From the sequence record MK373784.1: 64,000 nucleotides of DNA, one strand, 5' to 3'. Both the position numbers and the translations under genes were made by a program. Below the pieces are notes generated by a model that did not search any database, was not told where the DNA came from, and worked only from the letters and a program-made list of their open reading frames with translations. Below are positions 1-64,000 of this stretch, piece by piece. The DNA is from Escherichia phage vB_EcoM_MM02. Positions within the stretch are counted from its first letter, which is position 1. Every line of letters begins with the position of its first letter.

Positions 1-1170
1 AGGTTGAACCGGGTGAGAACGACCTTGTGGAATCACCTTGTTCTGCTCTTTAAGGCTATTAAAAATAATAGCATCCCATGTTTTAATTGGGCTAAACACA
101 GATTGAATCTGTATCTTAGCATAATAACCCATGTCCAAACTCAAGTTGATGAACTGACGCTTAGCATCAATTTGCAATACACGATACACATCGATAATGT
201 TATAAGAAATATATCGTTGGTGATTGCTTTCACGAAGTTTAGAAATAGGGCCGTCATATTTCAGTTTACCAACGTTCAATTCAAATTCTGAAATGTAATC
301 CAGAGAATACGACGGTTGATTGGTAAAAGAGAATTTTTTGTAAAGGTCAATGTAATCAAGAACAGAGATACCGAACAATGTAATGATTTCACGAGAACCA
401 TACATGTTTTCGATAACTTTAACACGAGTTTTACGATGCGGCGATAAACGTTTCGCAGTAGATTCGCCAAAAATATTCTTGATTCGGTTATACACATATG
501 GAATATCAAATGACTCAACGTTCCATCCAGTCAAAATGACAGGAGTTTTCTGTTGCCAGAAGTTGAGATATTCCATCAACAATTCTTTTTCGTTATCGAA
601 CGGCATATAAATGATTTTATCGATAATTTCAGATGGAACTTCATCACCGCCTTGTTCTTGAAGCTTAGCAGCGATTTCAATAGACCATTCTTCTACATTA
701 CCATATGGAGAATTCAATAGATCAAATACGTAGAACCTGTCGTCAATTGAGTCATAATGGGTGATAGCATCAATCGGATGTTTTGCTTGTGACGGCTCAG
801 GGAACCCGTCCGGAGATGTTACTTCGATGTCGAAGTTAGCCACACGAATTTTTGTATGGTCGTATTTGATTTCATAGTTATAAGTGTCAGACAAATACGC
901 CAATTTGAAATCGTCCATGCCAAGTGCTTCAAGTCCGATATCTTCCATGCGTTTAATCCATTGGGAGGCATCACGCATATTAGCGAACAACTTACGAGTA
1001 CACGGCTTACCGTAGATATCGAAATATTTCGTAGCCTGACTTTCCGGACAATGAGCAAACAGTGATGGTTTATATTCTACTTCACGAGTACGTTCACGGC
1101 CATTAGAATCGATGTAACGTTCAAAAATTGAATCACCAATCTGTTCAACCGTTAAGTAAAATTCTTTCAT
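1..1170 (-). CDS. 43: DNA polymerase gp43, N-terminal ~390 aa (gene continues beyond window start)
   Basis: Minus-strand frame from ATG at 1170-1168 is open to the window edge and reads MKEFY...RTREVEY...GMDDFKLAYLSDTY..., which I recognise as the T4 gp43 N-terminus. Confidence 0.9.
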   Translation of the reverse strand, partial: MKEFYLTVEQIGDSIFERYIDSNGRERTREVEYKPSLFAHCPESQATKYFDIYGKPCTRKLFANMRDASQWIKRMEDIGLEALGMDDFKLAYLSDTYNYEIKYDHTKIRVANFDIEVTSPDGFPEPSQAKHPIDAITHYDSIDDRFYVFDLLNSPYGNVEEWSIEIAAKLQEQGGDEVPSEIIDKIIYMPFDNEKELLMEYLNFWQQKTPVILTGWNVESFDIPYVYNRIKNIFGESTAKRLSPHRKTRVKVIENMYGSREIITLFGISVLDYIDLYKKFSFTNQPSYSLDYISEFELNVGKLKYDGPISKLRESNHQRYISYNIIDVYRVLQIDAKRQFINLSLDMGYYAKIQIQSVFSPIKTWDAIIFNSLKEQNKVIPQGRSHPVQP

Positions 1171-1228
1171 TTAATTTCCTTTAGACGAGTTATTGTCTTT
1201 TGTTTGTTGATGAACTTATTATACTCCA

Positions 1229-1248
1229 AATGGGACCGAAGTCCCATT
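1229..1248 (-). promoter_or_regulatory. Perfect hairpin (8-bp stem, 4-nt loop) in regA-43 intercistronic region, next to a TATAAT box
   Basis: aatgggac-cgaa-gtcccatt inverted repeat ~55 nt upstream of the gene 43 ATG. Confidence 0.4.
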
Positions 1249-1251
1249 GCT

Positions 1252-1629
1252 TTAATTACCAATTGTATATTTTGCTTTCAAAGTCCAGTCATCTTTCTGT
1301 TTAAAGGAGATAACACGGAAGTTATTAGTCAGGCCAAACAGATCTTCACGAGCAGAGTCTTCAATAACAATCAATCCCCAGTCTTCAAGCAACTGAGCAA
1401 TCGAATCACGTCGCTGATAGTCTTCACCATCAATATCAACCTGACGTCCGTCCATACGCAGCATTTCTTTAAAGTGGACGATGTAATATTTACCTTGCTT
1501 TTGGAGGATATGACAGGACTGATAAAGAACTTTATCCTTGTTATTAGCGATGCCCATACGGGTCAAAGTCTCTTTGACTTTCAGAAAATCTTCGGGGTTC
1601 TTCAATTTAATTTCAATCATTTTTACCAT
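1252..1629 (-). CDS. regA: Translational repressor RegA
   Basis: 125-aa ORF directly upstream of 43, as in T4; sequence recognised as RegA. Confidence 0.85.
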
Positions 1630-2186
1630 TCCAATGCTAATTTTTTAAATTGTTTTTGTTCTTTCACATTTTTTGTAACTTCTTTGAGAAACTCATCAGT
1701 GACCATGGCCTTCAGTTCTTTAAGGACTATTGGCAACTTGTTATTTTTTTCAAGGAGCCGCTTATACTCGGTAGCATCATTCATGTTGATTGTGTAACGT
1801 TTCATCAACAGTTTGATAACTAGTAACTCTGAAGTGTCTTCGACTAGTTTAGCCCATTTAGAGAATCGACGACCACGTGGAATTGCCGCCATCATATAGT
1901 TGAAGTGCGCTTCATCACTTAATTCAGAACCGACTAAGTTCATCATGTAAACAGCTGGCATACATTCTGGGAACTGGGATAATGAGTTCTCAACCATAAA
2001 TTTTGAGTAGTCGACCTGAGCAATTGACATAGATTTCTTTTCATTAATAGCATTAATGATTTTAAAGAATTCATTCTCAGGTTTTTCTTTAAACATGTCA
2101 GCACATTTTTGAATCGCATCAGCGTCGTTAGACTTCCATGCAATTTGGTGATCGTTAAGTTGGACGTCATCATCAAATAAGTTCAT
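1623..2186 (-). CDS. 62: Clamp-loader small subunit gp62
   Basis: 187 aa, between regA and 44, overlapping regA start as in T4. Confidence 0.8.
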
Positions 2187-2187
2187 A

Positions 2188-3150
2188 TTATTTCCAAGTC
2201 AGTTCGCAGGTCAGTTGAAGAAGCATATACATAACATGTAATTCAATATTACTTGCTAATCCATGAAACTTATTATTTTCGCCTGCAATTTCATAAAGCG
2301 AAATAATACTTTTACCTGGTGCAACTTTGTCATAACACTCAGAAACTAATTTATCGATGAACCATGAATAATCTGCGGCATATTTTGGAGCTAACGCACG
2401 AAGCTGTTTGATATCTTTATTTTTCATTGCTTCTATGACATCATCTACCGTGCCACGATCATTGGTTACAATCGACAAAATACCTGCATCAAGAACACCT
2501 TTAGACGAGTACTGGTCTAATTGACCAATTGTACGTCGAAAGTCCGGGAAGTTCTTTTTAACCAGAGCTGCAACAACTTTCATATCAGCGATTTCGATAT
2601 TTTCGTTCTTACAGATTTCAACCATGCGATGAATCATTTTCTTCATCATTGAGATTTTATCTTCTTCGGTTGGACGTCCGAATTCGATAACTCGACAACG
2701 ACTACGTAACGGTTCGATAATTCCATCGATGTTGTTGGCAGTAATAATAATAGAACAGTTACTAGAGAATTCTTCCATGAATGTACGAAGGTGACGTTGT
2801 GATTCAGCGAGGCCACTACGGTCAAATTCATCAATAACAATAACTTTAGGCTTGCCTTCCATTGAGACTGAACGAGCGAATGCAGTTAATGGACCACGCA
2901 CAAAATCAATCTTACAATCAGAACCGTTGACGAACATCATTTCGGCATTGATATCATTACATAATGCTTTTGCTACGGTTGTTTTACCGGTACCAGGAGA
3001 TGGAGAGTGTAAAATAATATGAGGAAGTTTTCCTTTAGATACTAAAGACTTGAATGTTTCATGGTCATACGCAGGCAGAATACATTCGTCAATGGAAGAA
3101 GGACGATATTTCTGTTCTAGAATGTGTTCTTTGGAATTGATAGTAATCAT
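2188..3150 (-). CDS. 44: Clamp-loader large subunit gp44 (AAA+ ATPase)
   Basis: 320 aa; Walker [11 protein letters not shown]; N-terminus [17 protein letters not shown] matches T4 gp44. Confidence 0.9.
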
Positions 3151-3176
3151 GTAATTTTCCTCATTATCATTAAACT

Positions 3177-3192
3177 GGAGGATTTCTCCTCC
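3177..3192 (-). promoter_or_regulatory. Intercistronic hairpin between 45 and 44 (ggagga-tttc-tcctcc)
   Basis: Perfect 6-bp inverted repeat ~25 nt upstream of the gene 44 ATG. Confidence 0.35.
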
Positions 3193-3225
3193 ATAATCGT
3201 ATCACAATAAACGTAAAGCTTTGAC

Positions 3226-3912
3226 TTAGAAGTCGTGAGTAGAATCGGCTTCCATCGCAATAACATAACTTACTTGAGAGCTTTCAAACTTGGCTGCAAC
3301 TTTATCACCAGCTCCCCACAACATTACTTTATAGTTACCTGGCTGGATTTTCATATTAGCCATATTGATTACGAAGTTAAAGTTATTAGAACCATCATAA
3401 TCAGTAAGAGTCAAAGAATACTTAGGACGAGTTAGTCCGGAATCTTCAACTTTATTATAGCCATTGATAACAATTTTACCATCTTTATTTGTAATAGCAA
3501 TTGTATCAATCTGAAGTCCACGTGAAACTCGAAGCAATTGTTGAAGGTCTTCAGCTTTAATTTCAGTAATCACAGAAGCCACTGGGAATTGAATTGGCTT
3601 ATTAGGAAAAACAATGGTGCTCTTGTCAGCGGCAGGCCAATAAACTGTGGAACGTGTATCTGCAATTTTAATATTGCCATCAGTATGCATTGAAATTTCG
3701 GCATCATCAGACACTAGACTCAAAATGCTTAAGAAGCTATTCAAATCATAAAGTGCTACGTCAAAATCAATTTCATCAGAGATATTTGCTTCCGCATAAG
3801 TGGTGCCATTAACTGCACGAGTCATAATAAATTTACCTTGACTCAGCAGAATGCCAGAGTTAATAGAGGCAAAGTTTTTCAGAATAGCGATAGTATCTTT
3901 AGACAGTTTCAT
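3226..3912 (-). CDS. 45: Sliding clamp gp45
   Basis: Starts MKLSKDTIAILKNF (fifth codon of the track ORF) and ends ...ADSTHDF, matching T4 gp45 (228 aa). Confidence 0.9.
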   Translation of the reverse strand: MKLSKDTIAILKNFASINSGILLSQGKFIMTRAVNGTTYAEANISDEIDFDVALYDLNSFLSILSLVSDDAEISMHTDGNIKIADTRSTVYWPAADKSTIVFPNKPIQFPVASVITEIKAEDLQQLLRVSRGLQIDTIAITNKDGKIVINGYNKVEDSGLTRPKYSLTLTDYDGSNNFNFVINMANMKIQPGNYKVMLWGAGDKVAAKFESSQVSYVIAMEADSTHDF

Positions 3913-3954
3913 TTTATTTCCTTTCAAGACAATTCAAAGTTTATAACAAATTTA

Positions 3955-4371
3955 TTATGCAACAACCATCTGCTTTTTAATAGCTTCAGGCAGTGATTCA
4001 ATATATTCTGGAATTTTAGAAGCAACAATTTCGCCAGCTGCAATTAGTTGTTCGTCGGCATCAACACAGTAAAAATCTTCAAGGCGTTCAGAACCGTCTT
4101 TATCAAGAACGATTTTAGCACCTGCTTCGATAGAATCTTTATAGTGCTTACGCATCAGATGAATCCACATATCAGATACATCGTTATCAATAAAACCATA
4201 AATCATAAAACGAGTTTCTTGTGGCAAAGATTGGAGTTTTTTAGCACTTGCGTCATCACAATGCAGGACCCATGCTTTACGAACACGATTATGGTTATGT
4301 GGGTTAGCGTCAGTACGGATAGAAGTAACTTTCAGATCAGCAGCAGTGAAACCTTTAGCAGTAGTAAACAT
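3955..4371 (-). CDS. rpbA: RNA polymerase-binding protein RpbA (by synteny)
   Basis: 138-aa ORF immediately upstream of 45, the T4 rpbA position; no motif check possible. Confidence 0.5.
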   Translation of the reverse strand: MFTTAKGFTAADLKVTSIRTDANPHNHNRVRKAWVLHCDDASAKKLQSLPQETRFMIYGFIDNDVSDMWIHLMRKHYKDSIEAGAKIVLDKDGSERLEDFYCVDADEQLIAAGEIVASKIPEYIESLPEAIKKQMVVA

Positions 4372-4383
4372 ATTATTTCTCTC

Positions 4384-4584
4384 TTATTCGTAGAAGTCGG
4401 TAACTGTCCATGCGGAATTGCGATTAGACATTATTTTATTATACTCATCTTTAAAAGCAGATTTGAGCATTTGTTCAGTAACAATATGTTCTTCACCTGA
4501 AAACGTATTGGTCAAAACATATTTTTTAATTTCAGGGACAACAAGAAGATGTTGACCGGTTGAATACTCCATGTTGTTCTCCAT
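4384..4584 (-). CDS. Hypothetical small protein (T4 45.2 position)
   Basis: 66-aa ORF tightly packed between 46 and rpbA. Confidence 0.4.
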   Translation of the reverse strand: MENNMEYSTGQHLLVVPEIKKYVLTNTFSGEEHIVTEQMLKSAFKDEYNKIMSNRNSAWTVTDFYE

Positions 4585-4591
4585 TTAATTT

Positions 4592-4614
4592 GATGTGGTC
4601 ATTATAACCACATC
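4592..4614 (-). promoter_or_regulatory. Inverted repeat enclosing a TTATAAT box (promoter/stem-loop cassette)
   Basis: gatgtgg ... ccacatc arms flank attataa, just upstream of the 4384..4584 ORF. Confidence 0.4.
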
Positions 4615-4626
4615 GTGTTAAAGCGT

Positions 4627-6315
4627 TTATGAAACAGTCATTACAGTAAATCGTCCAACTTTGCTCATTTGAAGATGTTGTCCATAAGCTTGTGGGTCAT
4701 GGTCTCTGTGACTAATTATAAACACGTTTGCATCGGTTAGAGAGTTAAGAATTGTTGAAATGGCTTTAATACCTTCGGAATCAGTCGCGGAATCCATGAC
4801 TTCGTCCATAATTAATGTATTGATTCTAACACCAGAGACCTTTTCAGCAATATCTCGCCACGTAAACAACAATGCGATATCGATACGCGCTTTTTCGCCT
4901 TGACTAAATGAAGCATAACTGAACTCTTCACGGCCACGTGATTTTATAGATTCATTGAATTCTTCATCAATAGAAAACACGTAATCGGCTTCCATGATTT
5001 TAAGATAATGGTTAATCTGCTTGTTGAACAGAGGCACATATTTTTTAATGATAGCACCTTTAATACCAGAATCTTTTAACATATCTGTGATAATACCACG
5101 ATGGTATTTTTCAAGAACGATATCTGATTTTGTTTTAATGATTTTATCAAGTTCTTTTTGAAGCAAAGCTATCTCATCGGCATGGTCGATAAATTCTGCT
5201 GAGGCTTGCTCTATTGCAGCTTTAACTTTCTTAGCTTTATCAATAGTGGCAATCATTGCTTGTTTCTTGGTACGAATATCAGATGCAAGGTCCTGTTTAG
5301 TCTTAACATTAGCTCTATATTCGTCCACTAGGACACTCAGGTTATCTCTGTGACATGTAAGTTGCTCGAATGAGTGATTACATTCGTGAAGCTTATCGGT
5401 AATCTTAGAGACAATAGGGTCACCCTGGTGCAACTGTGATGCGCAAGTAGGACATGTACCGCCATCGTGATACATCTTAATAACTTTGTTGTATGAGTCG
5501 ATTTTAGATTTAATCAAGAATGCTTCTTGTCCTATCTTGTTGAATGCCTCAGTAGGGTCTTCATCAAGAACGATATTAAGTAGTCGCTCATTAGCTTCTT
5601 CGATTTCTGCTTTTAATGAACGAGCTTCTTTGGCTAGGTCGTCATACATATTCTGTAGACGCGCTACATTATCACCAGATAATTTCTTTTGACGTTCGAT
5701 ATTCTCGTTATAAATCTTAATTTGTTGGATAACACCATCTTTCTTAGCATCGAGAACTTGTCCCTGGGAATTAAGTTCTCGAACTTGAGACTTATTGATT
5801 TTATCCATTTCAGCGAGTGTGCCGACTTCTAAAAGGTCTTCGACAAGTTTTCTACGAGCAGGGGTGCTAAGAGCCATGAAAGGGGTATACCCTGCCGTCC
5901 CAAGCACAACGATCTGTTTAAAAGACGCGTATGACATTCCGATGCTACGTTCAAATTCTTCTTGGAAGTCACGACTGCTGGCAGATTCATCGAGACGAAC
6001 ACCGTCAACGGAGATTTCGAAAATATTGGGCTTTTGGCCGCGTCTAATGAAGTATTTTTTATCATCGAATTCCATCCAAAGCTCAACTAAGAGCTCTTTC
6101 TTGTTCGTGCTATTAATGATTTGTCCTTTCTTAACATCACGAAATGGTTTACCGAAAAGTCCGAAAGTAATGGCTTCTAACATCGTAGATTTACCACCGC
6201 CATTTTTACCAGTGATTAATGTCTTTTGGACTTTATCTAATTGGATATCAATAGGATTCCCACCTACCGACATGATGTTTTGATAACGAACACGATTTAA
6301 TTTAAATGATTTCAT
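4627..6315 (-). CDS. 46: Recombination endonuclease subunit gp46 (Rad50/SbcC-like ATPase)
   Basis: 562 aa; N-terminal Walker A GKNGGGKST, long coiled-coil middle, C-terminal ABC signature region. Confidence 0.9.
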   Translation of the reverse strand: MKSFKLNRVRYQNIMSVGGNPIDIQLDKVQKTLITGKNGGGKSTMLEAITFGLFGKPFRDVKKGQIINSTNKKELLVELWMEFDDKKYFIRRGQKPNIFEISVDGVRLDESASSRDFQEEFERSIGMSYASFKQIVVLGTAGYTPFMALSTPARRKLVEDLLEVGTLAEMDKINKSQVRELNSQGQVLDAKKDGVIQQIKIYNENIERQKKLSGDNVARLQNMYDDLAKEARSLKAEIEEANERLLNIVLDEDPTEAFNKIGQEAFLIKSKIDSYNKVIKMYHDGGTCPTCASQLHQGDPIVSKITDKLHECNHSFEQLTCHRDNLSVLVDEYRANVKTKQDLASDIRTKKQAMIATIDKAKKVKAAIEQASAEFIDHADEIALLQKELDKIIKTKSDIVLEKYHRGIITDMLKDSGIKGAIIKKYVPLFNKQINHYLKIMEADYVFSIDEEFNESIKSRGREEFSYASFSQGEKARIDIALLFTWRDIAEKVSGVRINTLIMDEVMDSATDSEGIKAISTILNSLTDANVFIISHRDHDPQAYGQHLQMSKVGRFTVMTVS

Positions 6316-6566
6316 ATGTATTCTCTTCGAATGAAGTCCTCTACATATTTTAACATGTCATCTCTATCAGCAAAATATTCATCTAGTTCCGCATACATAA
6401 CAACACCTGGTGCATACTCGCAAGTAACATACATTGTTCCAAAGAAACGAGGAGTTGATTCCTCGTAATTCTCAGTCCATTCAACGATGCCAATATAACC
6501 GTCACCAATACTAGATTCATGACGATGGATTTCATAATCAGTCTTCGCCATTATACGCATCCTCAA
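6312..6566 (-). CDS. Hypothetical protein (T4 46.1 position)
   Basis: 84-aa ORF overlapping the gene 46 start by 4 nt. Confidence 0.45.
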   Translation of the reverse strand: MRMRIMAKTDYEIHRHESSIGDGYIGIVEWTENYEESTPRFFGTMYVTCEYAPGVVMYAELDEYFADRDDMLKYVEDFIRREYI

Positions 6567-6795
6567 TACACGCTTCAGCCATTTTAAGAATAGAGCCGGG
6601 AGTATCGTTGTCCATTATATTAAAGCTAAATTCAATAGCCCAGTCGGTGCAGACATGAACTGCTTTAACTTCATTGCCTTCAACGCGTAATGGCTCAATC
6701 CAATACTTGATAGTGTTCTTGAATCCATCATCGTCTTTAACGTCCATTTCAACTTCAAGTCCAAGCCCAGCATTATTAAATTCATCTAAAGTCAT
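6538..6795 (-). CDS. Hypothetical protein (T4 46.2 position)
   Basis: 85-aa ORF between 47 and 46. Confidence 0.45.
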   Translation of the reverse strand: MTLDEFNNAGLGLEVEMDVKDDDGFKNTIKYWIEPLRVEGNEVKAVHVCTDWAIEFSFNIMDNDTPGSILKMAEACIEDAYNGED

Positions 6796-7811
6796 TGTGT
6801 TGCCTCAATATAAAGTTCGTTGGAATATTTGACCAGCGCTTCTCTGTCTTCGTCTGAGATATCTGGAATCGCGTCAATATATTCTTTAATGATATCTTGA
6901 AGTGATTTAATCTCGATTTCCTGGTCGTCATCAGATTCAACACTGTTATCAACTTTAGAAACCATGCGAAGAGAGTGAACTACTTTTTCAAGTTCAGATT
7001 CAAACTTAGTCAACTCTGAATCAATTTCTGATACTATAACACGTACGGCTAGATTAGTATAATCAGAATAATTGATTTTGCCTTTAAACGGATAAGTGAT
7101 TCGTCGATGCCATGTTGTTTCATTAGGAATAAATTCCATACGTTCAACGTCAGTGTCAAATACCCAGAATCCGCGAGGGTCGTTCTCATCACCTGCAGTA
7201 AGGGTCCATGGTGTCCCAATATATTTGACGTTAGCAGCTTCAGAGATTGTGTGGAAGTGGCCAGACCAGACTTGTTTATAGGTCTTTAAGAAATCAGGTT
7301 CAAGCCCATGAGACTTCATTCCTTTATAGAAATAAAAGCCATTCAGTTCCCAGTGCCCAACACAATACGCTGCGGAAGAAGTCTTGATGTGCTCTAAGAT
7401 TTCACCTGTATTTTCTTCACACATCCATGGAACGATATCAATCAGACATCCGTCAAAATCTACAGTAGTTGGATGCTCGTAAATAGTAAAGTTTTCAAAT
7501 TGAGTCAACAATTCAGAAACAGTGTTAGGTGTTATTGTATTCTTAAACGCCATGTCATGGTTTCCTATCGTGACATGAACGTGAATGCCTGCTTTAGAAA
7601 TCATATCAACAATTTCACGATTGAATTCCATTGTACGATGTGTTATTGCTTTACGGACGTCAAACCAATCGCCGTACTGAATCCAAGTTTTAATCCCGTG
7701 TTTCTTAGAGTATTCAATTGCTTGACGAATACCATCACGTTGAATATCTTGAACCCATGGGTCGTCTTGTTTGACTCCGATATGGAAGTCGCCTAAGTGC
7801 AAAATTTTCAT
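6792..7811 (-). CDS. 47: Recombination endonuclease subunit gp47 (Mre11/SbcD-like)
   Basis: 339 aa; calcineurin-like phosphoesterase motifs (LGDFH, GNHD); same length as T4 gp47. Confidence 0.9.
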   Translation of the reverse strand: MKILHLGDFHIGVKQDDPWVQDIQRDGIRQAIEYSKKHGIKTWIQYGDWFDVRKAITHRTMEFNREIVDMISKAGIHVHVTIGNHDMAFKNTITPNTVSELLTQFENFTIYEHPTTVDFDGCLIDIVPWMCEENTGEILEHIKTSSAAYCVGHWELNGFYFYKGMKSHGLEPDFLKTYKQVWSGHFHTISEAANVKYIGTPWTLTAGDENDPRGFWVFDTDVERMEFIPNETTWHRRITYPFKGKINYSDYTNLAVRVIVSEIDSELTKFESELEKVVHSLRMVSKVDNSVESDDDQEIEIKSLQDIIKEYIDAIPDISDEDREALVKYSNELYIEATQ

Positions 7812-7856
7812 ATTATTTCCTCATTAGTTAATTCATTTTATCATCCGTTTATAAAG

Positions 7857-7882
7857 CAAAAAAGGAACTCCGAAGAGTTCCT
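7857..7882 (-). terminator. Rho-independent terminator (aggaactc-cgaa-gagttcct hairpin followed by T-run on minus strand)
   Basis: Perfect 8-bp stem with 4-nt loop followed by TTTTTT on the transcribed strand, overlapping the stop of the upstream small ORF. Confidence 0.6.
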
Positions 7883-8054
7883 ATCCACATAGTACACCGT
7901 ACAGAGGCTCATTTGAACTTTTAAATCGAATGGGCTTGTACGTAATAGTTCCTTCGGCTTTAGCTTTATCATAAGACTCTTTAAAATGTCTCATTCTTTC
8001 TGCTTTGCCTTTACGGATTTTATCGAAATTTTCAGAAGTCGGGATGTTCGTCAT
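7881..8054 (-). CDS. Hypothetical 57-aa protein (below the track's length cutoff)
   Basis: ATG with GAGG upstream; occupies the 47-55 gap where T4 carries a-gt. Confidence 0.3.
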   Translation of the reverse strand: MTNIPTSENFDKIRKGKAERMRHFKESYDKAKAEGTITYKPIRFKSSNEPLYGVLCG

Positions 8055-8093
8055 GCATAAGCACCTCTCAGAAAATGCCTAAATCAATTTCTC

Positions 8094-8315
8094 TCATCGT
8101 TTCCACCATTTCTTAACTTGAAATGAATCGACCCACACGAGTTGTTTTGGGTCTGCCTTTACAATAGGCGGACAAATTTCTGTAATAGAACCGTCGTGAT
8201 ATTCCTTTTCAGAAATTTTAACACAAAGAGGACCTCCCAATTTAAGGGTGAACCCTGCGTTCAGCTTCAGACGTTTAAACTTTGTTTGAACTAGCGCCAT
8301 TAATGATGTCCTCAA
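8094..8315 (-). CDS. Hypothetical small protein
   Basis: 73-aa ORF; true start probably an internal Met because it overlaps the next ORF. Confidence 0.3.
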   Translation of the reverse strand: MRTSLMALVQTKFKRLKLNAGFTLKLGGPLCVKISEKEYHDGSITEICPPIVKADPKQLVWVDSFQVKKWWKR

Positions 8316-8598
8316 TAGCCTGACGAGTAGTAACCCACTGGATTTTAATTAACTTGTCATTGTATGGTTGTCGTAGAATATCCCGAGATTTCTTAATAGC
8401 ATATTCGTAAGCTTCGAAGTTGTTTTGAATTGCTGCTTCTTGAGCATGAGCATAAAGACGGTTTAGTTCAAAACGATTCTTTTTAAGAATCTTTTCGGAT
8501 TTTTTACGTGCTTCAGCTTCATTTTTCTTTTGGATTTCTTGTAGCATTTTAGCTACTGCATCTTCTGCTTCTTTATTTTCAATAATCTCGGTAGTCAT
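8275..8598 (-). CDS. Hypothetical protein
   Basis: 107-aa ORF in the compact minus-strand array. Confidence 0.4.
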   Translation of the reverse strand: MTTEIIENKEAEDAVAKMLQEIQKKNEAEARKKSEKILKKNRFELNRLYAHAQEAAIQNNFEAYEYAIKKSRDILRQPYNDKLIKIQWVTTRQAIEDIINGASSNKV

Positions 8599-8599
8599 A

Positions 8600-8815
8600 T
8601 TATCTCATTAAATTAAAATAAAAACGTCCATCCTCTTCAATACAGAACTCATATTCAACTGGAGTCCCGTTTATCGAAAATGACACGTCATGTGGGTTCA
8701 AAGGGTCGATGTCAAAATTAATTTTAAATTCACGACCCAACAGTTTTACCAAATAAGGGATTGCTTCGTCAAAAGGTTCTTCTAAGTAGTTAGAGATGTC
8801 AATTGTCATCCTCAT
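8600..8815 (-). CDS. Hypothetical small protein
   Basis: Likely starts MRMTIDIS..., a few nt after the gene 55 stop; the track's longer ORF overlaps 55 in another frame. Confidence 0.35.
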
Positions 8816-9356
8816 ATAAAAAATCCAAACTAGGCGAATCGCTAACAACTTCCTTCTTTTCAGCCCCAGGAGCTTTATAAGCGGATTCTTCATAATGCGT
8901 CATTTTATCGTAGATGTCTTGAATAAATGTTTCATCTACCAACGCTACCATATCATCGTCATGACTGTCGTAGACATTATGAACGAAGTAACTATATTTC
9001 TTTGCAACTTCCTTACGTTCTTTTTTGATACGTTGGACAAAAGCATTAAAACAAGCTCGAGTTATGTATGCATGTGGGTTATTGTACTTAGTTTCGTCGA
9101 AATTATGAAGTCCCTTAATAGAGGCTTCAATCCCATCTGCAATCATCTCCTGCTTCCAAGACTGGGTATATCCTGAAAAGTTGAAACGTTTGGACAGGCC
9201 TTCGGCGATAAGCATAATTGCTAAACCGATGGTATCATTCTGACGAATAATTTTGTTTGGGTCTTTATTATTTAAGAGCTCCTTTTTCCACTCGATTATA
9301 GCGGCGAGAAGCTCTTTATTATTCACATAGTTATTTTTAGGTTTTTGTTCAGTCAT
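8799..9356 (-). CDS. 55: Late-transcription sigma factor gp55
   Basis: Sequence ...[16 protein letters not shown]...[28 protein letters not shown]... recognised as T4 gp55; ATG at 9356 with AGAGG SD gives 185 aa. Confidence 0.9.
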
Positions 9357-9377
9357 AAGTACCTCTTGGCTCAATTC

Positions 9378-9412
9378 ATAGGTCTATTATATCATAATAT
9401 TTAGAGACCTAT
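9378..9412 (-). promoter_or_regulatory. Promoter/stem-loop cassette upstream of 55
   Basis: 8-bp inverted repeat ataggtct/agacctat with a TATAAT in the loop; a TGCTTTA (MotA-box-like) lies just upstream on the minus strand. Confidence 0.4.
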
Positions 9413-9428
9413 CTTAAAGCACGAGATA

Positions 9429-9698
9429 CTATCGGAGCAAACAATAAGCCTGAAACACTTTTTCCATTAAACGTTTGAACTCATGGATATCGATATAAAG
9501 CTCAGTAAGACCGGCATTATAAAGAAAATCTAAAAAGTTCTCATGTGTTTCGTTATAGTCGCCTTCGTTTAATTGAGATACATGAGTTTCCCAAAAACCA
9601 ACACCTTTAACGAACGGAAAATACGTGACTTTCATGTATTCGTCAACATAAAATTCGCCCAGCTTTTCTTCAGTTATACTGATTCGAGTTAATTTCAT
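9429..9698 (-). CDS. Hypothetical protein
   Basis: 89-aa ORF. Confidence 0.4.
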   Translation of the reverse strand: MKLTRISITEEKLGEFYVDEYMKVTYFPFVKGVGFWETHVSQLNEGDYNETHENFLDFLYNAGLTELYIDIHEFKRLMEKVFQAYCLLR

Positions 9699-9922
9699 TC
9701 TAGTTCCTTTGCTGCTTCAAGAGCAGCATCCAGCGAATCAAATTGGTCAACGAAATCAATATTCAACGCATCGTCAACCGTAGCATATAACCACCATTGT
9801 TTGAATTCGTATTCTAGAATAAATCCAGGACCTTCAATCTGAGGAAGACCTAGACTATTTGTACCAACTTCGTAACCAGCTAGACGCAGGTCATTAATCA
9901 AAGTTTCTGTTAATACGCTCAT
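9695..9922 (-). CDS. Hypothetical acidic protein
   Basis: 75-aa ORF with 4-nt start/stop overlaps to neighbours. Confidence 0.4.
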   Translation of the reverse strand: MSVLTETLINDLRLAGYEVGTNSLGLPQIEGPGFILEYEFKQWWLYATVDDALNIDFVDQFDSLDAALEAAKELE

Positions 9923-10251
9923 TTTACCGCCTTAACAATTTTAAGGTCAACGAATTTTTTCTTACGTTGATTTTTCATACGACGGATAGTCTTTTCAGAG
10001 ATTTCATGTTTCTGATAAGCTTTAGATTCAACACCAAATGCAGCAACGTCAAATTCAGAAAGAATATATTGTACTAGAATTTCACGAATAGAATTACGTC
10101 CAATTTTCTGGTCGTGTTTTTGCATGATTTCATAAAGACGGAATTCCCACGCATCAAGAACTTGAGGAGTAACAACATTGCCAGATTCCAGAAGAGCAAC
10201 AACTTTATCGAAAGCGAAAGAATTAACTACGTTTTTGATTTTAGTAGACAT
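9919..10251 (-). CDS. Hypothetical protein
   Basis: Likely start MSTKIKN at 10251 with GAGGA SD; the upstream extension lies inside the promoter cassette. Confidence 0.4.
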   Translation of the reverse strand: MSTKIKNVVNSFAFDKVVALLESGNVVTPQVLDAWEFRLYEIMQKHDQKIGRNSIREILVQYILSEFDVAAFGVESKAYQKHEISEKTIRRMKNQRKKKFVDLKIVKAVK

Positions 10252-10269
10252 ATTATTTTCCTCGGTTAT

Positions 10270-10318
10270 TTTATTATCCAACGAGAGAATTATACTCATC
10301 TCTCAAGAGTTTGTATAC
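10270..10318 (-). promoter_or_regulatory. Promoter/stem-loop cassette (gagaga/tctctc arms flanking TATAAT)
   Basis: Near-identical to 41098..41147 apart from compensatory stem changes. Confidence 0.5.
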
Positions 10319-10557
10319 TATTTTTTAAGCATGAAAAGTAAGTAATTTGTATCACGTGGAGTAATATCAACACCCATATCAAAGATGCCTTTATAGATTG
10401 GGTATTTGTTTTCTGTTGTATCGAAGCTGAAACTATTTCCATCACAACTAACAGTAATAGCATCTGTTAAAATGTCATACTCAATCCTAACAATTGAATC
10501 ACCAATTTTAACGTCGAGGTGTTTTTTGAATTTGATAAAATCTAATTCTTGGGCCAT
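10318..10557 (-). CDS. Hypothetical protein
   Basis: 79-aa ORF. Confidence 0.4.
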   Translation of the reverse strand: MAQELDFIKFKKHLDVKIGDSIVRIEYDILTDAITVSCDGNSFSFDTTENKYPIYKGIFDMGVDITPRDTNYLLFMLKK

Positions 10558-10620
10558 GATATTTTCCTCATTTTAAGACGATAGGAAGATAATAACATGT
10601 CTTCCTATCGTTGTACATTA

Positions 10621-10821
10621 TTAACCGAACTTTTTAGCGCCTTTCCAGCCTTCGTACATAACTGCACAAGTCAGTAGTACAGCGTGCTGGCATTCTTTGT
10701 ATTTGTAAATCCAGAACCAGCGTAAGAAGTCTTCATCCTCAACGCCGTTGAGTTTCATATTGGCAAAGAATTCGGCACGTTCTTCACGAAGCTTTTGCGA
10801 TAACATAGATTCAGGATTCAT
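10621..10821 (-). CDS. Hypothetical protein
   Basis: 66-aa ORF. Confidence 0.35.
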   Translation of the reverse strand: MNPESMLSQKLREERAEFFANMKLNGVEDEDFLRWFWIYKYKECQHAVLLTCAVMYEGWKGAKKFG

Positions 10822-11045
10822 TTTGTGTTCCAGGCCCCATTTTCATCGATGAACTTAATCCAGTCATTTACAGACCATTTAGTTGTATCACCCTTTGGAT
10901 TAACATTTAAAGTATATAATCCCTGCTTAAAAAGCATTCGTTTGATATTCATAATTTCCTCAACTGTAACGATAACATTCGTTAGCTTTACGTTTGGCTT
11001 CAGTATGAGAAGTATTATAATCATACTCTTCTTTACTGTAAACAT
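10818..11045 (-). CDS. Hypothetical small protein (start uncertain)
   Basis: 75-aa ORF overlapping 10960..11280; real start probably an internal Met. Confidence 0.25.
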   Translation of the reverse strand: MFTVKKSMIIILLILKPNVKLTNVIVTVEEIMNIKRMLFKQGLYTLNVNPKGDTTKWSVNDWIKFIDENGAWNTK

Positions 11046-11280
11046 CTTTTTTCAACTTACGAACTTCTTTGCGGAGTTGTCGATTCATTTCATTCTTGAC
11101 TTCAGAATCAACGCCTTTCATACGTTTCCATTTATCTGAGCGGAAAATGTTTTCAACCATGTCTTTGTGGCTAACACCGTCAGGAGCTTTACGCTTACCA
11201 AAATAGTCATAATCGCGAACTTTCAAATCTTTACGACGATACGTTTTACCCATAAGTACCTCAGAGGTTGATTGATACAA
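10960..11280 (-). CDS. Hypothetical basic protein
   Basis: 106-aa Lys/Arg-rich ORF. Confidence 0.4.
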   Translation of the reverse strand: MYQSTSEVLMGKTYRRKDLKVRDYDYFGKRKAPDGVSHKDMVENIFRSDKWKRMKGVDSEVKNEMNRQLRKEVRKLKKDVYSKEEYDYNTSHTEAKRKANECYRYS

Positions 11281-11509
11281 CGCGTTTGATAAAATTCACT
11301 TCACTTACTGAAAGGTCTTTAAGACCGATTGATTCTAAACGCTGAGTAAGCGTCAACATCGGGATATAATCCCAATGAGTTTTATTTGCTTGATAAGTAC
11401 GAACGCCATTAGCAATTTCAACATGCAAATCGGAAATGGTAACGAATACCGGACGTTCGTCATTAACTTTAAGGGTTAGAACAACTTTCTTTGAATCTAA
11501 ACTAATCAT
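11261..11509 (-). CDS. Hypothetical protein
   Basis: 82-aa ORF. Confidence 0.4.
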   Translation of the reverse strand: MISLDSKKVVLTLKVNDERPVFVTISDLHVEIANGVRTYQANKTHWDYIPMLTLTQRLESIGLKDLSVSEVNFIKRVVSINL

Positions 11510-11688
11510 GACTTAATTTCCTTCGCAATTGAACAGAAGATACCACGGTCACAAAGCATTTCACCAATTTCTGGATATTTGATTGAACGGTACCAAACAT
11601 CCAGGCTTGAAACTCTGGTTATCTGTATGGCATTACCATTGACAGAATAGTACTGGTCAACCTTAATTTCTTTATCTTCAATTGTCAT
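11506..11688 (-). CDS. Hypothetical small protein
   Basis: Likely start MTIEDKEIK with GAGGA SD; the upstream extension overlaps a promoter cassette. Confidence 0.35.
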   Translation of the reverse strand: MTIEDKEIKVDQYYSVNGNAIQITRVSSLDVWYRSIKYPEIGEMLCDRGIFCSIAKEIKS

Positions 11689-11854
11689 TTTATTTTCCTC
11701 TATAGTAGATGGTTTAATCTTAACACATCTATTGAGGATGTAAACTGTTTTATGAAAATATTTTTTGATTTGAGAGGGGCACAAGGAGATAGTGAAGTGA
11801 AGATTCCAATGGATTATATTAGAAATGAGATAAAGAAGACCAGGCGGCACCTGG

Positions 11855-12178
11855 TCAATCTTCTATGATATCAGAGTCATATCCTAATGAAATCAAGGAC
11901 TTTTTAAACTCTGCAATATTCTTTTGTTTCTTATCATTTAAAAATATGACAGGATAACGAATATTAAGTGAAGTGAATCCTGCACGTTTAGCAAGAGATA
12001 CGATTAAAGGACGGTCATATTCAATCTTACCATTATTAGTGAGGACTTTATAAAATGTATAAGGAGCATTGAGATCCTTTAAAAGTTTTGTAACAGCATA
12101 ACATCCTGGACAACGTCCTACTTCTTCAGGGATGCCATAGATTTCAATCTTGTTCTTTAAGTTCGAGTTTTGTTCCAC
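11855..12178 (-). CDS. Glutaredoxin/NrdH-like redoxin (start uncertain, possibly GTG)
   Basis: CPGC active-site motif after KIEIYGIPEEVGR; the upstream part of the track ORF is the antisense shadow of 12144..12461. Confidence 0.5.
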   Translation of the reverse strand: MEQNSNLKNKIEIYGIPEEVGRCPGCYAVTKLLKDLNAPYTFYKVLTNNGKIEYDRPLIVSLAKRAGFTSLNIRYPVIFLNDKKQKNIAEFKKSLISLGYDSDIIED

Positions 12179-12461
12179 GAGAAATAATTCCTTGGTAAGC
12201 CCAATAAGGAGGATTAACAGAATCCTCGCCAGAGTTTTCTTCAGGAAAATAAACCTGGATAACAAATCCAGATTCATCAAAGGTAAAATAAACCGTAGGC
12301 AATTCACCTAACAATTCGGCACGAGCATTAATTTCTTCTAGATCTCGTTCACGTCCAGCCCAAAAACTAGGATTTAGATTACATTCGTAAAAATAATAGT
12401 CATTACCGAACATATCAAAACCCTTCCAACTCTCTACCACATACCGCTCAAAACTAATCAT
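12144..12461 (-). CDS. Hypothetical protein
   Basis: 105-aa ORF. Confidence 0.4.
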   Translation of the reverse strand: MISFERYVVESWKGFDMFGNDYYFYECNLNPSFWAGRERDLEEINARAELLGELPTVYFTFDESGFVIQVYFPEENSGEDSVNPPYWAYQGIISRGTKLELKEQD

Positions 12462-12463
12462 AA

Positions 12464-12679
12464 TTAAGCCTTTTTATCAAGAACAGAATTCAGTTTATTA
12501 GTAATTTTGTCCAAACGTTCATTGAATTCGCTGGAGGATAAACCCTTTTCTGGAGAAATTAAACTAATCACGAAAAATACACCAGTAAAAGGAATAAGAA
12601 AAATAGCTCCAACTGCCATAAACAAAAAGAACGTTACAGTTGTAAGAAAATCAGCTAAACCTTTACGAAATTTGTACAT
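12464..12679 (-). CDS. Hypothetical small membrane protein
   Basis: 71 aa with one strongly hydrophobic helix. Confidence 0.4.
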   Translation of the reverse strand: MYKFRKGLADFLTTVTFFLFMAVGAIFLIPFTGVFFVISLISPEKGLSSSEFNERLDKITNKLNSVLDKKA

Positions 12680-12789
12680 ATTTACCCTTAATTAACTAAG
12701 CATTGATAATCATTAAACTATATTGCGAATAAAATTCTGGACCAAAACGAAAAATCATATCATTTATAGTATCCATAATGTAATTCAAT

Positions 12790-13260
12790 TTAATCATGTT
12801 TCCACACCCCATCGCTATTTGACCAAAGTCGCTGATTATCTGATCCTCGCCAAAGCTTTTTAGTCGGAAGATTTTTCTCATACTTCCCATCAATAATAAC
12901 ATCAACATATTTAAGCATTTCTAGTTGTTTAATATCTTCAAACTTATATCCTGTCCACAACCAAATGCTTTTATTGGGATAAAGATTTTTTACTGTTTGA
13001 GCAATGCGATGAATAACATCTCGGTTATCAGGATAGAGAGGGTCTCCTCCGGTTATAGTTAATCCTTCTATATAATCATTATTCAAACATTCAATCAATT
13101 GTTCTAGTGTCTCTCCAGTGAATGGAGTACCATTTCTAGCATTCCATGTTGATTTATTATAACACCCTTCACATTTATGCAAACAACCTGTAACGAAAAG
13201 AACGACCCTGCATCCAGGGCCATTCACAAAATCGCAAGGATAAAATCTATCATAATTCAT
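12790..13260 (-). CDS. nrdG: Anaerobic ribonucleotide reductase activating protein NrdG (radical SAM)
   Basis: 156 aa; Cx3Cx2C motif CLHKCEGC; directly downstream of nrdD. Confidence 0.85.
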   Translation of the reverse strand: MNYDRFYPCDFVNGPGCRVVLFVTGCLHKCEGCYNKSTWNARNGTPFTGETLEQLIECLNNDYIEGLTITGGDPLYPDNRDVIHRIAQTVKNLYPNKSIWLWTGYKFEDIKQLEMLKYVDVIIDGKYEKNLPTKKLWRGSDNQRLWSNSDGVWKHD

Positions 13261-15074
13261 TGGTGTTTAACCCTATGCATGATTTCTTTATTTTTACCGA
13301 GATTAAATCCGCGCTCGTTCGGATTTCCCAAATAGCCGCATGTTCTTCTTATAGTGTTCATCTTTTTAGGATCAGTTTCTCCACAAACTGAACAAACAAA
13401 TCCGTTTTCAGTAGGAGTCATCTCATGGGTACTTCCACATGTAAAACATTTATCTACTGGCATATTAACACCAAAATAATCTAAATGTTGTGCAGCATAA
13501 TCCCAGACAGCCTCGAGTCCCTTTAAATTGTTTTTCATATCAGGAAGTTCAACATAAGAAATGTGACCACCTGTCGCAATGAAATGATATGGCGCTTCAC
13601 GAGAAATCTTTTCAAACGGAGTAATATTTTCTTCTACTGAAACATGGAAACTATTAGTGTACCAGCCTTTATCGGTAACATCCTTTACATTTCCATATTT
13701 TTCTGTATCGAGTTTACAGAAGCGATAACAAAGGTTTTCAGCAGGAGTAGAATACAAACTAAAAGCAAATCCAGTTCTTTCGGACCACTGTTTAAGATGA
13801 GCATTCATTTTAGTTAAAATTTCTTGCCCAATATCACGACCGACAAGAATATTCAATTCGTGAATACCAATGTATCCTAAAGACACTGAACTTCTACCGT
13901 TTTTAAATAACTCAATTATGTCGTCATCAGGTTTAAGACGAACCCCGAATGCACCTTCTTGGTAAAGAATAGGAGCAACAGTAGCTTTAACTCCTTTTAA
14001 GGAACTAATTCTACACATCAAAGCTTCAAAACATAAATCCATTCGTTCATTGAATAATTCAACAAATTTCTGTTCGTTAAATTGCGTTCCAATATAAGAA
14101 TCTAACGCGATGCGAGGAAGATTCAATGTTACAACACCAAGATTATTGCGACCATCAAGAATTTCATTACCGGTCGAATCTTTCCATACGCTCAAGAAAC
14201 TACGGCAGCCCATTGGAGAAACAGGAACTGAAGAACCGGTAATAGCTTTATTATTCTTAACCGAAATAATGTCAGGATACATTCTTTTGCTTGCACATTC
14301 TAACGCAAGTTGTTTAATATCATAGTTCGGATCATCTTTATAAAGATTAACACCTTCTTCAACAAACATAACAAGTTTAGGAAAAATAGGAGTTATTCCA
14401 TCACGACCAAGACCTTTAATGCGGTTTTTAAGAATTGCCTTCTGAATCATTCGTTCGGTCCAGTCAGTTCCCGTACCAAATGTAATTGTTACAAAAGGCG
14501 TTTGTCCGTTTGAACTAAAGAGAGTATTTACTTCATATTCATAAGCTTGGAATGCATCGTATACATCTTTTTCTGTTTTGGATTGAGCATAATTCAACGC
14601 ATCAGCGATTTGCCATTTTTCTGCATCCTCAATATGTTTAGCGTATGTGCGTTTAACATAAGGAGAAAGAACTTTATCTACATTCGCAAATGTAGTTCCG
14701 CCATACTGGTGTGAAGCAACTTGTGCGGTAATTTGTGCCATAATTGCAGTAGCAACGCCAATAGATTTAGGCGTTTCAATTTGAGCATTGCCTAATTTAA
14801 ATCCATTCTCAAGCATTCCTTTTAAATCTACTAAACAGCAATTAGTAAAAGGCAATGATATACTGTAATCTAAATCATGAAAATGAATTAATCCAACATT
14901 ATGGGCATTTACAATATGACTTGGAAGAATACGACAAGCGATATGTTTAGAAACAATACCGGCCATTAAATCTCTTTTTGTTGGAAAGACACGAGAATCT
15001 TTGTTGGCGTTTTCGGTATTTAATTCTTTATCTTTATTTGAAATAAAATTTAAAACATCTTTCTCTAAAGACAT
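13257..15074 (-). CDS. nrdD: Anaerobic ribonucleoside-triphosphate reductase NrdD
   Basis: 605 aa; C-terminal Zn-ribbon cysteines and glycyl-radical motif RRTCGYLG; uninterrupted. Confidence 0.9.
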   Translation of the reverse strand: MSLEKDVLNFISNKDKELNTENANKDSRVFPTKRDLMAGIVSKHIACRILPSHIVNAHNVGLIHFHDLDYSISLPFTNCCLVDLKGMLENGFKLGNAQIETPKSIGVATAIMAQITAQVASHQYGGTTFANVDKVLSPYVKRTYAKHIEDAEKWQIADALNYAQSKTEKDVYDAFQAYEYEVNTLFSSNGQTPFVTITFGTGTDWTERMIQKAILKNRIKGLGRDGITPIFPKLVMFVEEGVNLYKDDPNYDIKQLALECASKRMYPDIISVKNNKAITGSSVPVSPMGCRSFLSVWKDSTGNEILDGRNNLGVVTLNLPRIALDSYIGTQFNEQKFVELFNERMDLCFEALMCRISSLKGVKATVAPILYQEGAFGVRLKPDDDIIELFKNGRSSVSLGYIGIHELNILVGRDIGQEILTKMNAHLKQWSERTGFAFSLYSTPAENLCYRFCKLDTEKYGNVKDVTDKGWYTNSFHVSVEENITPFEKISREAPYHFIATGGHISYVELPDMKNNLKGLEAVWDYAAQHLDYFGVNMPVDKCFTCGSTHEMTPTENGFVCSVCGETDPKKMNTIRRTCGYLGNPNERGFNLGKNKEIMHRVKHQ

Positions 15075-15886
15075 AATTCTAATTTATCCTTTTGAAATTC
15101 TTCGTCTAAATATGGGTTCCAACCCATTTTAAACCTTTTGATGAAATTATCAATTCTAAATTTCGGTAAGTTTAAATCCGCAAAAATAGATGATTTACTT
15201 TTAAAATCTGGACCTAAATAATCATATAAAATTTCTGCGTATTTTAACCATAATATACAAGTACCGGATTTAATTGCGTTCGGAGTTTTCCAAGGTTTTA
15301 CACCATACATCGGATTTCCACTTCCTTTATGCCTGATAGAAGATGAAATTCCAATTTTAATTTTAGCTTCCTTTGTATGCGAAAATCCACGATGCGGATT
15401 TTCTTTCCAGTATTTTTTAGAAGCTTCTGATATTTTCTTTCTGGCTAAATTAGTATGATGCTTTCCATAAAATCCATTATTTTTGCCTTTATTACGATTT
15501 CTTTTAATCATGGTTATTGATTGCTTTTCTCTAGTTTCTTTAGAAGGAGAAATACCATATGTCGTAAATTTGCCATCAGCATATGCTAAATTAAAATACT
15601 CTTTATTCCATACATCTTTTTCTATATTCTTTTGAAATTCAGCTTCAATGCTAGTTATTTGTTCATCTCCGACTAATTGAAAATATAATATTTCAACTTT
15701 CGGCGTTTCTTTCAATAAGGCTTTTTGAAATTCGGAAGATGACGAAGACGAATAATAAAATTTACCATTTTTATCAATAATATTCGTTCCATCAAAAGTG
15801 CAATTGGTTTTACTTCCAATGTAATAATATGGTGGGGTTTTAGCATTAATTCTATTAATAAATGATAGTTTATATACTACATTCAT
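15065..15886 (-). CDS. Free-standing GIY-YIG homing endonuclease (Seg-like) with NUMOD3-type repeats
   Basis: N-terminal VVYKL...YYYIGSK pattern; two HTxxAKxKIS-like repeats; overlaps both the gene 49 stop and the nrdD start. Confidence 0.6.
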   Translation of the reverse strand: MNVVYKLSFINRINAKTPPYYYIGSKTNCTFDGTNIIDKNGKFYYSSSSSSEFQKALLKETPKVEILYFQLVGDEQITSIEAEFQKNIEKDVWNKEYFNLAYADGKFTTYGISPSKETREKQSITMIKRNRNKGKNNGFYGKHHTNLARKKISEASKKYWKENPHRGFSHTKEAKIKIGISSSIRHKGSGNPMYGVKPWKTPNAIKSGTCILWLKYAEILYDYLGPDFKSKSSIFADLNLPKFRIDNFIKRFKMGWNPYLDEEFQKDKLELCL

Positions 15887-16356
15887 TTTAAACTCTTTCT
15901 AAGCTGCTTTTTGAATGAAGCTATTAATTGTGTTTTAGTATCAGATTCATTATATTCAAATCCTCTTTGAAGCATCTCAGCCATCATTTCCTCTTTACCT
16001 AGTCTTGAGAACTCTTTAGTTTTGTCTGGAACAAAATTAGGATGGATATTATTATCAGAATAATCTTGTTTCAAATAAGCAAGAAGAGCTTCAAGCCATT
16101 CGAGGTAATCAACGTTTTTACCTTTAAGACCAGAACGGTTGAACTTATGCTTCATTTGGCCTTCTGCTGCGTTGCACAGAGAACAGAGTAACCCACGAAC
16201 TCTACCGGCTTTTGGCCCGTTTAATTCGTGGTCGTGGTCAAGATGGTTACCTTGAACATCAGGGTCTAATTCACGGTGGCAAATAGGACACTTACCATTC
16301 TGTGCATCATAAAATTTTTGTTTTTCTTCTTTATATTTTGCGCCTGATAATAACAT
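15883..16356 (-). CDS. 49: Endonuclease VII (Holliday-junction resolvase) gp49
   Basis: 157 aa; ...KFYDAQNGKCPICHRELDP...HLDHDHELNGPKAG... recognised as T4 gp49. Confidence 0.9.
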   Translation of the reverse strand: MLLSGAKYKEEKQKFYDAQNGKCPICHRELDPDVQGNHLDHDHELNGPKAGRVRGLLCSLCNAAEGQMKHKFNRSGLKGKNVDYLEWLEALLAYLKQDYSDNNIHPNFVPDKTKEFSRLGKEEMMAEMLQRGFEYNESDTKTQLIASFKKQLRKSLK

Positions 16357-16391
16357 GATAAACCCTTACCTTAAATAGATAAGGGTATTTA

Positions 16392-16817
16392 TTAACTTAA
16401 ACGTCTTTCTAAATATTCAATGTATTCTGCGGCTGCTTGCATCAGGTTACCTTCATAGCCGTCGTTATTTTCTTGTCCGGCTAATTTAGCTAATGCATAA
16501 GAAATTCGTTCACCTTCGAATTCACCAAGTTTACTACCTAGCACATCCGCAATATCAGCCGAATCAATTTCTTCGAGTTCATCTATTGAATGGGATTCCC
16601 AGAAGCACCAAAGAGAAGTATCACGGTCATAGATGCAAAGTTTCTCACCTGTGTTCAACATCACTTCAATAATGCCATGGTCGCCATAACCATCTTCGGT
16701 AGTAGTACCAATTACCTTGATGATCGTATCTTTCTTTAATTCAGGAAACTTGACTTGTAGTTCTTCATCTTCTTTAACAATCTTGAACCATTTACCGCGA
16801 GTTTCAGAAATATTCAT
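16392..16817 (-). CDS. Hypothetical acidic protein (T4 pin position)
   Basis: 141-aa ORF immediately upstream of 49. Confidence 0.4.
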   Translation of the reverse strand: MNISETRGKWFKIVKEDEELQVKFPELKKDTIIKVIGTTTEDGYGDHGIIEVMLNTGEKLCIYDRDTSLWCFWESHSIDELEEIDSADIADVLGSKLGEFEGERISYALAKLAGQENNDGYEGNLMQAAAEYIEYLERRLS

Positions 16818-16818
16818 A

Positions 16819-17016
16819 TCAATATTCTCTATAAAAGTTACGATGAGAACGTTTAGCTTTGCGAAGCTGGCGTTTAGTAGGACGAACCGTAAATGGTCGT
16901 CCGGAGAAAAAATTTGGTTCAGTTTTAATCAACACATACCAATCGTGTTCGCCACTTTTTAATAAACGGTATAACAATTTAACTTGCATAATAATCTCTT
17001 CCCATTTCCAAATCAA
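16819..17016 (-). CDS. Hypothetical small basic protein
   Basis: 65-aa ORF with Arg/Lys-rich C-terminus. Confidence 0.3.
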   Translation of the reverse strand: MIWKWEEIIMQVKLLYRLLKSGEHDWYVLIKTEPNFFSGRPFTVRPTKRQLRKAKRSHRNFYREY

Positions 17017-17206
17017 TCATATCGTTTACTGTAGGTTCATCATAACACGTTTCTTCGTCGTTGTAAACTGTTTCGACGTCTGGCTCGACAGTTTCCCATC
17101 GAGCGACATACCATGGCTTAACGGTCACACCAATAGCTCGATACTTCAAAATCGGGTTCATCATCATTCCAGGACCAGGGACCAATAGGAATCCATTTAC
17201 CGTCAT
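16979..17206 (-). CDS. Hypothetical protein (overlaps next ORF in another frame)
   Basis: 75-aa ORF; probable internal start. Confidence 0.3.
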   Translation of the reverse strand: MTVNGFLLVPGPGMMMNPILKYRAIGVTVKPWYVARWETVEPDVETVYNDEETCYDEPTVNDMIDLEMGRDYYAS

Positions 17207-17426
17207 CAGTGACGTTATATTCTTCAGGTTCTAGTCCAACGTATTGCCATTGGACTTCATAAGCAGTGCCACCAATTACGACGGTGTTTTCACCCCAGTG
17301 GTTAGCAACGGCAAAGTCAATACCTTCTTCCTTTGCCAGTGAAACCATGTATTCATAGAGTTTATATTCCAGGTCGTCTTCATTACCGTCACCCAGATAA
17401 ATTGTTTGTCCACTTAATTCTATCAT
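17118..17426 (-). CDS. Hypothetical acidic protein
   Basis: 102-aa ORF. Confidence 0.35.
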   Translation of the reverse strand: MIELSGQTIYLGDGNEDDLEYKLYEYMVSLAKEEGIDFAVANHWGENTVVIGGTAYEVQWQYVGLEPEEYNVTDDGKWIPIGPWSWNDDEPDFEVSSYWCDR

Positions 17427-17448
17427 AATTCCGCCATAAATTCGTCAA

Positions 17449-17616
17449 TCATTTAAAGTTCCAGAATGAAGCACCGACCAGAAATAAAGGCCAACAAATC
17501 ATAGACGTCAGCCACCAACAAAAATCACCTGCACCGAAATCATCTAATTTAGCTAGGGTCTTAGCATAGCCAATACCAATGATAAGATACAAAACACCTA
17601 ACATTAATTCAATCAT
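17449..17616 (-). CDS. Hypothetical 55-aa membrane protein (below the track cutoff)
   Basis: ATG overlaps the nrdC stop (ATGA); two hydrophobic segments. Confidence 0.3.
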   Translation of the reverse strand: MIELMLGVLYLIIGIGYAKTLAKLDDFGAGDFCWWLTSMICWPLFLVGASFWNFK

Positions 17617-17876
17617 TTGAAATATTCTCGCAACTCATTAAAACCGCCAATATGACTTCCGTCAGGAGCAAACACTTGAGGCATAGTCAATCCGACTTGT
17701 GATTCACGTCCAAGCTTAACCAGAAGCTCAGCAATTTTCTCATCATCAAAAACACCTTTTTCTGGCATAACGTTAATGAATTCGAATGGCTGTTTCTTAA
17801 TAGTCAGCAATCGTTTCGCATTATCACAATAAATGCATTTATGAATAGTAGAGTCATACCCGTACACTTTAAACAT
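17613..17876 (-). CDS. nrdC: Thioredoxin NrdC
   Basis: MFKVYGYDSTIHKCIYCDNAKRLL... with CxxC; recognised as T4 NrdC (87 aa). Confidence 0.9.
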   Translation of the reverse strand: MFKVYGYDSTIHKCIYCDNAKRLLTIKKQPFEFINVMPEKGVFDDEKIAELLVKLGRESQVGLTMPQVFAPDGSHIGGFNELREYFK

Positions 17877-18282
17877 TATTTTTCCTTTCATCGATTAAAT
17901 ATGCAACGCCAAATACAATACATGTAATAAAACCTGTGATACAGATAGAAACCAACAACACCGTACCAAAGAACCAAATCAAGTTATCTTTAGTAGTTTG
18001 TTTGATATCCATCTCACGAATTTCTATAGCTATAGTATCACCTTTATTCAGAAGCGTATAAAACGACGGTGATACATGCCTGTCAAAAACTCGTCCTTGC
18101 TCATCTTTATAGACGGCAATAAATTCTAATTTAGAATATTTTCCTGTAGATTGACCTGAAATTAATTCCACTACCTCCACAGGAATTACTTTAGTTTCCA
18201 TGTAAGTATTTTGGCTGTTCCAAATGAATGGAATAATAGCAAAAACTAAAGCTGCGATAAAACAACGAAGGCTATATCTCAT
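17869..18282 (-). CDS. Hypothetical membrane protein
   Basis: 137 aa; N- and C-terminal hydrophobic helices. Confidence 0.45.
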   Translation of the reverse strand: MRYSLRCFIAALVFAIIPFIWNSQNTYMETKVIPVEVVELISGQSTGKYSKLEFIAVYKDEQGRVFDRHVSPSFYTLLNKGDTIAIEIREMDIKQTTKDNLIWFFGTVLLVSICITGFITCIVFGVAYLIDERKNNV

Positions 18283-18587
18283 TATAATGTTCTCTCAAAT
18301 TTGTGGAAGCATTTACGGCATTTCAATTTCAAGTTATCACTGGTCCAGTTAACCAGTTGGACTTGGATAGTTCCACATTCCGGGCATGGATGTTTTGCTG
18401 CCGATTTGGCAGCATTTTCACGTCGTTCAACCATTTTCATTATTTCGTTCCATGCTGGAGGAACGAACTCTTCTTCACCATGAATTTTATCTCGCTGGAC
18501 AAATTCAATCTTTGAACTATCATCAATAAACTTAACTAAGCCATGATTAGTGCTCATATCAATATCCTCTAGAAGACGTAGGTTCAT
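18282..18587 (-). CDS. Hypothetical zinc-ribbon protein
   Basis: 101 aa; CPECG ... CRKC cysteine pairs. Confidence 0.45.
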   Translation of the reverse strand: MNLRLLEDIDMSTNHGLVKFIDDSSKIEFVQRDKIHGEEEFVPPAWNEIMKMVERRENAAKSAAKHPCPECGTIQVQLVNWTSDNLKLKCRKCFHKFERTL

Positions 18588-19537
18588 TATAACACCTCAA
18601 TGGCATTTCGTAAACCATCCGCTTTCGCGTTCAGAGCTTTTAACGATTTAGTTTGTTCTGCAATCTGGGCTTCGACTTCTTTCAGACGAGATTTGAGATA
18701 TTCGCGTTCTTCTCTTAAGTTATCAACTTTTTCTGCTTTAGGCTCTTTAATAGGCTTAGGCTTATACTCGTTAGGGTTCTTCAACTTAATTTGAATGCGA
18801 GAACTGTATAACATTGAACCATTATCTTCGGTTTCATCATACATTTCTACCACGTCCATGATTCTTAACATCATGCGAAGTTTATAAGACAGCGAACGAA
18901 TGGTTTTATTGTGCTTCTTAATTTCTTCAGCTTTCATGGTGCCGAGATTACGTGAGTAATAATAAGGAACCTGAATATCAATTGATAATGATGCGGTACC
19001 ATTACCGGTTGGTTTGAACACTGCAGTAACCCAATCTTTAGCATGAACTGTATTTGTACGATCATCGCCGCCTGTGAATAATTTACGAGAATGTTTAAAA
19101 AGCATATTCACTTGGTTATTGAATTCACAAGCAAATTTATCAGCAAATTTAGTTTCAGGAATGGTAGTTAACCAATCAGCCAAATGAGTCTTTTTAACAT
19201 CATTAACAATAGTGAATTCAACCAAATCGGTTTTAGATGTCACAGATTTAATAAAGCTCGGCTTCATAAAGTTTTTAATGTTATCGCGAGCTACAGTAGA
19301 AGATAATAAACGAGAACGTTTGAACCATTGAAGCAGTGTCCCTAATGAATGAGAATATGCATTTTGAGTATCTTTACAGATATGATTTTCTTGGCCTATG
19401 TATGTACCAAAATCGCGAAGAATACCACTTACTACATCTCGGTGTGGAACATCAAATCCTAGTACACCAGAAGCACGTTGGGCATGAACGTTAGCGATAA
19501 GACCTGCAAAGTATTCAATGTAATGTGAACGTGTCAT
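18587..19537 (-). CDS. Hypothetical 316-aa protein with C-terminal coiled coil
   Basis: First of three consecutive ~320-aa ORFs each preceded by a promoter cassette. Confidence 0.5.
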   Translation of the reverse strand: MTRSHYIEYFAGLIANVHAQRASGVLGFDVPHRDVVSGILRDFGTYIGQENHICKDTQNAYSHSLGTLLQWFKRSRLLSSTVARDNIKNFMKPSFIKSVTSKTDLVEFTIVNDVKKTHLADWLTTIPETKFADKFACEFNNQVNMLFKHSRKLFTGGDDRTNTVHAKDWVTAVFKPTGNGTASLSIDIQVPYYYSRNLGTMKAEEIKKHNKTIRSLSYKLRMMLRIMDVVEMYDETEDNGSMLYSSRIQIKLKNPNEYKPKPIKEPKAEKVDNLREEREYLKSRLKEVEAQIAEQTKSLKALNAKADGLRNAIEVL

Positions 19538-19565
19538 AATATTTTCCTCTCGTTAAGATAAATTC

Positions 19566-19595
19566 ATTATACTCCAACCATCCTTGGTTGTAAAC
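19566..19595 (-). promoter_or_regulatory. Early-type promoter cassette (GTTTAC, 18-nt spacer with caacca/tggttg IR, TATAAT)
   Basis: 27 of its 30 nt recur at 20586..20612. Confidence 0.5.
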
Positions 19596-19599
19596 TGAT

Positions 19600-20559
19600 T
19601 TATGATTTTAACGCATTCATTGCGTTAAAAAGTTTAGAGTACTGCAACTGGAGCTTGGTAACTACTTGTTGAGCATCACGAAGCTTAGCTTGTGCTTTGT
19701 CAAGTTCAACAGACAGTTGGTCCATAGTGGCCTTGATTTGATTATAATGGTAATCTTCGACCGGAAGAAGGTCATTAGAAACATTTAGTTTTACTGCAGA
19801 CAGTTTGCACACATTTGGCAAACCTTTAAACATTGATTTACCCGAAGTAGAATAAGCACTTAGGACTTCGGCCTGTTCAATTGGGGTTGCAGTAATTGAC
19901 GCTTCGAACGTTGCATTTTCCTTTTTAAGATTTTGATAGTATTCAGAGTCTTTGTGCCACCATGGCGCAGGAACCTTTTTACCAATAGATACACGAGCCT
20001 GGATAGCGATATGGCCCTTATTCTTGATAGTGTTGATAATATTAAGCTCACGAGAATAAATTGCTTTAATCTGGTGGATATTATCACCTAAAACTTCCAA
20101 CGCTTGGTGGAATACACGAGCAACGTTATCATTCTTAGGTTTATACGTAAGAGTGAACTCGTTCTCACTGATAACCATGATTTCTAACTTATCGTAAGTA
20201 TATTTCAAATGTTTCATGTTAATTGCTTGAGGACGAATACGAGAAGCAATGGCCATCAGATTGTTAAGGTTATTCCGGAACTGCTTAGCGAAATATTGTC
20301 CTTCACCGCCAATACAAAAATTACGAAGTTTCTGTTTGGCCAATAAACGGCTGAACTCGCCATTTTTAATGAACTCTTTAACGGGTGTGTTAGTAACGCA
20401 TTCAAATTGAGTAAACTTACGAGAAGTAATACCATAATATGAACAGACTTCCTCAATCTCTTCAGGAGTCTTTACAGGCATACGGATAGGATTAGGTCCT
20501 GGAGTATATGCGTTCGAGGTAAATTCTTTGATAAGTTCTCTACGTGTAATAAAAGCCAT
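19600..20559 (-). CDS. Hypothetical 319-aa protein with C-terminal coiled coil
   Basis: Second of the triplet. Confidence 0.5.
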   Translation of the reverse strand: MAFITRRELIKEFTSNAYTPGPNPIRMPVKTPEEIEEVCSYYGITSRKFTQFECVTNTPVKEFIKNGEFSRLLAKQKLRNFCIGGEGQYFAKQFRNNLNNLMAIASRIRPQAINMKHLKYTYDKLEIMVISENEFTLTYKPKNDNVARVFHQALEVLGDNIHQIKAIYSRELNIINTIKNKGHIAIQARVSIGKKVPAPWWHKDSEYYQNLKKENATFEASITATPIEQAEVLSAYSTSGKSMFKGLPNVCKLSAVKLNVSNDLLPVEDYHYNQIKATMDQLSVELDKAQAKLRDAQQVVTKLQLQYSKLFNAMNALKS

Positions 20560-20585
20560 TTTATATTCCTCATGTTGAAAAATTT

Positions 20586-20612
20586 ATTATACTCCAACCA
20601 TCCTTGGTTGTA
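20586..20612 (-). promoter_or_regulatory. Promoter cassette, duplicate of 19566..19592
   Basis: Identical 27-mer attatactccaaccatccttggttgta. Confidence 0.5.
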
Positions 20613-20614
20613 CA

Positions 20615-21610
20615 TCATTCCTTAAGAAGTTTTACTACTTGAATAAGATTAGCTCGTTCTGTTTTATTTTTACCGTTTAAGCCTGCTAATCGTGAGATTT
20701 CATCGTCAGTCTGTTGAATAGTTACATTAAGTTCGTTAATCAAAGCTTCAAAGTATTTGATTTGCTCGGCATGTTTTGATTCAAATTTCTGAACAGGAAT
20801 AACGTCTTGGTTCAGTTCATCAATAAGGTCTTTAAGAGCATCTTCTTGGTTGATATCATATTCAACTTCTTTTATTTCTTCAACGAGCTCGTCTTTATAT
20901 CTAACGTCTTTTAGTCCTGGTGCTGGTCCTGAAATCTCTTCTTTAAGAGTACAAACATATCCAATACGGTATCCAATGCCGTCTCGCTTGATATCAACTT
21001 CGTCGATAAATCCACAATGTTTAAGTCCAGAGCCGATTATGTCAAAATATCCTTGACGTCGTCCTTCAAACGTTACACGAACTACTAAGACAGTTTTGCC
21101 ACCGACCTTTTGAAGCTCACATTTATAAAAGTTTGTTGAACCTGAATAACATGGATGAGTTTTAAAGTTCATCTGACGATCTAGGCCCATTTGTAAACGT
21201 GCTGTTACGGCCATAAAACGTGTTTGGTTCTCGTTAAGATGAGCAACAATCCATTTCAAAGGCATTTTACCCTGTTCACGGCCGAACAAATCAGTACGTC
21301 CTAGATTACGCAGGATGTTGTTAGAGTTAATCATCGACAGAACGTTAAGTTTATTCAGCGCGCTGAAGATTCCATCAGCCATTGATTTTCCATAACCTTT
21401 ACACGCTTTAATAAGTGCTCGCGGCAGATTAGTATAGATTTCAGACGGCATATGAAAATCAAATTTACTAGTCAGTAATTGATGAACTTGGATAGCAATT
21501 TGCTCATAATTAAGTGCTCTGCGATCGTTATGGTCTTTAAACCATACTTTAATCTGTGAAGCACATAAACCGTTAATTTCATGTTTTACCGCATCAGATG
21601 TAATGCTCAT
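20615..21610 (-). CDS. Hypothetical 331-aa protein with C-terminal coiled coil
   Basis: Third of the triplet. Confidence 0.5.
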   Translation of the reverse strand: MSITSDAVKHEINGLCASQIKVWFKDHNDRRALNYEQIAIQVHQLLTSKFDFHMPSEIYTNLPRALIKACKGYGKSMADGIFSALNKLNVLSMINSNNILRNLGRTDLFGREQGKMPLKWIVAHLNENQTRFMAVTARLQMGLDRQMNFKTHPCYSGSTNFYKCELQKVGGKTVLVVRVTFEGRRQGYFDIIGSGLKHCGFIDEVDIKRDGIGYRIGYVCTLKEEISGPAPGLKDVRYKDELVEEIKEVEYDINQEDALKDLIDELNQDVIPVQKFESKHAEQIKYFEALINELNVTIQQTDDEISRLAGLNGKNKTERANLIQVVKLLKE

Positions 21611-21672
21611 AACTATTTCCTCAGATTGAATTGGAACTCAAAACCATTATAACCCGTCCTTGGGTAAAGCGT

Positions 21673-22200
21673 TTATGCGTGAACCGTCTTTAAACGTTCT
21701 TCAAATTTCCGAAGAGTACTAATACGTTCTGCTTTCTGTTTTGTATAGTTTGCAATACGTTCTGAAGTGAGAGCGTATCGTTCGTTTACTGATTCTTTCA
21801 TGAAGTCAGGGATTTCACGAGAAGCTTTAATTTCATCAAACTTATCGAGTACTGCCTGGTCTTCAGCGATTAAATTTTCGTACATCTCGATATCTTTCTT
21901 GATAAACTCGATATCTTCCTGGGTTACTTTGGATAAACGAGATGCTTTATCCTTTTTGTACTGCTCGTTAGTTTCACGAGACCAGAATAATGTACGTTTT
22001 TTGTTAGTGTTTTTGTAGACTTCCACAATTCCAACTGAATCGATGATAACAATCCAATTCCAGCGAGATTTGAAAATCTGGCCTCCGTCCACGGTAATCT
22101 CGTTACCATAAGCAATGTCATTAAAGAACTTACTTTGTGCTTCAGATTTAAATTTACCGTCGTTATAATTTACCAGGTTGAAAATATCTTTAGCGTTCAT
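21673..22200 (-). CDS. Hypothetical protein
   Basis: 175-aa ORF. Confidence 0.45.
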   Translation of the reverse strand: MNAKDIFNLVNYNDGKFKSEAQSKFFNDIAYGNEITVDGGQIFKSRWNWIVIIDSVGIVEVYKNTNKKRTLFWSRETNEQYKKDKASRLSKVTQEDIEFIKKDIEMYENLIAEDQAVLDKFDEIKASREIPDFMKESVNERYALTSERIANYTKQKAERISTLRKFEERLKTVHA

Positions 22201-22218
22201 GTTTTACCTCCAGTAGTT

Positions 22219-22256
22219 GATAGGTCTATAATAACATAACCATAGACCTTGTAAAC
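22219..22256 (-). promoter_or_regulatory. Promoter/stem-loop cassette (aggtctat/atagacct arms, GTTTAC -35)
   Basis: IR flanks an ATTAT-rich -10 region; gtaaac on the plus strand at its distal end. Confidence 0.45.
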
Positions 22257-22258
22257 AA

Positions 22259-22546
22259 CTAAAAGAAACTTTTTTCGGTATTTTTTCCACTGAACCAAAC
22301 AGACTTCGGGATTTTTTGTAATTTTTCAGATTTAAGTTTCTCTTCCTGTTCTTTCTTATATACACCCTTGTCGTACTGGAGCATCTCTATGGCATTCTTT
22401 TGCAAACGATCTAAGGTAATTAAGGCTTTAGTTTTTCCTTTCAAGGAAGAGTCCTGGCGAACCTCCTCGCTATATTGCATAGTAGAACTAACCATACGAT
22501 GAGCATAGAGTTCGACTGCGGCTTTAATTTTTTGCATAAAATCCAT
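22259..22546 (-). CDS. Hypothetical protein
   Basis: 95-aa ORF. Confidence 0.4.
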   Translation of the reverse strand: MDFMQKIKAAVELYAHRMVSSTMQYSEEVRQDSSLKGKTKALITLDRLQKNAIEMLQYDKGVYKKEQEEKLKSEKLQKIPKSVWFSGKNTEKSFF

Positions 22547-22683
22547 AACATATCCTCTTTGATTTGTACATCATTATTTTAAATATTTCTATGCCCTCAG
22601 TAGGTTCCTGGTGTCCTTCTTTGAGGTAAGCCATATGATTATTCATCTTTATGGCTTTTGTTACCTCAGAACTTCCTATAAGC

Positions 22684-23685
22684 TTATTTCAGTAAAGTAA
22701 CTTCCGAGATTTCCTCCCAACCATCTTTATCAGTTGAAATAAAATCTGCTACATAAAGAGCCGTACGTAATGATACATTGCGAAGACGAGATACGTTAGC
22801 CTTCATCCAGGACAATGCTTTATACGTTTCTGCATCAGTCAGACCACGTTTCTGCATCATGTCAGTAGATAATATTACATCTTCAACTCGAACCATAATC
22901 TCTTCATTAGAGTGTACTCCAAGGTCGAGATACACTGAACGAGATACTAAAGCTTGAAGGTGTGGAGCAAGTTTCGAACCCCGTTCTAACTCTTTATCGA
23001 TATCAACGTTTGTAATGAAAACGATAGTACCTTCAAACTCAAATTCTTTATCAATACCCTTATCCTCGAGATAAGATGACGCAGTGCTCCAACAAACTTT
23101 GCGTTTATCTCCGGTGTCTAATGCTGCTTTAAGAAGATTCAAGATGTCCATATCTGAGAATACGTCAACGTCGTCGATTAAGAGAACGCTGTCTGCATCA
23201 CGGTTGAGCCAAAGTTGTTCGTAAAGGCCAATACCAGAGATTTTACCATTAATGCTTTTGTATTTGATGAAACCGTTATCATTAGCATTATTAAGTGCTT
23301 TATCCAGAGAATACGTCTTACCAATACCGGCTGCACCTGAAATAATGAGTGAACGAATTTTGCCATCGATAATGCCATTCGTCATCATGTTCATTACTTT
23401 AAAGCGTTTGTTGATACGAGTTTTCATATCTTCAGTGCTTTCAACAACTGCAACTGGTGATGTCTCAACTCCTTCCATTACGATGTCTGATTTGAAGACC
23501 CATACTCCACGTTCAGAACCATCAATCATAACGAAAATTTTACCATCACCTAAGTGGGAACATTCAGGATTAAGCTTTGCCGGGAACCAGGTCTTTGTGG
23601 CAACATAAGAACCAGAGATTTCGTTATTACGATAGATACCTTTTTTGATTTGAATGTTGAACATTTTATTCTCCAATTTACTCAT
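22684..23685 (-). CDS. Predicted P-loop NTPase (AAA-like)
   Basis: 333 aa; Walker A GAAGIGKT and Walker B VLLIDDVD after a ~110-aa N-terminal domain. Confidence 0.6.
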   Translation of the reverse strand: MSKLENKMFNIQIKKGIYRNNEISGSYVATKTWFPAKLNPECSHLGDGKIFVMIDGSERGVWVFKSDIVMEGVETSPVAVVESTEDMKTRINKRFKVMNMMTNGIIDGKIRSLIISGAAGIGKTYSLDKALNNANDNGFIKYKSINGKISGIGLYEQLWLNRDADSVLLIDDVDVFSDMDILNLLKAALDTGDKRKVCWSTASSYLEDKGIDKEFEFEGTIVFITNVDIDKELERGSKLAPHLQALVSRSVYLDLGVHSNEEIMVRVEDVILSTDMMQKRGLTDAETYKALSWMKANVSRLRNVSLRTALYVADFISTDKDGWEEISEVTLLK

Positions 23686-23782
23686 TTCGTTTCGATAGGT
23701 CTATAGTATCATATCCTAAAAGCATGTACACTACTTTTTAAAAATATTTTAACCCCCTAAAGGGACCCGAAGGTCCCCACAT

Positions 23783-24049
23783 TTACTTATCGCACTTAGC
23801 AACATAATTAGGCATATCACAGAATACGGAGCGAGTAACTACTCGTCCCTTTGACCATGCTTCAGTTGCTTGTCCGGCCGTGCTATTAATATAGCTTGAT
23901 TTGATATTCTCAATACCCTGAGAATGTGATGCATTTACCGAACCGTTGGAAGGCCCAGAAGACTGGTTACCACCAGCTCCTGTACCTGTGGTAGCACCAA
24001 CAGAGAATGCCATCATTACTGCGAATAAACCAATTACTAATTTTTTCAT
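23783..24049 (-). CDS. Hypothetical secreted small protein
   Basis: 88 aa; N-terminal signal-peptide-like MKKLVIGLFAVMMAFSVGA; Gly/Ser-rich. Confidence 0.45.
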   Translation of the reverse strand: MKKLVIGLFAVMMAFSVGATTGTGAGGNQSSGPSNGSVNASHSQGIENIKSSYINSTAGQATEAWSKGRVVTRSVFCDMPNYVAKCDK

Positions 24050-24080
24050 ATTTACCTCAAGTTAAGAGTTATTTATCTAC

Positions 24081-25067
24081 TTATTTATAGTAAGAATTAT
24101 GATTTTCGAGATAGACTTGCTCAAGGAAATCATCCCAGAAACTCATATCTACTTTTTGTTGCATACCGTTCTTAGCGGCTTGTTCTGATGCTTGTTCTAC
24201 CTGGTCAACAATGTCTTCCAGGAATTCTTGTACAGTTTTAAACGTATGTTTACCAAGCTTAACATCGAGAATAAATGGAGCATCCTGAAGTGGGTAAACC
24301 AGGTCGCCGGTTTTGTAAATTTCCAATAATTGAAGTCCACCACGACATGCATGACTCAATGCTTTCCAGTCAATACCTTCGTTAGCTTCTGCCTTACGAG
24401 CACGTTCACCATAGTTCTCTTCCAGTTTAACCAGGATGGCATTGAACTCTTTATTGGTTAACGTATCTTGGAATTTACGGTCTAACAGATTATAGAATGT
24501 TTGCTTACCTGTTTTCTCGTTTTCGGTTTCAACCCACGAAGCAAATTCACCTACAGGCAGAACATTCTTCATATGTGATAAACGAATTACTGCACCATTA
24601 TCAAAGTATTGTCCCCATTCATTAGAACGTTTAAGGGCTTGACGAAGAACAGCCAGTCGAGAACCCTTGACGCCGTATTTAGAAGCTTGCTTACGGACAT
24701 ACCCTAAATAAGATTTCATGTTAGTGGTATAGAAACGAGACCTGTTATCTTGAATATATTTCCATACATCAGGCAAATCAGATTTAACTACTAGACTTTG
24801 TGGAGTGTGAAGCATATCTAATGCGACGGTTTCACCATCCGCAGCTAGTTTAAAGAAATATTTGAGACTATACAACTCATGGTCCACGTCGTCTTTTGTG
24901 TTCTTAGAAGATGTGTTATTCGTGTTCTTGCTCATGTGTTCTTTAACGTTACCAGTCAAGATATCACGAGCATGAGGGACATAAATTTCTTTAAAATCGA
25001 CGTCAGATTCGGGAGTAGACGTTCCGTAAAGGTGGCTACCAAAGTAAGCCTTAACAATCGTTTTCAT
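24081..25067 (-). CDS. Predicted Pol-beta-superfamily nucleotidyltransferase
   Basis: 328 aa; N-terminal FGSHLYGTSTPESDVDF fits the hG[GS]x9-13DhD NTase signature; start overlaps the stop of the upstream membrane-protein ORF. Confidence 0.55.
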   Translation of the reverse strand: MKTIVKAYFGSHLYGTSTPESDVDFKEIYVPHARDILTGNVKEHMSKNTNNTSSKNTKDDVDHELYSLKYFFKLAADGETVALDMLHTPQSLVVKSDLPDVWKYIQDNRSRFYTTNMKSYLGYVRKQASKYGVKGSRLAVLRQALKRSNEWGQYFDNGAVIRLSHMKNVLPVGEFASWVETENEKTGKQTFYNLLDRKFQDTLTNKEFNAILVKLEENYGERARKAEANEGIDWKALSHACRGGLQLLEIYKTGDLVYPLQDAPFILDVKLGKHTFKTVQEFLEDIVDQVEQASEQAAKNGMQQKVDMSFWDDFLEQVYLENHNSYYK

Positions 25068-25540
25068 TATTTAGCCTTATATTCAAGAGTAGGACAGACT
25101 TTTTCTTTACGAGCTTTAAGGTATTCACCTATTAATGATTTCTTACGTTCAATAGGCTCAAGTCCATTTTTAATTCGTTCTTGGTTTTGTGCAATGAGCT
25201 CAATTTCTTTATAATATTTTCTGTCGGTATATTTGTCTAACAACCAAGACGGACCAATTACCAACCCGGTAGCAATAAAAGCCATGACTGCTACCATTAA
25301 AATGCCTACACCAATTGAGGCTGGAACTAATGTCCATAGACTGCTAAAAACAAAGAATTTAGTTAAAATTTCCTGGCCAATGATTGTGACTGCTGCTAAA
25401 ATCGCAAATCCAATAATTGAAACAGCCAATACAGGGATTAACGTTTTCCAAAAATAAGCACACAACGTTTTCGGACGATTCCATGTACTATTGAACGCGG
25501 CATAAATTTTAAAGTGCCAAGAGTTTTCATTGATAATCAT
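25067..25540 (-). CDS. Hypothetical membrane protein (about 3 TM helices)
   Basis: 157 aa; translationally coupled to the NTase gene. Confidence 0.5.
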   Translation of the reverse strand: MIINENSWHFKIYAAFNSTWNRPKTLCAYFWKTLIPVLAVSIIGFAILAAVTIIGQEILTKFFVFSSLWTLVPASIGVGILMVAVMAFIATGLVIGPSWLLDKYTDRKYYKEIELIAQNQERIKNGLEPIERKKSLIGEYLKARKEKVCPTLEYKAK

Positions 25541-25550
25541 AATAATTTCC

Positions 25551-26084
25551 TTATTTCAAGGTTGGGATAATAGAATCAAGATAAGCTTTAAGAGCAACTG
25601 CTTCATCTTTGTCTAATGTAATGATATGTTGACGAAGGTCATCAATTTGGCGAATAACTACGACATCACCATCTTCATAAGAAGGATTAACGCCTAGGAC
25701 TGTTGTATAGTCAGGGCGGTCCTGATTTGTAATAAAAGCATTACGGCATTTAGCCCATTGAAGTTTGGCCTTTTTGGCTGTTTCAGATTCCATTAATTCT
25801 TTCACCTTAGTGACGAATGTTTTCCAATTATTAATAGAAAAACATTCGTCTTCAGTTTCGATATTGGCCGCGTTGTAAAGACCAGGATAAAAACGAACTT
25901 GGAGGTCTTCACCAATGTTAATTACCTCTCGACGACGTCCAGACGGATTGAGTTTCAAAATCTTATCCAGTTCCATAGGAAGAATAGTAGCAGCATCATC
26001 TTCTTGTGTCAGAACATACACATAACCACGTTTTTCGATACATAAATCACCGAACAACTCGGTTGTTTCAATTACAGTTTTCAT
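25551..26084 (-). CDS. Hypothetical protein
   Basis: Likely start MKTVIETTEL at 26084; the track start is a TTG four codons upstream. Confidence 0.45.
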   Translation of the reverse strand: MKTVIETTELFGDLCIEKRGYVYVLTQEDDAATILPMELDKILKLNPSGRRREVINIGEDLQVRFYPGLYNAANIETEDECFSINNWKTFVTKVKELMESETAKKAKLQWAKCRNAFITNQDRPDYTTVLGVNPSYEDGDVVVIRQIDDLRQHIITLDKDEAVALKAYLDSIIPTLK

Positions 26085-26085
26085 A

Positions 26086-26265
26086 TTATTCACCAATTAA
26101 AGTTTCAACAAAATTCACCAAAGCATTCTGGCAAGCGTCAACCTGATTTTCATAAAAATCTCCGTTATCATTTACCGCATGATAAGCTACGTCATTCAAA
26201 TCTGAATCAGCTTCACGTAAGTCACGGATAAGGTCCATCAATTTATTAGCTTGTTCACGGGTCAT
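26086..26265 (-). CDS. Hypothetical 59-aa protein (below the track cutoff)
   Basis: MTREQANKLMDLIRDL...; start overlaps the stop of the next small ORF. Confidence 0.3.
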   Translation of the reverse strand: MTREQANKLMDLIRDLREADSDLNDVAYHAVNDNGDFYENQVDACQNALVNFVETLIGE

Positions 26266-26372
26266 TTTACCATACTCGTTTCAATAAGATTCACTATGCC
26301 GTTTACCATGTTATAGGTAAACATCGGATAATTGTATTGTACTACAACATAAGCGATAAGCAAAAGTTTCAT
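26262..26372 (-). CDS. Hypothetical 36-aa hydrophobic peptide
   Basis: MKLLLIAYVVVQYNYP...; sits directly downstream of a promoter cassette. Confidence 0.25.
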   Translation of the reverse strand: MKLLLIAYVVVQYNYPMFTYNMVNGIVNLIETSMVK

Positions 26373-26383
26373 TTTGTTCTCCG

Positions 26384-26433
26384 TTTGTTTTGATAGGACT
26401 ACTATAACATAGTCCTACCAAGATGTAAACTAC
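26384..26433 (-). promoter_or_regulatory. Promoter/stem-loop cassette (GTTTAC, taggacta/tagtccta IR flanking TTATAGT)
   Basis: 50-mer identical to 45091..45140. Confidence 0.55.
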
Positions 26434-26663
26434 CGATTGTGTTTTAAATGTTGATAAAGTTCTTCAACTTGTTTTGGGTCCAAAACAATTAGGTCATTTT
26501 CTTGGCGAAGATAAATCCATCCATTATCCCCAGGACCATTTTTACAAAACATCACCACCATATCATCATCTTCAGCGCTTTCAGGTAAAAGTTCAAGTAC
26601 ACCGTCTTCAGATTTTCCAGTATAATCGTAAAGCATAATATCCTCACATAATCTCGTTAACAT
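26430..26663 (-). CDS. Hypothetical protein
   Basis: 77-aa ORF. Confidence 0.4.
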   Translation of the reverse strand: MLTRLCEDIMLYDYTGKSEDGVLELLPESAEDDDMVVMFCKNGPGDNGWIYLRQENDLIVLDPKQVEELYQHLKHNR

Positions 26664-26823
26664 ACATTTGCAATTCGGTGTGGGCTTCAGCCATCTTTTT
26701 CATAGCTCTGTTAATGTCGATGTCTCCATCTTCGCAACCATGAGCATTTTCCCAATCGGATACAGAATTAGCATACTCTTCAATCAAAAACATCAACTTA
26801 GAAATCTTTTCTTTACGTGTCAT
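26644..26823 (-). CDS. Hypothetical small protein
   Basis: Likely start MTRKEKISKL with GAGGAG SD; the upstream extension lies inside a promoter cassette. Confidence 0.35.
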   Translation of the reverse strand: MTRKEKISKLMFLIEEYANSVSDWENAHGCEDGDIDINRAMKKMAEAHTELQMYVNEIM

Positions 26824-26829
26824 AACGTT

Positions 26830-26879
26830 CTCCTCTAGTAAGTAAGGACTACTATAACACAACCTGAGGAGAAGTAAAC
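26830..26879 (-). promoter_or_regulatory. Promoter cassette with SD-containing inverted repeat (ctcctc/gaggag)
   Basis: GTTTAC at the distal end; the 3' arm of the IR carries the GAGGAG SD of the downstream ORF. Confidence 0.45.
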
Positions 26880-26894
26880 TGATAGATGCCAAAA

Positions 26895-26918
26895 AGCCCC
26901 AACCATAAGGAAGGGGCT
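26895..26918 (-). terminator. Structured terminator-like hairpin (agcccc..ggggct with internal loop) followed by T-run on minus strand
   Basis: Downstream of the rI stop; a near-identical element recurs at 42243..42264. Confidence 0.5.
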
Positions 26919-26924
26919 AGTAAA

Positions 26925-27227
26925 TTAGATAGATGTAGGCTCTAATTTTATTTTCATGAACTCGGCAAATTGTCTGGCAGTTTTTATGCCTTGTTCATGA
27001 CATTCAAATGCATCATCACAGGGACTATTTTTGTAATGCTTTGCCATATACTTATAGAATTTTTCAGAATTCTCGACATTTTGAATTTCAAACAAAGTAT
27101 ATACGTTTTTAATCCCTGATTCCATAAAGTTATCAAAATATGGGTCGATATGTGCAGTACCAACGATAGGAGTTGTTGCTGCAAAAAACCCCAGCATCGC
27201 TATGACAGCTATCGCTCTTAAGGCCAT
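26925..27227 (-). CDS. rI: Lysis-inhibition regulator RI
   Basis: 100 aa; N-terminal signal-anchor; ...DPYFDNFMESGIKNVYTLFE... recognised as T4 RI; adjacent to tk as in T4. Confidence 0.8.
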   Translation of the reverse strand: MALRAIAVIAMLGFFAATTPIVGTAHIDPYFDNFMESGIKNVYTLFEIQNVENSEKFYKYMAKHYKNSPCDDAFECHEQGIKTARQFAEFMKIKLEPTSI

Positions 27228-27239
27228 ATAGGCCTCCTG

Positions 27240-27452
27240 TTAATTTTGGCCAGTATTTATTTTTCGCCTTTGGACGGCCTTAACATCTGCGAGGTATTTT
27301 TCCAGCTTGCGCTTGCGTGTATAATCAGCTTTAGAACCAGTTTGACGGATATCCTCGTTTAAATGAGAAATAGAATGTCCTAATTCTCTTCGGATTTCAT
27401 CTAATTGGGTTACAGTAAGATTACGAAGTTGTCTTTCGTTTAATTGCTGCAT
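27240..27452 (-). CDS. Hypothetical protein
   Basis: 70-aa ORF between rI and tk. Confidence 0.4.
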
Positions 27453-27479
27453 ATATACCTCTTGGTTAGATATTAGTAT

Positions 27480-28061
27480 TTATAACAACCCTGTCAAATC
27501 GTTCCAATGCTTCCGGCATAATGACACATATCTATCGGTATCACCAATTTCAATTTGACTGCCATCTGTAATTGGAAGTCCGTCTTCCGTGACTCTAGCT
27601 ACCATTGTGGCCTTTTTACCACAATGACAGACACCTTTAAGTTCAACAAGCTTATCGGCAATAGCCATTAATGCTTGAGAACCTTCAAATAGATTACCTT
27701 TAAAATCTGTTCGTAGTCCATATGCCATTACCGGCACATTGTATACGTCAACAATACGACTAAGTTGATACACCTTTTCAGTAGTTAAGAACTGAGCTTC
27801 GTCAACAAATACGCAGTGAATATCCTTTTGTGCTGCAGCCCATTTATAGAATTCAAAGATATCCATGTCTTTTGTAATTATATTGGCGTCCTGACGAATA
27901 CCAATACGAGAGACTATTTCACCTTTTGAATCGCGAGTATCAATAGCCGGTTTAAGAACTAATACACCCATGCCACGTTCTTTATAGTTATGTGCGGCAG
28001 TAAGTAATGAAGCAGACTTACCAGCGTTCATAGCGGCATAGGTAAAAATTAAACTAGCCAT
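27480..28061 (-). CDS. tk: Thymidine kinase
   Basis: 193 aa; P-loop MNAGKS; C-terminal CxxC...CRKHW zinc motif typical of type II TK. Confidence 0.9.
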   Translation of the reverse strand: MASLIFTYAAMNAGKSASLLTAAHNYKERGMGVLVLKPAIDTRDSKGEIVSRIGIRQDANIITKDMDIFEFYKWAAAQKDIHCVFVDEAQFLTTEKVYQLSRIVDVYNVPVMAYGLRTDFKGNLFEGSQALMAIADKLVELKGVCHCGKKATMVARVTEDGLPITDGSQIEIGDTDRYVSLCRKHWNDLTGLL

Positions 28062-28070
28062 AAGAGTCCC

Positions 28071-28253
28071 TTATAGTGAATTCACGTAGTCAATGAGTTC
28101 TTGTTCTTTCCTGTCAAATGATTCCATCAATGCTTGATATTCTTCGTCCGTCAAAGGAGCATATTCATCGTACGCATTGGTGGCTGCTTGCTCATCCAAT
28201 AGGTCATGGATAAGTTCGAACAGTTTAGTTTTCTCTTCTTTAGTCAATTTCAT
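28071..28253 (-). CDS. Hypothetical small acidic protein
   Basis: 60-aa ORF. Confidence 0.35.
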   Translation of the reverse strand: MKLTKEEKTKLFELIHDLLDEQAATNAYDEYAPLTDEEYQALMESFDRKEQELIDYVNSL

Positions 28254-28477
28254 TTAGGTTCACCTTCTTTAACGAAATCTGGGTAAGGGTAAAATCCTGA
28301 GTAAAACCCTTCACCTTTATGATTGCTACAACCTTTGTTCGAACAGTAACACCAATAATCAAAATCACAAGCCATTTCGTCATTGCATAAAGCAAAAACT
28401 ACAGGCCATTCGCATTTTTCGCATTTAGCACCTGTAAGAATTTTTGTTTGACTCATAGCCATGTCACCTTTAAGCAA
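28250..28477 (-). CDS. Hypothetical Cys-rich small protein
   Basis: 75 aa with about 10 cysteines (CEKCEWP...CYCSNKGC). Confidence 0.35.
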   Translation of the reverse strand: MLKGDMAMSQTKILTGAKCEKCEWPVVFALCNDEMACDFDYWCYCSNKGCSNHKGEGFYSGFYPYPDFVKEGEPK

Positions 28478-28680
28478 TATTCTTCTACATGTTGTTTACG
28501 GCCTTTCTTATCAATAAAGGTATATTCAACGAATGTTCCGATGTAGTCTTTATCTACATCATGTGGACTATTAATTGGACATTTGGTACGACAAATGCGT
28601 TCCCATTGACGAATAATTACTGCCTTATTCTTTGGGTCATATGGATGTGGATAATGTATATTCATAATAACGGTTCCCAA
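28453..28680 (-). CDS. Hypothetical protein
   Basis: 75-aa ORF. Confidence 0.35.
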   Translation of the reverse strand: MGTVIMNIHYPHPYDPKNKAVIIRQWERICRTKCPINSPHDVDKDYIGTFVEYTFIDKKGRKQHVEEYCLKVTWL

Positions 28681-29159
28681 TCAACAATCACAATTTCTAG
28701 TTTAGTAGAATACGTATCTAAAATCTCTTCGATGACATCCCAGTTTCCACCACCAATACCTGCACCAATTCTTGGCATATAAATTACAGGCTTTATTATC
28801 TTATTCTTTCCGAATTCATTTAATTCTATTATACAATTCATTAAAGCAGAGTACTCAAAATTAGGTCCCGGCTCAAACTGTGTATAAAGATTAAAGCAAT
28901 AAGCTTTATGGGTCTTAAAATATTTTTCATAAACCGAATAAGTCCCTAGTTTAGACTCGTCTCCGAATTCGGTTTGAAGTTTATCGGCTTCCAGAATTTT
29001 TGGATAAGCCTTTGCTAATTGTCCTGCCACACCCGCGCCCATTGTATGAAAACAATTACACCCATGAGCAATATTATTACCTTTAGAAAACAGGGCGACA
29101 ATATCGCCCTTGATATAGTTTTTAATCACTTGCTGCAAGTCCTCTATTATAAGAGTCAA
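28662..29159 (-). CDS. Macrodomain protein (TARG1/DarG-like ADP-ribose hydrolase fold)
   Basis: 165 aa; GDIVALF...IAHGCNCFHTMGAGVAGQ resembles the GD(I/L)F...AHC...MGAGIA signature as I recall it for TARG1-type macrodomains. Confidence 0.6.
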   Translation of the reverse strand: MTLIIEDLQQVIKNYIKGDIVALFSKGNNIAHGCNCFHTMGAGVAGQLAKAYPKILEADKLQTEFGDESKLGTYSVYEKYFKTHKAYCFNLYTQFEPGPNFEYSALMNCIIELNEFGKNKIIKPVIYMPRIGAGIGGGNWDVIEEILDTYSTKLEIVIVDWEPLL

Positions 29160-29469
29160 CTAGACGGTCCACCATAGAATTGCATGCTGCCTTATCTTTA
29201 GGTTCCGCCACCGAGCATTCTAATATTTGCCATTTTTTATAGTATCTTTTAATTAAGGTAGACGCCTTGAACCTACTAGACGCCCCATCTTTTTCTCCGT
29301 CTTTATACGCGTATAACAATTTTTGTGAAAAATCTACTTTACACTCTTGACTTTTACCACAGTAATCAGACGCCGTTCTGTTTGTATACTCCGTTACATC
29401 AGTATATGTAGTATTAGCAAAAGCGTTAAATGAAACCAAGCCAACTATTAAAGCCAACATTTTGGTCAT
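29122..29469 (-). CDS. Hypothetical secreted protein
   Basis: 115 aa; signal-peptide-like N-terminus MTKMLALIVGLVSFNAFA; four cysteines. Confidence 0.45.
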   Translation of the reverse strand: MTKMLALIVGLVSFNAFANTTYTDVTEYTNRTASDYCGKSQECKVDFSQKLLYAYKDGEKDGASSRFKASTLIKRYYKKWQILECSVAEPKDKAACNSMVDRLVDSYNRGLAASD

Positions 29470-30008
29470 TCTTTTATTTCCAGTAGTTTATTTGATTTAA
29501 GGTAATTAGCCTTTTCTAGGACTTCAGAAGCATATTTACTTCCAGCACTTGTCTTCCATCCCGCATTATATGAGGATATAGCTTTTCTTATATCCCCGTT
29601 ATGTATATTTAACCAATAAGAAAATTCGATATAAGCCCATCTGGCTGAATTAGACCGCTTAGATAGCATTTTCTTAATTTGGGCATCAGTCATATTATAA
29701 CCAAGTTGGTTAATTCTTGCCCTCATCGTTGGTAGATAATTTTGGAACATTCCATACGCATGGTGACCTTTCTTATCTTTAAGATTAATACCGGCTGATG
29801 ATTCCTGCCATAGTATTGCGGCCATTATGTATCCAAGTCCTTTCTTATGCATATTTTCATGCGTTTTAAATTTTCCATCCTTAGAAAACTGTTCCCCAAA
29901 CTGATAAGCATAATTCAAGTTATCGAGTTGGACATTACTAAAAGTATGCTCGGAGCTATGTGCTGATAATGAAAGAGCAAATAGACCAGCGAGTAGTGCT
30001 TTTCTCAT
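29466..30008 (-). CDS. Secreted lytic-transglycosylase-like (SLT domain) protein
   Basis: 180 aa; signal peptide; SLT motifs QESS, AYGMFQ, SYNAG. Confidence 0.6.
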   Translation of the reverse strand: MRKALLAGLFALSLSAHSSEHTFSNVQLDNLNYAYQFGEQFSKDGKFKTHENMHKKGLGYIMAAILWQESSAGINLKDKKGHHAYGMFQNYLPTMRARINQLGYNMTDAQIKKMLSKRSNSARWAYIEFSYWLNIHNGDIRKAISSYNAGWKTSAGSKYASEVLEKANYLKSNKLLEIKE

Positions 30009-30016
30009 GTTTACCT

Positions 30017-30475
30017 CTAGATTTTAATCACTGCTTTAGAAGCTTTTCCTGGTAGTCGTTTATTGTTAATAATAGCCATTCTGCATTGAAGAGTCTTCAT
30101 TTTGAATGCCGGATTTTCGCGACAAACTGTAAGTCCTAACCAAAGATTTCCGTCAGTTATTTCTAAACGGCCTGGACGATACTCGACACCTTCGACAAAA
30201 TCTTCATCAACATCTGGACGTGCCGGCATTGATAAAAATTCTGCAACTTCTTTAACGTGATTTTTTACTTTATGAAATAATTCAAAAACGTAATTCTCAT
30301 CTATTTCTCTCTGGATGGCACGATCTAAGAGATGTTGAGAATACTTGATATGAAAGCCTGGTAGTCCAAGAGACTTTGCAGCATCTTTTATACCGACATT
30401 TATTTTGCGGAACTCCGTTTCAAAGATTCGACGGAGTTTATTACGGCGGATAAAAACTTCCGAATTGATAGTCAT
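30017..30475 (-). CDS. regB: Endoribonuclease RegB
   Basis: MTINSEVFIRRNKLRR... recognised as T4 RegB; ATG at 30475 with GAGGAG SD. Confidence 0.85.
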   Translation of the reverse strand: MTINSEVFIRRNKLRRIFETEFRKINVGIKDAAKSLGLPGFHIKYSQHLLDRAIQREIDENYVFELFHKVKNHVKEVAEFLSMPARPDVDEDFVEGVEYRPGRLEITDGNLWLGLTVCRENPAFKMKTLQCRMAIINNKRLPGKASKAVIKI

Positions 30476-30483
30476 TTTGATTT

Positions 30484-30532
30484 CTCCTCTAGTTGACAAG
30501 TCTATAGTAACACAACTAGAGGAGAAGTAAAC
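30484..30532 (-). promoter_or_regulatory. Promoter cassette with 12-bp inverted repeat sequestering the regB SD
   Basis: GTTTAC, 17-nt spacer, TACTAT; IR arms ctcctctagttg/caactagaggag; the 3' arm is the regB Shine-Dalgarno. Confidence 0.5.
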
Positions 30533-30831
30533 TACTCTTTGAAAGGAATTAACTTTTTAACTGCTTTAGATACTTCGTCACGAACCTGATGGAAGTTCTT
30601 GAGCTGTTCAAGGCGTTGTTCGTAATACGCAATCTCATCTTCTTCAAGACAATCGTCAGCGTCTTCTTTCAGATATGCCTTGTACTCATTAAAGAGGGCC
30701 CATAGGCGGTTCTCAAAGTCATCAAGGCTTTGAATTTTCTTGTGCTTCAGAACAAGGCCAAAAGGATTGCTTTCAGTTATGCGTCTAGATGCTTCATAAT
30801 GAGTTCCAAAGCCTGATAGGATTTGAGCCAT
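30532..30831 (-). CDS. Hypothetical protein
   Basis: 99-aa ORF. Confidence 0.4.
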
Positions 30832-31265
30832 TAGTATTTTTCCTCAGGTCGAAATACTGCACGACATGCCCACATGCTGGCTTCTTTTAGATGTTGCTTA
30901 GCATACTTAAGAGCCTGCACTGCATCCATATCTTCTTTGGTTTGTTGCTCTGTTTCATTTTCTTTCAAGATATATGCTTCTTCAATCAGAGCATCAAACA
31001 ACAATCCAAGACGGACTTCTGCATCTTTAATAGCGTTCACTTTACCGATTTTATCATCGGTATGCGGCTTGTAGCCTTTGATGTCTTCAATCGACATAAG
31101 GAATTTCCTCATCTGTGGCAAGGTCATATTCGACCAATTGGATAGGCTCATTAATACCATATCCACGTACAGTGATATCAGTTGTCGGATAGTTTCCAGT
31201 AATATCACCCATTCTAAATGATTCAATGAATGATTGCTCGCCTGAGCAACTAAACCAGGCGGCAA
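30831..31265 (-). CDS. Hypothetical protein (start uncertain)
   Basis: 144-aa ORF partly overlapping 31087..31311; real start may be the internal MSIEDIKGY. Confidence 0.3.
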
Positions 31266-31311
31266 AACATTTTAAAACATCTTCAGACCCTTCTATAAAC
31301 AATTTAGCCAT
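31087..31311 (-). CDS. Hypothetical protein
   Basis: 74-aa ORF. Confidence 0.3.
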   Translation of the reverse strand: MAKLFIEGSEDVLKCFAAWFSCSGEQSFIESFRMGDITGNYPTTDITVRGYGINEPIQLVEYDLATDEEIPYVD

Positions 31312-31673
31312 TATAGACTCTCAGTAAAGGTGCGAGCGATAACGTCACGCTGCTGTTCCGGAGTTAGAGAGTTAAAGCGAACTGCATAACCGGATACACG
31401 GATGGTCAGCTGCGGATATTTTTCCGGATGCTTAACTGCATCTTCTAGAGTTTCACGACGCAGAACGTTAACGTTCAGATGTTGTCCACCTTCAATTTTA
31501 ACTTTAGGTTGATGTTCAATTTCAATTTCACGGGCATTCAAACCGTAGAAAATTTCTGGGTCTACAATAGCGTCTTCTTTAAAAGTCTTAGAGACAATAA
31601 TCCGGGCTTGAGTACCGTCTTCAAAATAAATAGTGCCTTTGTGTGTGCCTTCAAGAATTTGATATGCTTTCAT
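31311..31673 (-). CDS. GrcA/YfiD-like autonomous glycyl-radical cofactor
   Basis: 120 aa; C-terminal half ...[60 protein letters not shown] matches the glycyl-radical domain as I recall it for E. coli GrcA. Confidence 0.8.
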
Positions 31674-31679
31674 ATAACC

Positions 31680-31988
31680 TCAATTAGAAAATAAATTTAT
31701 CCAAGTTTTTTCTTTAATCAAAAATGGGTCGGAATTAAACGCCATTAAACTTTGAGTGATTAATCCCTTAAATGGCCCATCAATAAATTCCATTTTGAAA
31801 TGCGGAATACTAGTCATCAACCGTGCATTAGGAGCAGTACAAAGAACCTGCTGCCCTGCGAACGGACCTTTAGTCAAACGATATCGTTTAGGTTTAAAAT
31901 GGTAAATCTCGTAATTTTCTACAAGGGCCCTTTTATTGCATACTGGGCTGTTATAACAATATTCAAAAACTTCAATAGTGGTCATCAT
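31680..31988 (-). CDS. Hypothetical protein
   Basis: 102-aa ORF. Confidence 0.4.
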   Translation of the reverse strand: MMTTIEVFEYCYNSPVCNKRALVENYEIYHFKPKRYRLTKGPFAGQQVLCTAPNARLMTSIPHFKMEFIDGPFKGLITQSLMAFNSDPFLIKEKTWINLFSN

Positions 31989-32560
31989 TGCATTCCAATC
32001 ACAAAAAATTGAGGACGAGCATTACCGCCGATGCAATATTTGCTTTTGCAACAATGTTGGACTGTTTTAATATGTACATTGTAAATCTTATCCATATCAG
32101 GAGCTTTAATAGGCTCGTCAATTATATACAGAATACGAGAAAGCGTTAATCCACGGAATTTAGAACCTTCATTGCCAATAAAACTACGAACAGAATCGGT
32201 AAATAAACGGAATCGAATATCGTCGCTAGAATATCGAGAAAATTCTTTTTCAATGTTGCCAGCAGAAATTTTAGCATAAGCTGAAGTATTAGAAAGAACA
32301 ATAACTGTTCCGCCATCATACAGCCAATTAGCAGCAAAGTTAGTCACAGCAATTGATTTACCTGATTGTCGGCCGCCGTCTAAACGAAGTGTACAGTACT
32401 GCTTGAGTACGTCTTCAAATGGTGGGACATAACCGTTCTTACAAATTTCTTCTACTCTAGCATCAGAATGGTGTGTAAAAGCATTCATCAGGGATAGATA
32501 AGGTCCAGTTAAAAATGTTCTCATATTATTTCTCTTAAGGTTGGGGCCATTCCGTGGCAC
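31985..32560 (-). CDS. Hypothetical protein with P-loop-like motif
   Basis: 191 aa; GGRQSGKS. Confidence 0.4.
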   Translation of the reverse strand: MPRNGPNLKRNNMRTFLTGPYLSLMNAFTHHSDARVEEICKNGYVPPFEDVLKQYCTLRLDGGRQSGKSIAVTNFAANWLYDGGTVIVLSNTSAYAKISAGNIEKEFSRYSSDDIRFRLFTDSVRSFIGNEGSKFRGLTLSRILYIIDEPIKAPDMDKIYNVHIKTVQHCCKSKYCIGGNARPQFFVIGMQ

Positions 32561-32637
32561 ATGAATTGTCCATTTCTGTATTTACCCCTCCAAGTAATTA
32601 TGAATATACTATCACAATTCTAGGAGAAAGTAAACTG

Positions 32638-32940
32638 TTATTTACCTTTAATTACTTTAGCTGCTTCGATAGCCGCTTGCTGAAGGTCATCCATAGACAT
32701 ACCGAATTTAGAAGCAAAGTTATCAATTTTCTTTTCGACAGCATTCAAAGGCTTGGCCTGTTTACCTTCATTAGCGCCAGGAAGAGCGAGAATACGCTCT
32801 TTGTCAATATAAAGGCTTACAAGTTTCTTACGGTCTTTATCGGACAAATCATGAAATGAATGAGCCTTTTTATTTATAGCGGCTTCTAATTTACCTGCAC
32901 TCACTCGCGCTTCAGTAATAAATTCTTTATATGTTTTCAT
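32638..32940 (-). CDS. Internal (capsid-packaged) protein, IPII/IPIII-like
   Basis: N-terminal MKTYKEFITEA capsid-targeting sequence; T4 ipII/ipIII position next to denV. Confidence 0.65.
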   Translation of the reverse strand: MKTYKEFITEARVSAGKLEAAINKKAHSFHDLSDKDRKKLVSLYIDKERILALPGANEGKQAKPLNAVEKKIDNFASKFGMSMDDLQQAAIEAAKVIKGK

Positions 32941-33004
32941 TTTTTGTTTCCTTGTTTGTTTTGATAGAGTAATTATACCATATTAATACTTAAGCGTAAA
33001 CAAT

Positions 33005-33265
33005 TTAAGCTTTACCGCCAGAAATAATTCCGAAGTTGTTAAAATCGTATCCAATATCGTCAACATCTACTTTAGGATTTACTACAACATAAGCAATTTC
33101 ACTACGTTTTGCATAGGTGTTGATTTCTTTACCATCGCCACCTAAGAAAGAATACCCATTACGTTTTAATGAGCCAAAGTCTTCGGCATCACCAATGAAA
33201 GCTTTAACTTTAAATTTAGGACCTTTGGCATCTGCTTCAACGATAAATTCTTGATACATTTTCAT
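33005..33265 (-). CDS. Internal protein-like (CTS-bearing)
   Basis: N-terminal MKMYQEFIVEA. Confidence 0.55.
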   Translation of the reverse strand: MKMYQEFIVEADAKGPKFKVKAFIGDAEDFGSLKRNGYSFLGGDGKEINTYAKRSEIAYVVVNPKVDVDDIGYDFNNFGIISGGKA

Positions 33266-33271
33266 TTTTCC

Positions 33272-33685
33272 TTAGTAAATTGATTTACCATAGTATTTGT
33301 ACCAAGTCGGACGTTGAGCAATTTTTTCATCTAAGCGTGCTTGACTTATCGCAATGGACGCTTCGGACGGGACGTAATTATTACGAAATTCTACAGGAAT
33401 GTCGGAAATATCCTGGACAGTCGTGTCCTTGATTTTGAAACCACGTTTCAAGCATTCAGCGATTAGCTCGATTTGACGTAAACGTAAAAATTCGAGTTTG
33501 TCGTAAAAGAATGTTACGTGACCTGTGCCTAAGATAAATGTTGGAGAGATTTTAAAATCCTTTACACGTTTACCGTTTTGAACATGTTTACGGACTGCAC
33601 CAAATACGCGTGGTAATTCACGATACTCAGCCATAAGATGTTGGTCGGACAGTTCAGAAACAAGTGTTAAATTGATACGAGTCAT
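33272..33685 (-). CDS. denV: Endonuclease V (pyrimidine-dimer glycosylase) DenV
   Basis: [31 protein letters not shown]... recognised as T4 DenV; 138 aa from ATG at 33685. Confidence 0.9.
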
Positions 33686-33690
33686 AATTT

Positions 33691-33742
33691 CCTCCAAGTA
33701 GTTGATGAATGTATAGTATCAAAACCCTTGGAGGAAGTAAAC
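33691..33742 (-). promoter_or_regulatory. Promoter cassette with inverted repeat sequestering the denV SD
   Basis: GTTTAC, TACTAT-like -10; arms cctccaag/cttggagg, the 3' arm being the denV Shine-Dalgarno. Confidence 0.45.
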
Positions 33743-33743
33743 A

Positions 33744-34025
33744 CTATTTTTCTGAAGCGCCTGAAATATATTTTTCAAGACGTTGTTTCATCAGCGAGCC
33801 GTTCTTAGCGATTTCTTCTGGTTTATCGCACATACGCAACAAGGCTTCAAGCTTAGCGATATCGCTGGTACGTTCAAATTTGCGAGTATCTATCTTACTA
33901 GCAAGTTCAGAAATACGTGCTAATAGACTTTCAGCTTCAACCAAAGCTGCACCTAGCTTAGTTGCAAATGTGTCAGTAGCTTCGTTAAGAATAGATTCTG
34001 ATAAAAATTCACTATATGTTTTCAT
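33744..34025 (-). CDS. Internal protein-like (CTS-bearing)
   Basis: Starts [11 protein letters not shown]; its ATG overlaps the e stop (ATGA). Confidence 0.5.
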
Positions 34026-34510
34026 ATATACGCTTTCCAAGTTCCTGTTTTAAATGTTGAGATTACGCGTTTCGCGCGATTAGGTGTCTGACGATACCAT
34101 TTAGATTGGGCTAGATTTACTGCCGCTTCATCCCAACGTTTCTGTTGAAGCATACGAAGAGAATTAGTAAAACCGGCGACGCCTGATACACCCATTTGGA
34201 AGACCATATTGACCAATGCACACCGACGAACCGCATCTAAAGAATCATATACCGGTTTAAGTTTAGCATTACCCAAGATTCCGCGAACGGCTTTATCAAC
34301 GTCTTCATTAAATAGCTTTTCAGCCTCATCAAGGGTAATTGTACCGTTGCATTTACGTCCGATCATTCTGTCAAGTTCAGCTTTAGCTACGGCTAAAGAC
34401 GGGGTCTTTGTTACTAAATGGCCTATGCCAATAGTCCAAAAGCCTTCGGTGTCTTTGTATAAAGTCAGTCTAAGACCTTCGTCATTACGAAGCATTTCAA
34501 ATATATTCAT
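34022..34510 (-). CDS. e: Lysozyme (endolysin) e
   Basis: [31 protein letters not shown]... recognised as T4 lysozyme; 162 aa from ATG at 34510. Confidence 0.9.
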
Positions 34511-34512
34511 AA

Positions 34513-34536
34513 TACCTCCCACGTTTATAGGAGGTA
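34513..34536 (-). promoter_or_regulatory. Hairpin sequestering the lysozyme SD with late-promoter-like TATAAAC in the loop
   Basis: Minus-strand TACCTCC-TATAAACGT-GGGAGGTA immediately before the ATG; matches the transcript-specific translational control described for T4 gene e. Confidence 0.55.
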
Positions 34537-34544
34537 TTTATTAC

Positions 34545-35003
34545 TTATAGGAGTGTAGTGAGCACCTTATATAATGATTTGCCCATTACATATTCCCATT
34601 GAGAAGGTTTAATTAAAGCGAATGCATCAAATTCAGGAATCTGTCGTCCGTCCGGGAATGCATGATAGGAATTACAAACACTGTTTCTGAATTGCTCGTG
34701 CTCTACAGGGATGGTATATAGGAACAGATGAATATTCTTATTGTCTGAGTAATGATGTTCACCTAGGTCTTTCAGGAAGGCAGGGTCATATTGTGTAAAC
34801 CCAGTTTCTTCTTCGCATTCACGAATAGCGGCTTCAATAGGAGATTCGCCAGGTTCGACACGGCCTTTAGGAATATCCCACCGATGAGCTAATGCACCTT
34901 TAGGACGAGAACCAGTTACACGGCCCATGAATAACTCTTTATCTTTTGACATGAAGATAATACCGGCTGATAGCTCTTTCACTTTATTTTTCTTACTCAT
35001 CAT
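34545..35003 (-). CDS. nudE: Nudix hydrolase NudE
   Basis: 152 aa; Nudix box GRVEPGESPIEAAIRECEEETG; downstream of e as in T4. Confidence 0.8.
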   Translation of the reverse strand: MMSKKNKVKELSAGIIFMSKDKELFMGRVTGSRPKGALAHRWDIPKGRVEPGESPIEAAIRECEEETGFTQYDPAFLKDLGEHHYSDNKNIHLFLYTIPVEHEQFRNSVCNSYHAFPDGRQIPEFDAFALIKPSQWEYVMGKSLYKVLTTLL

Positions 35004-35229
35004 CTCGGTCCCATGATTTGGCCATTAATTCGGACATAAATTCTTCAATACGCGTTTCTTTAGATGGACTTTCACTATTAGAGACCGCAAGTTTGTAATC
35101 TGCAATAGGACAGAACATATCAAGGTCCATATTAAAATCGTCTTTGATTTTTTCTTCTGACACATCTTTATCGTATGTGTACAGATAACTATCACATGAT
35201 TCTGATTTAATGTAAATTGCTATACTCAT
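34993..35229 (-). CDS. Hypothetical small protein
   Basis: Likely start MSIAIYIK with AGGAA SD. Confidence 0.3.
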   Translation of the reverse strand: MSIAIYIKSESCDSYLYTYDKDVSEEKIKDDFNMDLDMFCPIADYKLAVSNSESPSKETRIEEFMSELMAKSWDRDDE

Positions 35230-35717
35230 CTCAAATTCCTGCATTCGGTAATAAAACGTTCAACTTCATTATTCTTGGCCTTTATCTTGTCTTTACGTTC
35301 CTGTAAACTACTTTTAACAAGATTAATAATGATGCCTACAGTACCGCCGCCAATGATGCCACCAACAACACTTATGATAATAGATGCTAATAAGATAGCA
35401 ATAATATCAACAAAACCGAAAGAACTCACCTTAGTACTAAAAAACCATACCGACGGTACAAATATAATCCATCCTGTTATCCATTGGCACTTATTGAAAA
35501 ACTTTTCAAGCTCAGCTTGAGTTGTTCGTATTACTTCATCGATAGGTTGATATCCATTAATGTATCTGTTCACGATAATACCTGCTGGCTGGTCGATTTT
35601 AAATTCTTGGCAAATATGTTTCACTAAGTAGGATGGACATCCTGTCCAATCTACTGAATAGTATGAAATACCTTCGTTGCCATCGTCTATATTAGACCAA
35701 TATGTTTTGTTAATCAT
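35226..35717 (-). CDS. Hypothetical membrane protein, C-terminal FITECR motif
   Basis: 163 aa; one or two TM helices; ends ...ERFITECRNLR. Confidence 0.45.
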   Translation of the reverse strand: MINKTYWSNIDDGNEGISYYSVDWTGCPSYLVKHICQEFKIDQPAGIIVNRYINGYQPIDEVIRTTQAELEKFFNKCQWITGWIIFVPSVWFFSTKVSSFGFVDIIAILLASIIISVVGGIIGGGTVGIIINLVKSSLQERKDKIKAKNNEVERFITECRNLR

Positions 35718-36403
35718 TACCAGCCTTCCATAGGGAATTCCAGATAAACTTGAGCATTGACACGAATTTCATTGGTAATCTTTTTAACTCGGTCTGTATT
35801 ACGAGATACACGTCCGAACCAACGCCATCCGTTACTAATTGCACGAGAACCAGTGTGCCATGTTTGCCAATCAAACTGAAGAAGAGTACGATCTGGAGCT
35901 TCCCATTTCTCTAGTTCACCTTTTTCAATTTTTTCGAGGACTTCTTTGTGCCACTGGCGATAGATAAGTTCGCCATCAGGAATCTGACTGAACTCTGCAG
36001 TTCCTGTTGCAAAATGAGTAGGACACACGTCAGCGTTAACAAGACCAAGAATATGTTCAGAATGGTAACGAGGGTTGTCATAGTCAGGTTGTCCTGCAGT
36101 AATAAAGTGTTGACCAACTGGAATATCAGGGCGAGGAACATCGTCATGGTGGTATCCAGGAATAGCAGGATACCAACCAGGCATCAGCATATGAACCCGA
36201 GAATCAAATACAACATGTTGATTAGTCCAATCAATTGGGAGATTGGCAATAAAGCTACGAGTGATTGAGCCACCATTATCCCAAGCAAAACCCAAATCAC
36301 AATTAAAGAACATTGGTTCATTTTTGATTCGGTCATTTTGTACGTTATGTGCAAAACTACCAACTGCACGAGCTTGACTATTAAAAGTTTTAGAACTATT
36401 CAT
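35717..36403 (-). CDS. Hypothetical 228-aa protein
   Basis: His/Asp-rich segments (GYHHDDVP); no confident family assignment. Confidence 0.45.
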   Translation of the reverse strand: MNSSKTFNSQARAVGSFAHNVQNDRIKNEPMFFNCDLGFAWDNGGSITRSFIANLPIDWTNQHVVFDSRVHMLMPGWYPAIPGYHHDDVPRPDIPVGQHFITAGQPDYDNPRYHSEHILGLVNADVCPTHFATGTAEFSQIPDGELIYRQWHKEVLEKIEKGELEKWEAPDRTLLQFDWQTWHTGSRAISNGWRWFGRVSRNTDRVKKITNEIRVNAQVYLEFPMEGW

Positions 36404-36404
36404 A

Positions 36405-36710
36405 TTATTTTCCTCGACATTCTTTAATGAAATTTTCTAGATTGGTAGATTCAATAGCTTTTTTACGAGCTTCTGCATGTTCTTCTTCAGACAATTTACA
36501 TTTATAATTAACCCAGACATTATGGTCGAAACTAGTCGTGGCATATAATAACAATGCTCCAACGAATAGCAAAAACGGCGATAAGAATACAAAACCAGGA
36601 ACACCATCCATACTGTAAGCCTTTTGTAATACTGCAACAGAAAGAGCTGCGTAAAAAAGTGATACAAATATTGTTAAAAGACCAATTCGGTTGGTTTCGC
36701 CTAATTTCAT
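36405..36710 (-). CDS. Hypothetical membrane protein, C-terminal FIKECR motif
   Basis: 101 aa; two TM helices; ends ...ENFIKECRGK. Confidence 0.45.
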   Translation of the reverse strand: MKLGETNRIGLLTIFVSLFYAALSVAVLQKAYSMDGVPGFVFLSPFLLFVGALLLYATTSFDHNVWVNYKCKLSEEEHAEARKKAIESTNLENFIKECRGK

Positions 36711-36768
36711 AATATTCTCCTCATGTTTTAATAGGACTACTATAACATAGTCCTATCAGTTTGTACAC

Positions 36769-36987
36769 TTATTTTGACATTTCTTCGATGTCACGACGAT
36801 ACCCATCACGAACTTCACGAAGAGCTTCAAGGCCACACATAGGCTCGATACCAGTAATGTGAACTTGATTAATCTGATACTCTACATCTTCTAACTGAGC
36901 GAAAACATAACGACGTTCTGCTGCACAACCAGGTTTAGCTTTACCGAAACGTTTATTCAAAGTAGTCATTTTTATATCTCCATTCAC
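36769..36987 (-). CDS. Hypothetical protein
   Basis: 72-aa ORF. Confidence 0.4.
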   Translation of the reverse strand: MNGDIKMTTLNKRFGKAKPGCAAERRYVFAQLEDVEYQINQVHITGIEPMCGLEALREVRDGYRRDIEEMSK

Positions 36988-37049
36988 TCATTTGTTTTGA
37001 TAGGTCTATAGTATCAACAACTACAGACCTTGTAAACTGTTTTGCGAAA

Positions 37050-38006
37050 TTATTTGAAAGGTTTTACCATATGGAAATTTTGTTTGAAACGTTTGACGTA
37101 ATCGTCGTGTCCTAAGCTTTGGTACATACTTACTACTTTGCTATAATTTTCCCAAGCGAACTCACGGAACCATCCTGATGTGATTGATGTACAGACCTTT
37201 TCAAGGGCCATCATAAAACTATCACGTGGATGGATTTTAAAGTCGTTAGGAATCTGTGAACGTTCAAGAGCTAATACACAAGCTTCTTCATATACACCGG
37301 CTAATTTAACCATTTCTGGGAATGATTCGAACTTCTCGCGCGATGTCATAACTTCTGAGCCTTCTTTCATATAAAACTTATAAGCAGGCTGGTCAGTTAG
37401 TGCAATGGCTTCATGGATAGTATCATGGTCATACGTATAGATGTCATCTTTAAAGAACGCACTTTTAGAAGTGTCAAGAACTGGGTGAGCATAATTCAAG
37501 GTTTCTTTCTGGCGTTTCAGCATAATTTCAGTAAGTTCATCGTTCAGTGTAACACCTTTACCACGAAGATACTGAATATGGTTCATAGTCTTTAAAAAGA
37601 ATGGATTATTTTTCTTGAAACGATGAGACATCTTAATTGCAAGACATATCTCAGGAGTTGCCCAGTAAAACCCGTTCAAACGGTCTTTAGTCAAATTTTT
37701 CTTGGCGTATTTTAAAAGGTCATAAGAAGACGTGAAATCTTCAGGAGTGAGTTCACCGACTAGTTCGCGAACGTTAGTGATAGCCGGAACGATGTATGCT
37801 TCAAAATGAGTTTCGCGTCCATTATGGAAGCATTTGAAAACTTGGACATCAGGGTTATCTTGGTGAACATATACACCCATCATTTGATTTTTGAATGCAT
37901 TCCAAGAACCTTGGTCCGCAATAAAGTCCCAATCACTATTTTTAATAGCGCTAGAATCAATAAGACCGTGATAGTGAAGTGCACGAGAACCAATAACTAA
38001 CATCAT
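37050..38006 (-). CDS. Hypothetical 318-aa protein
   Basis: Largest ORF in the e-tRNA island; N-terminal VIGSRALHYHG...SDWDF is weakly NTase-like. Confidence 0.45.
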   Translation of the reverse strand: MMLVIGSRALHYHGLIDSSAIKNSDWDFIADQGSWNAFKNQMMGVYVHQDNPDVQVFKCFHNGRETHFEAYIVPAITNVRELVGELTPEDFTSSYDLLKYAKKNLTKDRLNGFYWATPEICLAIKMSHRFKKNNPFFLKTMNHIQYLRGKGVTLNDELTEIMLKRQKETLNYAHPVLDTSKSAFFKDDIYTYDHDTIHEAIALTDQPAYKFYMKEGSEVMTSREKFESFPEMVKLAGVYEEACVLALERSQIPNDFKIHPRDSFMMALEKVCTSITSGWFREFAWENYSKVVSMYQSLGHDDYVKRFKQNFHMVKPFK

Positions 38007-38034
38007 AATATTTTCCTCGGATTAATTCATTAAC

Positions 38035-38286
38035 TTAAATTTCACGACATGCGATATTATATTCATCCCAGAGGTCATCATGTGAAGCCTCTACCAATGG
38101 AACGATTGTACCGTTTATGTCTTCATTATAAGGGCAAATTGTACAGTGCGCATCTTCGAATCGGATGCCTTTGTGTTCAGATTTTTTATAACGCATATCG
38201 AATATCTTTGCAAACTTTTCACGAGTAATGGTTTTACCAACCACTTTGGTTCCTATACTTTCGTAATAAATCATTGTGGACTCCAT
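38035..38286 (-). CDS. Hypothetical protein
   Basis: 83-aa ORF. Confidence 0.4.
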   Translation of the reverse strand: MESTMIYYESIGTKVVGKTITREKFAKIFDMRYKKSEHKGIRFEDAHCTICPYNEDINGTIVPLVEASHDDLWDEYNIACREI

Positions 38287-38336
38287 TTGTTTTGATAGGA
38301 CTACTATAACATAGCCCTATCTTGTTGTAAACTGTT

Positions 38337-38534
38337 TTAGCAAGAATAACTAGATGATACCCAGCCTTGAACAGTGATACTATTGTGGGATAATGAGATC
38401 GCGTCCTGGAGATTCAGACCTGCGTTATCTTCAATCCATAATGTAACTTCTTCGCGTTCTTCTGTTGCAATTTGGAACAGGTTTTCCAGAGCAGCTACTG
38501 CCGTACGTACAGCACAATCTAATTCACGAGACAT
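38337..38534 (-). CDS. Small protein of the C-terminal GWVSSSxxC family
   Basis: 65 aa; ends ...VQGWVSSSYSC. Confidence 0.4.
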   Translation of the reverse strand: MSRELDCAVRTAVAALENLFQIATEEREEVTLWIEDNAGLNLQDAISLSHNSITVQGWVSSSYSC

Positions 38535-38543
38535 ATTGTTTCC

Positions 38544-38816
38544 TTAGCAAGTGTGAGAAGATGCGACCCAACCACCGGTTTCGAGGCTCAGGTTGTAGTC
38601 GTATTGGTAAACGTCAGCCCATTCAGCATAGCCGTTTTTTGTACAACGTTCAAGATCGGCTTTAAGATGTCCGGGTGAATGATAGGTTCCACCCATACCA
38701 TAAGCTGGGTACAAGTTGAACGTTGTGTTTTGTTTATCAGCAATTTCTTTGGCAGCCTCAATAGCTGCATAGATTTTTGCTACAGCTTCAGCCAGTTCGG
38801 TTTGTTCTTTAGACAT
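38544..38816 (-). CDS. Small protein of the C-terminal GWVSSSxxC family
   Basis: 90 aa; ends ...ETGGWVASSHTC. Confidence 0.4.
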   Translation of the reverse strand: MSKEQTELAEAVAKIYAAIEAAKEIADKQNTTFNLYPAYGMGGTYHSPGHLKADLERCTKNGYAEWADVYQYDYNLSLETGGWVASSHTC

Positions 38817-38825
38817 AATGATTCC

Positions 38826-39131
38826 TTAGCACAACGCAGAAGACGAAACCCAAGCACCTTCAGTAATAACGTAACCATTACCTTCACGCTTAACATCGCC
38901 ACCATTATTTTCAATTTCATCTTTCATCCACTGGGATACGATTTCACCCTTAGGATAATAAGTACGACCGCTACCATAATCACCTACAGAAAATGATACG
39001 GCATATTGGTCTGCGATCTTTGTTGCTTCTTCTTCGATACGTTCAGCTTGATTCAGAAGTTTATAAATTGCATCTGAAGCGGATTTGGCATCATTAAACT
39101 CTGGTACTTTAATTTCAATAATCTTACTCAT
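38826..39131 (-). CDS. Small protein of the C-terminal GWVSSSxxC family
   Basis: 101 aa; ends ...TEGAWVSSSALC. Confidence 0.4.
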   Translation of the reverse strand: MSKIIEIKVPEFNDAKSASDAIYKLLNQAERIEEEATKIADQYAVSFSVGDYGSGRTYYPKGEIVSQWMKDEIENNGGDVKREGNGYVITEGAWVSSSALC

Positions 39132-39487
39132 TTTCTACATTCCTTAATAAAGTTTTCGATTGTTTCATTTTCACGTCTAGCTAGGAGTTCATTATAACTA
39201 ATCATTTGAGAAGCGTAAACCTTTTTATTTTTCTTGTTGTGGTTTATAAAATCGTAGTAAAAATAGACTATAGTACAAAATGATGCGATGGATGCAAAGG
39301 CTTGGGTATACCGTAAGTCCTGCCATTGGTCTGTGAATCCACCAGTGTTCCCTATAAATCCTAACACAACGCCGTCAATAAGAAATCCAACTAATCCAAA
39401 GGCAAATCCCATGCCAATACTCATAATAAAAATTAGAATGTTCTCACCAAGAGAAGGCCATACGGTTAAGAGTTGAGGCTTTTGCAT
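39128..39487 (-). CDS. Hypothetical membrane protein, C-terminal FIKECR motif
   Basis: 119 aa; about 3 TM helices; ends ...ENFIKECRK. Confidence 0.45.
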   Translation of the reverse strand: MQKPQLLTVWPSLGENILIFIMSIGMGFAFGLVGFLIDGVVLGFIGNTGGFTDQWQDLRYTQAFASIASFCTIVYFYYDFINHNKKNKKVYASQMISYNELLARRENETIENFIKECRK

Positions 39488-39861
39488 CTTATTTCCTTAA
39501 CGAATTCCATAGCTTCTTCATATTCATACTTTTTAACAGCTTCATCATACTGAGCTTGGGCTTTTGCGCACTGAACTCTCCATTCTCTTAATCGGGCTCT
39601 GTGATGACGGCCTTGGTGCCAATATCCTACCCAATTAATAGGCATTAATAAAAACGGTACAATAAGTGGTGCGACGAACATTAATGAAAATGCTGCATCA
39701 GACGATATAACTTCACTAGAATCTAAAACAGCTCCTATAATCATAAAGATTAAAAATGCTAAAGCTAAAATAGGGCCAAATAGTACTTCATTTGGGATTA
39801 ATTTACGCTTGTATTCATACGCCCAGGGCTTACTTGGCATGTATAGGGTTGGCTTTGACAT
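39466..39861 (-). CDS. Hypothetical membrane protein
   Basis: Likely start MSKPTLYMPSK; two TM helices; C-terminus ...EFVKEIRCK. Confidence 0.4.
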   Translation of the reverse strand: MSKPTLYMPSKPWAYEYKRKLIPNEVLFGPILALAFLIFMIIGAVLDSSEVISSDAAFSLMFVAPLIVPFLLMPINWVGYWHQGRHHRARLREWRVQCAKAQAQYDEAVKKYEYEEAMEFVKEIRCKSLNS

Positions 39862-40453
39862 ATTCTCTACATTCCATAATAAATTGCTCAAGGATTAAAT
39901 TGTTAGTGAAATTAGGACTAACAACCATAGTTTCATAAAGCGCATCAATAGCACTTAAAGCATCAACTCTTTTAAGCAAAGGCTTGCCTTCATACATAGT
40001 TTCAGAATCGATGATTAACGTAAAGTAATATTTTTTATTATCGACTAGAACTTCTGTATCGATATAAAACATATTAGACCTCAGAAGCTTATCTCTAAAA
40101 CCATAATAATCTTCAGAGCGTTCGCTGATATATTCCCATTCAGTGTTTAAACAACAAACAGACCATGTAGGAGCAACGAAATCAGTGAATCTAATATCAT
40201 GGTCTGCAACTAGTTTAGCAATAGCTCCGATATCATGAATCATAATACCTGGGGCTAATAAAGATTTTCTGCTATGGCTAGCCGTTTTCTCGGTGGTCTC
40301 ATAAGAAGACGACCAGTACCATTTACGTCCGGTTGCAACATATCGTAATGAATCAACTAAAGACGTAGGTGGATTTACCTTATCTCGGAACTCTTCGAAC
40401 ATTGAGTCAATATCATTATTTTGGTTTCGCATGTTAACTCCTTTATTATCCAA
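39830..40453 (-). CDS. Hypothetical protein with FIMECR motif near C-terminus
   Basis: 207-aa ORF. Confidence 0.4.
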   Translation of the reverse strand: MDNKGVNMRNQNNDIDSMFEEFRDKVNPPTSLVDSLRYVATGRKWYWSSSYETTEKTASHSRKSLLAPGIMIHDIGAIAKLVADHDIRFTDFVAPTWSVCCLNTEWEYISERSEDYYGFRDKLLRSNMFYIDTEVLVDNKKYYFTLIIDSETMYEGKPLLKRVDALSAIDALYETMVVSPNFTNNLILEQFIMECREYVKANPIHAK

Positions 40454-40481
40454 AAGGAGGACCGGAGTCCTCCGTATTATT

Positions 40482-41075
40482 TTATTTCAAAGAGTTAATA
40501 TATTCTTGTACATCAGCAGAAGTGGTTTCGACGCCGGCTGGAGTGCCATTGAACGTTTCAACACGAGTCAGAGTGTCTTCGATATCAACCTTAGTCAGTG
40601 CAGCTATTTCAATTACATCATCGGCCGTAGAGATACCAAGGGCATTGGCTGCTCGAGTTTCACGAATGTATTCGAGTTTGATTGCCAGGTTCTGACGAGC
40701 ATCGTCAAGTTCAACCACCTTACGAGCAATTTCAATTCGCATAGCGGCGTACCCGTCAGCTTTTGTATTAAGTTGTTCGGCAGTTCGACGATACAGAAGA
40801 CCAAGCTTAGCATGCATAGTAACATCTTGTCCTTCAGCCAGGAGCTTACGAATTTCACGTTCCTTAGAAGCGGCTTGCTTGTTCTTTTCATTAACAAGTT
40901 CGCGAATACGTTTTTCTTCATTAATAGATTTAACAGAAGCCGTTTTTAGTTCTTTGATTTGGGTAATCAACTTATCTGCAGCTGCGTTATACTGTTCTTC
41001 GACAGTCAGATTTTTAGCCATAGCAGTATCCAGTTTAGTGCGAATGAATTCAACAAGTTTCTTCAGTGTGTTCAT
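40482..41075 (-). CDS. Hypothetical coiled-coil protein
   Basis: Likely start [10 protein letters not shown] with AAAGG SD; predicted all-helical. Confidence 0.45.
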
Positions 41076-41097
41076 ATTATTACCTTTCAATTGGTGG

Positions 41098-41147
41098 TTT
41101 ATTATCCAACGAGAGCATTATACTCTGCTCTCAAGAGTTTGTAAATT
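41098..41147 (-). promoter_or_regulatory. Promoter/stem-loop cassette (gagagc/gctctc arms flanking TATAAT)
   Basis: Near-copy of 10270..10318 with compensatory stem substitutions. Confidence 0.5.
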
Positions 41148-41373
41148 ATTTTTTAATCAAATTGACATAAAACTTGGCGTCTTCGGGGTGCATGCCTTCG
41201 CAGTATTCTTCAACCATGAACTTCTTAACAGCTTCATAAGGACCACTCAGATTAAGCTCAGTTGTCCAGAACTTGGAATCTTGGACTGAATCGATACGAA
41301 CTTCAGGGTGGCGGTTGCGAATAACTTCTTCTGTGTATTCATAATCAACGACATCAATACTAACTTTAGCCAT
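41146..41373 (-). CDS. Hypothetical protein
   Basis: 75-aa ORF. Confidence 0.4.
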   Translation of the reverse strand: MAKVSIDVVDYEYTEEVIRNRHPEVRIDSVQDSKFWTTELNLSGPYEAVKKFMVEEYCEGMHPEDAKFYVNLIKK

Positions 41374-41419
41374 TTTGTTTTCCTCTTGATTTGATAGGAC
41401 TACTATAACATAAACTTAC

Positions 41420-41584
41420 TTAGATGTAAATTATTTCAACGTCACCTTTAGCTGCTTTATAACCTTCAGCCCAAGATACAACAGAGTTTTTATCCGAGGA
41501 TTCAAATTCAGGCATTGGACTTTCACCAATATTCACACAGTATGTTTCTTCATTTTCATCGAACCAAATAATTAAAGTAGTCAT
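41420..41584 (-). CDS. Hypothetical small protein
   Basis: Likely start MTTLIIWFDE with GAGGAG SD. Confidence 0.3.
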   Translation of the reverse strand: MTTLIIWFDENEETYCVNIGESPMPEFESSDKNSVVSWAEGYKAAKGDVEIIYI

Positions 41585-41643
41585 TTTGTTTACTCCTCTG
41601 TAGTTGATAAGTCTATAGTACCACCATCCTTGGCGTTTGTACA

Positions 41644-42147
41644 TCATTTATTTTTAATTTTGCAAATTTTTTCTGCTTCAGCAATTGCAGCGTCAATGAT
41701 GCTTTGTGCAATTTTATTACTAGTTGACCTGGCAATCACACTAAGAACAATTTCTTTTTCTTCACCACCCCAACCCCAAGTCCTTTGTTCGTGGGTACCT
41801 TTAACTACAGCTGAAACTTCAACAGAACGTCCACCATCAGAAGTTTTAACATCTACAACCCAATCACCATCTTTCTCTTCTACCCTTGATTTATCCCAAG
41901 AAATACTAATATATGATTCGCCGTCAATAGAAGTCGCCGGGTTTTTCTCTACCGTAAGACCTTCACTTTCCAGCCATTCAATAGTATTTGCGCATAAATC
42001 AGAAGAACACCTCATCGGAAACCGGCAAGATTTTTCACCTTTAGATGCTGCATCGTACATCTTTTCCAAAATACGCTTTTGCACGTTTTTAAAAATAGTT
42101 TCAGCAGATTCTTCAGATTTTTTATTCAGTTCAGTGTAAAGACTCAT
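41644..42147 (-). CDS. Hypothetical protein
   Basis: 167-aa ORF. Confidence 0.45.
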   Translation of the reverse strand: MSLYTELNKKSEESAETIFKNVQKRILEKMYDAASKGEKSCRFPMRCSSDLCANTIEWLESEGLTVEKNPATSIDGESYISISWDKSRVEEKDGDWVVDVKTSDGGRSVEVSAVVKGTHEQRTWGWGGEEKEIVLSVIARSTSNKIAQSIIDAAIAEAEKICKIKNK

Positions 42148-42242
42148 AACATTTTCCTCTATGGTTGATAAGTCTATAGTATCATGTCCTTAGAAGAAGT
42201 AAACATCTTTATGAAATATTTTTATGCCCTAGATACCAAAAG

Positions 42243-42264
42243 GCCCCAACCATAAGGAAGGGGC
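42243..42264 (-). terminator. Structured terminator-like hairpin (gcccc..ggggc with internal loop)
   Basis: Downstream of the 42271..42735 stop; same element as 26895..26918. Confidence 0.45.
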
Positions 42265-42270
42265 ATTCTA

Positions 42271-42735
42271 TTATTTAATTTGTTTAGCAGACCAGATACG
42301 GTCTTTAATAAGTTTTTGGATATCTTCAACATACTCAAGGCTATGAGCGTGAGGATTATCTTTGAAGCTATGTGCTCGTGCCAGTTTCTGGCCTTCTGTT
42401 TTGATTACTAAAAGCTCTTTAAGAATTGCTTCATACTTAGAAATAATTCCTTTGGCGATATTTTTTTCTTGAGCTGCTTTAGGGTCTGTTTTTGGCGCAG
42501 GTGCTTTACCTGTAGCTTTCTGGAACAATTCACCTGATGCAGCTAGGCTTTTAAAAACTCGGCTAACAGTATTAGCATTAGTAAAACCTTCGGCTTTAAA
42601 ATCTCTAATAAAACGGAAACGTTCTTCATCAGAGGCGTCTTTGTAAGAATATTTACCTGCTTGAATTGCTGCAATCGCAGCGGCTTTTACATCTGAACTA
42701 GATTGTTCAGTCAAAAATTCAGCGTATGATTTCAT
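42271..42735 (-). CDS. Internal protein-like (CTS-bearing) 154-aa protein
   Basis: N-terminal MKSYAEFLTEQ resembles the capsid-targeting sequence. Confidence 0.5.
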   Translation of the reverse strand: MKSYAEFLTEQSSSDVKAAAIAAIQAGKYSYKDASDEERFRFIRDFKAEGFTNANTVSRVFKSLAASGELFQKATGKAPAPKTDPKAAQEKNIAKGIISKYEAILKELLVIKTEGQKLARAHSFKDNPHAHSLEYVEDIQKLIKDRIWSAKQIK

Positions 42736-42781
42736 GTTGCTTTTCCTAAGTTAATTAACTTATCTATTTATTATGCCAAAA

Positions 42782-42805
42782 AGCCCCGACCTTTCGGAAG
42801 GGGCT
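42782..42805 (-). terminator. Structured terminator-like hairpin (agcccc..ggggct) followed by T-run on minus strand
   Basis: Third copy of the architecture; lies between the tRNA region and the downstream ORF. Confidence 0.45.
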
Positions 42806-43116
42806 AAGCCTTGCGGCAACCTTGTCGGGGTTCCACCTGCTAAGGCAAGTGTTTGTACGAAACGCCGGGATTCGAACCCGGTTATTAAGCAGTTGACGCT
42901 ACTCAATATTTTTAAAAGGCCATATCTCGACCATATCCGAACGTTCCGTCAAAAACGCTACTCGGCTTACGGCAAAGATATTTCCTCGAATCGATAATTC
43001 GGTGCGCCGTTTCTGCTGTGATGTAAGGGGATATTAACAAATCGTAAAGATTTATTAAGACCAGTCCTTACTCAGGGAACATCAGTCCGACGACTTGCCG
43101 GTAGCGACCCGGCTTC

Positions 43117-43463
43117 TTATTTTGGCATATCATCAATTTGCTCTCGACGCCGACGCCATAGATTAATCGCTTCATTAACACATTCAGCATTTGGTATATG
43201 ACGACAATAGTATAGTGATTCGCGTTTCTGGAACCGATGTTGTAATGGAATTTCGTTTAAAAGGTCTTTACGGTCAAAGTATTCAAAACTAGTTAACCCT
43301 GAACGGTTTTTAAGAAACTTCCAATGGCCAAATTCATTTTGGAAATAAACGTAATCAGCGTGTTGATATAACGAATTAATCAACCGGTCGGAAATAACTG
43401 TTTCACGTTCGTTAAAATAAAACGTTAAGTCATGAACTACCAGATAAATATTGCCTTTCATAT
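43117..43463 (-). CDS. Hypothetical protein adjacent to tRNA genes
   Basis: Likely start MKGNIYLVVHDL with GAGGA SD 17 nt after tRNA-Arg; the track ORF's upstream extension runs into the tRNA. Confidence 0.4.
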
Positions 43464-43479
43464 TTTCCTCACTTAAAGT

Positions 43480-43556
<77 letters not shown>

Positions 43557-43559
43557 GAT

Positions 43560-43634
43560 TGGTGACCCTGGCTGGTTTCGATCCAGCTACCTATCAGTTA
43601 TGAGCTGACAGCTCTCCCATTGAGCTACAGGGCC
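43560..43634 (-). tRNA. tRNA with CAT anticodon (Ile2 or Met type), CCA encoded
   Basis: Hand-folded cloverleaf: acceptor GGCCCTG/CAGGGTC, D stem GCTC/GAGC, anticodon loop CTCATAA, T stem GCTGG/CCAGC, 3' ACCA. Confidence 0.7.
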
Positions 43635-43713
43635 TAAATAACTTTCTATTATGAAAGGCACTTTAGAGCACCTTTGGTAATAGAGGGTATGAATTAATAA
43701 TAACACATAATTC

Positions 43714-44229
43714 TTAAAGCAAATCAATCATTTTAACAGTCGGCAAAACGATTTCTTCTTCAATATAAGCAAATTCAACACATTCAACTACACGCAAGAA
43801 ATCATAATCATAATATTCAGAAGCATGGCCAAGAATATCAATGAGACCTTCTGATACTAAATATCCATTCTCATGGAACAGGTCGAATACACGCGATTCG
43901 TCTTCTTCAGATTTATTACCGAGGTCGACTTCAATATCAAAGACCTTTTTAATGAATTCTGGATAAAGCTGGTCTGAGAACAGTCCTTCAACCAAGTATT
44001 CATAGATTAAAAGCGAACAATCACTGAATAGTGTATTACCACAGTAACGTTCAGCTTTAGTGCTGGAATGACGGCTCTTAAATTTCTTTAAGAGATATTT
44101 AAACTGTTGGAGCTCATGCTCTTCTACACCAAATAATGTTTTGGTTTTATAGTTGTCGCCGTCATTTTCCCAAGTAGTGACATCAATTACGTAACCCTTA
44201 GGAATTGTACTGCCTAAACAAATATTCAT
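43714..44229 (-). CDS. Hypothetical acidic protein
   Basis: 171-aa ORF. Confidence 0.45.
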   Translation of the reverse strand: MNICLGSTIPKGYVIDVTTWENDGDNYKTKTLFGVEEHELQQFKYLLKKFKSRHSSTKAERYCGNTLFSDCSLLIYEYLVEGLFSDQLYPEFIKKVFDIEVDLGNKSEEDESRVFDLFHENGYLVSEGLIDILGHASEYYDYDFLRVVECVEFAYIEEEIVLPTVKMIDLL

Positions 44230-44233
44230 TTAC

Positions 44234-44524
44234 TCACCGTACCATATTAATGTAATTATATTCAATGCAACGTAATTTCAAAGGATTCTTGAAAATATCA
44301 TATTCAAGAGGGCCTTTTTCTGTTTCAATAAAGAAATCAAAGTTAACTGTGTTAAATTTATCGTCTTCACAGAGTAATTTAACTTGCGAAGATGAACGGT
44401 CGATATAAACCTTTTCAACCTCAAAGTTAGTCAGAATACCGTAGTCATCAACTAGTGCTTTAGCTGCACGTTGATCGCTTTCATATCCATTCTCAATGGA
44501 CGATACTTTAGCATAAAGAATCAT
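44234..44524 (-). CDS. Hypothetical protein
   Basis: 96-aa ORF. Confidence 0.4.
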   Translation of the reverse strand: MILYAKVSSIENGYESDQRAAKALVDDYGILTNFEVEKVYIDRSSSQVKLLCEDDKFNTVNFDFFIETEKGPLEYDIFKNPLKLRCIEYNYINMVR

Positions 44525-44883
44525 GAATGTTCCACCATTTCAAAGGTATGAGCATCAACAATATGATACCAGTCAAAATTTTCTTCTGCGTTTTTATAAA
44601 TTTCGCGAAGAGCCTCAACAGTTTTTCCTGTAGCAACAAGGTCGTCAATACCACCAAGAGGATAACAGTCATAACCAGCAAACAGAAGGAAATTAATAGT
44701 TTCTGTAGGTTCTGGATGCAGTGTACCGTTGTCATCGACTACTTCAAAGAACATATAACCAGGCGATTTAGATTTAATCCAAGCCCATGCTTGAGCTGCT
44801 GAATCAAATGGTCTGCGTATCAAACGACAATCATGGTCTTTAGAAGGATTTGCTTCAAAATCCGCATATACGTGATATTTCAT
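44521..44883 (-). CDS. Hypothetical protein
   Basis: Likely start MKYHVYADFE with AAGGTGAG SD right after the upstream stop. Confidence 0.4.
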   Translation of the reverse strand: MKYHVYADFEANPSKDHDCRLIRRPFDSAAQAWAWIKSKSPGYMFFEVVDDNGTLHPEPTETINFLLFAGYDCYPLGGIDDLVATGKTVEALREIYKNAEENFDWYHIVDAHTFEMVEHS

Positions 44884-44884
44884 T

Positions 44885-45091
44885 TTACTCACCTTTTGCA
44901 ATTTTATCCATAACAATAGCGATTAAACCGATTAGAAATGCTACTACCAATGAGATAGAATTTTCAGTTGTTGTCAGTAGTCCGCAAATGAATCCTACAA
45001 ACATCGAAAAACTAAAAGCCATTGAAGCAATTACTACAGCAACATTACGAATCAGTTCAGCGCGTTTCATTTTATTTCTCCATTTACTCAT
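44885..45091 (-). CDS. Hypothetical small membrane protein
   Basis: 68 aa; two hydrophobic helices. Confidence 0.35.
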   Translation of the reverse strand: MSKWRNKMKRAELIRNVAVVIASMAFSFSMFVGFICGLLTTTENSISLVVAFLIGLIAIVMDKIAKGE

Positions 45092-45140
45092 TTGTTTTGA
45101 TAGGACTACTATAACATAGTCCTACCAAGATGTAAACTAC
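45091..45140 (-). promoter_or_regulatory. Promoter/stem-loop cassette, identical 50-mer to 26384..26433
   Basis: tttgttttgataggactactataacatagtcctaccaagatgtaaactac. Confidence 0.55.
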
Positions 45141-45428
45141 TTACAGAAGAGTTTTTGCAATAATTTTAAGCTGAGCTACAGAAATATGCTTAGCTTTAAA
45201 CAGTGCAGTCTCTTCGGCCGGAGAGATAACAATAGTAGCGCCGTCTTTCTTAGCAGACCATCCATCCCCTAAGTAAACAGTACCTTTTACTTCTTCGCCG
45301 TCAACCAGACTAATCATTGGTTTACCCTCACGTCCTTTATTTGCTTTAATAACTTCGGAAGTAAGGGTTGCTTCGGTCAGAGTAGAAACGTTAGCAACAG
45401 GTGATATAAATTCTTTATAGGTTTTCAT
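45141..45428 (-). CDS. Internal protein-like (CTS-bearing), T4 ipI position
   Basis: N-terminal MKTYKEFISP; upstream of 57B as ipI is in T4. Confidence 0.5.
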   Translation of the reverse strand: MKTYKEFISPVANVSTLTEATLTSEVIKANKGREGKPMISLVDGEEVKGTVYLGDGWSAKKDGATIVISPAEETALFKAKHISVAQLKIIAKTLL

Positions 45429-45505
45429 TTTATTTCCTTGAGGTTGTTTATTTGATAGGATGATAGTAACACACCATCATCCTTATGTAAACTGTTTTGT
45501 GAAAA

Positions 45506-46191
<686 letters not shown>

Positions 46192-46195
46192 TTTA

Positions 46196-46930
46196 TTACC
46201 TTAAGATTGTTTCAATTTTAGAATAAAGCTCTTCTAAAGAGCCGTCGTTTGTAATAACTAAATCGCCTTCTTCAATAGGCAACCCAGCTTCTGTAATATG
46301 TTTATCGGTGGATTCCGTACCAGAGCGAACCACATGAATAACTGTAGCACCCATCGCTCTAGCGGTTTCCATTTCATGGACTTGGCGTGTATCGGTTACA
46401 ACATAGTAATCGAAATCACTTCCAATATAATCCATATAGTTTAATGCAAAAAGTTTAACCCAATACATACGGTCAAATAAATTAACGACAACATCCGTAC
46501 CGAGGGCTTGCATAAGACGGCGGACTGACCATGTGTCGTTGATATTATTTATAGCTTCACGCAGGGCTTCATATGGTTTAATATCTAGATACGAATATCC
46601 ACCTTCTAACGATGATAATACTTTAACATTATTAATCGGTAAATAATGACTTTGCAAATAAATTAGCGCTTCTTCCAATAATTCAATAACATCCAACTTA
46701 TTGAGATTTAATGGTGTTTCACGGTCGTATCCAATGCCTTCAAAGTATTCGTATTTCAACTCGGTGAATACATCAGGGTTTTCAGCATGTTTACGACCCC
46801 ATGCGATTGCCAATGCATCTTTAATTGGATATGCTAATTGATATTTTACAGATTTAAAGTTTGAATTGATATAATCAGCAGTAGTATCTTTGCCACTACG
46901 TTTGATGCCACTTAAAAAGATTAGCTCCAT
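46196..46930 (-). CDS. 1: dNMP kinase gp1
   Basis: 244 aa; P-loop GIKRSGKDT; ...RQVHEMETARAMGATVIHVVR... recognised as T4 gp1. Confidence 0.9.
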   Translation of the reverse strand: MELIFLSGIKRSGKDTTADYINSNFKSVKYQLAYPIKDALAIAWGRKHAENPDVFTELKYEYFEGIGYDRETPLNLNKLDVIELLEEALIYLQSHYLPINNVKVLSSLEGGYSYLDIKPYEALREAINNINDTWSVRRLMQALGTDVVVNLFDRMYWVKLFALNYMDYIGSDFDYYVVTDTRQVHEMETARAMGATVIHVVRSGTESTDKHITEAGLPIEEGDLVITNDGSLEELYSKIETILR

Positions 46931-46983
46931 AGGTTTTCCTCATATAATTTATGAGTGATTATAACATACGGAGCTAGAAGCGA

Positions 46984-47568
46984 TTAACGCAAGGAAGGGT
47001 GTCTAGAAATGGATTTAGATTCGACTGCTTGACGTGGTTGTTGAGATACAATGACTTCACCATCCTTTTCTATCGTCATATACGCATAGTGAATAGTTGC
47101 TACGCATGTAACGGCAGGGTCAGAGTCTTCAGTGTAACTAAATTCAATTTCACTCAAATCAGAAATCCATGGTTTATAGAAATTCGCCGTCAAAACTACT
47201 TCAGTCTTATTGTTGTTTAAAATGTGCAAAGTAACAAACTCAGGACCATCGGAGTGGGCTGTATTATGACCGGTTATATAGTTATTAGTGCTGAGCATCC
47301 ATTTATACATGTTCATCCAGGACGTCATGTCTTCATCAACTATAAATCGTACAACAAAAGGGTCATATTCAAATGTGGTGCCTGCACGCATTGCACGTCC
47401 TAGCCCCATCGTGCCTGTCACAGTTTCAACAACAGGAATTCTCACACCTGGCAATGGAGCCGTTTGGGCATTGAGCACAAAACCTGAAGTTCGTGTACTA
47501 TCTGGGATATCCACAACAAAGTTTGTTATATTTGTTTGGTTAAAAATCTGTCTCGCTGGACGAGTCAT
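46984..47568 (-). CDS. 3: Tail completion / sheath stabiliser gp3 (by synteny)
   Basis: ATG at 47568 with GAGG SD; between genes 1 and 2 as in T4. Confidence 0.6.
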   Translation of the reverse strand: MTRPARQIFNQTNITNFVVDIPDSTRTSGFVLNAQTAPLPGVRIPVVETVTGTMGLGRAMRAGTTFEYDPFVVRFIVDEDMTSWMNMYKWMLSTNNYITGHNTAHSDGPEFVTLHILNNNKTEVVLTANFYKPWISDLSEIEFSYTEDSDPAVTCVATIHYAYMTIEKDGEVIVSQQPRQAVESKSISRHPSLR

Positions 47569-47670
47569 AAGCACCTCAAAAACGCTTTAATAAAAATGCA
47601 GTATAATGGTTTTAGGTCTCTTCCATTAATCCGGTTCAACAGAATATCAGAAGAACGGAAGAGAATAGAA

Positions 47671-48492
47671 TTAAGATTTCCAAACAGTATTCGCAGAGAA
47701 ACGTTTTCCTTTTGACATAAACTGCTGAGTAGGTAACATGATTATGTTAGCCCAGTCTTTAGGAGCTATTTCTGTTATTGTTCCTCTAATGTGGCCTGGC
47801 AGGTATGCTTTAATCATTTTGTCAGCACCTTGAAATCCTTTCACCTTGCTCCAGTCTATCTTCAACTTTGTGTTATTAGTAATAGTAGTTGTGCTAGCAT
47901 ATTGCTTCAGCAATTCTTCAAGAAACTGTTGTCGTGCTTTAGGTGGGATATAGTGCAAGTTTAACCCGTACATCAAATTATGTTTACCTAATCCTAAATA
48001 AATAATCAAAGGATATCTGTCCCAATACGGCAGAGTATCTTTATGTTTAGCATCATACACGTAAGTATAAATTTTGCCTGGCGTAGGCTTGACTACTTTA
48101 TGACCTTTTACACTTTTCTTAATTGTTTCAACAAACCACTTAGATGATTTATTGTTTACTGCTGCGCCTTCATTTCTAATCTTTTCTCGTATTGAACTGC
48201 GAAACGAGTTTATCATCAGAAGTTGACGTTCTTGCTTATTGAGTTTATTTTTAGGTTTAGATTCAAGCGTTTCAATTTTCTGTGCAGTCTTAATAGATGA
48301 TGCATATCTAGACATTGCAGATGTAAACGACGAGTATTTTATTCCTTTTGATTCTGCAAATGCTTTTGCAGTGATTCCTTTCTCTTTAGCTTTCTTGTAT
48401 TCTAATCCTATCTCAATCCATTTTCTTTCATTCATAGACTGAGCAATCTTAGGGGCTTGTACGCCTTCAGATATAATTTGGAATATGCTCAT
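47671..48492 (-). CDS. 2: DNA end-protector gp2
   Basis: 273 aa; basic protein in the T4 gene 2 position and of the T4 gp2 length. Confidence 0.8.
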
Positions 48493-48494
48493 AA

Positions 48495-48944
48495 TTACCC
48501 CTTGTATCCGAGTTTCCTAAGTCCATCTTCGGTTAGAACTCGAAATTTTATATTTCTCTTTTCAGCAACAGCTGAGGCAGCTTTCCATTTGTCGCAGTTT
48601 ACAGACCAGGTATATATTTCATTCATATAACGTTTCTTTGCTGCGGTAGTAAGATTTGCAGGCTTAATAGGTGGTTGAGTTTCTTTCTTTGGTTTTATTT
48701 CTACAAAGAACTCTTGACCTGATGCATCTTTCATCCATATGTCCATATAGTATCGACGTTTCTTACCTTCTGCGTTACAGAAATATGGAATTACTGCTGT
48801 TTCACTACCCCATGCAATAATTTCTGGATTTTTATCCAACCATTCGAAAAAGAATTTTTCCCAGTTTGAACGATACGTTATTTTGGTATGGTCTCCACGG
48901 TATTTTTTTAAATTTTTTGGGACCCATTTACCAGAGTAGGCCAT
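48495..48944 (-). CDS. 4: Head completion protein gp4
   Basis: [54 protein letters not shown]... recognised as T4 gp4; ATG at 48944 with AAGGAGGA SD. Confidence 0.9.
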
Positions 48945-48955
48945 GTTGTCCTCCT

Positions 48956-48963
48956 TATAAATA
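48956..48963 (+). promoter_or_regulatory. Late promoter TATAAATA for gene 53
   Basis: Exact T4 late consensus ~43 nt upstream of the gene 53 start. Confidence 0.6.
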
Positions 48964-48970
48964 GTATTAT

Positions 48971-48978
48971 TATTTATA
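48971..48978 (-). promoter_or_regulatory. Late promoter TATAAATA (minus strand) for gene 4
   Basis: Plus-strand tatttata is TATAAATA on the minus strand, ~27 nt upstream of the gene 4 ATG. Confidence 0.5.
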
Positions 48979-49005
48979 CCAATTTCATATTGGAAGGAGA
49001 CTATC

Positions 49006-49581
49006 TTGTTATTTACATTCTTCGACCCAATAGGATATAGTGCTAAAACAGTTGATAAGAATGCACCTACTATTCCTATGACAGACATATTTCGTAACTA
49101 TAAAGAGTACTTTAAGCGTGTTGCTGCCAATTATAGATTACGTTCTTATTATATTAAAGGCTCTCCGCGTCCTGAAGAACTAGCAAACATAATTTATGGC
49201 AACCCTCAATTATACTGGGTCCTTTTGATGTGTAATGACAACTACGACCCGTATTATGGTTGGATTACATCTCAGGAAGCAGCGTATCAAGCTTCTATTC
49301 AGAAATATGCTAATGCAGGCGGCGACCAAATTCTTTATCATATTAACGAGAACCGTGAGAAATTTTACAATTTAGTTTCATATCCAGACGAGCCTTTAGT
49401 GTGGTACGATAAAGGTGATGAAGCTCGTAAGTATCCGCAATATAAAGGACCTTTAGCTGCAGTAGATATTTATGAAGCGGCAGTATTAGATAATGAAAAA
49501 CTTCGTAAAATAAAAATTGTTGCAAAAGAAGATATAAACTCGTTTATTACTGATTTGATTCGTGAGATGGAGATTGCATAA
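49006..49581 (+). CDS. 53: Baseplate wedge protein gp53 (TTG start)
   Basis: MLFTFFDPIGYSAKTVDKNAPTIPMTDIFRNYKEYFKR... recognised as T4 gp53; GGAAGGAGA SD. Confidence 0.9.
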   Translation: MLFTFFDPIGYSAKTVDKNAPTIPMTDIFRNYKEYFKRVAANYRLRSYYIKGSPRPEELANIIYGNPQLYWVLLMCNDNYDPYYGWITSQEAAYQASIQKYANAGGDQILYHINENREKFYNLVSYPDEPLVWYDKGDEARKYPQYKGPLAAVDIYEAAVLDNEKLRKIKIVAKEDINSFITDLIREMEIA

Positions 49582-51314
49582 TGGAAATGATTAGCAGTAG
49601 CCTTAATTGGTTCGTGGGTGTTGTCGAGGACAGAATGGACCCATTAAAACAAGGGCGAGTTCGAGTTCGAGTCGTTGGTCTTCATCCAGCACAGAGAGCA
49701 CAAGGTGATGTACAAGGTATTCCTACAGAAAAACTTCCATGGATGACTGTTATTCAACCTATTACGTCTGCATCAATGTCAGGTATTGGTGGTTCTGTTA
49801 CAGGTCCTGTTGAAGGAACTCGAGTATATGGTCATTTCTTAGACAAATGGAAAACAAACGGGATCGTACTTGGTACATACGGCGGAATCGTACGTGAAAA
49901 GCCTAATAGACTTGAAGGTTTTTCAGACCCGACAGGCCAGTATCCGCGACGTTTAGGTAATGATACGAACGTATTAAACCAAGGTGGTGAAGCCGGTTAT
50001 TATTCAAACTCTAACGTAATTCAAGATAACAACTTGGATTATGGTATAAACCCAGACGATACAGATTTAGCAAATATTCCAGAAGATGATGACCCTAATT
50101 TTACAATAACAGAAATGTTACGTCGTGACGAAGGTCTTCGTGATAAAGTGTATTGGGACCATCTCGGGTATCCTACAGTAGGTATTGGACACCTTATCGT
50201 AATGGAAAAGACCCGAGATATGTCTCGAATTAATAAATTGTTATCTGATCAAGTAGGGCGTGAAGTAACAGGAAATCCAGGAACTATTACATTAGAAGAA
50301 GCAACAGCGTTATTTGAGAAAGACCTTGCTAAGATGCAGAAAGACATTCGTTCTAATTCTAAAGTAGGTCCTGTTTATGCTAAAATGAACAGGTCTCGTC
50401 AAATGGCATTAGAAAACATGTGCTTCCAAATGGGCGTTGGTGGTGTAGCAAAATTCAATACTATGCTTAAAGCAATGGCCACAGGCGATTGGAAAACTGC
50501 ATACAAATCTGGACGCGATTCATTATGGTTCCAACAGACTAAAGGACGCGCTTCGCGTGTAACAACAATTATTTTAACCGGTAACATGGAATCATACGGT
50601 GTTCCTGTTAAAACACCGCCTTCACCAGGAGTTGGTGCCGATTTAGTTACTAGAAATACCGATCCAGAAGACCCGGCCGGTCCTCCTGTTCCATTAGATT
50701 CACGCATCCTTTTTAAAGAACCGGAATCAAGTTATCGTGGTGAGTATCCATACGTTCATGCTATGGAAACAGAAAGTGGTCATATCCAAGAATTTGACGA
50801 TACTCCAGGTAATGAACGTTATCGCTTAGTTCATCCAACAGGGTCATATGAGGAAGTTTCTCCGTCTGGGCGTCGTACTCGTAAAACTGTAGAAGACCTT
50901 TTTGACATCACTAATGGCGATGGGAACTTTTTGATTTCTGGCGATAAGCTTGTTAACGTTGGTGCTAATGAAATATATTATAACATGGCAGACCGCCTCC
51001 ATCAAATAGACGGCAATGACACAATCTTTATTCGTGGTAACCAATCTAAAACTGTTGAAGGCGATGGAACTCTTTACGTTAAGGGTAATATCAAAATAGT
51101 TGTTGACGGAAATGCAGATATTCTTGTTAAAGGTGATGCTAAAACTCAGGTCGAAGGGAATCATGATTACACCGTCAACGGAAACGTTAAATGGACTGTT
51201 AATGGTAATGTTGATATGACTGTTGCCGGGGATTGGGCAGAAACAATGTCTACAATGAGCTCAGTAGCTTCAGGACAATACACTGTTGACGGATCTCGTA
51301 TTGATATTGGGTAA
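49581..51314 (+). CDS. 5: Baseplate hub / tail-associated lysozyme gp5
   Basis: 577 aa; N-terminal OB domain, central lysozyme domain, C-terminal beta-helix VxGxxxxx repeats; matches T4 gp5. Confidence 0.95.
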   Translation: MEMISSSLNWFVGVVEDRMDPLKQGRVRVRVVGLHPAQRAQGDVQGIPTEKLPWMTVIQPITSASMSGIGGSVTGPVEGTRVYGHFLDKWKTNGIVLGTYGGIVREKPNRLEGFSDPTGQYPRRLGNDTNVLNQGGEAGYYSNSNVIQDNNLDYGINPDDTDLANIPEDDDPNFTITEMLRRDEGLRDKVYWDHLGYPTVGIGHLIVMEKTRDMSRINKLLSDQVGREVTGNPGTITLEEATALFEKDLAKMQKDIRSNSKVGPVYAKMNRSRQMALENMCFQMGVGGVAKFNTMLKAMATGDWKTAYKSGRDSLWFQQTKGRASRVTTIILTGNMESYGVPVKTPPSPGVGADLVTRNTDPEDPAGPPVPLDSRILFKEPESSYRGEYPYVHAMETESGHIQEFDDTPGNERYRLVHPTGSYEEVSPSGRRTRKTVEDLFDITNGDGNFLISGDKLVNVGANEIYYNMADRLHQIDGNDTIFIRGNQSKTVEGDGTLYVKGNIKIVVDGNADILVKGDAKTQVEGNHDYTVNGNVKWTVNGNVDMTVAGDWAETMSTMSSVASGQYTVDGSRIDIG

Positions 51315-51317
51315 TAT

Positions 51318-51833
51318 ATGGCACAAATACTTCCTTTAAATACCGACTTAGGAGAAGACATGGAAGGGGCGTCTATTGACGTCCTTTTTACTCCACAGTT
51401 AGAAACAACCGAAACTTTAGTGTCAATAAATATAACAGATTATGAACCGACACAAGGCATTACGGTAGATGGTAATCGTTTATATGGAACATATGAAAGT
51501 GTGTTTAGCTTTTCTTCGGACGCATTGAAATACCGATTAAATGATGATTTTGAAACCGCATCTTCATGGGATGATTTACCAAAAGATGAGTCCACACAGT
51601 TATATTTGTGGAGAGCTCCTCAGAATCTTCGTAAAGTGTTTAGTTATACGGTTGAAATGATTTATAACTACCAAGAAGAAAGTTCATCAGGCGGTTCTAG
51701 AAGTGACTCTGGTGTAGAACCTCCACCAGCTCCAGTACAAAAAACTCTTACTAAGGTTTATACAAAAACTATAGTAGGAAATTGGAGCAAATGGGCTCAT
51801 CAATTACGAAACTATGTTTATGTGAGGCCGTGA
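51318..51833 (+). CDS. Hypothetical protein gp5.1 (by synteny)
   Basis: 171-aa ORF between 5 and 5.4. Confidence 0.55.
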
Positions 51834-51835
51834 AA

Positions 51836-52129
51836 ATGTCTGGCTTAAGTTACGACAAGTGCGTTACAACAGGTCATGAAGCATGGCCTCCTACTGTAAT
51901 AAATGCTTCCCAATCTAAAGTGTTCACCGGCGGTATTCCTGTTCTTGTGGCAGGAGACCAAATAACACCTCATACAGAAATTAAAAAACCATACGAGACT
52001 CATGGAGGTGTTACTGAACCTCGTACATCTAAAGTATACGTCACCGGTAAAAAGGCCGTTCAAATGGCTGACCCAATTTCATGCGGGGATACTGTTTCTC
52101 AGGCCTCGTCAAAAGTCTTTATAAAATAG
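51836..52129 (+). CDS. Spike-tip PAAR-like protein gp5.4
   Basis: 97 aa from the ATG at 51836; position and size as for T4 gp5.4. Confidence 0.65.
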
Positions 52130-52137
52130 GAATTAAA

Positions 52138-54111
52138 ATGGCAAACACTCCTGTAAATTATCAATTAACCCGAACAGCGAATGCTATTCCCGAGATTTTT
52201 ATCGGGGGCACATTTGCCGAAATCAAACAGAACATTATTGAATGGCTCAATGGGCAGAATGAATTTCTTGATTATGATTTTGAAGGTTCACGCTTAAACG
52301 TATTGTGCGACCTTTTAGCATATAACACTCTTTACATCCAACAGTTCAGTAATAGTGCAGTGTATGAAAGTTTTATGCGTACTGCAAACTTGCGTAGTTC
52401 TGTTGTACAAGCGGCTCAAGATAACGGATATCTGCCTTCATCTAAATCAGCAGCACAAACAGAAATTATGCTCACATGTACAGATGCATTAAATAGAAAC
52501 TATATCACCATTCCACGTGGCACTCGTTTCTTAGCATACGCTAAAGATACTTCTGTTAACCCGTATAACTTTGTTTCTACTGAAGATGTCATTGTAGTTA
52601 AAGACAAAAATAACCAATATTTTCCACGTCTTCGATTAGCTCAAGGACGTATTGTTCGCACTGAATTAACATTTGATAGATTAAAACCTATCATTATTCG
52701 TGATAAGAATATTGACCGTAATTTGGTTAAGTTGTATGTTGACGGAGCAGAATGGATTAACTGGACTCGTAAGTCGATGGTTCACGCTGGTTCTACGTCA
52801 ACAATCTATTATATGCGTGAAACAGTTGATGGGAACACCGAATTTTATTTTGGTGAAGGCGAAATCTCTATTAACACGTCAGAAGGTGCGTTAACATCTA
52901 ACTATATTGGTGGCCTTAAACCTGTTCAGGGTTCTAAAATCGTAATTGAGTATATTTCTACTAATGGCGCAGATGCTAACGGTGCTGTAGGATTTTCTTA
53001 TGCTGATACATTAGCTAATATCACGGTAATCGATATTAATGAGAACCCTAGCAATAACCCAGACTTTGTTGGGGCCGACGGCGGTGGTGACCCTGAAGAT
53101 ATTGAACGTATCCGCGAATTAGGCACAATTAAACGCGAAACTCAACAACGTTGTGTAACCGCTTCCGACTATGACACATTCGTTTCTGAGCGGTTTGGTT
53201 CTATTATTCAAGCGGTTCAAACATTTACAGATTCATCTAAACCAGGGTACGCCTATATTGCTGCTAAGCCTAAATCTGGATTGTATTTGACTTCTGTCCA
53301 ACGTGATGATATCAAAAACTATTTGAATGATTATAACTTAGGGACTATTACACCTGTTGTTATTTCGCCTGATTATTTGTTTATCAAAATGAATATCAAA
53401 GTTACATACGCGTTGAATAAACTCCAAGAATCAGAACAATATCTTGAAGGGCAGATTATTAATAAAATTGACCGTTATTATATTGAAGATGTAGAAATTT
53501 TTAACTCATCGTTTGCAAAATCTAAAATGCTAACTTATGTCGATGATGCAGATATTTCTATTATTGGTTCTTCAGCTACTATTCAAATGGTTCGCGAAGT
53601 ACAAAACTTCTATAAAACGCCTGAGGCCGGTATTAAATACAATAATCAGATTAAAGATAGATCGATGGAATCTAATATATTCTCGTTTGATTCGCACAGA
53701 CCTAATCCAGAAAATGCAAACGAAACTATTAAATATGGTGTTCGCATAGTATCTTCTGACCGTAATGACCGTGGCATAGGTCAAGTTATTATTGGTCCAT
53801 TTGCAGATGGCGATGTTGTTGAAAACGAAAATATACAACCTTATACAGGTAATGATTTTAATAAACTTACTGTTACTGACGGACGAAACAAATACTATTC
53901 AATTGGTGAAGTGAATTATCCTGCCGATTCGATTTATTGGAACATTGCTAAAATTGACCTCACTTCAGACCGTTTTGAAGTTCAAACAATTGAACTTTAT
54001 TCCGACCCTGCAGATGATATTATTTTTACAAAGGATGGTTCTTTAATCGTATTCGAAAATGACTTACGTCCTCAGTACTTAACTATAGATTTGGAGCCTA
54101 TTTCACAATGA
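52138..54111 (+). CDS. 6: Baseplate wedge protein gp6
   Basis: ATG at 52138 with AGGAA SD; about 657 aa as for T4 gp6. Confidence 0.85.
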   Translation: MANTPVNYQLTRTANAIPEIFIGGTFAEIKQNIIEWLNGQNEFLDYDFEGSRLNVLCDLLAYNTLYIQQFSNSAVYESFMRTANLRSSVVQAAQDNGYLPSSKSAAQTEIMLTCTDALNRNYITIPRGTRFLAYAKDTSVNPYNFVSTEDVIVVKDKNNQYFPRLRLAQGRIVRTELTFDRLKPIIIRDKNIDRNLVKLYVDGAEWINWTRKSMVHAGSTSTIYYMRETVDGNTEFYFGEGEISINTSEGALTSNYIGGLKPVQGSKIVIEYISTNGADANGAVGFSYADTLANITVIDINENPSNNPDFVGADGGGDPEDIERIRELGTIKRETQQRCVTASDYDTFVSERFGSIIQAVQTFTDSSKPGYAYIAAKPKSGLYLTSVQRDDIKNYLNDYNLGTITPVVISPDYLFIKMNIKVTYALNKLQESEQYLEGQIINKIDRYYIEDVEIFNSSFAKSKMLTYVDDADISIIGSSATIQMVREVQNFYKTPEAGIKYNNQIKDRSMESNIFSFDSHRPNPENANETIKYGVRIVSSDRNDRGIGQVIIGPFADGDVVENENIQPYTGNDFNKLTVTDGRNKYYSIGEVNYPADSIYWNIAKIDLTSDRFEVQTIELYSDPADDIIFTKDGSLIVFENDLRPQYLTIDLEPISQ

Positions 54112-57100
54112 CAGTAAAAGCGCCAGCAGTCACAAGTCTCAGAATATCCAAGTTGTCCGCTAACCAAGTTCAAATACGCTGGGATGACGTTGGTGCTAAT
54201 TTCTACTATTTCGTAGAAATCGCTGAGACTAAAACGGCAGACGGTGAAATAATTCCCCCTGCCAGCTACAGATGGATAAATTTAGGATATACTCCTAATA
54301 GCAACTGGTTCGAAAGTAGCTTAGACCCATTAACTTCTTATATTATTCGTGTATCAACTGCCGCCGAAGGCTTCGAGAGATCTGATTGGGTATATACCGA
54401 AATATTTGAATCATTTCAGACTAACGCGTATACATTTCAACATATGATTGAAATGCAATTGGCTAACACTTTTATTAGAGAAAAATTTACAAATAACAAC
54501 ATGGCTTATGTCGATTTTAATAACGACACTATAATGGCAGCTCTAATGAATGAATCGTTCCAATTTAGCCCTGCTTATGCGGATATTTCATCTATTAAAA
54601 ATTTCATTATTGGCGAAAATGAGTATCATGAAATTCAAGGTTCGATTCAACAGGTGTGTCATGATATAAACCGTGTTTATTTGATGGAATCCGAAGGAAT
54701 TCTTTATTTGTTTGAACGGTATCAGCCTGTGGTTAAAGTCTCTAATGATAAGGGACAAACCTGGAAATCGGTTAAATTGTTTAATGACCGTGTAGGGTAC
54801 CCTGTATCAAGAACAGTGTATTACCAGACAGGTTATACCACGTATGTTCTTGGGTATGATAAATTATTTTACGGCCGTAAATCAACTGACGTTCGTTGGT
54901 CTGCTGATGATGTGAGATTTAGTTCTCAAGATATAACATTTGCTAAAATTGGTGACCAGTTAAATTTAGGATTTGATGTAGAAATATTTGGTAACTACGC
55001 ATCATTACCTGCTAACGTATCACGTATTGCAGAAGCTATCGTTTGCAACGACGATTATGTATACGTTGCTGCTCGAGATAAAGTTCGTTTTATTAAAACT
55101 AGTAATGCCCCTATTGATTCAGACCCGTTATCTCCGACATATTCCGAACGTTTGTTTGAACAAGAAACATTTAACATCACAGGTAACCCTAAGGCAGTTT
55201 GCTATAAAATGGATTCTGTTGGCGGTAAAATATTTGCACTGATTATCGGCGAAGTTGTTAATCTTAATGACGACCCGAGGACCACTCCTATTGTTGATTC
55301 TGCTGATAAGGGCGTTTACGTTCTAGACCATGATGCTGGCACATTTAAACGTGTGTTTGGTAATACTGAAGAAGAACGCCGTCGTATTGAACCTGGGTAC
55401 ACCAGTATGTCTACTGATGGTGTTGAGTTATCTATTTCATCTAGTAATTTTAAATTTCTAGAATCGGATATTGTTGATGACCCAAAAACACAAATCAAGT
55501 ACGGTTTAATCGGTGCTGTTAAATATGAGTATCCTCGCGAATGGTTGGCTGATAAACATTATCATATGATGGCATTTATTTCAACTGAAGACTCTCAATG
55601 GGAATCGTTCACTCCTCAACCGATGGAATACTATGCTGAGCCATTCTTTAGTTATTCTAGAAAGTCCGGTACTCGATGTTGGATTAATAACTCAGACAAG
55701 GCTGTTGTAATTTATTCTGATTTACTTTACACTAAGGTTATTGAGAATCATCCACTTAGTTCTTCAGACCGTGAAGTTCATGAATATTGGAAGGACGGTG
55801 ACTGTACAATAGTGATGCCTAACGTAGATTTCACCGGATTTAAAAAATATGCATCCGGCATGATTTTCTATAAATCATCAGGTGAGATTATTTCTTATTA
55901 TGATTTTAGTTATCGTGTTAGAGATAATGTTTCTATAATTTGGAAGCCTACTAATATATTCTTAACAGCATCGTTACAAAACCAAGAAAAAGATACCACA
56001 TGGACTCCTGTAGAAGAGAATGGTATTGCAGACCCAGATTTACGACCATTGCTCACTACAATGATGCCGGAGTCTTATCTTTTAGATAATACAAACTTCG
56101 AAGCATTCTGCGAGGCTTATATTCAGTATCTTTCTGACGGTTATGGGACCCATTATAACAACCTTTTGAATCTTATTAAAAATCAATATCCGCGCGAAGA
56201 ACATGCGTGGGAATATTTATGGTCTGAGATTTATAAACGAAACATTTACTTAAACGCCGAAAAACGCGATTTAGTGTCTCGTTTCTTTGAATCAAGAAGT
56301 TATGACTTCTATTCAACTAAAGGAACTGAAGCGTCATATAAATTCTTGTTTAAAGTGCTTTATAACGAAGATGTTGAAATTGAAATTGAATCTAGTTCCG
56401 GGACCGAATATGATATCATCATTGAATCTGATTCGTTGACAGAAGATTTGGTCGGACAAACCATATACACCGCTACAGGACGTTGTAATGTGACGTATAT
56501 CGAGAGAAGTTACTCTAAAGGTAAATTACAATGGACTGTAACAATTCACAACCTCTTAGGTCGTTTAATCCAAGGGCAGGAAGTTAAAGCTGAAAGACTC
56601 CCTGGTTTTGAAGGTGAAATTGTTCGTGGTATTAAAGGTAAAGAGCTTTCTCAGAACAACATCGATTACATAAATCGTGGTAGAGCATACTACGTAATGA
56701 AGATTAAATCTAAACTTCCATCATCTCGTTGGAAATCAGACGTATTACGTTTTGTTCATCCGGTTGGATTTGGATTTATCGCAATTACCCTTCTCACAAT
56801 GTTTATTAACACCGGATTAACACTTAAACATGTTGAAACCATTATTAATAAATACAAAAACTATAAGTGGGATTCTGGATTACCGACTAAATATGCAGAC
56901 CGAGTGGCTAAATTAGACCCACAAGGAAATGTTGAGTTTGACCCTATTACAGGTAAAGCGATATATGAAATAGGCCCTATGGCTGGTCAAGATTATCCAT
57001 TGCCTGAAGATTATAACGCTGAAAACAATAACTCCATATTTCAAGGTCAACTTCCATCGGAACGACGTAAACTGATGAGCCCATTATTTGATGCGTCCGG

Positions 57101-57206
57101 AACAACATTCTCTAGATTTAGAGATTTGGTTGAACAACGGTTAATCGATAATGTAGGAAATCCAAGAGACCCCGTGAATCCACCACAGGTTAAATTAGAT
57201 GAATGA
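54108..57206 (+). CDS. 7: Baseplate wedge protein gp7
   Basis: 1032 aa, same length as T4 gp7; overlaps the gene 6 stop. Confidence 0.9.
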   Translation: MTVKAPAVTSLRISKLSANQVQIRWDDVGANFYYFVEIAETKTADGEIIPPASYRWINLGYTPNSNWFESSLDPLTSYIIRVSTAAEGFERSDWVYTEIFESFQTNAYTFQHMIEMQLANTFIREKFTNNNMAYVDFNNDTIMAALMNESFQFSPAYADISSIKNFIIGENEYHEIQGSIQQVCHDINRVYLMESEGILYLFERYQPVVKVSNDKGQTWKSVKLFNDRVGYPVSRTVYYQTGYTTYVLGYDKLFYGRKSTDVRWSADDVRFSSQDITFAKIGDQLNLGFDVEIFGNYASLPANVSRIAEAIVCNDDYVYVAARDKVRFIKTSNAPIDSDPLSPTYSERLFEQETFNITGNPKAVCYKMDSVGGKIFALIIGEVVNLNDDPRTTPIVDSADKGVYVLDHDAGTFKRVFGNTEEERRRIEPGYTSMSTDGVELSISSSNFKFLESDIVDDPKTQIKYGLIGAVKYEYPREWLADKHYHMMAFISTEDSQWESFTPQPMEYYAEPFFSYSRKSGTRCWINNSDKAVVIYSDLLYTKVIENHPLSSSDREVHEYWKDGDCTIVMPNVDFTGFKKYASGMIFYKSSGEIISYYDFSYRVRDNVSIIWKPTNIFLTASLQNQEKDTTWTPVEENGIADPDLRPLLTTMMPESYLLDNTNFEAFCEAYIQYLSDGYGTHYNNLLNLIKNQYPREEHAWEYLWSEIYKRNIYLNAEKRDLVSRFFESRSYDFYSTKGTEASYKFLFKVLYNEDVEIEIESSSGTEYDIIIESDSLTEDLVGQTIYTATGRCNVTYIERSYSKGKLQWTVTIHNLLGRLIQGQEVKAERLPGFEGEIVRGIKGKELSQNNIDYINRGRAYYVMKIKSKLPSSRWKSDVLRFVHPVGFGFIAITLLTMFINTGLTLKHVETIINKYKNYKWDSGLPTKYADRVAKLDPQGNVEFDPITGKAIYEIGPMAGQDYPLPEDYNAENNNSIFQGQLPSERRKLMSPLFDASGTTFSRFRDLVEQRLIDNVGNPRDPVNPPQVKLDE

Positions 57207-58203
57207 TTCAAGTGTTATCTATCGTGCAATAGTTACATCAAAATTTAGAACAGAGAAAATGCTGAATTTTTATAATTCAGTTGGGGATGGAGATGATAAG
57301 AACTCCATTTATATTACGTTTGGACGTTCAGAGCCTTGGGCGTCAAATGAAAATGAGGTGGGCTTCGCCCCACCTTATCCTACAGATTCTGTTCTTGGTG
57401 TTACTGATATGTGGACCCATATGATGGGTACCGTTAAAGTTTTACCTTCAATGTTAGATTCTGTTATTCCTAGACGTGATTGGGGAGATGTGCGATATCC
57501 AGACCCTTACACGTTTAGAATTAACGATATAGTCGCATGTAATACTGCTCCGTACAACGCGACAGAAGTTGGAGCTGGTTGGTTAATTTACCGTTGTTTA
57601 GATGTCCCTGACGTAGGGCTCTGTTCAATAGAATCTTTAGATAATAAAGATGAATGTCTTAAATTGGGTGGTAAATGGACTCCGTCTGTTCGTTCTATGT
57701 CTCCTCCTGAAGGCAGAGGCGATGCTAATGGGGTTATCGAAACCGGTGATGGATATATTTGGGAATATCTTTATGAGATTCCTGCTGATGTGTCAATTAA
57801 CCGTTGCACTAACGAATATCTTGTAGTTCCATGGCCGGAAGAAATTAAAGAAGACCCCACCCGTTGGGGATATGAAAATAACTTAACTTGGCAACAAGAT
57901 GACTACGGTTTGATTTACCGTGTTAAAGCTAATACGATGCGGTTTAAAGCATATTTTGATTCTGTTTATTTCCCTGAGGCAGCTTTGCCTGGTAACAAGG
58001 GTTTTAGACAGATATCAATTATCGCAAACCCGTTAGAAGCTAAGAAAAATCCAAATGACCCTAATATTAAAGCAGAAAAGGATTATTACGACCCTAGAGA
58101 CCTGCAACGTCATTCCGGTGAAATGATTTATATGGAAAACCGACCACCTGTTATTATGGCAATGGACCAAACAGAAGAAATTAACATTTTGTTTATGTTT
58201 TAA
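57199..58203 (+). CDS. 8: Baseplate wedge protein gp8
   Basis: 334 aa, same length as T4 gp8. Confidence 0.9.
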   Translation: MNDSSVIYRAIVTSKFRTEKMLNFYNSVGDGDDKNSIYITFGRSEPWASNENEVGFAPPYPTDSVLGVTDMWTHMMGTVKVLPSMLDSVIPRRDWGDVRYPDPYTFRINDIVACNTAPYNATEVGAGWLIYRCLDVPDVGLCSIESLDNKDECLKLGGKWTPSVRSMSPPEGRGDANGVIETGDGYIWEYLYEIPADVSINRCTNEYLVVPWPEEIKEDPTRWGYENNLTWQQDDYGLIYRVKANTMRFKAYFDSVYFPEAALPGNKGFRQISIIANPLEAKKNPNDPNIKAEKDYYDPRDLQRHSGEMIYMENRPPVIMAMDQTEEINILFMF

Positions 58204-58206
58204 TTA

Positions 58207-58230
58207 GGGAGCCTTCGGGCTCCCATTTTT
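58207..58230 (+). terminator. Rho-independent terminator after gene 8
   Basis: gggagcc-ttcg-ggctccc hairpin followed by a T-run. Confidence 0.65.
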
Positions 58231-58235
58231 GTATC

Positions 58236-58243
58236 TATAAATA
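58236..58243 (+). promoter_or_regulatory. Late promoter TATAAATA for gene 9
   Basis: Exact late consensus ~33 nt upstream of the gene 9 ATG. Confidence 0.6.
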
Positions 58244-58275
58244 GAATATAATATCGGACAACAAAAGGCAGAATT

Positions 58276-59148
58276 ATGGCATTTTTTAAGCAAACTCCTA
58301 AACAATTAATCGATACCGGCGAAATTGGTAATGCCTCAACAGGTGATATCTTATTCGACGGTGGTAATAAAATAAATGACGATATCAACGCTATTTACAA
58401 TGCATTTGGCGATCAACGTAAAATGGCCGTAGCAGATGGAACCGGACCTACAGGTCAAACTATTCATGCCACAGGTTATTATCAAAAAGGAAAGGCGGTC
58501 GATTATCAAACTCCTATTAAACCAGGCACCATGCATGATATTGATGCTTCTGATGGTGGTGTGATTGTTATTATCGACCGTCCTGAATTAGGTGACTCTG
58601 TAGAATTCATAAACTCTAATGGGTCTATTTCTGTTAACAATCCTTTAAGTATCCAAGTAACCGATGGTTCGATTAAAGGTGTTCTTAATAATCTTGTTAT
58701 TTCAACCCCTTATACCCATGTTGTTCTTCGTTGTGTTGAACTTAACGGGCCAACTTCAGTATGGAATTATTCTACTGATAGCATGTTTGGGCAGAAAGAA
58801 TCTCCTGTCGATGGGACTTGGAGTCTTACAGGAAACTCAGTTTCTATTCCTCTGTTTTATCGCACAGATTATAACATGGCTAAATTGCTTGTTACATGCC
58901 AATCCGCAGACGGTAGAAAAATAAAAACATGCGAAATAAATATTCTAATAGATACAATTAACTCGGAAGTTCTTTCTACCGAATTTGCAGTAATGCGAGT
59001 TGGTAATGTAGATGAAACCGACGAGATTGCTAATATTAGCTTTAGTATTATTAACAACTTTGCTACTATGACGATTACATCCGATATTATTGGATTACGT
59101 TCGGCAGTTAAAATTATCTCAACTCAGAAAATTGGGGTCGCTCAATAA
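58276..59148 (+). CDS. 9: Baseplate protein gp9 (long-tail-fibre socket)
   Basis: 290 aa in the T4 gene 9 position. Confidence 0.85.
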   Translation: MAFFKQTPKQLIDTGEIGNASTGDILFDGGNKINDDINAIYNAFGDQRKMAVADGTGPTGQTIHATGYYQKGKAVDYQTPIKPGTMHDIDASDGGVIVIIDRPELGDSVEFINSNGSISVNNPLSIQVTDGSIKGVLNNLVISTPYTHVVLRCVELNGPTSVWNYSTDSMFGQKESPVDGTWSLTGNSVSIPLFYRTDYNMAKLLVTCQSADGRKIKTCEINILIDTINSEVLSTEFAVMRVGNVDETDEIANISFSIINNFATMTITSDIIGLRSAVKIISTQKIGVAQ

Positions 59149-60953
59149 TGAAACAAAATATTAAAATTGGTAACGTCGTTGATGACGGACAAGGCGATTA
59201 CCTTCGTCGAGGTGGTGAAAAAATAAATGAGAACTTTGACGAAATCTATTATGAATTAGGTGATGGTGAAGTTCCTTATGCCGCTGGCGCATGGAAGACT
59301 TATGATGCGGCTGATGGTCTTAATCTTAAGGCTGCTTGGGGTAAATCTTATGCAATTAATACTACTTCTGGGCGAGTTTCGGTAAATCTTCCTAAAGGGA
59401 CAATTGCAGACTATAATAAAGTTATTCGTGCTCGTGACGTATTTGCAACTTGGAACATTAACCCTGTTACTTTAATTCCGGCAAACGGAGACACGATTAA
59501 AGGTTCTTCATCTCCGGTAGAAATTAACGTTCAGTTCTCTGATTTAGAATTAGTTTATTGTGCTCCTGGACGTTGGGAATACATCAAGAACAAACAAATT
59601 GATAAAATAGTTAGCTCTGACATTAGTAATGTTGCTCGTAGAGAATATCTGGTTGAAACCCAAGGTCAGACCGATTTCATGGATGTTTTTAACGGTACCT
59701 CTTATAACGTTAACAACATTCGCGTAAAACATCGTGGCAACGAATTGTATTATGGTGATGTATTCAGTGATAATAGTGATTTTGGTTCTCCAGGCGCTAA
59801 TCCTGGTGAACTGGTTGCACTTGATGGATTTAATATTAGATTACGCCAACCATGTAATGTTGGAGACACTGTACAAATTGAGACATTCCTAGATGGTGTT
59901 TCTCAGTGGCGTAGTTCATATACTCGTCGCCAAGTTCGCATTTTAGATAGTAAATTGACTGCTAAAAAGTCTATTGACGGAAGTATTTACGTCACTGATT
60001 TGAGTACATTCAGGTCTATTCCATTTACAGCATTTGGTATTAATCCTACAGAACCACCTAACCCGAATTCATTAGAAGTTCGCTTCAATGGTATTCTCCA
60101 AGAATTAGCGGGTACTGTTGGAACTCCTATTTTCCGTTGTGAAGGTGTGGATGCTGATTCTGAAGAGTCATGCGCTAATCTCGGTGGGACATGGACTCAA
60201 TCGTATACAGATTATGCGATTGAATATACTGATAATATCCCTAGCGCAATTCTGTTTGACCGTCAATTTGAAGACCAAGACATTATTACCATCACATGGT
60301 TTAATAACGATTTAGGAACTCTTCTTGAAATGGAAGAAATTCTTGATGTCGCTGATGAGAAATATGTTTCTCAAGGGTCTAACATTGAAATTACTGGTGA
60401 CGTTGCATTAACCGATTTCGATAAAATTGGATGGCCTAATGTAGAACCTGTTCCTAAGTATGAACGTGAATTCTCGACTATCTCAGCAATATTTGATACA
60501 ATTTATCCTGTCGGGACTATTTACGAAAATGCGGTTAACCCTAATAATCCGGCCACTTATTTAGGTTTTGGTTCATGGAAAATTTGGGGACAAGGCAAAG
60601 TATTAGCAGGTTGGAATGACGACGCGTCGGATCCTAATTTTGCATTAAATAATAATGACCTTGACGTCAATGGTAACCCTACTCATACCGCAGGTGGTAC
60701 CGTTGGTGTAACAACCATCACATTAGAAAATGCTGATTTACCGGCTACACAAACCGATGAAAAGGTTCTTATTTCTGATGATAATGGTACAGTAATTATA
60801 GGCGGTTGCCAATACGACCCGGATGAAGAAGGTCCTATTTACACTAAATATCGTGAAGACCATGCAAAGACTAATGGATCTCATGTTCCAGCGCGTTCTA
60901 TAACTAATATTCAGCCATCTATAACTGTATACCGTTGGGTAAGGATTGCATAA
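59148..60953 (+). CDS. 10: Baseplate protein gp10
   Basis: 601 aa in the T4 gene 10 position. Confidence 0.9.
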
Positions 60954-61612
60954 TGACTGTACTTAATACAAAGGCGGGAGTTATTTCCCGTCATGCTGAT
61001 TTTTTGAATTACAGAAAAAATCCAGATCAAATTGATGTTTTAAACAACCAAGCTGTAGGTTCCGTGACTATTTCTCAGTTAGCTCGCGGTTTTTATGATG
61101 CTAACGTAGAATCTGCAATAAATGATGTCCATAATATGGCACGAGCTGATATTGGTACTGTTGTCACAAACACTTCAGGCGTATCGCCTGAAGGTACAGC
61201 ACAAGTTGATTATTGGACTTTTTCTGGTGATGTTCTCGACGATACTTTGGCCCCTGGAACGCCGGTCGTTATTAACGTATTTGGACTTGCTGTTAAAGCA
61301 ACAATCGGTATGACTGATAACGAATTAACGGCACAAGTTCGTATAGCTTTACAAGAAGCCATTGCTAATCAAATCGCTATTTCTTCTTATAAAGACCATC
61401 CGTCCGAAGGTAATAAACTTCAGGTGACATATTTAGATAACCAACGTCATGTGTTGCCAACATATGCTTCGTTTGGTGTAACAATTTCGCAAGAAATTTT
61501 GTCTGAAGCAAAATCCGGATACGGAACATGGAATTTATTGGGTGCCCAAACGGTTACTCTTGATAACCATGATACTCCTACCGTTTTCTACCACTTTGTG
61601 AGAGCCTCATGA
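60953..61612 (+). CDS. 11: Baseplate protein gp11
   Basis: ATG overlaps the gene 10 stop (TAATG); ...[15 protein letters not shown]... recognised as T4 gp11. Confidence 0.9.
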
Positions 61613-63192
61613 GTAATAACAATACATACCAACACGTTTCAAATGAATCTATTTACGTTGAATTCGACCCTACGGGGTCGAATTTTCCAGACACGGTCAC
61701 TAATGTCCAAGCCGCATTAGCTGCTATTTCTCCTTCAGGTGTTAATGGCGTACCGGAAGCAACAACTACTACACCTGGAATTATTCAAATAGCTACTCCA
61801 CAAGAAGTTATTGATGGATTAGATAATAGTAAAGCTGTTACTCCGGCAACACTGAATGCTCGACTACAATATCCTAATGCAACCGAAACTCAATATGGCT
61901 TAACTCGTTATGCTACTGAAGATGAAGCAGTAACAGGAACTATTGACGATGCATCAATTACTCCGCTTAAATTGAATCAAAAAATAGACAATGTATTTCA
62001 GACAAAAGTGTCAACAGAAGCAACAAATGGTGTAATTAAAATTTCAACTTCTGCTGCGGCATTAGCCGGTTCTGACGATACGACGGCAATGACTCCGTTA
62101 AAAACGCAACAATTAGCAATTAAACTTATTTCGCAAATTGCTCCAAATAATGGTGACGCAACCGAATCTATTACTGGTGTTGTTCGTTTGGCTACAGTTG
62201 CTCAAGCGCAACAAGGCACCCTTCGTGAAGGCTATGCAATTTCACCTTATACCTTTATGAATTCAGTAGCATCAGAAACTAATAAAGGTGTCGTTAAACT
62301 AGGGACACAGACCGAAGTAAATAGTAACAACTCTTCAGTTGTAGTGACCGGCGCAACATTAAACGGGCGTGGGGCTACAACTTCTTTACGTGGAGTTGTT
62401 CGTTTAACTACACAAGCGGGTAGCCAATCAGGTGGTGATGGTTCTTCTGCCCTTGCTTGGAATGCTGATGTTATCCACCAACGAGGCGGACAAACTATTA
62501 ATGGCACGCTTCGCATTAATAATACGTTGACGGTTGGTTCTGGTGGCGCTAATATAACGGGTAATGTCAATATGACCGGTGGTTATATTCAAGGCAATCG
62601 TATTGTGACTCAAAATGAATTGGACCGAATTCTTCCAGTTGGCGCTATTACAATGTGGGCTGCAGATAGTTTACCGAGTTCTGACTGGCGCTTCTGTCAT
62701 GGTGGGACCGTTTCTGCTTCAGAATGTCCTGTATATGCTTCCAGAATTGGGACACGATATGGTGGTAGTTCTTCTAACCCAGGCTTGCCTGATATGCGTG
62801 GATTATTTGTTCGCGGCTCAGGTCGTGGTAACCATTTAACTAACCCTAATGTTAATGGTAATGACCAATTCGGTAAGCCTCGTCTGGCGGTAGGTTGTAC
62901 CGGTGGATATGTCGGTGAAGTGCAAAAACAACAGATGTCGTATCATAAGCATGCTGGTGGTTTTGGCGAACATGACGATTCCGGTGCATTTGGTAATACT
63001 CGTCGTTCAAACTTTGTTGGTACTCGTAAAGGACTTGACTGGGATAACCGTTCATATTTTACTAACGAAGGATATGAAATTGATCCAGCGTCTCAGCGTA
63101 ACTCTAAATATACCATGAATCGCCCAGAATTAATTGGAAATGAAACTCGTCCATGGAATATTTCTTTAAACTATATCATTAAGGTAAAATAA
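61609..63192 (+). CDS. 12: Short tail fibre gp12
   Basis: 527 aa, same length as T4 gp12. Confidence 0.9.
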
Positions 63193-64000
63193 TGGCTGAT
63201 ATAACTCTGGTAGATTTACCATATGTTGACGGCCCGCCAGACGCGGGTCAGAGTCGTATTGAATGGATTAAAAACGATGAAGAAATAACAGGTGCTGACA
63301 CAAAATACGGTTCTGAAGGTGTAATGAACCGTCCTATTGTTGAAGTTCAACGTAACGTAGAAGCGTTAGATGTTAATATTAAAACTATAGCATCTTCTTT
63401 GAATACGGCCAATGAAGATATCAAAGTTATTCAAGGTATTTTAGATGTTTCTGGGGATGTTGATGCTCTTGCACAGATAGGCCAGAACACCCAAGATATT
63501 GATGTCATTAAAGTCACAGTTCAAACCCATGCTAGTGAATTGAATGATTTGAATGAACATATTGATGCGAATACTGATGATATTGGTGTTTATAATCAGG
63601 AAACAGATTCAGTTTATAGAACGGTTCGTAACGACCTGCTTTGGATTAAAAATGAATTAGGACAATATACTGGTCAAGATATTAATGGGGTTCCTACTCC
63701 AGGAAATGATAGCACTGGTATGAAACGCCGTATTATGACTAATAGCTCCGTAATTGTTGACCACGGTGTTCGATTAACTGATCTAGAAACTAAATTTGCT
63801 GATTCTGACGTCGGCTCTTTAACTATTGAAGTTGAACACTTGCGCGAAGAAATGGGACCTCGCACTTCTTTCACTACTCCGGTGTTTAGTCGTCTTTCCA
63901 GTATTGATTTAACTTTGTCGCGTCAAAATGCTGACTTGGACGGCATTAAACAGTCTATTGGGTATCCTAATACGACTTCTATTATTACTACCACTAATGC
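63192..64000 (+). CDS. wac: Fibritin (whisker) Wac, N-terminal part (runs off window end)
   Basis: ATG at 63192 overlaps the gene 12 stop; [27 protein letters not shown]... recognised as T4 fibritin. Confidence 0.9.
   Translation, partial: MADITLVDLPYVDGPPDAGQSRIEWIKNDEEITGADTKYGSEGVMNRPIVEVQRNVEALDVNIKTIASSLNTANEDIKVIQGILDVSGDVDALAQIGQNTQDIDVIKVTVQTHASELNDLNEHIDANTDDIGVYNQETDSVYRTVRNDLLWIKNELGQYTGQDINGVPTPGNDSTGMKRRIMTNSSVIVDHGVRLTDLETKFADSDVGSLTIEVEHLREEMGPRTSFTTPVFSRLSSIDLTLSRQNADLDGIKQSIGYPNTTSIITTTN

Follow-up and report, generated by a model that had tools for sequence, protein, structure and literature searches.

The locus between genes 47 and 55 of Escherichia phage vB_EcoM_MM02 raises the question of how this phage modifies its DNA. 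An earlier note on the sequence pointed out that the alpha-glucosyltransferase gene, a-gt, lies between 47 and 55 in T4; this is indeed the case, the T4 order being 47, 47.1, a-gt, mobB, a-gt.2-a-gt.5, 55. What takes the place of a-gt in MM02, and does its absence signify a chemistry different from that of T4? The sequence considered here (MK373784.1), referred to as the window, is a stretch of 64,000 nucleotides, in which the interval occupies positions 7812-8798 and extends exactly from the start codon of gene 47 to the stop codon of gene 55.

Both boundaries of the interval are clear. The downstream one is gene 47 (6792-7811, minus strand), which encodes an SbcD-like recombination endonuclease subunit of 339 aa (phrog_100, E 1.6e-135). 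Its product is 100% identical to a protein of vB_EQ1, identity to Tequatrovirus gp47 being about 76-78%, and it is named gp47 in the AlbertHofmann and JK45 annotations. The upstream boundary is the late sigma factor gene 55 (8799-9356, minus strand; phrog_234, E 3.9e-68), which corresponds to gp55 in the JK45 annotation and falls at 8799-9356 when the JK45 coordinates are mapped onto the window.

Between these genes lie four small minus-strand ORFs, tightly packed or overlapping, together with an intrinsic terminator and a middle-promoter-like motif. The largest ORF comprises 107 aa. The statement that the interval holds only three or four small ORFs thus resolves to four, and they are orthologues of T4 a-gt.2 through a-gt.5. 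The a-gt.2 orthologue (7881-8054, minus; 57 aa) belongs to DUF5486 (Pfam PF17588, E 4.5e-27; phrog_2140). The a-gt.3 orthologue (8094-8300, minus; 68 aa) matches phrog_1648 (E 2.1e-34) and no Pfam family. The a-gt.4 orthologue (8275-8598, minus; 107 aa) belongs to DUF2654 (PF10849, E 1e-27; phrog_951), a type also found in Krischvirus and Jiaodavirus, and the a-gt.5 orthologue (8600-8815, minus; 71 aa), which shares 17 nt with the 3' end of gene 55, belongs to DUF5491 (PF17595, E 5.8e-13; phrog_1169). The three Pfam assignments, for a-gt.2, a-gt.4 and a-gt.5, are above the gathering thresholds (94.1, 96.6 and 49.4 bits vs cut-offs of 27, 25 and 27). Identities of the a-gt.2,.3,.4 and.5 orthologues to their T4 counterparts are 72, 69, 54 and 49%, and to those of RB69 93, 100, 100 and 100%. 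On the minus strand the order is gene 55, a-gt.5, a-gt.4, a-gt.3, a-gt.2, terminator, MotA-type motif, gene 47. Content and order are those of the usual 47-55 segment in Mosigvirus, an RB69-like T-even phage. A literature search for the function of a-gt.2-a-gt.5 returned nothing beyond one mention in a 2006 comparative-genomics study.

The strong terminator that had been noticed in the interval is well supported. It follows a-gt.2 (7852-7882, minus strand), starts at the a-gt.2 stop codon, and consists of an 8-bp stem, a UUCG tetraloop and a run of six U's. In the terminator scan, the hairpin reads, from 7882 to 7863 on the minus strand, AGGAACTC-UUCG-GAGUUCCU, followed by UUUUUUGCUUU; it folds with a minimum free energy of -13.9 kcal/mol (z = -2.88 relative to shuffled sequences). 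A G+C-rich hairpin with a U-tract, located 3' of a stop codon, is an intrinsic terminator by the usual definition, and terminating activity is predicted for it. A hairpin is found at the matching place in T4 and RB14, with the same UUCG loop and a different stem sequence, and the G53 and NBG1 records carry a terminator annotation at the hairpin site.

Directly after the terminator, a MotA box and a -10 motif (TGCTTTA-N11-TAAAAT; 7858 to 7835, minus strand) are followed by a ribosome-binding site and then by the ATG of gene 47. In the consensus of T4 middle promoters, a TAnnnT -10 element is preceded at a distance of about 12 bp by a MotA box (TGCTTtA). Across the window, TGCTTYA-N11-13-TANNNT is found 8 times vs 1.64 expected, a 5-fold excess, and none of 100 shuffles reached 8; a MotA gene is present in JK45. 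Positions 7835-7858 thus appear to form a T4-type middle-promoter-like element, which is positioned to drive gene 47 and would presumably act as its promoter. The module of hairpin and MotA box 3' of a-gt.2 is conserved across the window, RB14 and T4. It precedes gene 47 in the window, mobB in T4 and a-gt in RB14, and RB14 has another module of this kind after a-gt, so that the cassette is flanked by two modules, each composed of a UUCG hairpin, GCTTTATA and a -10 element.

The phage group to which the window belongs can be established with similar clarity. A 2.8-kb region is 98.8-99.4% identical to at least 30 Mosigvirus-type genomes of E. coli and Shigella phages, among them G53, JK45, NBG1, APCEc01 and AlbertHofmann. 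Two 25-kb blocks have their best matches in JK42 and JK45, at about 98%; no database record identical to the window sequence was found, the best being at about 98%. AlbertHofmann is classified as Mosigvirus phapec2, and RB69 is also placed in Mosigvirus; the gene order of the window agrees with that of RB69 and JK45. On the strength of these matches, the window is assigned to the genus Mosigvirus (RB69-like Tevenvirinae).

If a-gt is missing between 47 and 55, a glucosyltransferase might still be encoded elsewhere. The search for agt, bgt and gene 42 that the earlier note had proposed for the full genome, carried out here by tblastn over the whole 64-kb window, recovered no a-gt, b-gt, ba-gt or gp42. 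The best T4 a-gt match had an E of 0.012 over 85 aa, in a P-loop ATPase gene; the best for T4 b-gt had an E of 0.62; RB14 ba-gt gave no match at E<=1, and T4 gp42 (dCMP hydroxymethylase) no credible one. It should be noted that the place of b-gt or ba-gt in T4, beside gene 42, falls outside the span of the window. RB69 ORF003c and the JK45 modification proteins likewise gave nothing credible in tblastn of the 64-kb window, which encodes neither a PF11440 nor a PF09198 protein. T4 a-gt, the positive control, matches PF11440 with an E of 2.9e-260. One candidate was considered and rejected. T4 a-gt (E 0.012) and RB69 ORF003c (E 0.035) both matched near 23.2-23.9 kb on the minus strand, as a hidden GT-B enzyme might. 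These matches are attributed to Rossmann/P-loop noise because the ORF at this place (22684-23685) is an orthologue of nrdC.10, 77% identical to that of T4, a P-loop ATPase with a Walker A motif and AAA-type Pfam matches.

No glycosyltransferase emerged when ten to thirteen large, unassigned ORFs of the window were compared with Pfam, PHROGs and NCBIfam. These profile-library negatives carry little weight, since JK45 gp004 and gp042, RB69-type arabinosyltransferases used as positive controls, were also missed by Pfam and NCBIfam. That known arabinosyltransferases escape the profiles is an argument for a further reading, namely, that a divergent DNA glycosyltransferase among the window ORFs adds another sugar. 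Most large window ORFs that carry no core-gene name are T4 orthologues (nrdC.3-.11, mobD.1, vs.8, e.5 and e.6). Three have no T4 counterpart: a NUMOD3 homing endonuclease (15065-15886), an ORF of 228 aa at 35717-36403, for which no informative family was found, and one of 318 aa at 37050-38006, which contains DUF7277 and DUF7275. The latter two, neither of which has an informative family assignment, would be the candidates. Both, however, lack similarity to five phage DNA glycosyltransferases in tblastn, and PDB sequence searches with them returned chance-level matches only. The ORF at 37050-38006 begins with GS...DWD, which reads like a Pol-beta-type nucleotidyltransferase and unlike a GT-B N-terminus, and that at 35717-36403 is just 228 aa long; the remaining large ORFs have T4 orthologues. 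Moreover, structure-based analysis of RB69 named gp3 and gp46:47 only (PMC13326640), and Mosigvirus DNA bears two arabinoses at most (PMC13326640, PMC13390438). Taken together, we consider a hidden transferase in the window extremely improbable.

The chemistry of the genus has been characterized by others. RB69 is devoid of any a-gt, b-gt or ba-gt homologue, and the sugar on its DNA is arabinose rather than glucose, with ORF003c proposed as the transferase (Thomas 2018, PMC6024577). More recently, mono- and di-arabinosylated 5-hydroxycytosine, ether-linked at C5, was found to take the place of all cytidines in RB69 (Lee 2026, PMC13326640). In the same work, gp48, a ThyA homologue, is the 5-hodCMP synthase; gp46:47 and gp3, both GT-B, are the proposed first and second arabinosyltransferases; and gp50-55 are the proposed makers of the NDP-arabinose donor (PMC13326640). 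The gp46:47 gene is a single ORF, which a sequencing error split in the record (PMC13326640). The arabinosyltransferase assignments are structural and syntenic predictions, biochemical support being limited to the 5-hodCMP synthase and to the DLP3 gp76/gp77 enzymes (PMC13326640). The DNA of a second Mosigvirus, NP of the Durham collection, contains 5-ara-dC and 5-ara-ara-dC at 1:4 and is cleaved by BrxU, a GmrSD-family enzyme (PMC13390438). For both RB69 and NP, the species reported in virion DNA are of the 5-arabinosyl-oxy-dC type, with no glucosyl-hmdC (PMC13326640, PMC13390438). In the BASEL study, Mosigvirus isolates were, like those of Tequatrovirus, essentially insensitive to six RM systems (PMC8594841). 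The lack of a-gt and b-gt together with arabinose chemistry is a published, genus-level trait of Mosigvirus.

Does MM02 carry the genes for this pathway? Because the window starts inside gene 43 (its position 1 equals JK45 position 31,728), the arabinose module and ORF003c of MM02 have to be deduced from relatives, of which JK45 is the nearest with a complete genome. In JK45, the region from uvsX to gene 43 (23.6-30.1 kb) encodes a thymidylate-kinase-like protein, a fused gp46:47 homologue of 299 aa, a ThyA-family protein (PF00303, E 2.3e-15), a peptidase-like protein, a phosphoheptose-isomerase-like protein, an NTP-transferase/kinase fusion and a SIS-domain arabinose-5-phosphate isomerase. 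The ThyA-family homologue, at 25.0-25.8 kb, is 25% identical to gp42 (E 1.3e-10), although the orthologue in RB69 acts as a 5-hodCMP synthase and not as a hydroxymethylase (PMC13326640). A second JK45 locus, between rIIA.1 and gene 39 (3.0-4.1 kb), encodes a 366-aa protein that is 99% identical to RB69 ORF003c. By these JK45 positions, both the module and the gp3 homologue lie outside the span of the window, the module ending about 1.6 kb before the point that matches window position 1. At identities of at least 95%, the ORF003c-type transferase is present in 155 phage records, among them APCEc01, NBG1, mar005P1 and AlbertHofmann, where the annotation reads "putative hmC-arabinosyltransferase"; it also occurs in Acinetobacter phages at about 42% identity. 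T-even glucosyltransferases were not detected in the initial 34 kb of JK45, a stretch that takes in the uvsX-gene 43 region; there, b-gt and ba-gt gave no tblastn match at E<=0.01. In the annotation tables for JK45 80-170 kb, all CDS of at least 250 aa bear T4-type names, with the exception of gp210 (30.2) and the aldolase-like gp198; other than these two, there is no unassigned gene of GT-B size in that part of the annotation. Since identity of about 98% reaches the edge of the module, it is very likely that the MM02 genome carries the standard Mosigvirus arabinose module.

On this evidence, we consider it highly probable that MM02 has a Mosigvirus-type 47-55 segment and that an arabinosyl-5-hydroxycytosine pathway, encoded outside the window, serves it instead of a-gt. 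A ThyA-like 5-hodCMP synthase, in place of gene 42, would produce 5-hydroxycytosine at the nucleotide level, and 5-hydroxycytosine would replace cytosine in the phage DNA, as the genomes at about 98% suggest. Two GT-B arabinosyltransferases would then mono- and di-arabinosylate it, using an NDP-arabinose donor supplied by a phage-encoded sugar cluster. The genes for these steps are expected at two sites outside the window, one flanked by uvsX and gene 43, the other by rIIA.1 and gene 39. With the arabinose pathway in its stead, the Tequatrovirus a-gt cassette would not be needed by MM02, whose DNA, we infer, contains arabinosylated 5-hydroxycytosine.

The contention that the modification differs from that of T4 is therefore borne out: T-even glucosyltransferases were undetected in the window, and there are none in RB69 (PMC6024577) or in the first 34 kb of JK45. 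The accompanying implication, that MM02 is a T4-like hmC phage merely deprived of its sugar transferase, fails, as Mosigvirus has a hypermodification pathway of its own (PMC13326640, PMC13390438). Thus, the modification is unlike that of T4 because a separate, published pathway lies outside the window and not for want of glycosyltransferases. Taken to its extreme, the negative search result could be understood to mean that no DNA glycosyltransferase is encoded anywhere in MM02 and that its cytosines carry no sugar at all (plain C, hmC or 5hoC DNA). The known phage glycosyltransferase types are indeed undetected in the available 64 kb. Nevertheless, every close relative examined has both arabinosyltransferase genes, at places outside the window span; in JK45 the module ends only about 1.6 kb short of the point where the window begins; and the two Mosigvirus phages that have been analysed chemically have fully arabinosylated cytosines (PMC13326640, PMC13390438). 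Sugar-free DNA is, in our opinion, barely conceivable. Very unlikely, too, are a decoration in MM02 unlike that of RB69, through an extra transferase encoded at 35717-36403 or 37050-38006, and a general role of a-gt.2-a-gt.5 in DNA glycosylation at the replication fork. It may be added that phages keep a-gt.2-a-gt.5 beside gene 55 irrespective of the sugar they use, be it glucose, arabinose or none of the two.

A further point is whether a-gt was lost from this junction or never present. T4-type a-gt was found in 657 records, at identities of at least 90% in Tequatrovirus-type coliphages and about 65% in Klebsiella Jiaodavirus. RB14, a Tequatrovirus, has 47.1 and a-gt and is devoid of mobB, which marks mobB as a T4-specific homing-endonuclease insertion. 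The presence of a-gt at exactly this junction in two Tevenvirinae genera, Tequatrovirus and Jiaodavirus, is what one would expect if a-gt had once stood between a-gt.2 and 47 in the ancestor of Mosigvirus and been deleted when the arabinose pathway had already been acquired, leaving the present interval as a scar. The paired modules of RB14 could recombine, deleting the cassette and leaving one module, as in the window. Such recombination, however, would retain 47.1, which the window lacks, and tblastn revealed no a-gt pseudogene remnant in the window. Furthermore, small ORFs only are found between 47 and 55 in Mosigvirus 25307, Gelderlandvirus Melville, Krischvirus ECD7 and Lazarusvirus AM101, of which Gelderlandvirus belongs to Tevenvirinae and Krischvirus and Lazarusvirus to Twarogvirinae. 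Since these four genera share the absence, an a-gt-less 47-55 interval is common in Straboviridae, and because Gelderlandvirus, Krischvirus and Lazarusvirus also have no a-gt there, absence is the more parsimonious ancestral state of the family. Secondary loss is, accordingly, an unlikely though not a negligible prospect. The paired RB14 modules are compatible with either gain or loss of the cassette by recombination, and we lean towards a gain of a-gt in the Tequatrovirus/Jiaodavirus lineage.

How the cytosines of a T-even phage are hypermodified decides which defences of the host it evades and which it sets off; the defences concerned are RM systems, CRISPR, DNA glycosylases and type IV enzymes such as GmrSD/BrxU. 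In the case of Mosigvirus, the literature already covers the arabinose chemistry and its candidate enzymes, the missing a-gt and b-gt, and the sensitivity to BrxU (PMC6024577, PMC13326640, PMC13390438, PMC8594841). What the present analysis adds is the recognition of the window as Mosigvirus, and nothing more. For annotation, a 47-55 interval devoid of a-gt, combined with RB69-like a-gt.2-.5 proteins, may serve as a sign of an arabinosylating phage.

Comparison with known systems places the locus as follows. The window and T4 have in common the flanking genes, the four a-gt.x ORFs (49-72%) and the module of hairpin and MotA box. Where T4 has a block of about 2.3 kb made up of 47.1, a-gt (whose product is 400 aa long) and mobB, the window has a 69-nt intergenic spacer. 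Homologues of the T-even glucosyl-hmC system (gp42, a-gt, and b-gt or ba-gt) are undetected in the window. The Klebsiella phage PKO111 (Jiaodavirus) shares a backbone of 55, an a-gt.5-like gene, a DUF2654 gene (a-gt.4), two small ORFs and 47; it differs in having an a-gt, 66% identical to that of T4, directly upstream of gene 47 and without 47.1. The arabinosyl-5-hydroxycytosine pathway of RB69 and DLP3 was defined in the genus of the window, and its full module is present in JK45, with no pathway gene inside the window. Closest of all is RB69 (NC_004928), in which the gene order and spacing of the 47-55 region (RB69p066-p071) are identical to those of the window. The RB69 record annotates the region as a-gt.2-a-gt.5, and a-gt, 47.1 and mobB are absent from both. 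Nothing of substance differs between RB69 and the window, and MM02 is another Mosigvirus isolate, with JK42 and JK45 as its nearest relatives.

In RB14, a Tequatrovirus in which a-gt lies between genes 47 and 55, a-gt is flanked on both sides by similar modules (L007:12040-12095 and L007:13300-13365 of the RB14 locus), each consisting of a hairpin with a UUCG loop, followed by GCTTTATA and then by a -10-like hexamer. The window holds one such module, at 7835-7882, compared with the two of RB14. Recombination between the paired RB14 modules could account for the a-gt cassette being gained or lost. The neighboring a-gt.2 (7881-8054, minus strand) partly matches phrog_17354 (E 1e-13; 34 residues of the 62-position profile). 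This PHROG, which carries the label "head maturation protease", is probably mislabelled.

The two putative Mosigvirus arabinosyltransferases, represented in the JK45 locus L004 by gp004 (L004:3023-4123) and by the fused gp46:47 homologue (L004:24144-25043), are both missed by Pfam-A and NCBIfam (release 20) at E<=0.01-0.1; therefore, routine annotation will go on naming them hypothetical proteins. The C-terminal 130 residues of JK45 gp004 recur, at 99% identity, in the adjoining gp003 (136 aa; L004:2520-2930). Either part of the gene was duplicated in tandem or the assembly is at fault; no copy of this type is present in RB69. The RefSeq taxonomy line for Shigella phage JK45 (NC_054940.1; source of loci L004 and L005) reads "Tequatrovirus jaykay". 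Judged by sequence, this genus assignment looks wrong, because JK45 is ~98% identical to the Mosigvirus window and encodes both the RB69-type arabinose module and a homologue of ORF003c. Beyond the span of the window, JK45 gp198 (330 aa; L014:10752-11744 in a further JK45 locus), annotated as "phospho-2-dehydro-3-deoxyheptonate aldolase", adjoins dCMP deaminase. A KdsA/DAHP-synthase-like enzyme, for which gp198 is a candidate, could touch arabinose-5-phosphate metabolism.

Among the ORFs of the window with no T4 counterpart are two on the minus strand. The first (318 aa; 37050-38006) matches Pfam DUF7277 and DUF7275 as well as phrog_2141, and its N-terminus (VIGSRAL...SDWDFI) is similar to the Pol-beta-type nucleotidyltransferase motif G[GS]...DxD. 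The second (228 aa; 35717-36403; phrog_1843) lies within the nudE-e.x block, ~700 nt away from nudE; its sole similarity, to the Nudix-fold enzyme IPP isomerase, is at chance level (E 0.13).

The window also departs from T4 at two further sites. The nrdD gene (13257-15074) is uninterrupted here, whereas it is split by the I-TevII intron in JK45 and T4; its 5' end is overlapped by the gene of a free-standing NUMOD3 homing endonuclease (273 aa; 15065-15886, minus strand; phrog_7504), which in turn adjoins gene 49. Finally, the tRNA genes at 43480-43634 (minus strand) number just two, Arg-TCT and Met-CAT, where T4 carries eight tRNAs together with rnaC, rnaD and segB.

Follow-up and report, generated by a model that had tools for sequence, protein, structure and literature searches.

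Intergenic promoters that carry a stem-loop are known from several T4-type phages as PeSL cassettes (Arbiol 2010, PMC2839356; Comeau 2014, PMC4122927). The stem-loops of RB49 and phi1 overlap the -10 box or sit in the promoter spacer and contain G-T pairs, and one of them reduced lacZ read-through as strongly as did the rrnB T1 terminator (PMC2839356). PeSLs have also been described for T4/PST and KVP40/nt-1 (PMC4122927). The other relevant precedent is the set of T4 hairpins that sequester the ribosome-binding sites of genes e, soc, 49 and I-TevI and have an internal promoter (PMC3014915). Because the 5' arm of such a hairpin lies upstream of the start site of the internal promoter, the hairpin is present only in read-through RNA. 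In addition, RegB cleaves early mRNAs at GGAG sites between genes, which creates 3' ends where exonucleases can enter (PMC3014915).

The DNA analyzed here is a stretch of 64,000 nucleotides from Escherichia phage vB_EcoM_MM02 (MK373784.1), referred to as the window. Its recurrent promoter-hairpin units belong to the PeSL cassettes and do not form a new type of element, and thus the frequent intergenic repeat of RB69-like phages is now placed in the published class. As in the published cassettes, a sigma-70-type early promoter follows an A/T-rich tract, the stem-loop sits in the spacer or overlaps the -10 box and includes G-T pairs, and the 3' end is a Shine-Dalgarno sequence plus start codon. 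The cassettes are likewise intergenic, adjoin small genes of unknown function in plastic regions at indel and replacement breakpoints, and have a middle-promoter version (PmSL in nt-1, the gene 55 promoter here). The differences are that the genus Mosigvirus (RB69-like) was not treated in either paper (PMC2839356, PMC4122927; "RB69" is absent from the 2010 text), that the stems of the window contain more A/T and have none of the polyG/polyC tracts seen in RB49, and that the -35 hexamer is TTTACA, TGTACA or TATACA rather than TTGACA. Moreover, terminator activity and mini-circles have been demonstrated experimentally for RB49/phi1 only, and what is visible of mini-circle formation here is a sequence footprint. 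Formal covariation, a wobble bias of the sense strand and an exclusion with terminators were not described in those papers ("compensatory" is absent from the 2010 text).

With the start site where it is predicted, the cassettes would resemble the T4 ribosome-binding site hairpins in having their 5' arm ahead of it. However, the known T4 cases involve late promoters whereas the cassettes are early or middle promoters, and in the two cassettes under study the 3' arm ends near the predicted +1, leaving the Shine-Dalgarno sequence and AUG uncovered. The T4 type itself also occurs in the window: the classic case is at 34511-34538, and versions with an early promoter are at 26821-26878, 30473-30531 and 33683-33741.

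The original prediction concerned two copies, 10270-10318 and 41098-41147, and quoted the strand opposite to their functional sense, which is the minus strand. Each is an early promoter whose -10 box is enclosed by a hairpin, and the phage is of the RB69-like T4 type (Mosigvirus). Along the minus (coding) strand one cassette makes up one whole intergenic gap, in the order stop codon, A-rich tract, -35 box, 17-nt spacer, TATAAT, leader, Shine-Dalgarno sequence and ATG. The promoter of cassette 1 (TATACA-17-TATAAT, 10317-10289, minus strand) matches the consensus at 10 of 12 positions and that of cassette 2 (TTTACA-17-TATAAT, 41145-41117, minus strand) at 11 of 12; both were promoter-like in a scan, and the same layout of -35 box, about 17 nt and -10 box recurs in about 20 more cassettes. 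The A/T-rich upstream tracts are TTAAAAAATAG-TATACA (cassette 1) and TTAAAAAATAA-TTTACA (cassette 2), the stop codon of the upstream gene abuts the -35 box in both, and the Shine-Dalgarno/start-codon segments that follow are GAGGAAAATAATATG and AAGGTAATAATATG. The promoter spacer holds the 5' arm of the hairpin; the 3' arm follows the -10 box and precedes the start site, which was predicted from the usual distance of about 7 nt past the -10 box. Intergenic gaps were listed using a crude gene caller whose output, used for gaps only, included spurious ORFs on the plus strand and lacked a gene at about 41146-41373. The features of the window are as follows.

10249-10317, minus strand: cassette 1, from -35 box to ATG; the upstream stop codon TAG (10318-10320) abuts the -35 box
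9919-10251, minus strand: gene following cassette 1, a gp55.2 homologue (DUF7570)
10312-10317, minus strand: cassette 1, -35 hexamer TATACA
10299-10304, minus strand: cassette 1, 5' arm GAGAGA (sense), in the spacer
10289-10294, minus strand: cassette 1, -10 hexamer TATAAT, in the hairpin loop
10283-10288, minus strand: cassette 1, 3' arm TCTCTC, past the -10 box and before the predicted start site
10270-10281, minus strand: leader motif TTGGATAATAAA, predicted 5' end of the transcript
41073-41145, minus strand: cassette 2, from -35 box to ATG; the upstream stop codon TAA (41146-41148) abuts the -35 box
40482-41075, minus strand: gene following cassette 2, an e.6 homologue
41140-41145, minus strand: cassette 2, -35 hexamer TTTACA
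41127-41132, minus strand: cassette 2, 5' arm GAGAGC
41117-41122, minus strand: cassette 2, -10 hexamer TATAAT, in the loop
41111-41116, minus strand: cassette 2, 3' arm GCTCTC
26370-26429, minus strand: cassette of the TAGGACTA class with a 13-bp helix (arms 26409-26421 and 26390-26402; -18 kcal/mol, z = -6.1; covariation)
36708-36767, minus strand: cassette of the TAGGACTA class, -35 box TGTACA
38272-38331, minus strand: cassette of the TAGGGCTA/TAGTCCTA class, one G.U wobble
45068-45136, minus strand: cassette of the TAGGACTA class, before a 61-aa ORF (44885-45070) annotated tRNA.4 in the relative L002
22198-22255, minus strand: cassette of the AGGTCTAT/ATAGACCT class, before NrdC.8
36967-37036, minus strand: cassette of the AGGTCTGTAGT/ACTATAGACCT class, one G.U pair
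10555-10617, minus strand: cassette with a 12-bp stem ACGATAGGAAGA/TCTTCCTATCGT around the -10 box
45426-45491, minus strand: cassette with stem AGGATGATGGTG/TACTATCATCCT
4570-4622, minus strand: cassette with stem GATGTGGT/ACCACATC, TATAAT in the loop
9354-9421, minus strand: gene 55 middle promoter of the same architecture, MotA box TGCTTTA, stem ATAGGTCT/AGACCTAT around the -10 box
19535-19594, minus strand: cassette with stem CAACCA/TGGTTG wholly in the spacer; twin at 20557-20614
40456-40473, minus strand: for comparison, a canonical intrinsic terminator, GGAGGAC-tccg-GTCCTCC plus TTTT, then leader TTGGATAATAAA
26821-26878, 30473-30531 and 33683-33741: cassettes that pair the spacer arm with the Shine-Dalgarno sequence
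15883-16356: endonuclease VII gene

The helices are 6-13 bp long and lie around the -10 box or in the spacer, with loops of 6-12 nt or more (most often 8 nt) that hold the -10 box. The 3' arm reaches 4-14 nt beyond the -10 box in the two cassettes under study as well as in the TAGGACTA and AGGTCT classes, with no pairing of the Shine-Dalgarno sequence or the start codon. Folding z scores were -2.7 to -6.1 in 9 of 13 stem-bearing cassettes and -1.4 to -2.3 in the remaining four. All cassettes of the window fall within 4.5-45.5 kb, among short minus-strand genes, and none is found in the late structural block.

That the two copies share flanks and differ by one paired stem change was confirmed: an A/C difference in one arm of a 6-bp stem is matched by T/G in the other. 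The flank TTTATTATCCAACGAGAG is identical at 10270-10287 and 41098-41115 (chance expectation 0.12 matches), as is CTCTCAAGAGTTTGTA at 10300-10315 and 41128-41143. On the plus strand the stems read GAGAGA (10283-10288)/TCTCTC (10299-10304) and GAGAGC (41111-41116)/GCTCTC (41127-41132). The 48-nt copies differ at four positions, two of which are partners in the loop-closing pair (A-T versus C-G). In simulations four random substitutions gave at least one compensatory double change with a probability of 0.011, a value that applies to this copy pair alone. The 10270 copy folds weakly (-8.5 kcal/mol, z = -1.4, equalled by 21 of 200 shuffles), and the 41098 copy gives -12.6 kcal/mol and z = -3.1. 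Paired changes of the same kind had also been claimed for the TAGGACTA/TAGTCCTA and AGGTCT classes. These are found between the two classes but within neither. The TAGGACTA/TAGTCCTA copies at 26394, 36731 and 45101 have identical core stems and thus no paired change, and between the AGGTCT copies at 22222 and 36996 one side alone has changed, giving a G.T wobble, and the register differs, with no double change. Between the classes, AGGACT/AGTCCT versus AGGTCT/AGACCT is an A-T to T-A swap.

The hairpin itself is under selection, as shown by paired base changes across related phages. Orthologous and paralogous cassettes from Mosigvirus, Dhakavirus, Tequatrovirus and Pectobacterium phage PM2 were compared, using IMG/VR anchor-protein searches (16, 8 and 14 loci) to which stem-agnostic DNA pattern scans were added. 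In alignments A1-A4, 93-96% of the cells were paired, versus 27-62% in shifted-register controls, and double changes were found in 4, 7, 5 and 8 pairs, respectively. The helix is kept with differing sequences across all four groups. The GAGAG class consisted of 17 distinct cassettes, part of which were collected using a pattern with N at every stem position; 95% of its cells were paired and both sides had changed in five of seven pairs. Its six core pairs were paired in 101 of 102 cells, whereas shifted registers gave 39-53%. For the TAGGACTA class (18 distinct cassettes) 92.7% of the cells were paired with double changes in 8 of 13 pairs, none of 500 shuffles reached any of five measures, and shifted registers gave 28-61%. 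Unrelated sequences fitting the same stem-agnostic patterns paired at only 0-5 of 7 and 1-10 of 13 positions. RNAalifold independently predicted the same helices.

Individual sites show the same behavior. Among phages the gp55.2 site carries GAGAGA/TCTCTC, GGGAGC/GCTCTC or GGGACC/GGTCCT and the e.6 site GAGAGC/GCTCTC or GAGGAC/GTCCTC, and one stem position runs A-U, G.U, G-C across copies. The same helix positions are filled by at least eight stem sequences, and a single genome can contain several of these. There is also counter-evidence: in L002 (mar005P1), a close relative, exactly the pair first flagged is a C.T mismatch, and at least three window cassettes (23664, 41430 and 41643) are stemless yet retain the 3'-arm motif TACTATAGACYTATCAA, which must therefore be constrained independently of pairing, as it is kept in cassettes that lack a 5' arm. 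Selection on the hairpin in addition to the promoter hexamers nevertheless survived the larger alignment, which the original prediction had named as its refuting test. These data add quantitative support, across four groups of T4-type phages, that the stem and not the promoter alone is kept by selection.

The mismatches bear on which strand folds. Among 202 distinct cassettes, isolated stem mismatches on the sense strand were 34 G.T versus 8 A.C, although strand-biased C-to-T mutation could supply part of this excess (the sense strand has a G excess of roughly 4-17%). For stems enclosing the -10 box the counts were nine and one. This bias fits a single folded strand, whether DNA or RNA. We infer that the structure acts as RNA.

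Cassette stems share several properties with intrinsic terminators: the hairpin lies just past an upstream stop codon, the two can be swapped at an orthologous site, and a terminator upstream excludes the stem. Stems over the -10/start region were found in 1 of 28 cassettes having an intrinsic terminator within 60 nt upstream versus 76 of 174 without one (Fisher p = 1.2e-5), or 1 of 17 versus 34 of 89 (p = 0.01) when each downstream-gene family was counted once; as the counted cassettes share phylogeny, these p-values are upper bounds on significance. At the gp55.2 site of Tequatrovirus relatives a true terminator (GGGCTTCGGCCC plus a T run) replaces the promoter-hairpin before the same GGATAATAAA leader. 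In contrast to terminators, the cassettes have longer loops that hold the -10 box, lower stem G+C and no U tract 3' of the stem, the tails being UCAAAAC or GUUGGAUAAU/GTTGGATAAT. A terminator scan called none of the cassette stems although it called 40473-40456. Given the missing U tract and the lack of a call, the cassette stems are not canonical intrinsic terminators. In an Rfam search of the whole window only two tRNAs reached the gathering score, and thus no known RNA family accounts for the cassettes. With only 13 nt between its genes 55.2 and 55.3, T4 yielded no orthologous cassette, and the one T4 stretch examined has few such promoter stems, which counts against the reading below; the T4 RefSeq record has no annotated promoter or terminator features at 36-46 kb.

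We consider it probable that the cassette is a PeSL-type promoter plus 3'-boundary unit, in which an RNA hairpin made only by read-through insulates neighboring gene modules. A strong sigma-70 early promoter occupies the gap between two small early genes, and its otherwise unconstrained spacer holds a 5' arm complementary to the stretch from the -10 box to the transcription start. As the 5' arm lies upstream of the predicted start site, the promoter's own RNA should not be able to form the hairpin, which would appear only in RNA coming in from the upstream gene. There it would mark the 3' boundary of the upstream cistron by attenuating read-through, by stopping 3'-to-5' exonucleases, or both; exonucleases would be blocked once the downstream leader or Shine-Dalgarno sequence had been cleaved. 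The leader GGAUUAUAA/GGAUAAUAAA may be an RNase E site (motif RAUUW). Either attenuation or 3' protection may be the dominant effect on the RNA. Canonical terminator hairpins do this job elsewhere in these genomes. The sense-strand wobble and the near absence of stems just after a real terminator (1 of 28) make this promoter-plus-terminator role testable.

Another RNA-level role, in control of the downstream gene, seems unlikely. The read-through hairpin would shape the leader such that translation or cleavage by RegB or RNase E differs from that of locally initiated RNA. The principle is established in T4 for genes e, soc, 49 and I-TevI (PMC3014915), GGAG sites are shielded from RegB by secondary structure, and 37 of the 202 distinct cassettes pair the spacer arm with the Shine-Dalgarno sequence. 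The two designs even replace one another between genera at the NrdC.8 site, where the partner of the spacer arm is the start region in the window and the Shine-Dalgarno sequence in JS98-type phages, an exchange that also speaks for the link to read-through. However, a 3' arm that stops 4-14 nt past the -10 box leaves the Shine-Dalgarno sequence free, so any effect on translation would be indirect. We regard as very unlikely a role on the DNA, in which the hairpin or inverted repeat tunes open-complex formation or the shut-off of early promoters minutes after infection. The helix does enclose the -10 box at early promoters and at the MotA-dependent middle promoter, but the stem can also be confined to the spacer or extend to the Shine-Dalgarno sequence, a promoterless terminator can stand in for it (gp55.2 site), and such a role predicts neither the sense-strand wobble bias nor the exclusion with terminators. 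Since the open complex melts only from about -11 to +2, the 5' arm would remain double-stranded. In favor of such a role, the mechanism of early-promoter shut-off is described as not completely understood (PMC3014915). Finally, the arms are inverted repeats, as in a palindromic operator for a dimeric DNA-binding protein, and the window has several near-identical copies, as duplication or recombination without function would give. We reject both the operator and chance, which have hardly any probability left, as they are contradicted by the covariation: eight or more stem sequences at the same helix positions do not make a single conserved protein site, double changes preserve pairing at orthologous sites in four genera, and random matches to the same patterns do not pair (the two-copy observation alone would have arisen by chance with a probability of about 0.01).

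Recombination on a DNA-level structure is an alternative about as unlikely as control of the downstream gene. The inverted repeat, as a cruciform or folded single-stranded DNA, would be the target of a structure-specific nuclease or recombination step (e.g., by the phage's own endonuclease VII), and modules would be excised and inserted as mini-circles, like integron attC sites. The endonuclease is encoded in the window, cassettes lie at indel and replacement breakpoints between close relatives, the mini-circle crossover of RB49 mapped to the loop and Arbiol et al. left open a dedicated recombinase (PMC2839356). Moreover, two hybrids resemble in-loop crossovers: the gene 55 promoter of the relative L009 joins a Tequatrovirus-type 5' arm to a Mosigvirus-type 3' arm, which gives an A.C mismatch, and the gp55.2 site of L002 is an apparent hybrid with a C.T mismatch. 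G.T pairs would also be tolerated if one DNA strand folded by itself, but in a cruciform both strands must fold, and a symmetric structure is disfavored by the 34:8 ratio of G.T to A.C mismatches on the sense strand. Extrusion is energetically unfavorable for structures with long loops and short stems, and here the loops are most often 8 nt and reach 12 nt or more, and some stems have only 6 bp. The cruciform is thus held unlikely on account of its strand-asymmetric wobble pairs and long loops. Recombination also needs no stem, as the conserved promoter homology suffices, and gives no obvious reason for exclusion with upstream terminators. It is more doubtful still that the hairpins are structure-specific recombination sites proper, with one folded DNA strand recognized by its shape as in integron attC. 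The further step, that a phage enzyme such as endonuclease VII cuts or resolves them and the promoter-gene units are mobile cassettes, is just as improbable. Were this true, modules would be excised as mini-circles and re-inserted at a different hairpin, with selection for mobility as the source of the covariation. The resemblance to attC (imperfect inverted repeats flanking cassettes, structure kept over sequence, signs of single-strand folding) is an analogy only: the attC box architecture is absent and the repeats are built around a promoter. To our knowledge these phages have no integrase.

If the cassettes insulate as proposed, every small gene would become a self-contained expression module, and the conserved promoter sequence would also provide homology for module-swapping recombination between phages. 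For phage engineering and annotation, these units of roughly 60-70 nt would delimit such modules and their exchange points. The breakpoints of the window relative to L027 and L002 fall in cassettes, and the segment that separates two adjacent cassettes, 36769-37030, is absent from L027.

The copies at 10270 (gp55.2 site) and 41098 (e.6 site) occupy whole intergenic gaps of 66 or 70 nt on the minus strand and share one order of elements: the upstream gene's stop codon, an A-rich tract, TATACA or TTTACA as the -35 box, 17 nt of spacer, TATAAT, a six-nt 3' arm, leader GTTGGATAATAAA, the Shine-Dalgarno, and finally ATG. A promoter consensus scan gave 10/12 and 11/12 for the two. The spacer holds the 5' arm of the hairpin and the loop holds the -10 box, with the 3' arm placed after this box and ahead of the expected start site. 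Because transcription from sigma-70 promoters begins ~7 nt past the -10 box, neither arm is expected in the RNA of the flagged promoters themselves. About 20 more minus-strand promoters in the window follow the same plan with differing stems, which are of three types (around the -10 box, in the spacer only, or between spacer and Shine-Dalgarno).

Minus-strand promoter cassettes in the window, by stem type
4570-4622 (-), stem around the -10 box
10555-10617 (-), stem around the -10 box
22198-22255 (-), stem around the -10 box
26370-26429 (-), stem around the -10 box
36708-36767 (-), stem around the -10 box
36967-37036 (-), stem around the -10 box
38272-38331 (-), stem around the -10 box
45068-45136 (-), stem around the -10 box
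45426-45491 (-), stem around the -10 box
9354-9421 (-), gene 55 middle promoter with MotA box TGCTTTA; helix ATAGGTCT/AGACCTAT around the -10 box
19535-19594 (-), stem entirely in the spacer
20557-20614 (-), stem entirely in the spacer
26821-26878 (-), spacer pairs with the Shine-Dalgarno
30473-30531 (-), spacer pairs with the Shine-Dalgarno
33683-33741 (-), spacer pairs with the Shine-Dalgarno

At 23664-23730, 41373-41430, 41584-41643, and 42147-42210 (-), TA(C/T)TATAGAC(C/T)TATCAA or TATAGTAGTCCTATCAA follows the -10 box without a complementary 5' arm, indicating that the start region is conserved there for a reason other than pairing.

Over positions 9000-13000 the window shares 99.5% identity with Escherichia phage vB_EcoM_G2469 of the genus Mosigvirus, the RB69-like branch within the T4-type phages. 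As annotated in a relative with 98% identity, the genes follow the T4 order (43, regA, 62, 44, 45, 46, 47, 55, nrdG, nrdD, 49, nrdC, tk, vs, regB, denV, e, tRNAs, ipI, 57, 1, 3, 2, and 4) on the minus strand up to ~48.5 kb, followed by plus-strand late structural genes, and so the cassettes must be read on the minus strand. Rfam searches of the window gave no matches besides two tRNA genes, 43483-43556 and 43563-43634 (-), which are tRNA-Arg and tRNA-Met in the relative's annotation. At 15065-15886 (-), flanked by nrdD and the endonuclease VII gene 49 (15883-16356), is a 273-aa ORF that carries a NUMOD3 motif and looks like a homing endonuclease; this segment is missing in mar005P1, a 98%-identical relative.

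The flanks said to be shared by the flagged pair are both exact, each occurring twice, at 10270 and 41098 (chance expectation for the 18-mer flank, 0.12 matches). The stems differ as described, GAGAGA/TCTCTC (10283-10288, 10299-10304) vs GAGAGC/GCTCTC (41111-41116, 41127-41132). Over 48 nt the copies have four differences, two of them at the bases that form the loop-closing pair; in simulation, four random substitutions gave a compensatory double change with probability 0.011. The original prediction also placed paired changes inside two secondary classes. The three copies of the TAGGACTA/TAGTCCTA class (26394, 36731, 45101) have identical core stems, and the two AGGTCT copies (22222, 36996) differ by a G.T wobble and in register; a paired change appears only between the classes (AGGACT/AGTCCT vs AGGTCT/AGACCT). 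The observation was therefore partly confirmed, being exact for the main pair and loosely described for the secondary examples. Folding gave -12.6 kcal/mol (z = -3.1) for the 41098 copy and only -8.5 (z = -1.4) for the 10270 copy. In nine of the cassettes whose stem surrounds the -10 box, energies ran from -13 to -18 kcal/mol (z from -2.7 to -6.1), with weaker folds for the gene 55 middle promoter (-9.3, z = -1.6), 11686-11744 (-9.4, z = -2.3), and the spacer-stem cassette 19535-19594 (-8.3, z = -1.8); three cassettes in this test were without any stem.

IMG/VR neighbourhoods of three flanking genes were collected and the 110 nt upstream of every orthologous gene were examined. The loci sorted into four groups: Mosigvirus, Dhakavirus (JS98 group), Tequatrovirus (close to Yersinia phage ZN18), and Pectobacterium phage PM2. 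At orthologous promoter sites the arms vary and complementarity is kept: GAGAGA/TCTCTC, GGGAGC/GCTCTC, and GGGACC/GGTCCT at the gp55.2 site; GAGAGC/GCTCTC, GAGGAC/GTCCTC, and in PM2 GTGTAGGAG/CTCCTACAC at the e.6 site. Upstream of the gene at 26372, TTGGTAGGACTA/TAGTCCTATCAA vs TTGGCAAGATTA/TAATCTTGTCAA amounts to three double changes, and the gene 55 helix of Tequatrovirus relatives, ATAGATCT/AGATCTAT, is a double change from that of the window. To guard against selection bias on the stem, IMG/VR was also scanned with promoter and leader positions fixed and all stem positions N. T4-type matches had 6-7/7 positions paired in one class and 11-13/13 in the other, one variant pairing in a shifted register (GGTAGGAAG/CTTCCTACC), vs just 0-5/7 and 1-10/13 in unrelated matches.

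Pairing in alignments of the GAGAG class (A1, A3; 7 pairs) and the 13-pair class (A2, A4)
A1: 11 sequences; 96.1% of cells paired; double changes at 4/7 pairs; shifted-register controls 36-53%
A3: 17 distinct sequences; 95.0% of cells paired; double changes at 5/7 pairs; shifted-register controls 39-53%
A2: 16 sequences; 93.3% of cells paired; double changes at 7/13 pairs; shifted-register controls 27-62%
A4: 18 distinct sequences; 92.7% of cells paired; double changes at 8/13 pairs; shifted-register controls 28-61%

In the six core pairs of A3, 101/102 cells are paired; none of 500 shuffles of A4 attained the observed value on any of five measures, and RNAalifold, given no helices, recovered the same ones. 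One position shows the full A-U, G.U, G-C path (TAGGACTA/TAGTCCTA to TAGGGCTA/TAGTCCTA to TAGGGCTA/TAGCCCTA). The sole core exception in the first class is mar005P1, in which GAGAGC faces TCTCTC, a C.T mismatch at the flagged pair that is either a surviving intermediate or the result of a crossover within the loop. The refuting outcome proposed for a larger alignment, stem variation without covariation, did not appear: stem positions vary and covary, and the covariation in A1-A4 supports the proposal that selection acts on the hairpin beyond the promoter hexamers. Covariation of functional stems is what a specialist would expect.

Among 202 distinct cassettes from all loci, isolated in-stem mismatches read on the sense strand were G.T in 34 cases vs A.C in 8 (9 vs 1 in stems enclosing the -10 box). 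Strand symmetry would be expected of a cruciform or of the site of a dimeric protein, and not of one folded sense strand, be it RNA or non-template DNA. The modest sense-strand G excess cannot account for the four-fold bias; strand-biased mutation may contribute. Where a canonical terminator, meaning a G+C-rich stem and a T run, lay ≤60 nt upstream, 1/28 cassettes carried a stem over the -10/start region, vs 76/174 of the cassettes lacking such a terminator (p = 1.2e-5), or 1/17 vs 34/89 (p = 0.01) when each downstream-gene family was counted once. At the gp55.2 site, Tequatrovirus loci have no promoter; they have a true terminator, then leader GGATAATAAA as in promoter cassettes. The window has the same arrangement at 40456-40473 (-), a canonical terminator with the same leader after it. 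Leader TTGGATAATAAA follows both the promoter hairpins (10270-10281, 41098-41109) and this terminator (40442-40453) (-), and is found in related loci L005-L011; an RNase E site was considered as its reading. Terminator exclusion and strand bias give two new, if modest, handles on the putative function of PeSL stems.

The flagged elements fit the PeSL cassettes known from the literature. In RB49 and phi1, Arbiol et al. reported early promoters with stem-loops that cluster in plastic regions and at the borders of indels; a stem-loop of this kind matched rrnB T1 in lowering lacZ read-through, and mini-circles arose by recombination between neighbouring cassettes (PMC2839356). Comeau et al. later added T4/PST and KVP40/nt-1 to the class, along with versions built on middle promoters (PMC4122927). 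Neither PMC2839356 nor PMC4122927 treats RB69-like phages or reports covariation analysis.

The reading we favour, and consider reasonably probable, is that the hairpin acts at the RNA level in read-through transcripts, as an attenuator and/or a 3' exonuclease barrier insulating gene modules. Promoter anatomy, covariation, strand bias, terminator exclusion, and the breakpoints at cassettes are observed; the start site, RNA as the folding strand, and the dominant RNA effect are inferred. RegB cleaves early mRNAs at intergenic GGAG sites, leaving 3' ends open to exonucleases (PMC3014915), which would make protection an obvious role for a hairpin directly upstream. Counting against it are the weak 10270 stem, the stemless cassettes, and the absence of a U tract from all promoter stems (the terminator scan calls none of them). 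Also against it is the 3'-arm motif TACTATAGACYTATCAA, retained without a partner at 23664, 41430, 41643, and 42147, indicating that part of the conservation is not structural.

Of the alternatives, a DNA-level recombination structure and an indirect control of downstream translation or decay carry equal weight, both being rather unlikely. For the former, homology breaks between the window and its relatives coincide with cassettes. Related locus L027 is without 36769-37030, the exact segment between two adjacent cassettes; more breaks fall at cassettes at 30542, 32587/32918, 41410/41577, 42156, and 45124/45409, and those with mar005P1 at 32563-32911 and 42210-42778 do likewise. Breakpoints inside promoter cassettes are as in the PeSL shuffling model. 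The gene 55 promoter of locus L009 is a hybrid, its 5' arm being of Tequatrovirus type and its 3' arm of Mosigvirus type; the junction thus falls in the loop and produces an A.C mismatch. A cruciform sits poorly with the G.T bias. For translational control, the spacer arm at the NrdC.8 site pairs with the start region in vB_EcoM_MM02 and with the Shine-Dalgarno in the JS98 group; the flagged stems leave the Shine-Dalgarno unpaired. Control of promoter activity on DNA, with the -10 box in the loop on its side and terminator exclusion on the other, is improbable, and an operator palindrome or chance, faced with both strand bias and covariation, is very improbable despite the palindromic arms.

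Gene-sized insertions, deletions, or replacements relative to L027 and mar005P1 lie at 36769-37030, 32563-32911, 42210-42778, 30542-30826, and 45124-45409. In the early-promoter cassettes 26821-26878, 30473-30531, and 33683-33741 (-), the Shine-Dalgarno region is paired with the spacer arm (e.g., TTCTCCTCTAGTTG/CAACTAGAGGAGAA), so that translation of the gene should be possible only on the transcript of its own promoter; orthologues of the JS98 type retain this pairing, with CTCCTGTAG/CTACAGGAG instead of CTCCTCTAG/CTAGAGGAG. A promoter inside the structure, so that the structure forms only in read-through RNA, is established for T4 e, soc, 49, and I-TevI, and for gene e early read-through transcripts are translationally silent (PMC3014915). 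Upstream of gene e of the window (lysozyme, 34022-34510), a 9-bp hairpin at 34511-34538 (-), AATACCTCC/GGAGGTATT, occludes the Shine-Dalgarno immediately at the start codon and is the classic T4 control.

Follow-up and report, generated by a model that had tools for sequence, protein, structure and literature searches.

The cleavage sites of the free-standing Seg endonucleases characterised so far, SegG of phage T4 included, lie in the flanking gene, hundreds of bp away from the endonuclease gene itself (PMC2988022). SegG is encoded at the 59/32 locus and cuts gene 32 of phage T2; it has been reported to be active (PMC2988022). I-TevI (PDB 1LN0/1MK0, 1I3J) is encoded in the T4 td intron. The endonuclease in the T4 nrdD intron is I-TevII (PMC2988022), and mobC/segH lies at the nrdG/nrdD junction (PMC2988022, Table 1). 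Marker exclusion is a known effect of homing endonucleases (PMC2988022). In the literature searched, no description was found of an endonuclease between gene 49 and nrdD, or of seg names beyond segH.

The window analysed here is a 64,000 nt stretch of the genome of Escherichia phage vB_EcoM_MM02 (MK373784.1). A free-standing ORF of 273 aa at 15065..15886 on the minus strand is classified, from its sequence motifs and its homology to T4 SegG, as a GIY-YIG homing endonuclease gene of the SegG clade. The ORF, taken from the ORF list, is a genuine gene and not a chance reading frame, as is evident from 48 full-length, near-identical copies in phage records at the same junction and from a match to PHROG 7504 ('homing endonuclease', E 1.2e-33). 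It sits outside any intron and on the same strand as its neighbours. Upstream lies gene 49 (endonuclease VII; 15883..16356, minus strand), the product of which matches Pfam Endonuclease_7 (E 5e-20) and Endonuc-dimeris (E 2.5e-32); downstream lies nrdD (13257..15074, minus strand; Pfam NRDD PF13597, E 3.6e-171), the presumed target gene, directly followed by nrdG (12790..13260). The first-pass annotation had described nrdD as uninterrupted, unlike its T4 counterpart. Both statements hold: the gene is a single ORF of 605 aa, Rfam reported neither an intron nor any other RNA family over 12500-16900, and comparison with T4 shows a split nrdD whose intron carries a homing endonuclease.

The ORF overlaps both neighbours, as had also been noted on first reading. 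An ATGA at 15883..15886 on the minus strand ('tcat' on the plus strand) combines the endonuclease ATG (15886-15884) with the gene 49 TGA (15885-15883). In junction alignments the same ATGA serves empty sites as gene 49 stop and nrdD start. At the other end, the ORF stop (15065-15067) lies beyond the nrdD ATG (15074-15072), so that 10 nt are common to the two genes. A Shine-Dalgarno-like AAGAG (15893..15897, minus strand) precedes the endonuclease ATG by 6 nt, and alignment of filled and empty junctions shows the identical sequence serving nrdD in endonuclease-less phages. A replacement Shine-Dalgarno sequence for nrdD, AAGGA (15087..15091, minus strand), lies inside the 3' end of the endonuclease gene, 12 nt 5' of the nrdD ATG; it is annotated as a ribosome binding site in the record of phage 55 and is kept in a distant copy on contig L015. 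Translation of the ORF is thus probably coupled to that of gene 49 through the ATGA, on the ribosome binding site used by nrdD in insert-free phages, and the 3' end of the ORF, overlapping the nrdD start, would provide nrdD with a new one. A scan for sigma-70-like promoters of the ORF remained at chance level (10 sites, 9.4 expected), and no T4 late promoter (TATAAATA) was found near it. The Lutter record annotates a 'promoter' across the start of the endonuclease gene; it is a prediction, and it was discarded.

The N-terminus, described as GIY-YIG-like in the first-pass annotation, has the alpha/beta fold of a GIY-YIG catalytic domain (residues 1-105; 15572..15886, minus strand). The GIY motif reads VVYKL; its Y5 does not vary among 23 clade members and is conserved to more than 90% across a 40-sequence alignment. 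The YIG motif (Y22-I23-G24) reads YYIGS, with Y22 and G24 invariant. Strands are predicted at residues 2-8 (GIY) and 21-26 (YIG). E81 and N99, which occupy the aligned positions of I-TevI E75 and N90, are likewise invariant. An arginine matching I-TevI R27 is absent at the aligned position in every SegG-like sequence, T4 SegG included; it is nearly invariant in the canonical alignment set (A4), and R12 and K26 are conserved in the SegG-like set instead. R27 is catalytically essential in I-TevI, yet it is missing from the SegG clade.

Neither the whole ORF nor its N-terminal domain matched Pfam PF01541 or PF19835 at E <= 10. T4 SegG, used as a control, was also without any Pfam match; the GIY-YIG models therefore do not cover the SegG clade, and the null result for the ORF is uninformative. 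A broad family profile that includes canonical GIY-YIG members reached the I-TevI catalytic domain at E 1e-8; one restricted to SegG-like sequences failed to do so in a sequence search. Foldseek ranked 1LN0 at the top with a non-significant E of 3.6, and when phmmer was run with the single sequence against PDB, its sole match was weak, to the DNA-binding domain of I-TevI (E 0.25). The fold and the family are shown, and the product is probably an active nuclease.

The catalytic domain is followed by a linker (15296..15514, minus strand) in which two NUMOD3 repeats span residues ~130-153 and 167-179, with part of a third at 188-197. Pfam NUMOD3 (PF07460) matched in two stretches with 29.4 bits, above the cut-off of 20.4 (E 7.5e-7), and both peptides singled out earlier as NUMOD3-like occur in the translation. 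Family profiles matched the DNA-binding domain of I-TevI (1I3J) at E 3.6e-6 and 5e-5. The repeats are presumed to be minor-groove DNA-binding helices. The C-terminal domain (residues 198-273; 15068..15295, minus strand) could be aligned (A5) with the C-terminus of T4 SegG (PWKT ... F..GW.P..D.E) and is presumed to be the target-specific DNA-binding domain; its structure model is of low confidence (pLDDT 43-58). A homologue, P0002, is 58% identical and likewise lies upstream of nrdD.

T4 SegG resembles the ORF in several respects. Identity is 40% in the catalytic domain (BLASTP E 4e-27 over 128 columns; tblastn E 2e-17), the C-terminal domains can be aligned, and both proteins have the same non-canonical motif set, namely GIY, YIG, Glu and Asn without Arg. 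Each gene is a promoter-less cassette in the orientation of its neighbours, overlaps its upstream gene and stands directly upstream of its target gene, presumed in the case of the ORF. The two differ in locus, genes 59/32 for SegG and 49/nrdD for the ORF, and presumably in target, which would here be nrdD. The ORF is also 63 residues longer, because of the two NUMOD3 repeats between its catalytic and C-terminal domains. An orthologue of the 59/32 gene is ruled out, as true 59/32 copies (P0004, T4 SegG) are 35-44% identical to the ORF. I-TevI is more distant, with about 16-21% sequence identity; unlike the ORF it is intron-encoded, its R27 has no equivalent in the ORF, and its helix alpha1 is replaced there by a beta-hairpin-like stretch. 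No zinc finger was detected in the ORF in this comparison.

Like SegH/mobC, the ORF is a seg-type endonuclease tied to the anaerobic reductase operon, although on the other side of nrdD. A GIY-YIG seg gene at the nrdD/nrdG junction of fPS-2 and FL18, possibly segH, is canonical in its GIY-YIG N-terminus, and its similarity to the ORF is confined to the NUMOD3 region (E 0.006); identity of the ORF with SegH was rejected from its position and from the lack of similarity to that gene outside the NUMOD3 region. I-TevII targets the same gene, nrdD, and coexists with the ORF in fPS-2. Its intron lies about 546 nt into T4 nrdD, whereas nrdD of the window has none.

Comparison of the 49/nrdD junction among relatives revealed precise empty sites. 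The junction is filled in 48 phage records, each with a full-length ORF at 96-99.8% identity, and empty in 643; about 93% of related records lack the ORF, so it is not conserved in all relatives. APCEc01, TU01 and T4 are examples of empty junctions, where a single ATGA ends gene 49 and starts nrdD. By the type of gene 49, 13 filled records belong to Mosigvirus (95-98.5% over the probe) and 35 to Tequatrovirus (83.5-85%). Endonuclease identity is discordant with this split of the backbones: the genes of FJ1 and Manna, on Tequatrovirus backbones, show 99.4-99.6% identity, and those of JM17 and JK42, on Mosigvirus backbones, 96.3-96.7%. Between the window and Tequatrovirus carriers, identity is 72-85% in gene 49, 97-99% in the endonuclease and 96-100% in nrdD nt 1-174. 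Gene 49 differs by 15-28% between the two genera; for the endonuclease to be 96-99.8% identical across both, it must have spread recently. Sporadic distribution and transfer between genera are thereby shown, in agreement with the first-pass annotation, which had proposed a mobile seg-type endonuclease inserted between conserved genes. Scans of IMG/VR and JGI metagenomes added only three further close copies. Two candidates for an alternative insert at the junction were rejected, NC-G being without nrdD altogether and KAW3E185 carrying an nrdD intron instead.

The ORF makes up only part of the mobile unit. The cassette includes a diverged, low-GC block of nrdD, nt 1-225 (codons 1-75; 14850..15074, minus strand), delimited by fixed differences, allele distribution and GC content. 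Filled and endonuclease-less nrdD are separated by 77 fixed differences, every one of them within nt 4-225, and nt 226-540 contain none; the block has 62-65% DNA identity to the endonuclease-less allele, and 28 of its 75 residues differ. At >=95% identity the linked allele occurs only in the 48 filled records and in OLB35. G+C content falls to 28.6% within the ORF and to 29.3% within the linked block, compared with 35-37% in the surroundings. On the other side, gene 49 haplotypes, as seen in the variable-site table and identity bins, track the backbone up to a point about 27 nt from the ATGA. Tracts beyond nrdD nt 225 vary in length, and fPS-2 is back to a T4-like haplotype by nt 267.

The explanation that we consider very probable is that a SegG-clade homing endonuclease cuts the endonuclease-less allele and spreads together with nrdD nt 1-225. 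The protein has its GIY-YIG nuclease domain at the N-terminus, followed by two NUMOD3 helices and, at the C-terminus, a DNA-binding domain like that of SegG. If it acts as I-TevI and the Seg enzymes do, it would bind as a monomer to a long, asymmetric site and introduce a double-strand break. The most likely target is the 5' region of endonuclease-less nrdD. In a mixed infection the cut would most likely fall within its first ~225-245 nt, or at the 49/nrdD junction. Repair from the endonuclease-carrying genome would copy the 812-nt insert together with donor nrdD nt 1-225, because donor and recipient become homologous again only within the final few dozen nt of gene 49 on one side and past nrdD nt 225 on the other. 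SegH and Hef, in work by Sandegren et al. in 2005, reportedly cut their own genomes as well, so the diverged flank need not confer immunity, although the linked allele may well be immune.

One alternative places the site of an active enzyme across the 49/nrdD junction, as in intron-encoded endonucleases, so that the insertion itself destroys the site and nrdD nt 1-225 is a donor passenger too diverged to recombine away. The insert does start exactly after the common ATGA, and the junction sequence AGAGTTTAAAATGACAATTGAA is found in empty sites only. At 62-65% identity the block cannot recombine internally, and whatever the position of the break, crossovers have to take place outside the block; the sharp end at nt 225 therefore need not mark the cut site, and the indivisibility of the block is explained without an internal cut. 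The characterised Seg enzymes, with SegG as the closest relative among them, cut within the flanking gene (PMC2988022), which speaks against a junction site. So does contig L015, where an independent, 58%-identical homologue again stands directly upstream of nrdD. The N-terminus encoded by this nrdD is similar to that of the linked allele, and codons 1-55 of another nrdD persist as a remnant on the upstream side of the endonuclease; these 55 resident codons are more easily explained if the break fell at nt 165 of nrdD or further in than if it fell at the junction. A junction site is considered possible, but rather unlikely. A further suggestion concerns the cargo: that the unit joins the endonuclease to a foreign 75-codon NrdD segment, so that each homing event rewrites the N-terminus of an enzyme across two genera, and that this segment is possibly selected, whether for immunity or for a functionally different reductase N-terminus, with the SegG clade perhaps catalytic without the canonical arginine. 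It is offered as speculative, and is probably not the case in this full form.

Readings in which homing plays no present part were also weighed. The ORF could be an inactive or dying remnant, kept because the nrdD Shine-Dalgarno sequence and ATG lie within its 3' end and most deletions would harm nrdD expression. Decay among the records takes the form of a frameshift, of an internal deletion that also takes out nrdD, and of near-complete excision. The missing arginine would fit a remnant, as would the copies in Pu-Krd-SF3 and SF4, frameshifted by a 1-nt insertion, and the truncated copy in FL18. However, 46 of the 48 full-length copies are intact, and pN/pS among six of the intact copies is 0.05-0.40 (2-20 substitutions per pair) and about 0.15 across the whole protein, not at the 3' end alone; the ORF is under purifying selection. 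The recent spread across two genera and the reported activity of SegG despite its identical motif set are equally hard to reconcile with a remnant. OLB35, moreover, has lost the endonuclease except for its first 7 codons, which are fused to nrdD with the linked allele retained, so the gene can be lost in frame and nrdD kept. A remnant is accordingly judged improbable. Purifying selection would also be expected of a domesticated, non-selfish nuclease or DNA-binding protein that helps the phage by excluding competitors or by regulating the nrdD-nrdG operon; the position of the ORF at the head of that unit, a hairpin predicted over the nrdD Shine-Dalgarno sequence and AUG (z -2.64) and the capacity of homing endonucleases for marker exclusion point the same way. 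Marker exclusion is, however, a by-product of homing rather than a separate mechanism, a regulatory site is unsupported by evidence, and the gene is both missing from most related records and lost or decayed in several lineages. Domestication is therefore regarded as very unlikely indeed, and homing into endonuclease-less nrdD is retained.

The ORF adds one more, putative member to the T-even set of seg-type endonucleases targeting ribonucleotide reductase genes; the type is well known, the case is an ordinary one, and the findings will not surprise specialists in homing endonucleases. Its value lies in the natural series present in public genomes, which comprises empty junctions, filled junctions on two genus backbones, and frameshifted, truncated and footprint-leaving excised forms. 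The series fixes the co-inherited block to the nucleotide and supplies substrates for work on cut site and immunity. It also shows an endonuclease gene seizing the translation start of a host gene and providing a substitute, and the escape of that host gene in OLB35. For annotation, the gap in the Pfam GIY-YIG models affects the SegG clade as a whole. In the GenBank record of JK42 the ORF is labelled 'SegG'.

The endonuclease gene is listed among the ORFs of the window at 15065..15886 (-), 273 aa, and is arranged exactly as described in the first-pass annotation, between gene 49 and nrdD and overlapping both. The tetranucleotide ATGA (15883-15886) is common to the gene 49 TGA and the endonuclease ATG, and the final 10 nt of the ORF overlap the nrdD ATG at 15074. 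The upstream neighbour was assigned as endonuclease VII by Pfam Endonuclease_7 and the T4 dimerisation domain, and the downstream neighbour as NrdD by PF13597 (E 3.6e-171). NrdD is encoded by a single uninterrupted 605-aa ORF, and Rfam detected no intron in 12500-16900 of the window; in the T4 record nrdD is split and its intron encodes an endonuclease. Both the intact gene here and the T4 intron agree with that annotation. The 64-kb window has only two tRNA genes, Arg-tct and Met-cat (43480-43634 (-)).

Both NUMOD3-like peptides quoted in that annotation are present in the translation, and Pfam NUMOD3 scored above cut-off in two stretches. Pfam GIY-YIG models matched neither the ORF nor T4 SegG, an experimentally active enzyme (PMC2988022 Table 1); the SegG clade as a whole is invisible to these models. 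Profile-profile comparison against canonical GIY-YIG/NUMOD3 proteins returned a probability of 99%, and the NUMOD3 region matched the I-TevI DNA-binding domain. PHROG 7504 'homing endonuclease' matched residues 1-124 (E 1e-33). The nearest characterised protein is T4 SegG, at 40% identity across residues 1-126 (E 4e-27); the C-terminal 75 residues can also be aligned with SegG (PWKT ... F..GW.P..D.E) if both NUMOD3 repeats are counted as inserted. Y5, Y22, G24, E81 and N99, which correspond to GIY, YIG and the catalytic Glu and Asn, are invariant when 23 SegG-like proteins are aligned, and residues 1-100 were modelled by AlphaFold with a pLDDT of 95-98. The protein is a member of the SegG clade of seg-type free-standing GIY-YIG endonucleases, and probably acts as they do.

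The Arg at the I-TevI R27 position, nearly invariant in GIY-YIG nucleases, is absent throughout the SegG clade, including the window protein (15572-15886 (-)) and T4 SegG (L005 1201-1833). A beta-hairpin-like stretch stands there instead of helix alpha1, and the residues conserved in place of the Arg are R12, K26, N28, Y44 and S47. Because SegG also lacks the residue yet is reported active, its absence is regarded as a clade peculiarity and not as a sign of inactivity. The same catalytic domain occurs with different C-terminal domains in homologues at other loci, namely gp5/5.1 (P0003) and 59/32 (P0004, corresponding to SegG), which fits a role of the C-terminal domain in setting the target.

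The suggested comparison of the 49/nrdD junction in relatives without the ORF was made across 50,697 phage records. The full-length insert was present in 48 records (96.3-99.8% identity), at this junction in every case, and an empty junction, probed with 61 nt of gene 49 and 240 nt of nrdD in contiguity, in 643. A length class of roughly 200 bp in the survey is due to some Mosigviruses (TU01, 1605-1784) in which a further ORF of 180 nt separates pin from gene 49; the window and APCEc01 lack this ORF. The window is from a Mosigvirus, and its nearest record is phage 55. Over a 544-nt probe, gene 49 is of the Mosigvirus type in 13 of the 48 carriers (95-98.5%) and of the Tequatrovirus type in 35 (83.5-85%). 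Measured against the window copy, endonuclease identity is 99.4-99.6% for FJ1 and Manna, which have Tequatrovirus backbones, and 96.3-96.7% for JM17 and JK42, which have Mosigvirus backbones; identity does not track the backbone genus, which means that the gene has moved between genera recently. In the Dhakavirus NC-G (3540-5000), small ORFs and a gene for glutaredoxin come after gene 49, and neither nrdD nor nrdG is present. In Killian (OQ446694.1, 3822-5639) nrdD is mislabelled 'endolysin', an annotation error.

Seven filled and three empty loci were compared. Gene 49 tracks the backbone (72-85% identity between genera, 99-100% to an endonuclease-less Mosigvirus), with backbone-specific sites persisting up to about 27 nt from the ATGA. 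The endonuclease is 97-99.8% identical among all carriers, and nrdD nt 1-175 show 96-100% identity between carriers but only about 70% to any endonuclease-less phage, own genus included. Carriers and non-carriers are separated by 77 fixed differences, every one of them in nrdD nt 4-225 and none in nt 226-540. The two alleles are of equal length and differ in 28 of 75 encoded residues; apart from the 48 carriers, only OLB35 has an allele that matches the linked one at 95% identity or more. Beyond nt 225 the nrdD haplotypes are mosaics, that of fPS-2 being T4-like by nt 267. Judged from these comparisons, the mobile unit extends beyond the ORF and includes the nrdD nt 1-225 block. The G+C content is 28.6% in the ORF, 29.3% in the linked block, 35-37% in the surroundings and 35.1% in the endonuclease-less allele of the segment, and the low values point to a common foreign origin of ORF and block.

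At empty sites (APCEc01, TU01, T4) a single ATGA serves as gene 49 stop and nrdD start. The endonuclease ATG occupies exactly this nrdD ATG position behind the same AAGAG ribosome-binding sequence, and a replacement AAGGA-N12-ATG for nrdD is located within the endonuclease 3' end. Promoter scans gave no late promoter for the endonuclease and no excess of promoter-like sites over chance; the gene is therefore considered a promoter-less cassette, as are segC, segF and segG (PMC2988022), and its translation is probably coupled to that of gene 49. An RNA hairpin predicted at 15040-15140 (-) (dG -19.7 kcal/mol, z -2.64 versus shuffles) would partly occlude the Shine-Dalgarno and start codon that nrdD has acquired there, and may damp nrdD translation.

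Among six intact copies pN/pS was 0.05-0.40; the counts are small, but the values indicate that the protein is constrained. In Pu-Krd-SF3 and SF4 a 1-nt insertion shortens the protein to 245 aa. In FL18 (PP400780.1, 2497-3988) endonuclease nt 1 to about 605 is joined to the last 15 nrdD codons at a microhomology of about 13 nt, nrdD is deleted, and next, at the nrdD/nrdG position, comes an entire seg of the canonical GIY-YIG type (276 aa). OLB35 (MH992122.1, record flagged UNVERIFIED, 2180-2410), a Mosigvirus without the endonuclease gene, has the NrdD N-terminus MNVVYKLLYFISNKDKEL, in which MNVVYKL is encoded by the first seven codons of the endonuclease, joined in frame to nrdD. It retains the linked allele (nt 22-225); the fusion reads as an excision footprint.

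A distant T4-like metagenomic contig (Logan SRR27536177, 1718-4712) encodes a 58% identical homologue directly upstream of nrdD, broken by a frameshift or assembly error. The order is gene 49, a 55-codon nrdD 5' remnant, the homologue and a full nrdD whose product has the diagnostic N-terminal residues of the linked allele; the remnant is from another nrdD, presumably the resident one, and the arrangement suggests that the insertion took place near nrdD nt 165.

Classical intron-less homing is the most likely mechanism: the enzyme would cut the endonuclease-less allele, and repair from a co-infecting carrier would copy in the 812-nt insert with donor nrdD nt 1-225. We would locate the cut in the 5' part of nrdD, since SegG and other Seg enzymes cleave within the flanking gene, distant from their own gene (PMC2988022), since the remnant in the contig is suggestive of a break no earlier than nt 165, and since the fixed differences are most densely clustered at nt 210-225, next to a perfectly conserved stretch encoding PFTNCC. 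A site spanning the 49/nrdD junction is a serious rival to this placement, because the block, at 62-65% identity, would push crossovers outside itself whatever the break position.

Literature searches found no paper naming or characterising the 49/nrdD endonuclease, which database records label 'homing endonuclease' and, in one case, 'SegG'. Orthology to SegG was ruled out by the different locus and the extra NUMOD3 modules, which SegG lacks; the SegH/mobC position was ruled out as it is the nrdD/nrdG junction (PMC2988022), and an intron-encoded endonuclease was rejected. The value of the system lies in a tidy natural series for experiments rather than in surprise. The Yersinia phage fPS-2 has three endonuclease genes around nrdD, namely the 49/nrdD seg, the nrdD intron endonuclease and a nrdD/nrdG seg; the last (g076c, 244 aa) apparently has a late annotated start when compared with the 276-aa FL18 ORF, which opens with a canonical GIY-YIG motif.

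Follow-up and report, generated by a model that had tools for sequence, protein, structure and literature searches.

Three accessory genes of the nrdC region in an RB69-like phage have a common domain-helix layout and hairpin-bearing promoters, two of them in a repeated cassette

Introduction

Three consecutive genes of Escherichia phage vB_EcoM_MM02 (MK373784.1), located in the variable stretch between nrdC and rI, encode proteins of similar length that all end in a predicted coiled coil. This arrangement raises the question of whether the genes are copies of one ancestor and of what they do for the phage. A sequence-only reading had described them as a tandem triplet, that is, a duplicated early-gene module in which every member lies behind its own near-identical promoter. 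This study followed up that reading in a window of 64,000 nucleotides, the whole stretch of DNA that was analyzed. The window comes from an RB69-like Mosigvirus (identity of the region to genomes of this genus, 98.8%), and all features described below lie on the minus strand.

Results

Identification of the genes and their families

ORFs of 316 aa (18587..19537), 319 aa (19600..20559), and 331 aa (20615..21610) were identified, each with a GAGGAA-type ribosome-binding site, and the corresponding three genes are annotated in RB69 as nrdC.3, nrdC.5, and nrdC.6. Homologues were found by tblastn in 653 (nrdC.3), 145 (nrdC.5), and 741 (nrdC.6) phage records. The ORFs are real and conserved accessory genes of T-even phages. 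Both Pfam and PHROGs place the three proteins in three separate families; in PHROGs, NrdC.3 and NrdC.4 fall into phrog_1435, the NrdC.5 types into phrog_2351, and the NrdC.6 types into phrog_2257. The gene nrdC.4 is missing in MM02, and nrdC.7 is relocated beside nrdC. The original proposal of early-type genes placed between nrdC and rI, in a variable part of a T4-like genome, was supported.

NrdC.3 has an identity of 95% with RB69 nrdC.3 and 56% with T4 NrdC.3, and it matched phrog_1435 over its full length (residues 1-316, E 1.3e-105). PF26897 is the precomputed annotation of this protein and of 33/33 NrdC.3 homologues. The stop codon of nrdC.3 overlaps the ATG of nrdC.2 (TAATG).

NrdC.5 matched the Pfam family DUF7235 (PF23882) with 405.6 bits, where the curated cutoff is 30 (E 2e-121; residues 15-318, model positions 1-307). 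T4 NrdC.5 matched it with 420.6 bits (E 5e-126), and the matches of MM02 NrdC.5, T4 NrdC.5, JS98 orf86, and VR7 NrdC.5 ranged from E ~1e-121 to 1e-126; phrog_2351 likewise matched both the MM02 and the T4 protein. MM02 NrdC.5 is 95% identical to RB69 nrdC.5 and ~24% identical to T4 NrdC.5 over 336 columns. An exhaustive HMMER search with the NrdC.5 alignment against 1.84 billion representative proteins returned its own subfamily only; at the sensitivity of this search, no relatives of the family are detectable beyond the T-even phages.

NrdC.6 is 98% identical to RB69 nrdC.6, carries PF26899 as a precomputed annotation, and matched phrog_2257 (E 4e-127), as did T4 NrdC.6. Identity to the T4-type and JS98-type NrdC.6 proteins was 30-33% over 77-92% of the protein in tblastn (~33% for the T4 type); the T4, JS98, and VR7 types differ in lacking a ~36-residue acidic linker insertion of Mosigvirus NrdC.6. 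A scan of IMG/VR with the NrdC.6 alignment yielded 15 loci, and the recovered sequences grouped into the same four families of proteins, with comparable identities. Two reference genomes carry frameshifts ahead of the C-terminal helix, T4 in nrdC.6 and RB69 in nrdC.5.

The original reading had also seen no catalytic signature, and our searches agreed: no significant match to a catalytic motif was obtained in Pfam, NCBIfam, PADLOC, or PDB sequences, where the only significant hits were DUF families and the remaining output was sub-threshold coiled-coil noise.

Conservation is highest in the C-terminal helix of each family

Each protein consists of a family-specific N-terminal domain of ~220-255 residues, a short indel-rich linker, and a C-terminal helix of 45-60 residues. 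The heptad pattern of the C-termini, taken as hydrophobic a/d positions that recur through 4 or more heptads of a helix, was scored with a home-made test, which is not a calibrated predictor, using the 95th percentile of shuffle maxima as the threshold. The score exceeded this threshold at residues ~270-316 of NrdC.3, 267-319 of NrdC.5, and 281-309 of NrdC.6. The C-terminal helix or coiled coil was accordingly placed at residues ~272-316 of NrdC.3 (18590..18724) and ~267-319 of NrdC.5 (19603..19761), and a conserved C-terminal helical module at residues ~272-331 of NrdC.6 (20618..20797). AlphaFold2 predicted a single long helix at residues 275-315 of NrdC.3 (pLDDT 75-85) and 268-318 of NrdC.5 (pLDDT 56-70). 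For NrdC.6, the coiled coil is indicated by the heptad heuristic together with weak coiled-coil Pfam matches; a conserved G (RLAGLNG) breaks its C-terminal helix. The heptad scores and the isolated AlphaFold2 helices thus predict that the C-termini are coiled coils, and the ORF calls and heptad scores confirmed the initial description of three ORFs of these lengths that each end in a heptad-patterned helix.

In all orthologue pairs, identity was higher in the C-terminal part than in the N-domain. The values were 71% and 55%, respectively, for NrdC.3 against T4, 42% and 25% for NrdC.5 against T4, and 57-58% and 21-30% for NrdC.6 across genera. Every family is most conserved in its C-terminal helix, and the three proteins have similar endings (L-x-N/Q-A-Phi-x-x-L-K).

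NrdC.3 and NrdC.5 are probably distant paralogues

Pairwise BLASTP of NrdC.3, NrdC.5, and NrdC.6 against each other revealed no similarity. We then compared family profiles by using HHalign; a natural NrdC.5-NrdC.3 chimera (P0056) exists, and it was left out of the final comparison. The NrdC.3 family aligned with the NrdC.4 family at 98% (E 2e-13), and NrdC.4 aligned with NrdC.5 at 89.6% (E 1.9e-6) over 237 colinear columns. Restricted to the N-domains, the comparison scored 39.7, where column shuffles gave 11.7 +/- 1.9, and the merged NrdC.3 and NrdC.4 N-domains matched the NrdC.5 N-domain at 71% (z ~14 against shuffles). At the profile level, the homology of NrdC.3 with T4 NrdC.4 is clear, and because NrdC.4 is linked to both families, NrdC.3 and NrdC.5 are probably very old and very distant paralogues.

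The N-domain of NrdC.6 scored only 16-21 against each other family, with a column-shuffle null of 14 +/- 2-3. A homology of NrdC.6 suggested by full-length HHalign to the merged profiles (57-74%) was rejected; the signal disappeared when the helix and the linker were trimmed and therefore came from the coiled coil and linker. By these comparisons, NrdC.6 has the layout alone in common with NrdC.3 and NrdC.5, with no detectable relation between the N-domains.

The AlphaFold2 models of NrdC.3 (pLDDT 50.2, 29 homologues) and NrdC.5 (pLDDT 42.3, 18 homologues) were too low in confidence for fold comparison, and the similar order of their secondary-structure elements is to be read with that low confidence. 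A Foldseek search of BFVD with the low-confidence NrdC.3 model recovered the NrdC.3 orthologue only, and the other matches (TM ~0.1-0.3) were disregarded. The notion of a duplicated tandem triplet was not upheld as proposed: BLASTP found no similarity, the families are three, and NrdC.6 lies at the shuffle null, with NrdC.3 and NrdC.5 as the probable old paralogues.

Predicted promoter cassettes precede the genes

A predicted early promoter of nrdC.3, TTTACA-17-TATAAT (19566..19594), agrees with the sigma-70 consensus at 11/12 positions, and a predicted early promoter of nrdC.5, TGTACA-17-TATAAT, lies at 20586..20614. The annotation of phage NBG1 has a promoter at the site homologous to the nrdC.3 promoter. 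The two promoters share the identical 27-mer TACAACCAAGGATGGTTGGAGTATAAT (19566-19592 and 20586-20612), for which 0 matches are expected by chance; this part of the earlier description was confirmed. Around this 27-mer core extends a 36-nt direct repeat that flanks nrdC.5, with copies that are 94% identical and 1020 bp apart (the copy on the nrdC.3 side spans 19557-19592).

The claim that each ORF has its own near-identical promoter held for nrdC.3 and nrdC.5 and failed for nrdC.6, the promoter of which (21646..21670) has nothing but the CCAAGGAYGG hairpin core and TATAAT in common with the other two and carries a different upstream element and a shorter spacing (GCTTTA-13 nt-TATAAT). MotA-dependent middle promoters of T4 have a MotA box, (a/t)(a/t)TGCTTtA, near -30, located 11-13 bp before a TAnnnT -10 box. 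The nrdC.6 promoter consists of AAACGCTTTA, 13 nt, and TATAAT, with one mismatch (C for T) in the TGCTT core of the Mot box. This TGCTT box is cited in PMC4122927. A GCTTTA-12-TATAAT element with the stem TATACCA/TGGTATA was found upstream of T4 nrdC.7 and of nrdC.6 in JS98, VR7, and Bp7. We infer from these similarities that the nrdC.6 promoter resembles a MotA-dependent middle promoter and is PmSL-like.

All three promoters contain a stem-loop, and a fourth copy of the element stands ahead of a small, unrelated gene at ~41.6 kb. The stem-loop of nrdC.3, CAACCA-AGGA-TGGTTG (19575..19590), lies in the spacer between -35 and -10 and has a predicted folding energy of -6.9 kcal/mol; the same element is embedded in the nrdC.5 promoter at 20595-20610, and the nrdC.6 counterpart is ACCC-AAGGAC-GGGT (21652-21665). 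In the PeSL-type cassettes, the stem-loop has a stem of 5-7 bp and an AGGA loop. Among 11 cassette variants, 81.8% of cells were paired versus 62% after shuffling, and 0/500 shuffles reached the observed value; the covariation score was 0.478 versus 0.135 for shuffled variants, and slid controls gave 21-51%. Single hairpins had unremarkable stabilities (z -1.3 to -1.7), and the case for a hairpin structure is one of covariation throughout. A terminator role is doubtful because the stem-loop has no U-tract. The idea that the AAGGAUG loop is a Shine-Dalgarno sequence with a start codon was rejected, as several copies read AAGGACG.

The Mosigvirus ESCO47 lacks nrdC.5 precisely between cassettes. 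A single hybrid cassette marks the junction, with breakpoints within the repeat, the left flank of the nrdC.5 cassette, and the right flank of the nrdC.3 cassette. The comparison shows an exchange at the cassette and does not tell its direction or mechanism; the arrangement could reflect an insertion in the MM02 lineage instead of a deletion.

These features correspond to the promoter-early and promoter-middle stem-loop elements, PeSL and PmSL (Arbiol et al. 2010, PMC2839356; Comeau et al. 2014, PMC4122927). Such composite elements join a stem-loop and Shine-Dalgarno sequence to an intergenic early promoter and recur among the accessory genes of hyperplastic regions. The PeSL promoter consensus of T4/PST (TTTACW-N17-TAYWAT; PMC4122927), sigma-70-like and preceding a Shine-Dalgarno motif and start codon, describes the promoters of nrdC.3 and nrdC.5 and not that of nrdC.6. 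The MM02 cassettes also have an associated stem-loop and, as in PeSLs, mark a position at which close relatives differ by an indel, here the absence of nrdC.5 from ESCO47. They differ in that the MM02 stem-loop (NNCCA-AGGA-TGGNN) is embedded in the spacer between -35 and -10, whereas the published stem-loops lie upstream of the promoter; in a stem unlike the RB49/phi1, PST/T4, and nt-1/KVP40 types; and in the missing U-tract.

Discussion

The explanation that we favor, and consider reasonably probable, is that nrdC.3, nrdC.5, and nrdC.6 are early-expressed, oligomeric counter-defense or host-range factors in shuffleable PeSL-type cassettes. As non-essential members of the hyperplastic nrdC-mobD region, they would be transcribed early or in the middle period from their own promoters. 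The C-terminal helix would oligomerize the protein or dock on a conserved partner, and the fast-evolving N-domain would bind and neutralize a host protein. The cassettes may have two roles, providing separate early transcription for each gene and, because they are repeated, offering patches of homology at which phages lose, gain, or exchange individual genes.

Genetics in T4 shows that NrdC.5 counteracts Dsr1, a SIR2-type NADase (sirtuin) defense, which would be the host target of the NrdC.5 family: T4 nrdC.5 supplied in trans restores the plaquing of a deletion mutant on dsr1 cells (Srikant, Guegler & Laub, eLife 2022, PMC9391042). MM02 NrdC.5 belongs over its full length to the Pfam and PHROG family of this T4 protein and occupies the same position in the cluster, with an early-promoter context, the domain-linker-helix layout, and invariant residues along the whole alignment. 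It differs in lacking two N-domain insertions and 7 helix residues, and because identity to the tested T4 protein is only ~24%, the anti-Dsr1 activity presumed from family membership may not carry over. An analogy is offered by other single-protein inhibitors that phages direct against NAD-depleting defenses, such as DSAD1 against DSR2 (PMC10973363, PMC10981675), likewise an early phage protein without a catalytic motif that neutralizes a SIR2-domain defense protein; DSAD1 has no sequence relationship to NrdC.5, and the likeness is by analogy only. No function has been published for NrdC.3 or NrdC.6, of which the MM02 316- and 331-aa proteins are orthologues (95-98% identical to RB69); with NrdC.4, these count among the conserved hypothetical proteins of the T-even group.

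Other explanations account for parts of these findings. The proteins might be mutually unrelated accessory proteins with independent coiled coils and no counter-defense role, for example early host-takeover or nucleoid- or membrane-associated proteins, so that the T4 NrdC.5/Dsr1 result would not be general. The low identity of MM02 NrdC.5 to the T4 protein is in keeping with this, coiled coils occur widely across functional classes, and the frameshifts in T4 nrdC.6 and RB69 nrdC.5 fit dispensability on laboratory hosts and identify no function. We nevertheless regard this explanation as improbable: MM02 and T4 NrdC.5 both match DUF7235 over their full length, the neighborhood is enriched in proven counter-defense genes, among them gp49.2 (anti-OLD; PMC13096335) and nrdC.1 (anti-Septu; preprint 10.1101/2025.11.20.689424), and strong divergence between genera combined with presence/absence variation is typical of arms-race genes. 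A true tandem triplication, in which all three proteins including NrdC.6 would descend from one ancestor and retain one fold beneath erased similarity, seems unlikely. The separate Pfam and PHROG families and the fall of the NrdC.6 N-domain to the column-shuffle null after removal of the helix and linker speak against it, even though the proteins share a length class, a layout, similar endings, and a cassette context, the full-length profiles gave a probability of 57-74% for merged NrdC.3/4/5 against NrdC.6, and the NrdC.3-4-5 chain illustrates the extent of divergence within the cluster.

The identity of the 27-mer could also be due to selection for a strong early promoter, a regulatory-protein site, or an RNA structure, with no role in recombination. 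The CCAAGGAYGG core is surrounded by compensatory stem changes in four genera and two promoter types, which argues for selection on the element itself, and the fourth copy precedes an unrelated gene. We find it distinctly unlikely that selection is the whole account, given the breakpoints inside the repeat and the hybrid cassette of ESCO47 and given that PeSL-mediated excision was shown experimentally in RB49/phi1 (PMC2839356); moreover, the two roles are compatible.

A wider form of the counter-defense explanation, which is tentative and on balance doubtful, holds that NrdC.3, NrdC.4, NrdC.5, and perhaps NrdC.6 form one diversifying, helix-anchored counter-defense family, in which the conserved C-terminal coiled coil would serve oligomerization or docking on a common partner, each fast-evolving N-domain would act against a different immune protein (Dsr1 in the case of NrdC.5), and the cassette with its hairpin in the spacer would be the dedicated unit of shuffling by which T-even phages exchange these inhibitors gene by gene.

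Published work already covers these genes, the class of cassette, and the action of the NrdC.5 family against Dsr1, three points that the original reading had missed, and the current understanding is not overturned. What may prove useful is that NrdC.3, NrdC.4, and NrdC.5, including a Dsr1-defeating protein, are probably diverged paralogues, that the C-terminal helix is conserved, and that the promoter cassettes appear prone to recombination. If the favored explanation is true, the locus would hold a compact set of early counter-defense or host-range genes, and it would help in mapping the anti-defense repertoires of phages and in designing T-even therapeutic phages with an altered host range. 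Although rather ordinary, the locus is a reasonable place to seek further counter-defense genes because one of its three families disarms an anti-phage defense.

Identity and distribution of the three genes

The window contains three consecutive ORFs on the minus strand at 18.5-21.7 kb, namely the orthologues of nrdC.3 (18587-19537, 316 aa; PF26897, phrog_1435), nrdC.5 (19600-20559, 319 aa; DUF7235, PF23882, phrog_2351), and nrdC.6 (20615-21610, 331 aa; PF26899, phrog_2257), with the products denoted W316, W319, and W331. A GAGGAA-type ribosome-binding site precedes each gene; these sites and coordinates bear out the three-ORF arrangement proposed in the sequence-only reading. The 4.1-kb stretch exhibited 97-99% identity to many RB69-like phages (Mosigvirus: JK42, mar005P1, NBG1, APCEc01, and others), and the RB69 reference annotates the same genes as nrdC.3, nrdC.5, and nrdC.6. 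In T4, nrdC.3,.4,.5,.6,.7, and.8 form one row, whereas the window phage lacks nrdC.4 and its nrdC.7 adjoins nrdC.

The tblastn searches matched W316, W319, and W331 in 653, 145, and 741 phage records, respectively, all from T-even relatives with enterobacterial hosts. When 1.84 billion representative proteins were searched exhaustively with HMMER, the Mosigvirus NrdC.5 subfamily matched only its own members. Searches of Pfam, NCBIfam, PADLOC, and PDB sequences revealed no catalytic or otherwise informative domain in the three proteins, in agreement with the earlier remark that they carry no recognizable catalytic motif. Many GenBank records label nrdC.2 to nrdC.10 homologues automatically as 'thioredoxin' or 'Mur ligase domain-containing protein'; these labels, which the sequences do not support, appear to be propagated from the nrdC gene symbol.

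Among the neighbouring genes, nrdC.2 (18282-18587, minus strand; 101 aa) encodes CxxC...CxxC zinc-ribbon-like motifs. Its ATG overlaps the nrdC.3 stop codon (TAATG, 18587-18590), suggesting that the two genes may be translationally coupled. The nrdC.10 orthologue (22684-23685, minus strand; 333 aa) contains a P-loop (GAAGIGKT) and an HTH_37-like C-terminus, with sub-threshold matches to the AAA_22, AAA_16, and STAND NTPase families, and its product may represent an uncharacterised ATPase encoded by the accessory cluster.

NrdC.3 and NrdC.5 are probable paralogues

Pairwise BLASTP detected no similarity among W316, W319, and W331, which belong to three different Pfam and PHROG families. Family alignments were built from eight and later 23 loci together with database homologues, and the profiles were compared by using HHalign; the chimeric sequence P0056 was excluded from the final comparisons. 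The results linked NrdC.3 to NrdC.4 (98%, E 2e-13), both of which fall within phrog_1435, and NrdC.4 to NrdC.5 (89.6%, E 1.9e-6, 237 colinear columns). The merged family-specific N-terminal part (N-domain) of NrdC.3 and NrdC.4 matched that of NrdC.5 (71%, E 3.7e-5) with a score of 39.7, against a column-shuffle null of 11.7 +/- 1.9. Because of the links between NrdC.3 and NrdC.4 and between NrdC.4 and NrdC.5, W316 and W319 are probably ancient paralogues. NrdC.6 yielded a probability of <5% (E 0.008-0.19) against every other family, and its N-domain scores (16-21) lay at the column-shuffle null (14 +/- 2-3). Hence, the duplicated module suggested earlier probably holds for W316 and W319, through NrdC.4, but finds no support for NrdC.6; W331 has only the architecture in common with the other two, with C-terminal endings of a similar type. 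An apparent profile link between NrdC.6 and other families was lost when the comparison excluded the C-terminal helix and the linker.

Structure prediction had been suggested as a check with the earlier reading. The AlphaFold2 models of W316 and W319 reached mean pLDDT values of only 50.2 and 42.3, which made them unusable, and little can be read into the similar succession of helices and strands in the two. When the W316 model (pLDDT 50.2) was searched against BFVD, the NrdC.3 orthologue was the only match recovered. P0056, a 299-aa protein from a metagenomic contig of ~167 kb, is a natural in-frame chimera of a T4-type NrdC.5 middle and the C-terminal two thirds of NrdC.3. The junction falls between ...AWKFNKVN and MLFKH..., with a patch of local similarity (FNKVN vs FNDQVN), implying a deletion across nrdC.4 at this patch.

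A conserved C-terminal helix follows a variable linker

On a simple heptad score, a C-terminal stretch of 30-55 residues in each of the three proteins exceeded the 95th percentile of shuffle maxima, and AlphaFold2 predicted a single long helix in W316 (residues 275-315, pLDDT 75-85) and W319 (268-318, pLDDT 56-70). These results uphold the earlier prediction of a C-terminal coiled coil in each protein. The helix was the best-conserved part of every family, with identities of 71% in NrdC.3, 42% in NrdC.5, and 57-58% in NrdC.6, compared with 55%, 25%, and 21-30% in the respective N-domains; indels were abundant in the intervening linker of each family. Alleles differed strongly between genera: those of NrdC.3 grouped at three levels of identity (>90%, ~75%, and ~55%), and NrdC.5 identity between Mosigvirus and T4 decreased to about 24%.

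Relative to phage slur11, the T4 reference (NC_000866, about 9990-10900) has a frameshift in nrdC.6 near codon 258, and the annotated 275-aa protein therefore lacks the helix; the last 37 codons, which encode it, are intact in a different frame (97% identity). Either pseudogene formation in a laboratory strain or an old error in sequencing could account for this frameshift. Compared with the intact 319-aa gene of the window, nrdC.5 in the RB69 reference (NC_004928, about 5990-7030) is frameshifted twice, following residues ~239 and ~260, and the annotated 300-aa product thus also lacks the helix. Matches to 3' ends only, covering the last 45-83 codons at 60-96% identity, were observed for nrdC.3 in ACG-C40 (NC_019399, 47515-47652), nrdC.6 in Pinarejo (PP925831, 50021-50155), and nrdC.4 in Salmonella phage Manna (PP987310, 50891-51139). 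The first two stretches have no annotation, and the third is covered by a CDS labelled 'thioredoxin'. The helix-coding gene end beside the cassette seems to survive deletions in these phages.

Promoter cassettes contain a covarying hairpin

As claimed earlier, an identical 27-mer, TACAACCAAGGATGGTTGGAGTATAAT, precedes both nrdC.3 and nrdC.5, with none expected by chance. It is the central part of a longer direct repeat of 36 nt, whose two copies are 94% identical and lie on either side of nrdC.5, 1,020 bp from each other. The promoters of nrdC.3 (TTTACA-17-TATAAT) and nrdC.5 (TGTACA-17-TATAAT) both scanned as good sigma-70/T4-early promoters, and in phage NBG1 the nrdC.3 site carries a promoter annotation. 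The proposal of a near-identical promoter before each gene is correct for these two genes but not for nrdC.6, the upstream region of which has only CCAAGGACGG and TATAAT in common with them. This region carries GCTTTA 13 nt 5' of the -10 box and is a candidate middle promoter, resembling those that depend on MotA.

The early-promoter (PeSL) and middle-promoter (PmSL) stem-loop cassettes have been described previously (Arbiol et al. 2010, PMC2839356; Comeau et al. 2014, PMC4122927). In the published PeSL, to which the nrdC.3 and nrdC.5 cassettes correspond, the stem-loop lies upstream of the promoter, whereas in the window cassettes it lies within the -35/-10 spacer; the nrdC.6 cassette is the counterpart of PmSL. 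A core (C-A-AGGA-Y-G) with complementary flanking arms was present in every intergenic region of the cluster in T4, slur11, JS98, Bp7, VR7, RB69, ESCO47, and the window. The arms vary among copies with complementarity kept (CAACCA/TGGTTG, CATCC/GGATG, CCACA/TGTGG, AGCCA/TGGCT, TATACCA/TGGTATA, and ACCC/GGGT). Among 11 distinct cassette copies, 81.8% of cells were paired, compared with 62% after shuffling, and the covariation score was 0.478 compared with 0.135; neither observed value was attained in 500 shuffles, and slid controls gave 21-51%. The hairpin has no U-tract and is of modest stability. A fourth early promoter with a hairpin in its spacer (TGTACA-17-TACTAT; stem-loop CGCCA-AGGA-TGGTG) lies at 41606-41646 on the minus strand, and the small ORF downstream probably starts at an internal Met (MTTLIIWF...) after GAGGAG.

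In the Mosigvirus ESCO47 (OM386662, 5935-6039), nrdC.5 is absent and nrdC.6 is followed directly by nrdC.3, with a single hybrid cassette between them; its left flank corresponds to the nrdC.5 cassette of the window and its right flank to the nrdC.3 cassette. This absence fits the proposed recombination role of the cassettes. The ESCO47 hairpin has a mismatched stem, with a window-type left arm (CAACC) and a JS98-type right arm (GGATG), suggesting that it may have arisen by a crossover inside the loop.

Possible function of the cluster

Neither ECOR17 nor MG1655 with the ECOR17 dsr1 gene supported plating of a T4 clone that bore a deletion, and this clone plated again when T4 nrdC.5 was expressed (PMC9391042). 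Direct functional evidence within the cluster concerns the NrdC.5 family only. Along its full length, W319 belongs to DUF7235, the Pfam family of T4 NrdC.5, with invariant residues along the alignment; the two proteins are only about 24% identical. Among neighbouring T-even genes, gp49.2 counteracts OLD (PMC13096335) and nrdC.1 counteracts Septu (10.1101/2025.11.20.689424).

The gene names, the cassette class, and the function of one family were already published. To this knowledge we make modest additions: the probable paralogy of NrdC.3, NrdC.4, and NrdC.5, the domain-linker-helix design common to the families with its conserved helix, the covarying hairpin embedded in the promoter spacer, and the cassette-precise nrdC.5 indel. 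Early promoters, dispensability, fast divergence, presence/absence variation, and counter-defence neighbours make an early counter-defence or host-range role the best explanation for W316, W319, and W331, and for NrdC.3 and NrdC.6 we infer this role. In such factors, the N-domain would recognize the target, and the C-terminal helix may serve in oligomerisation or docking.
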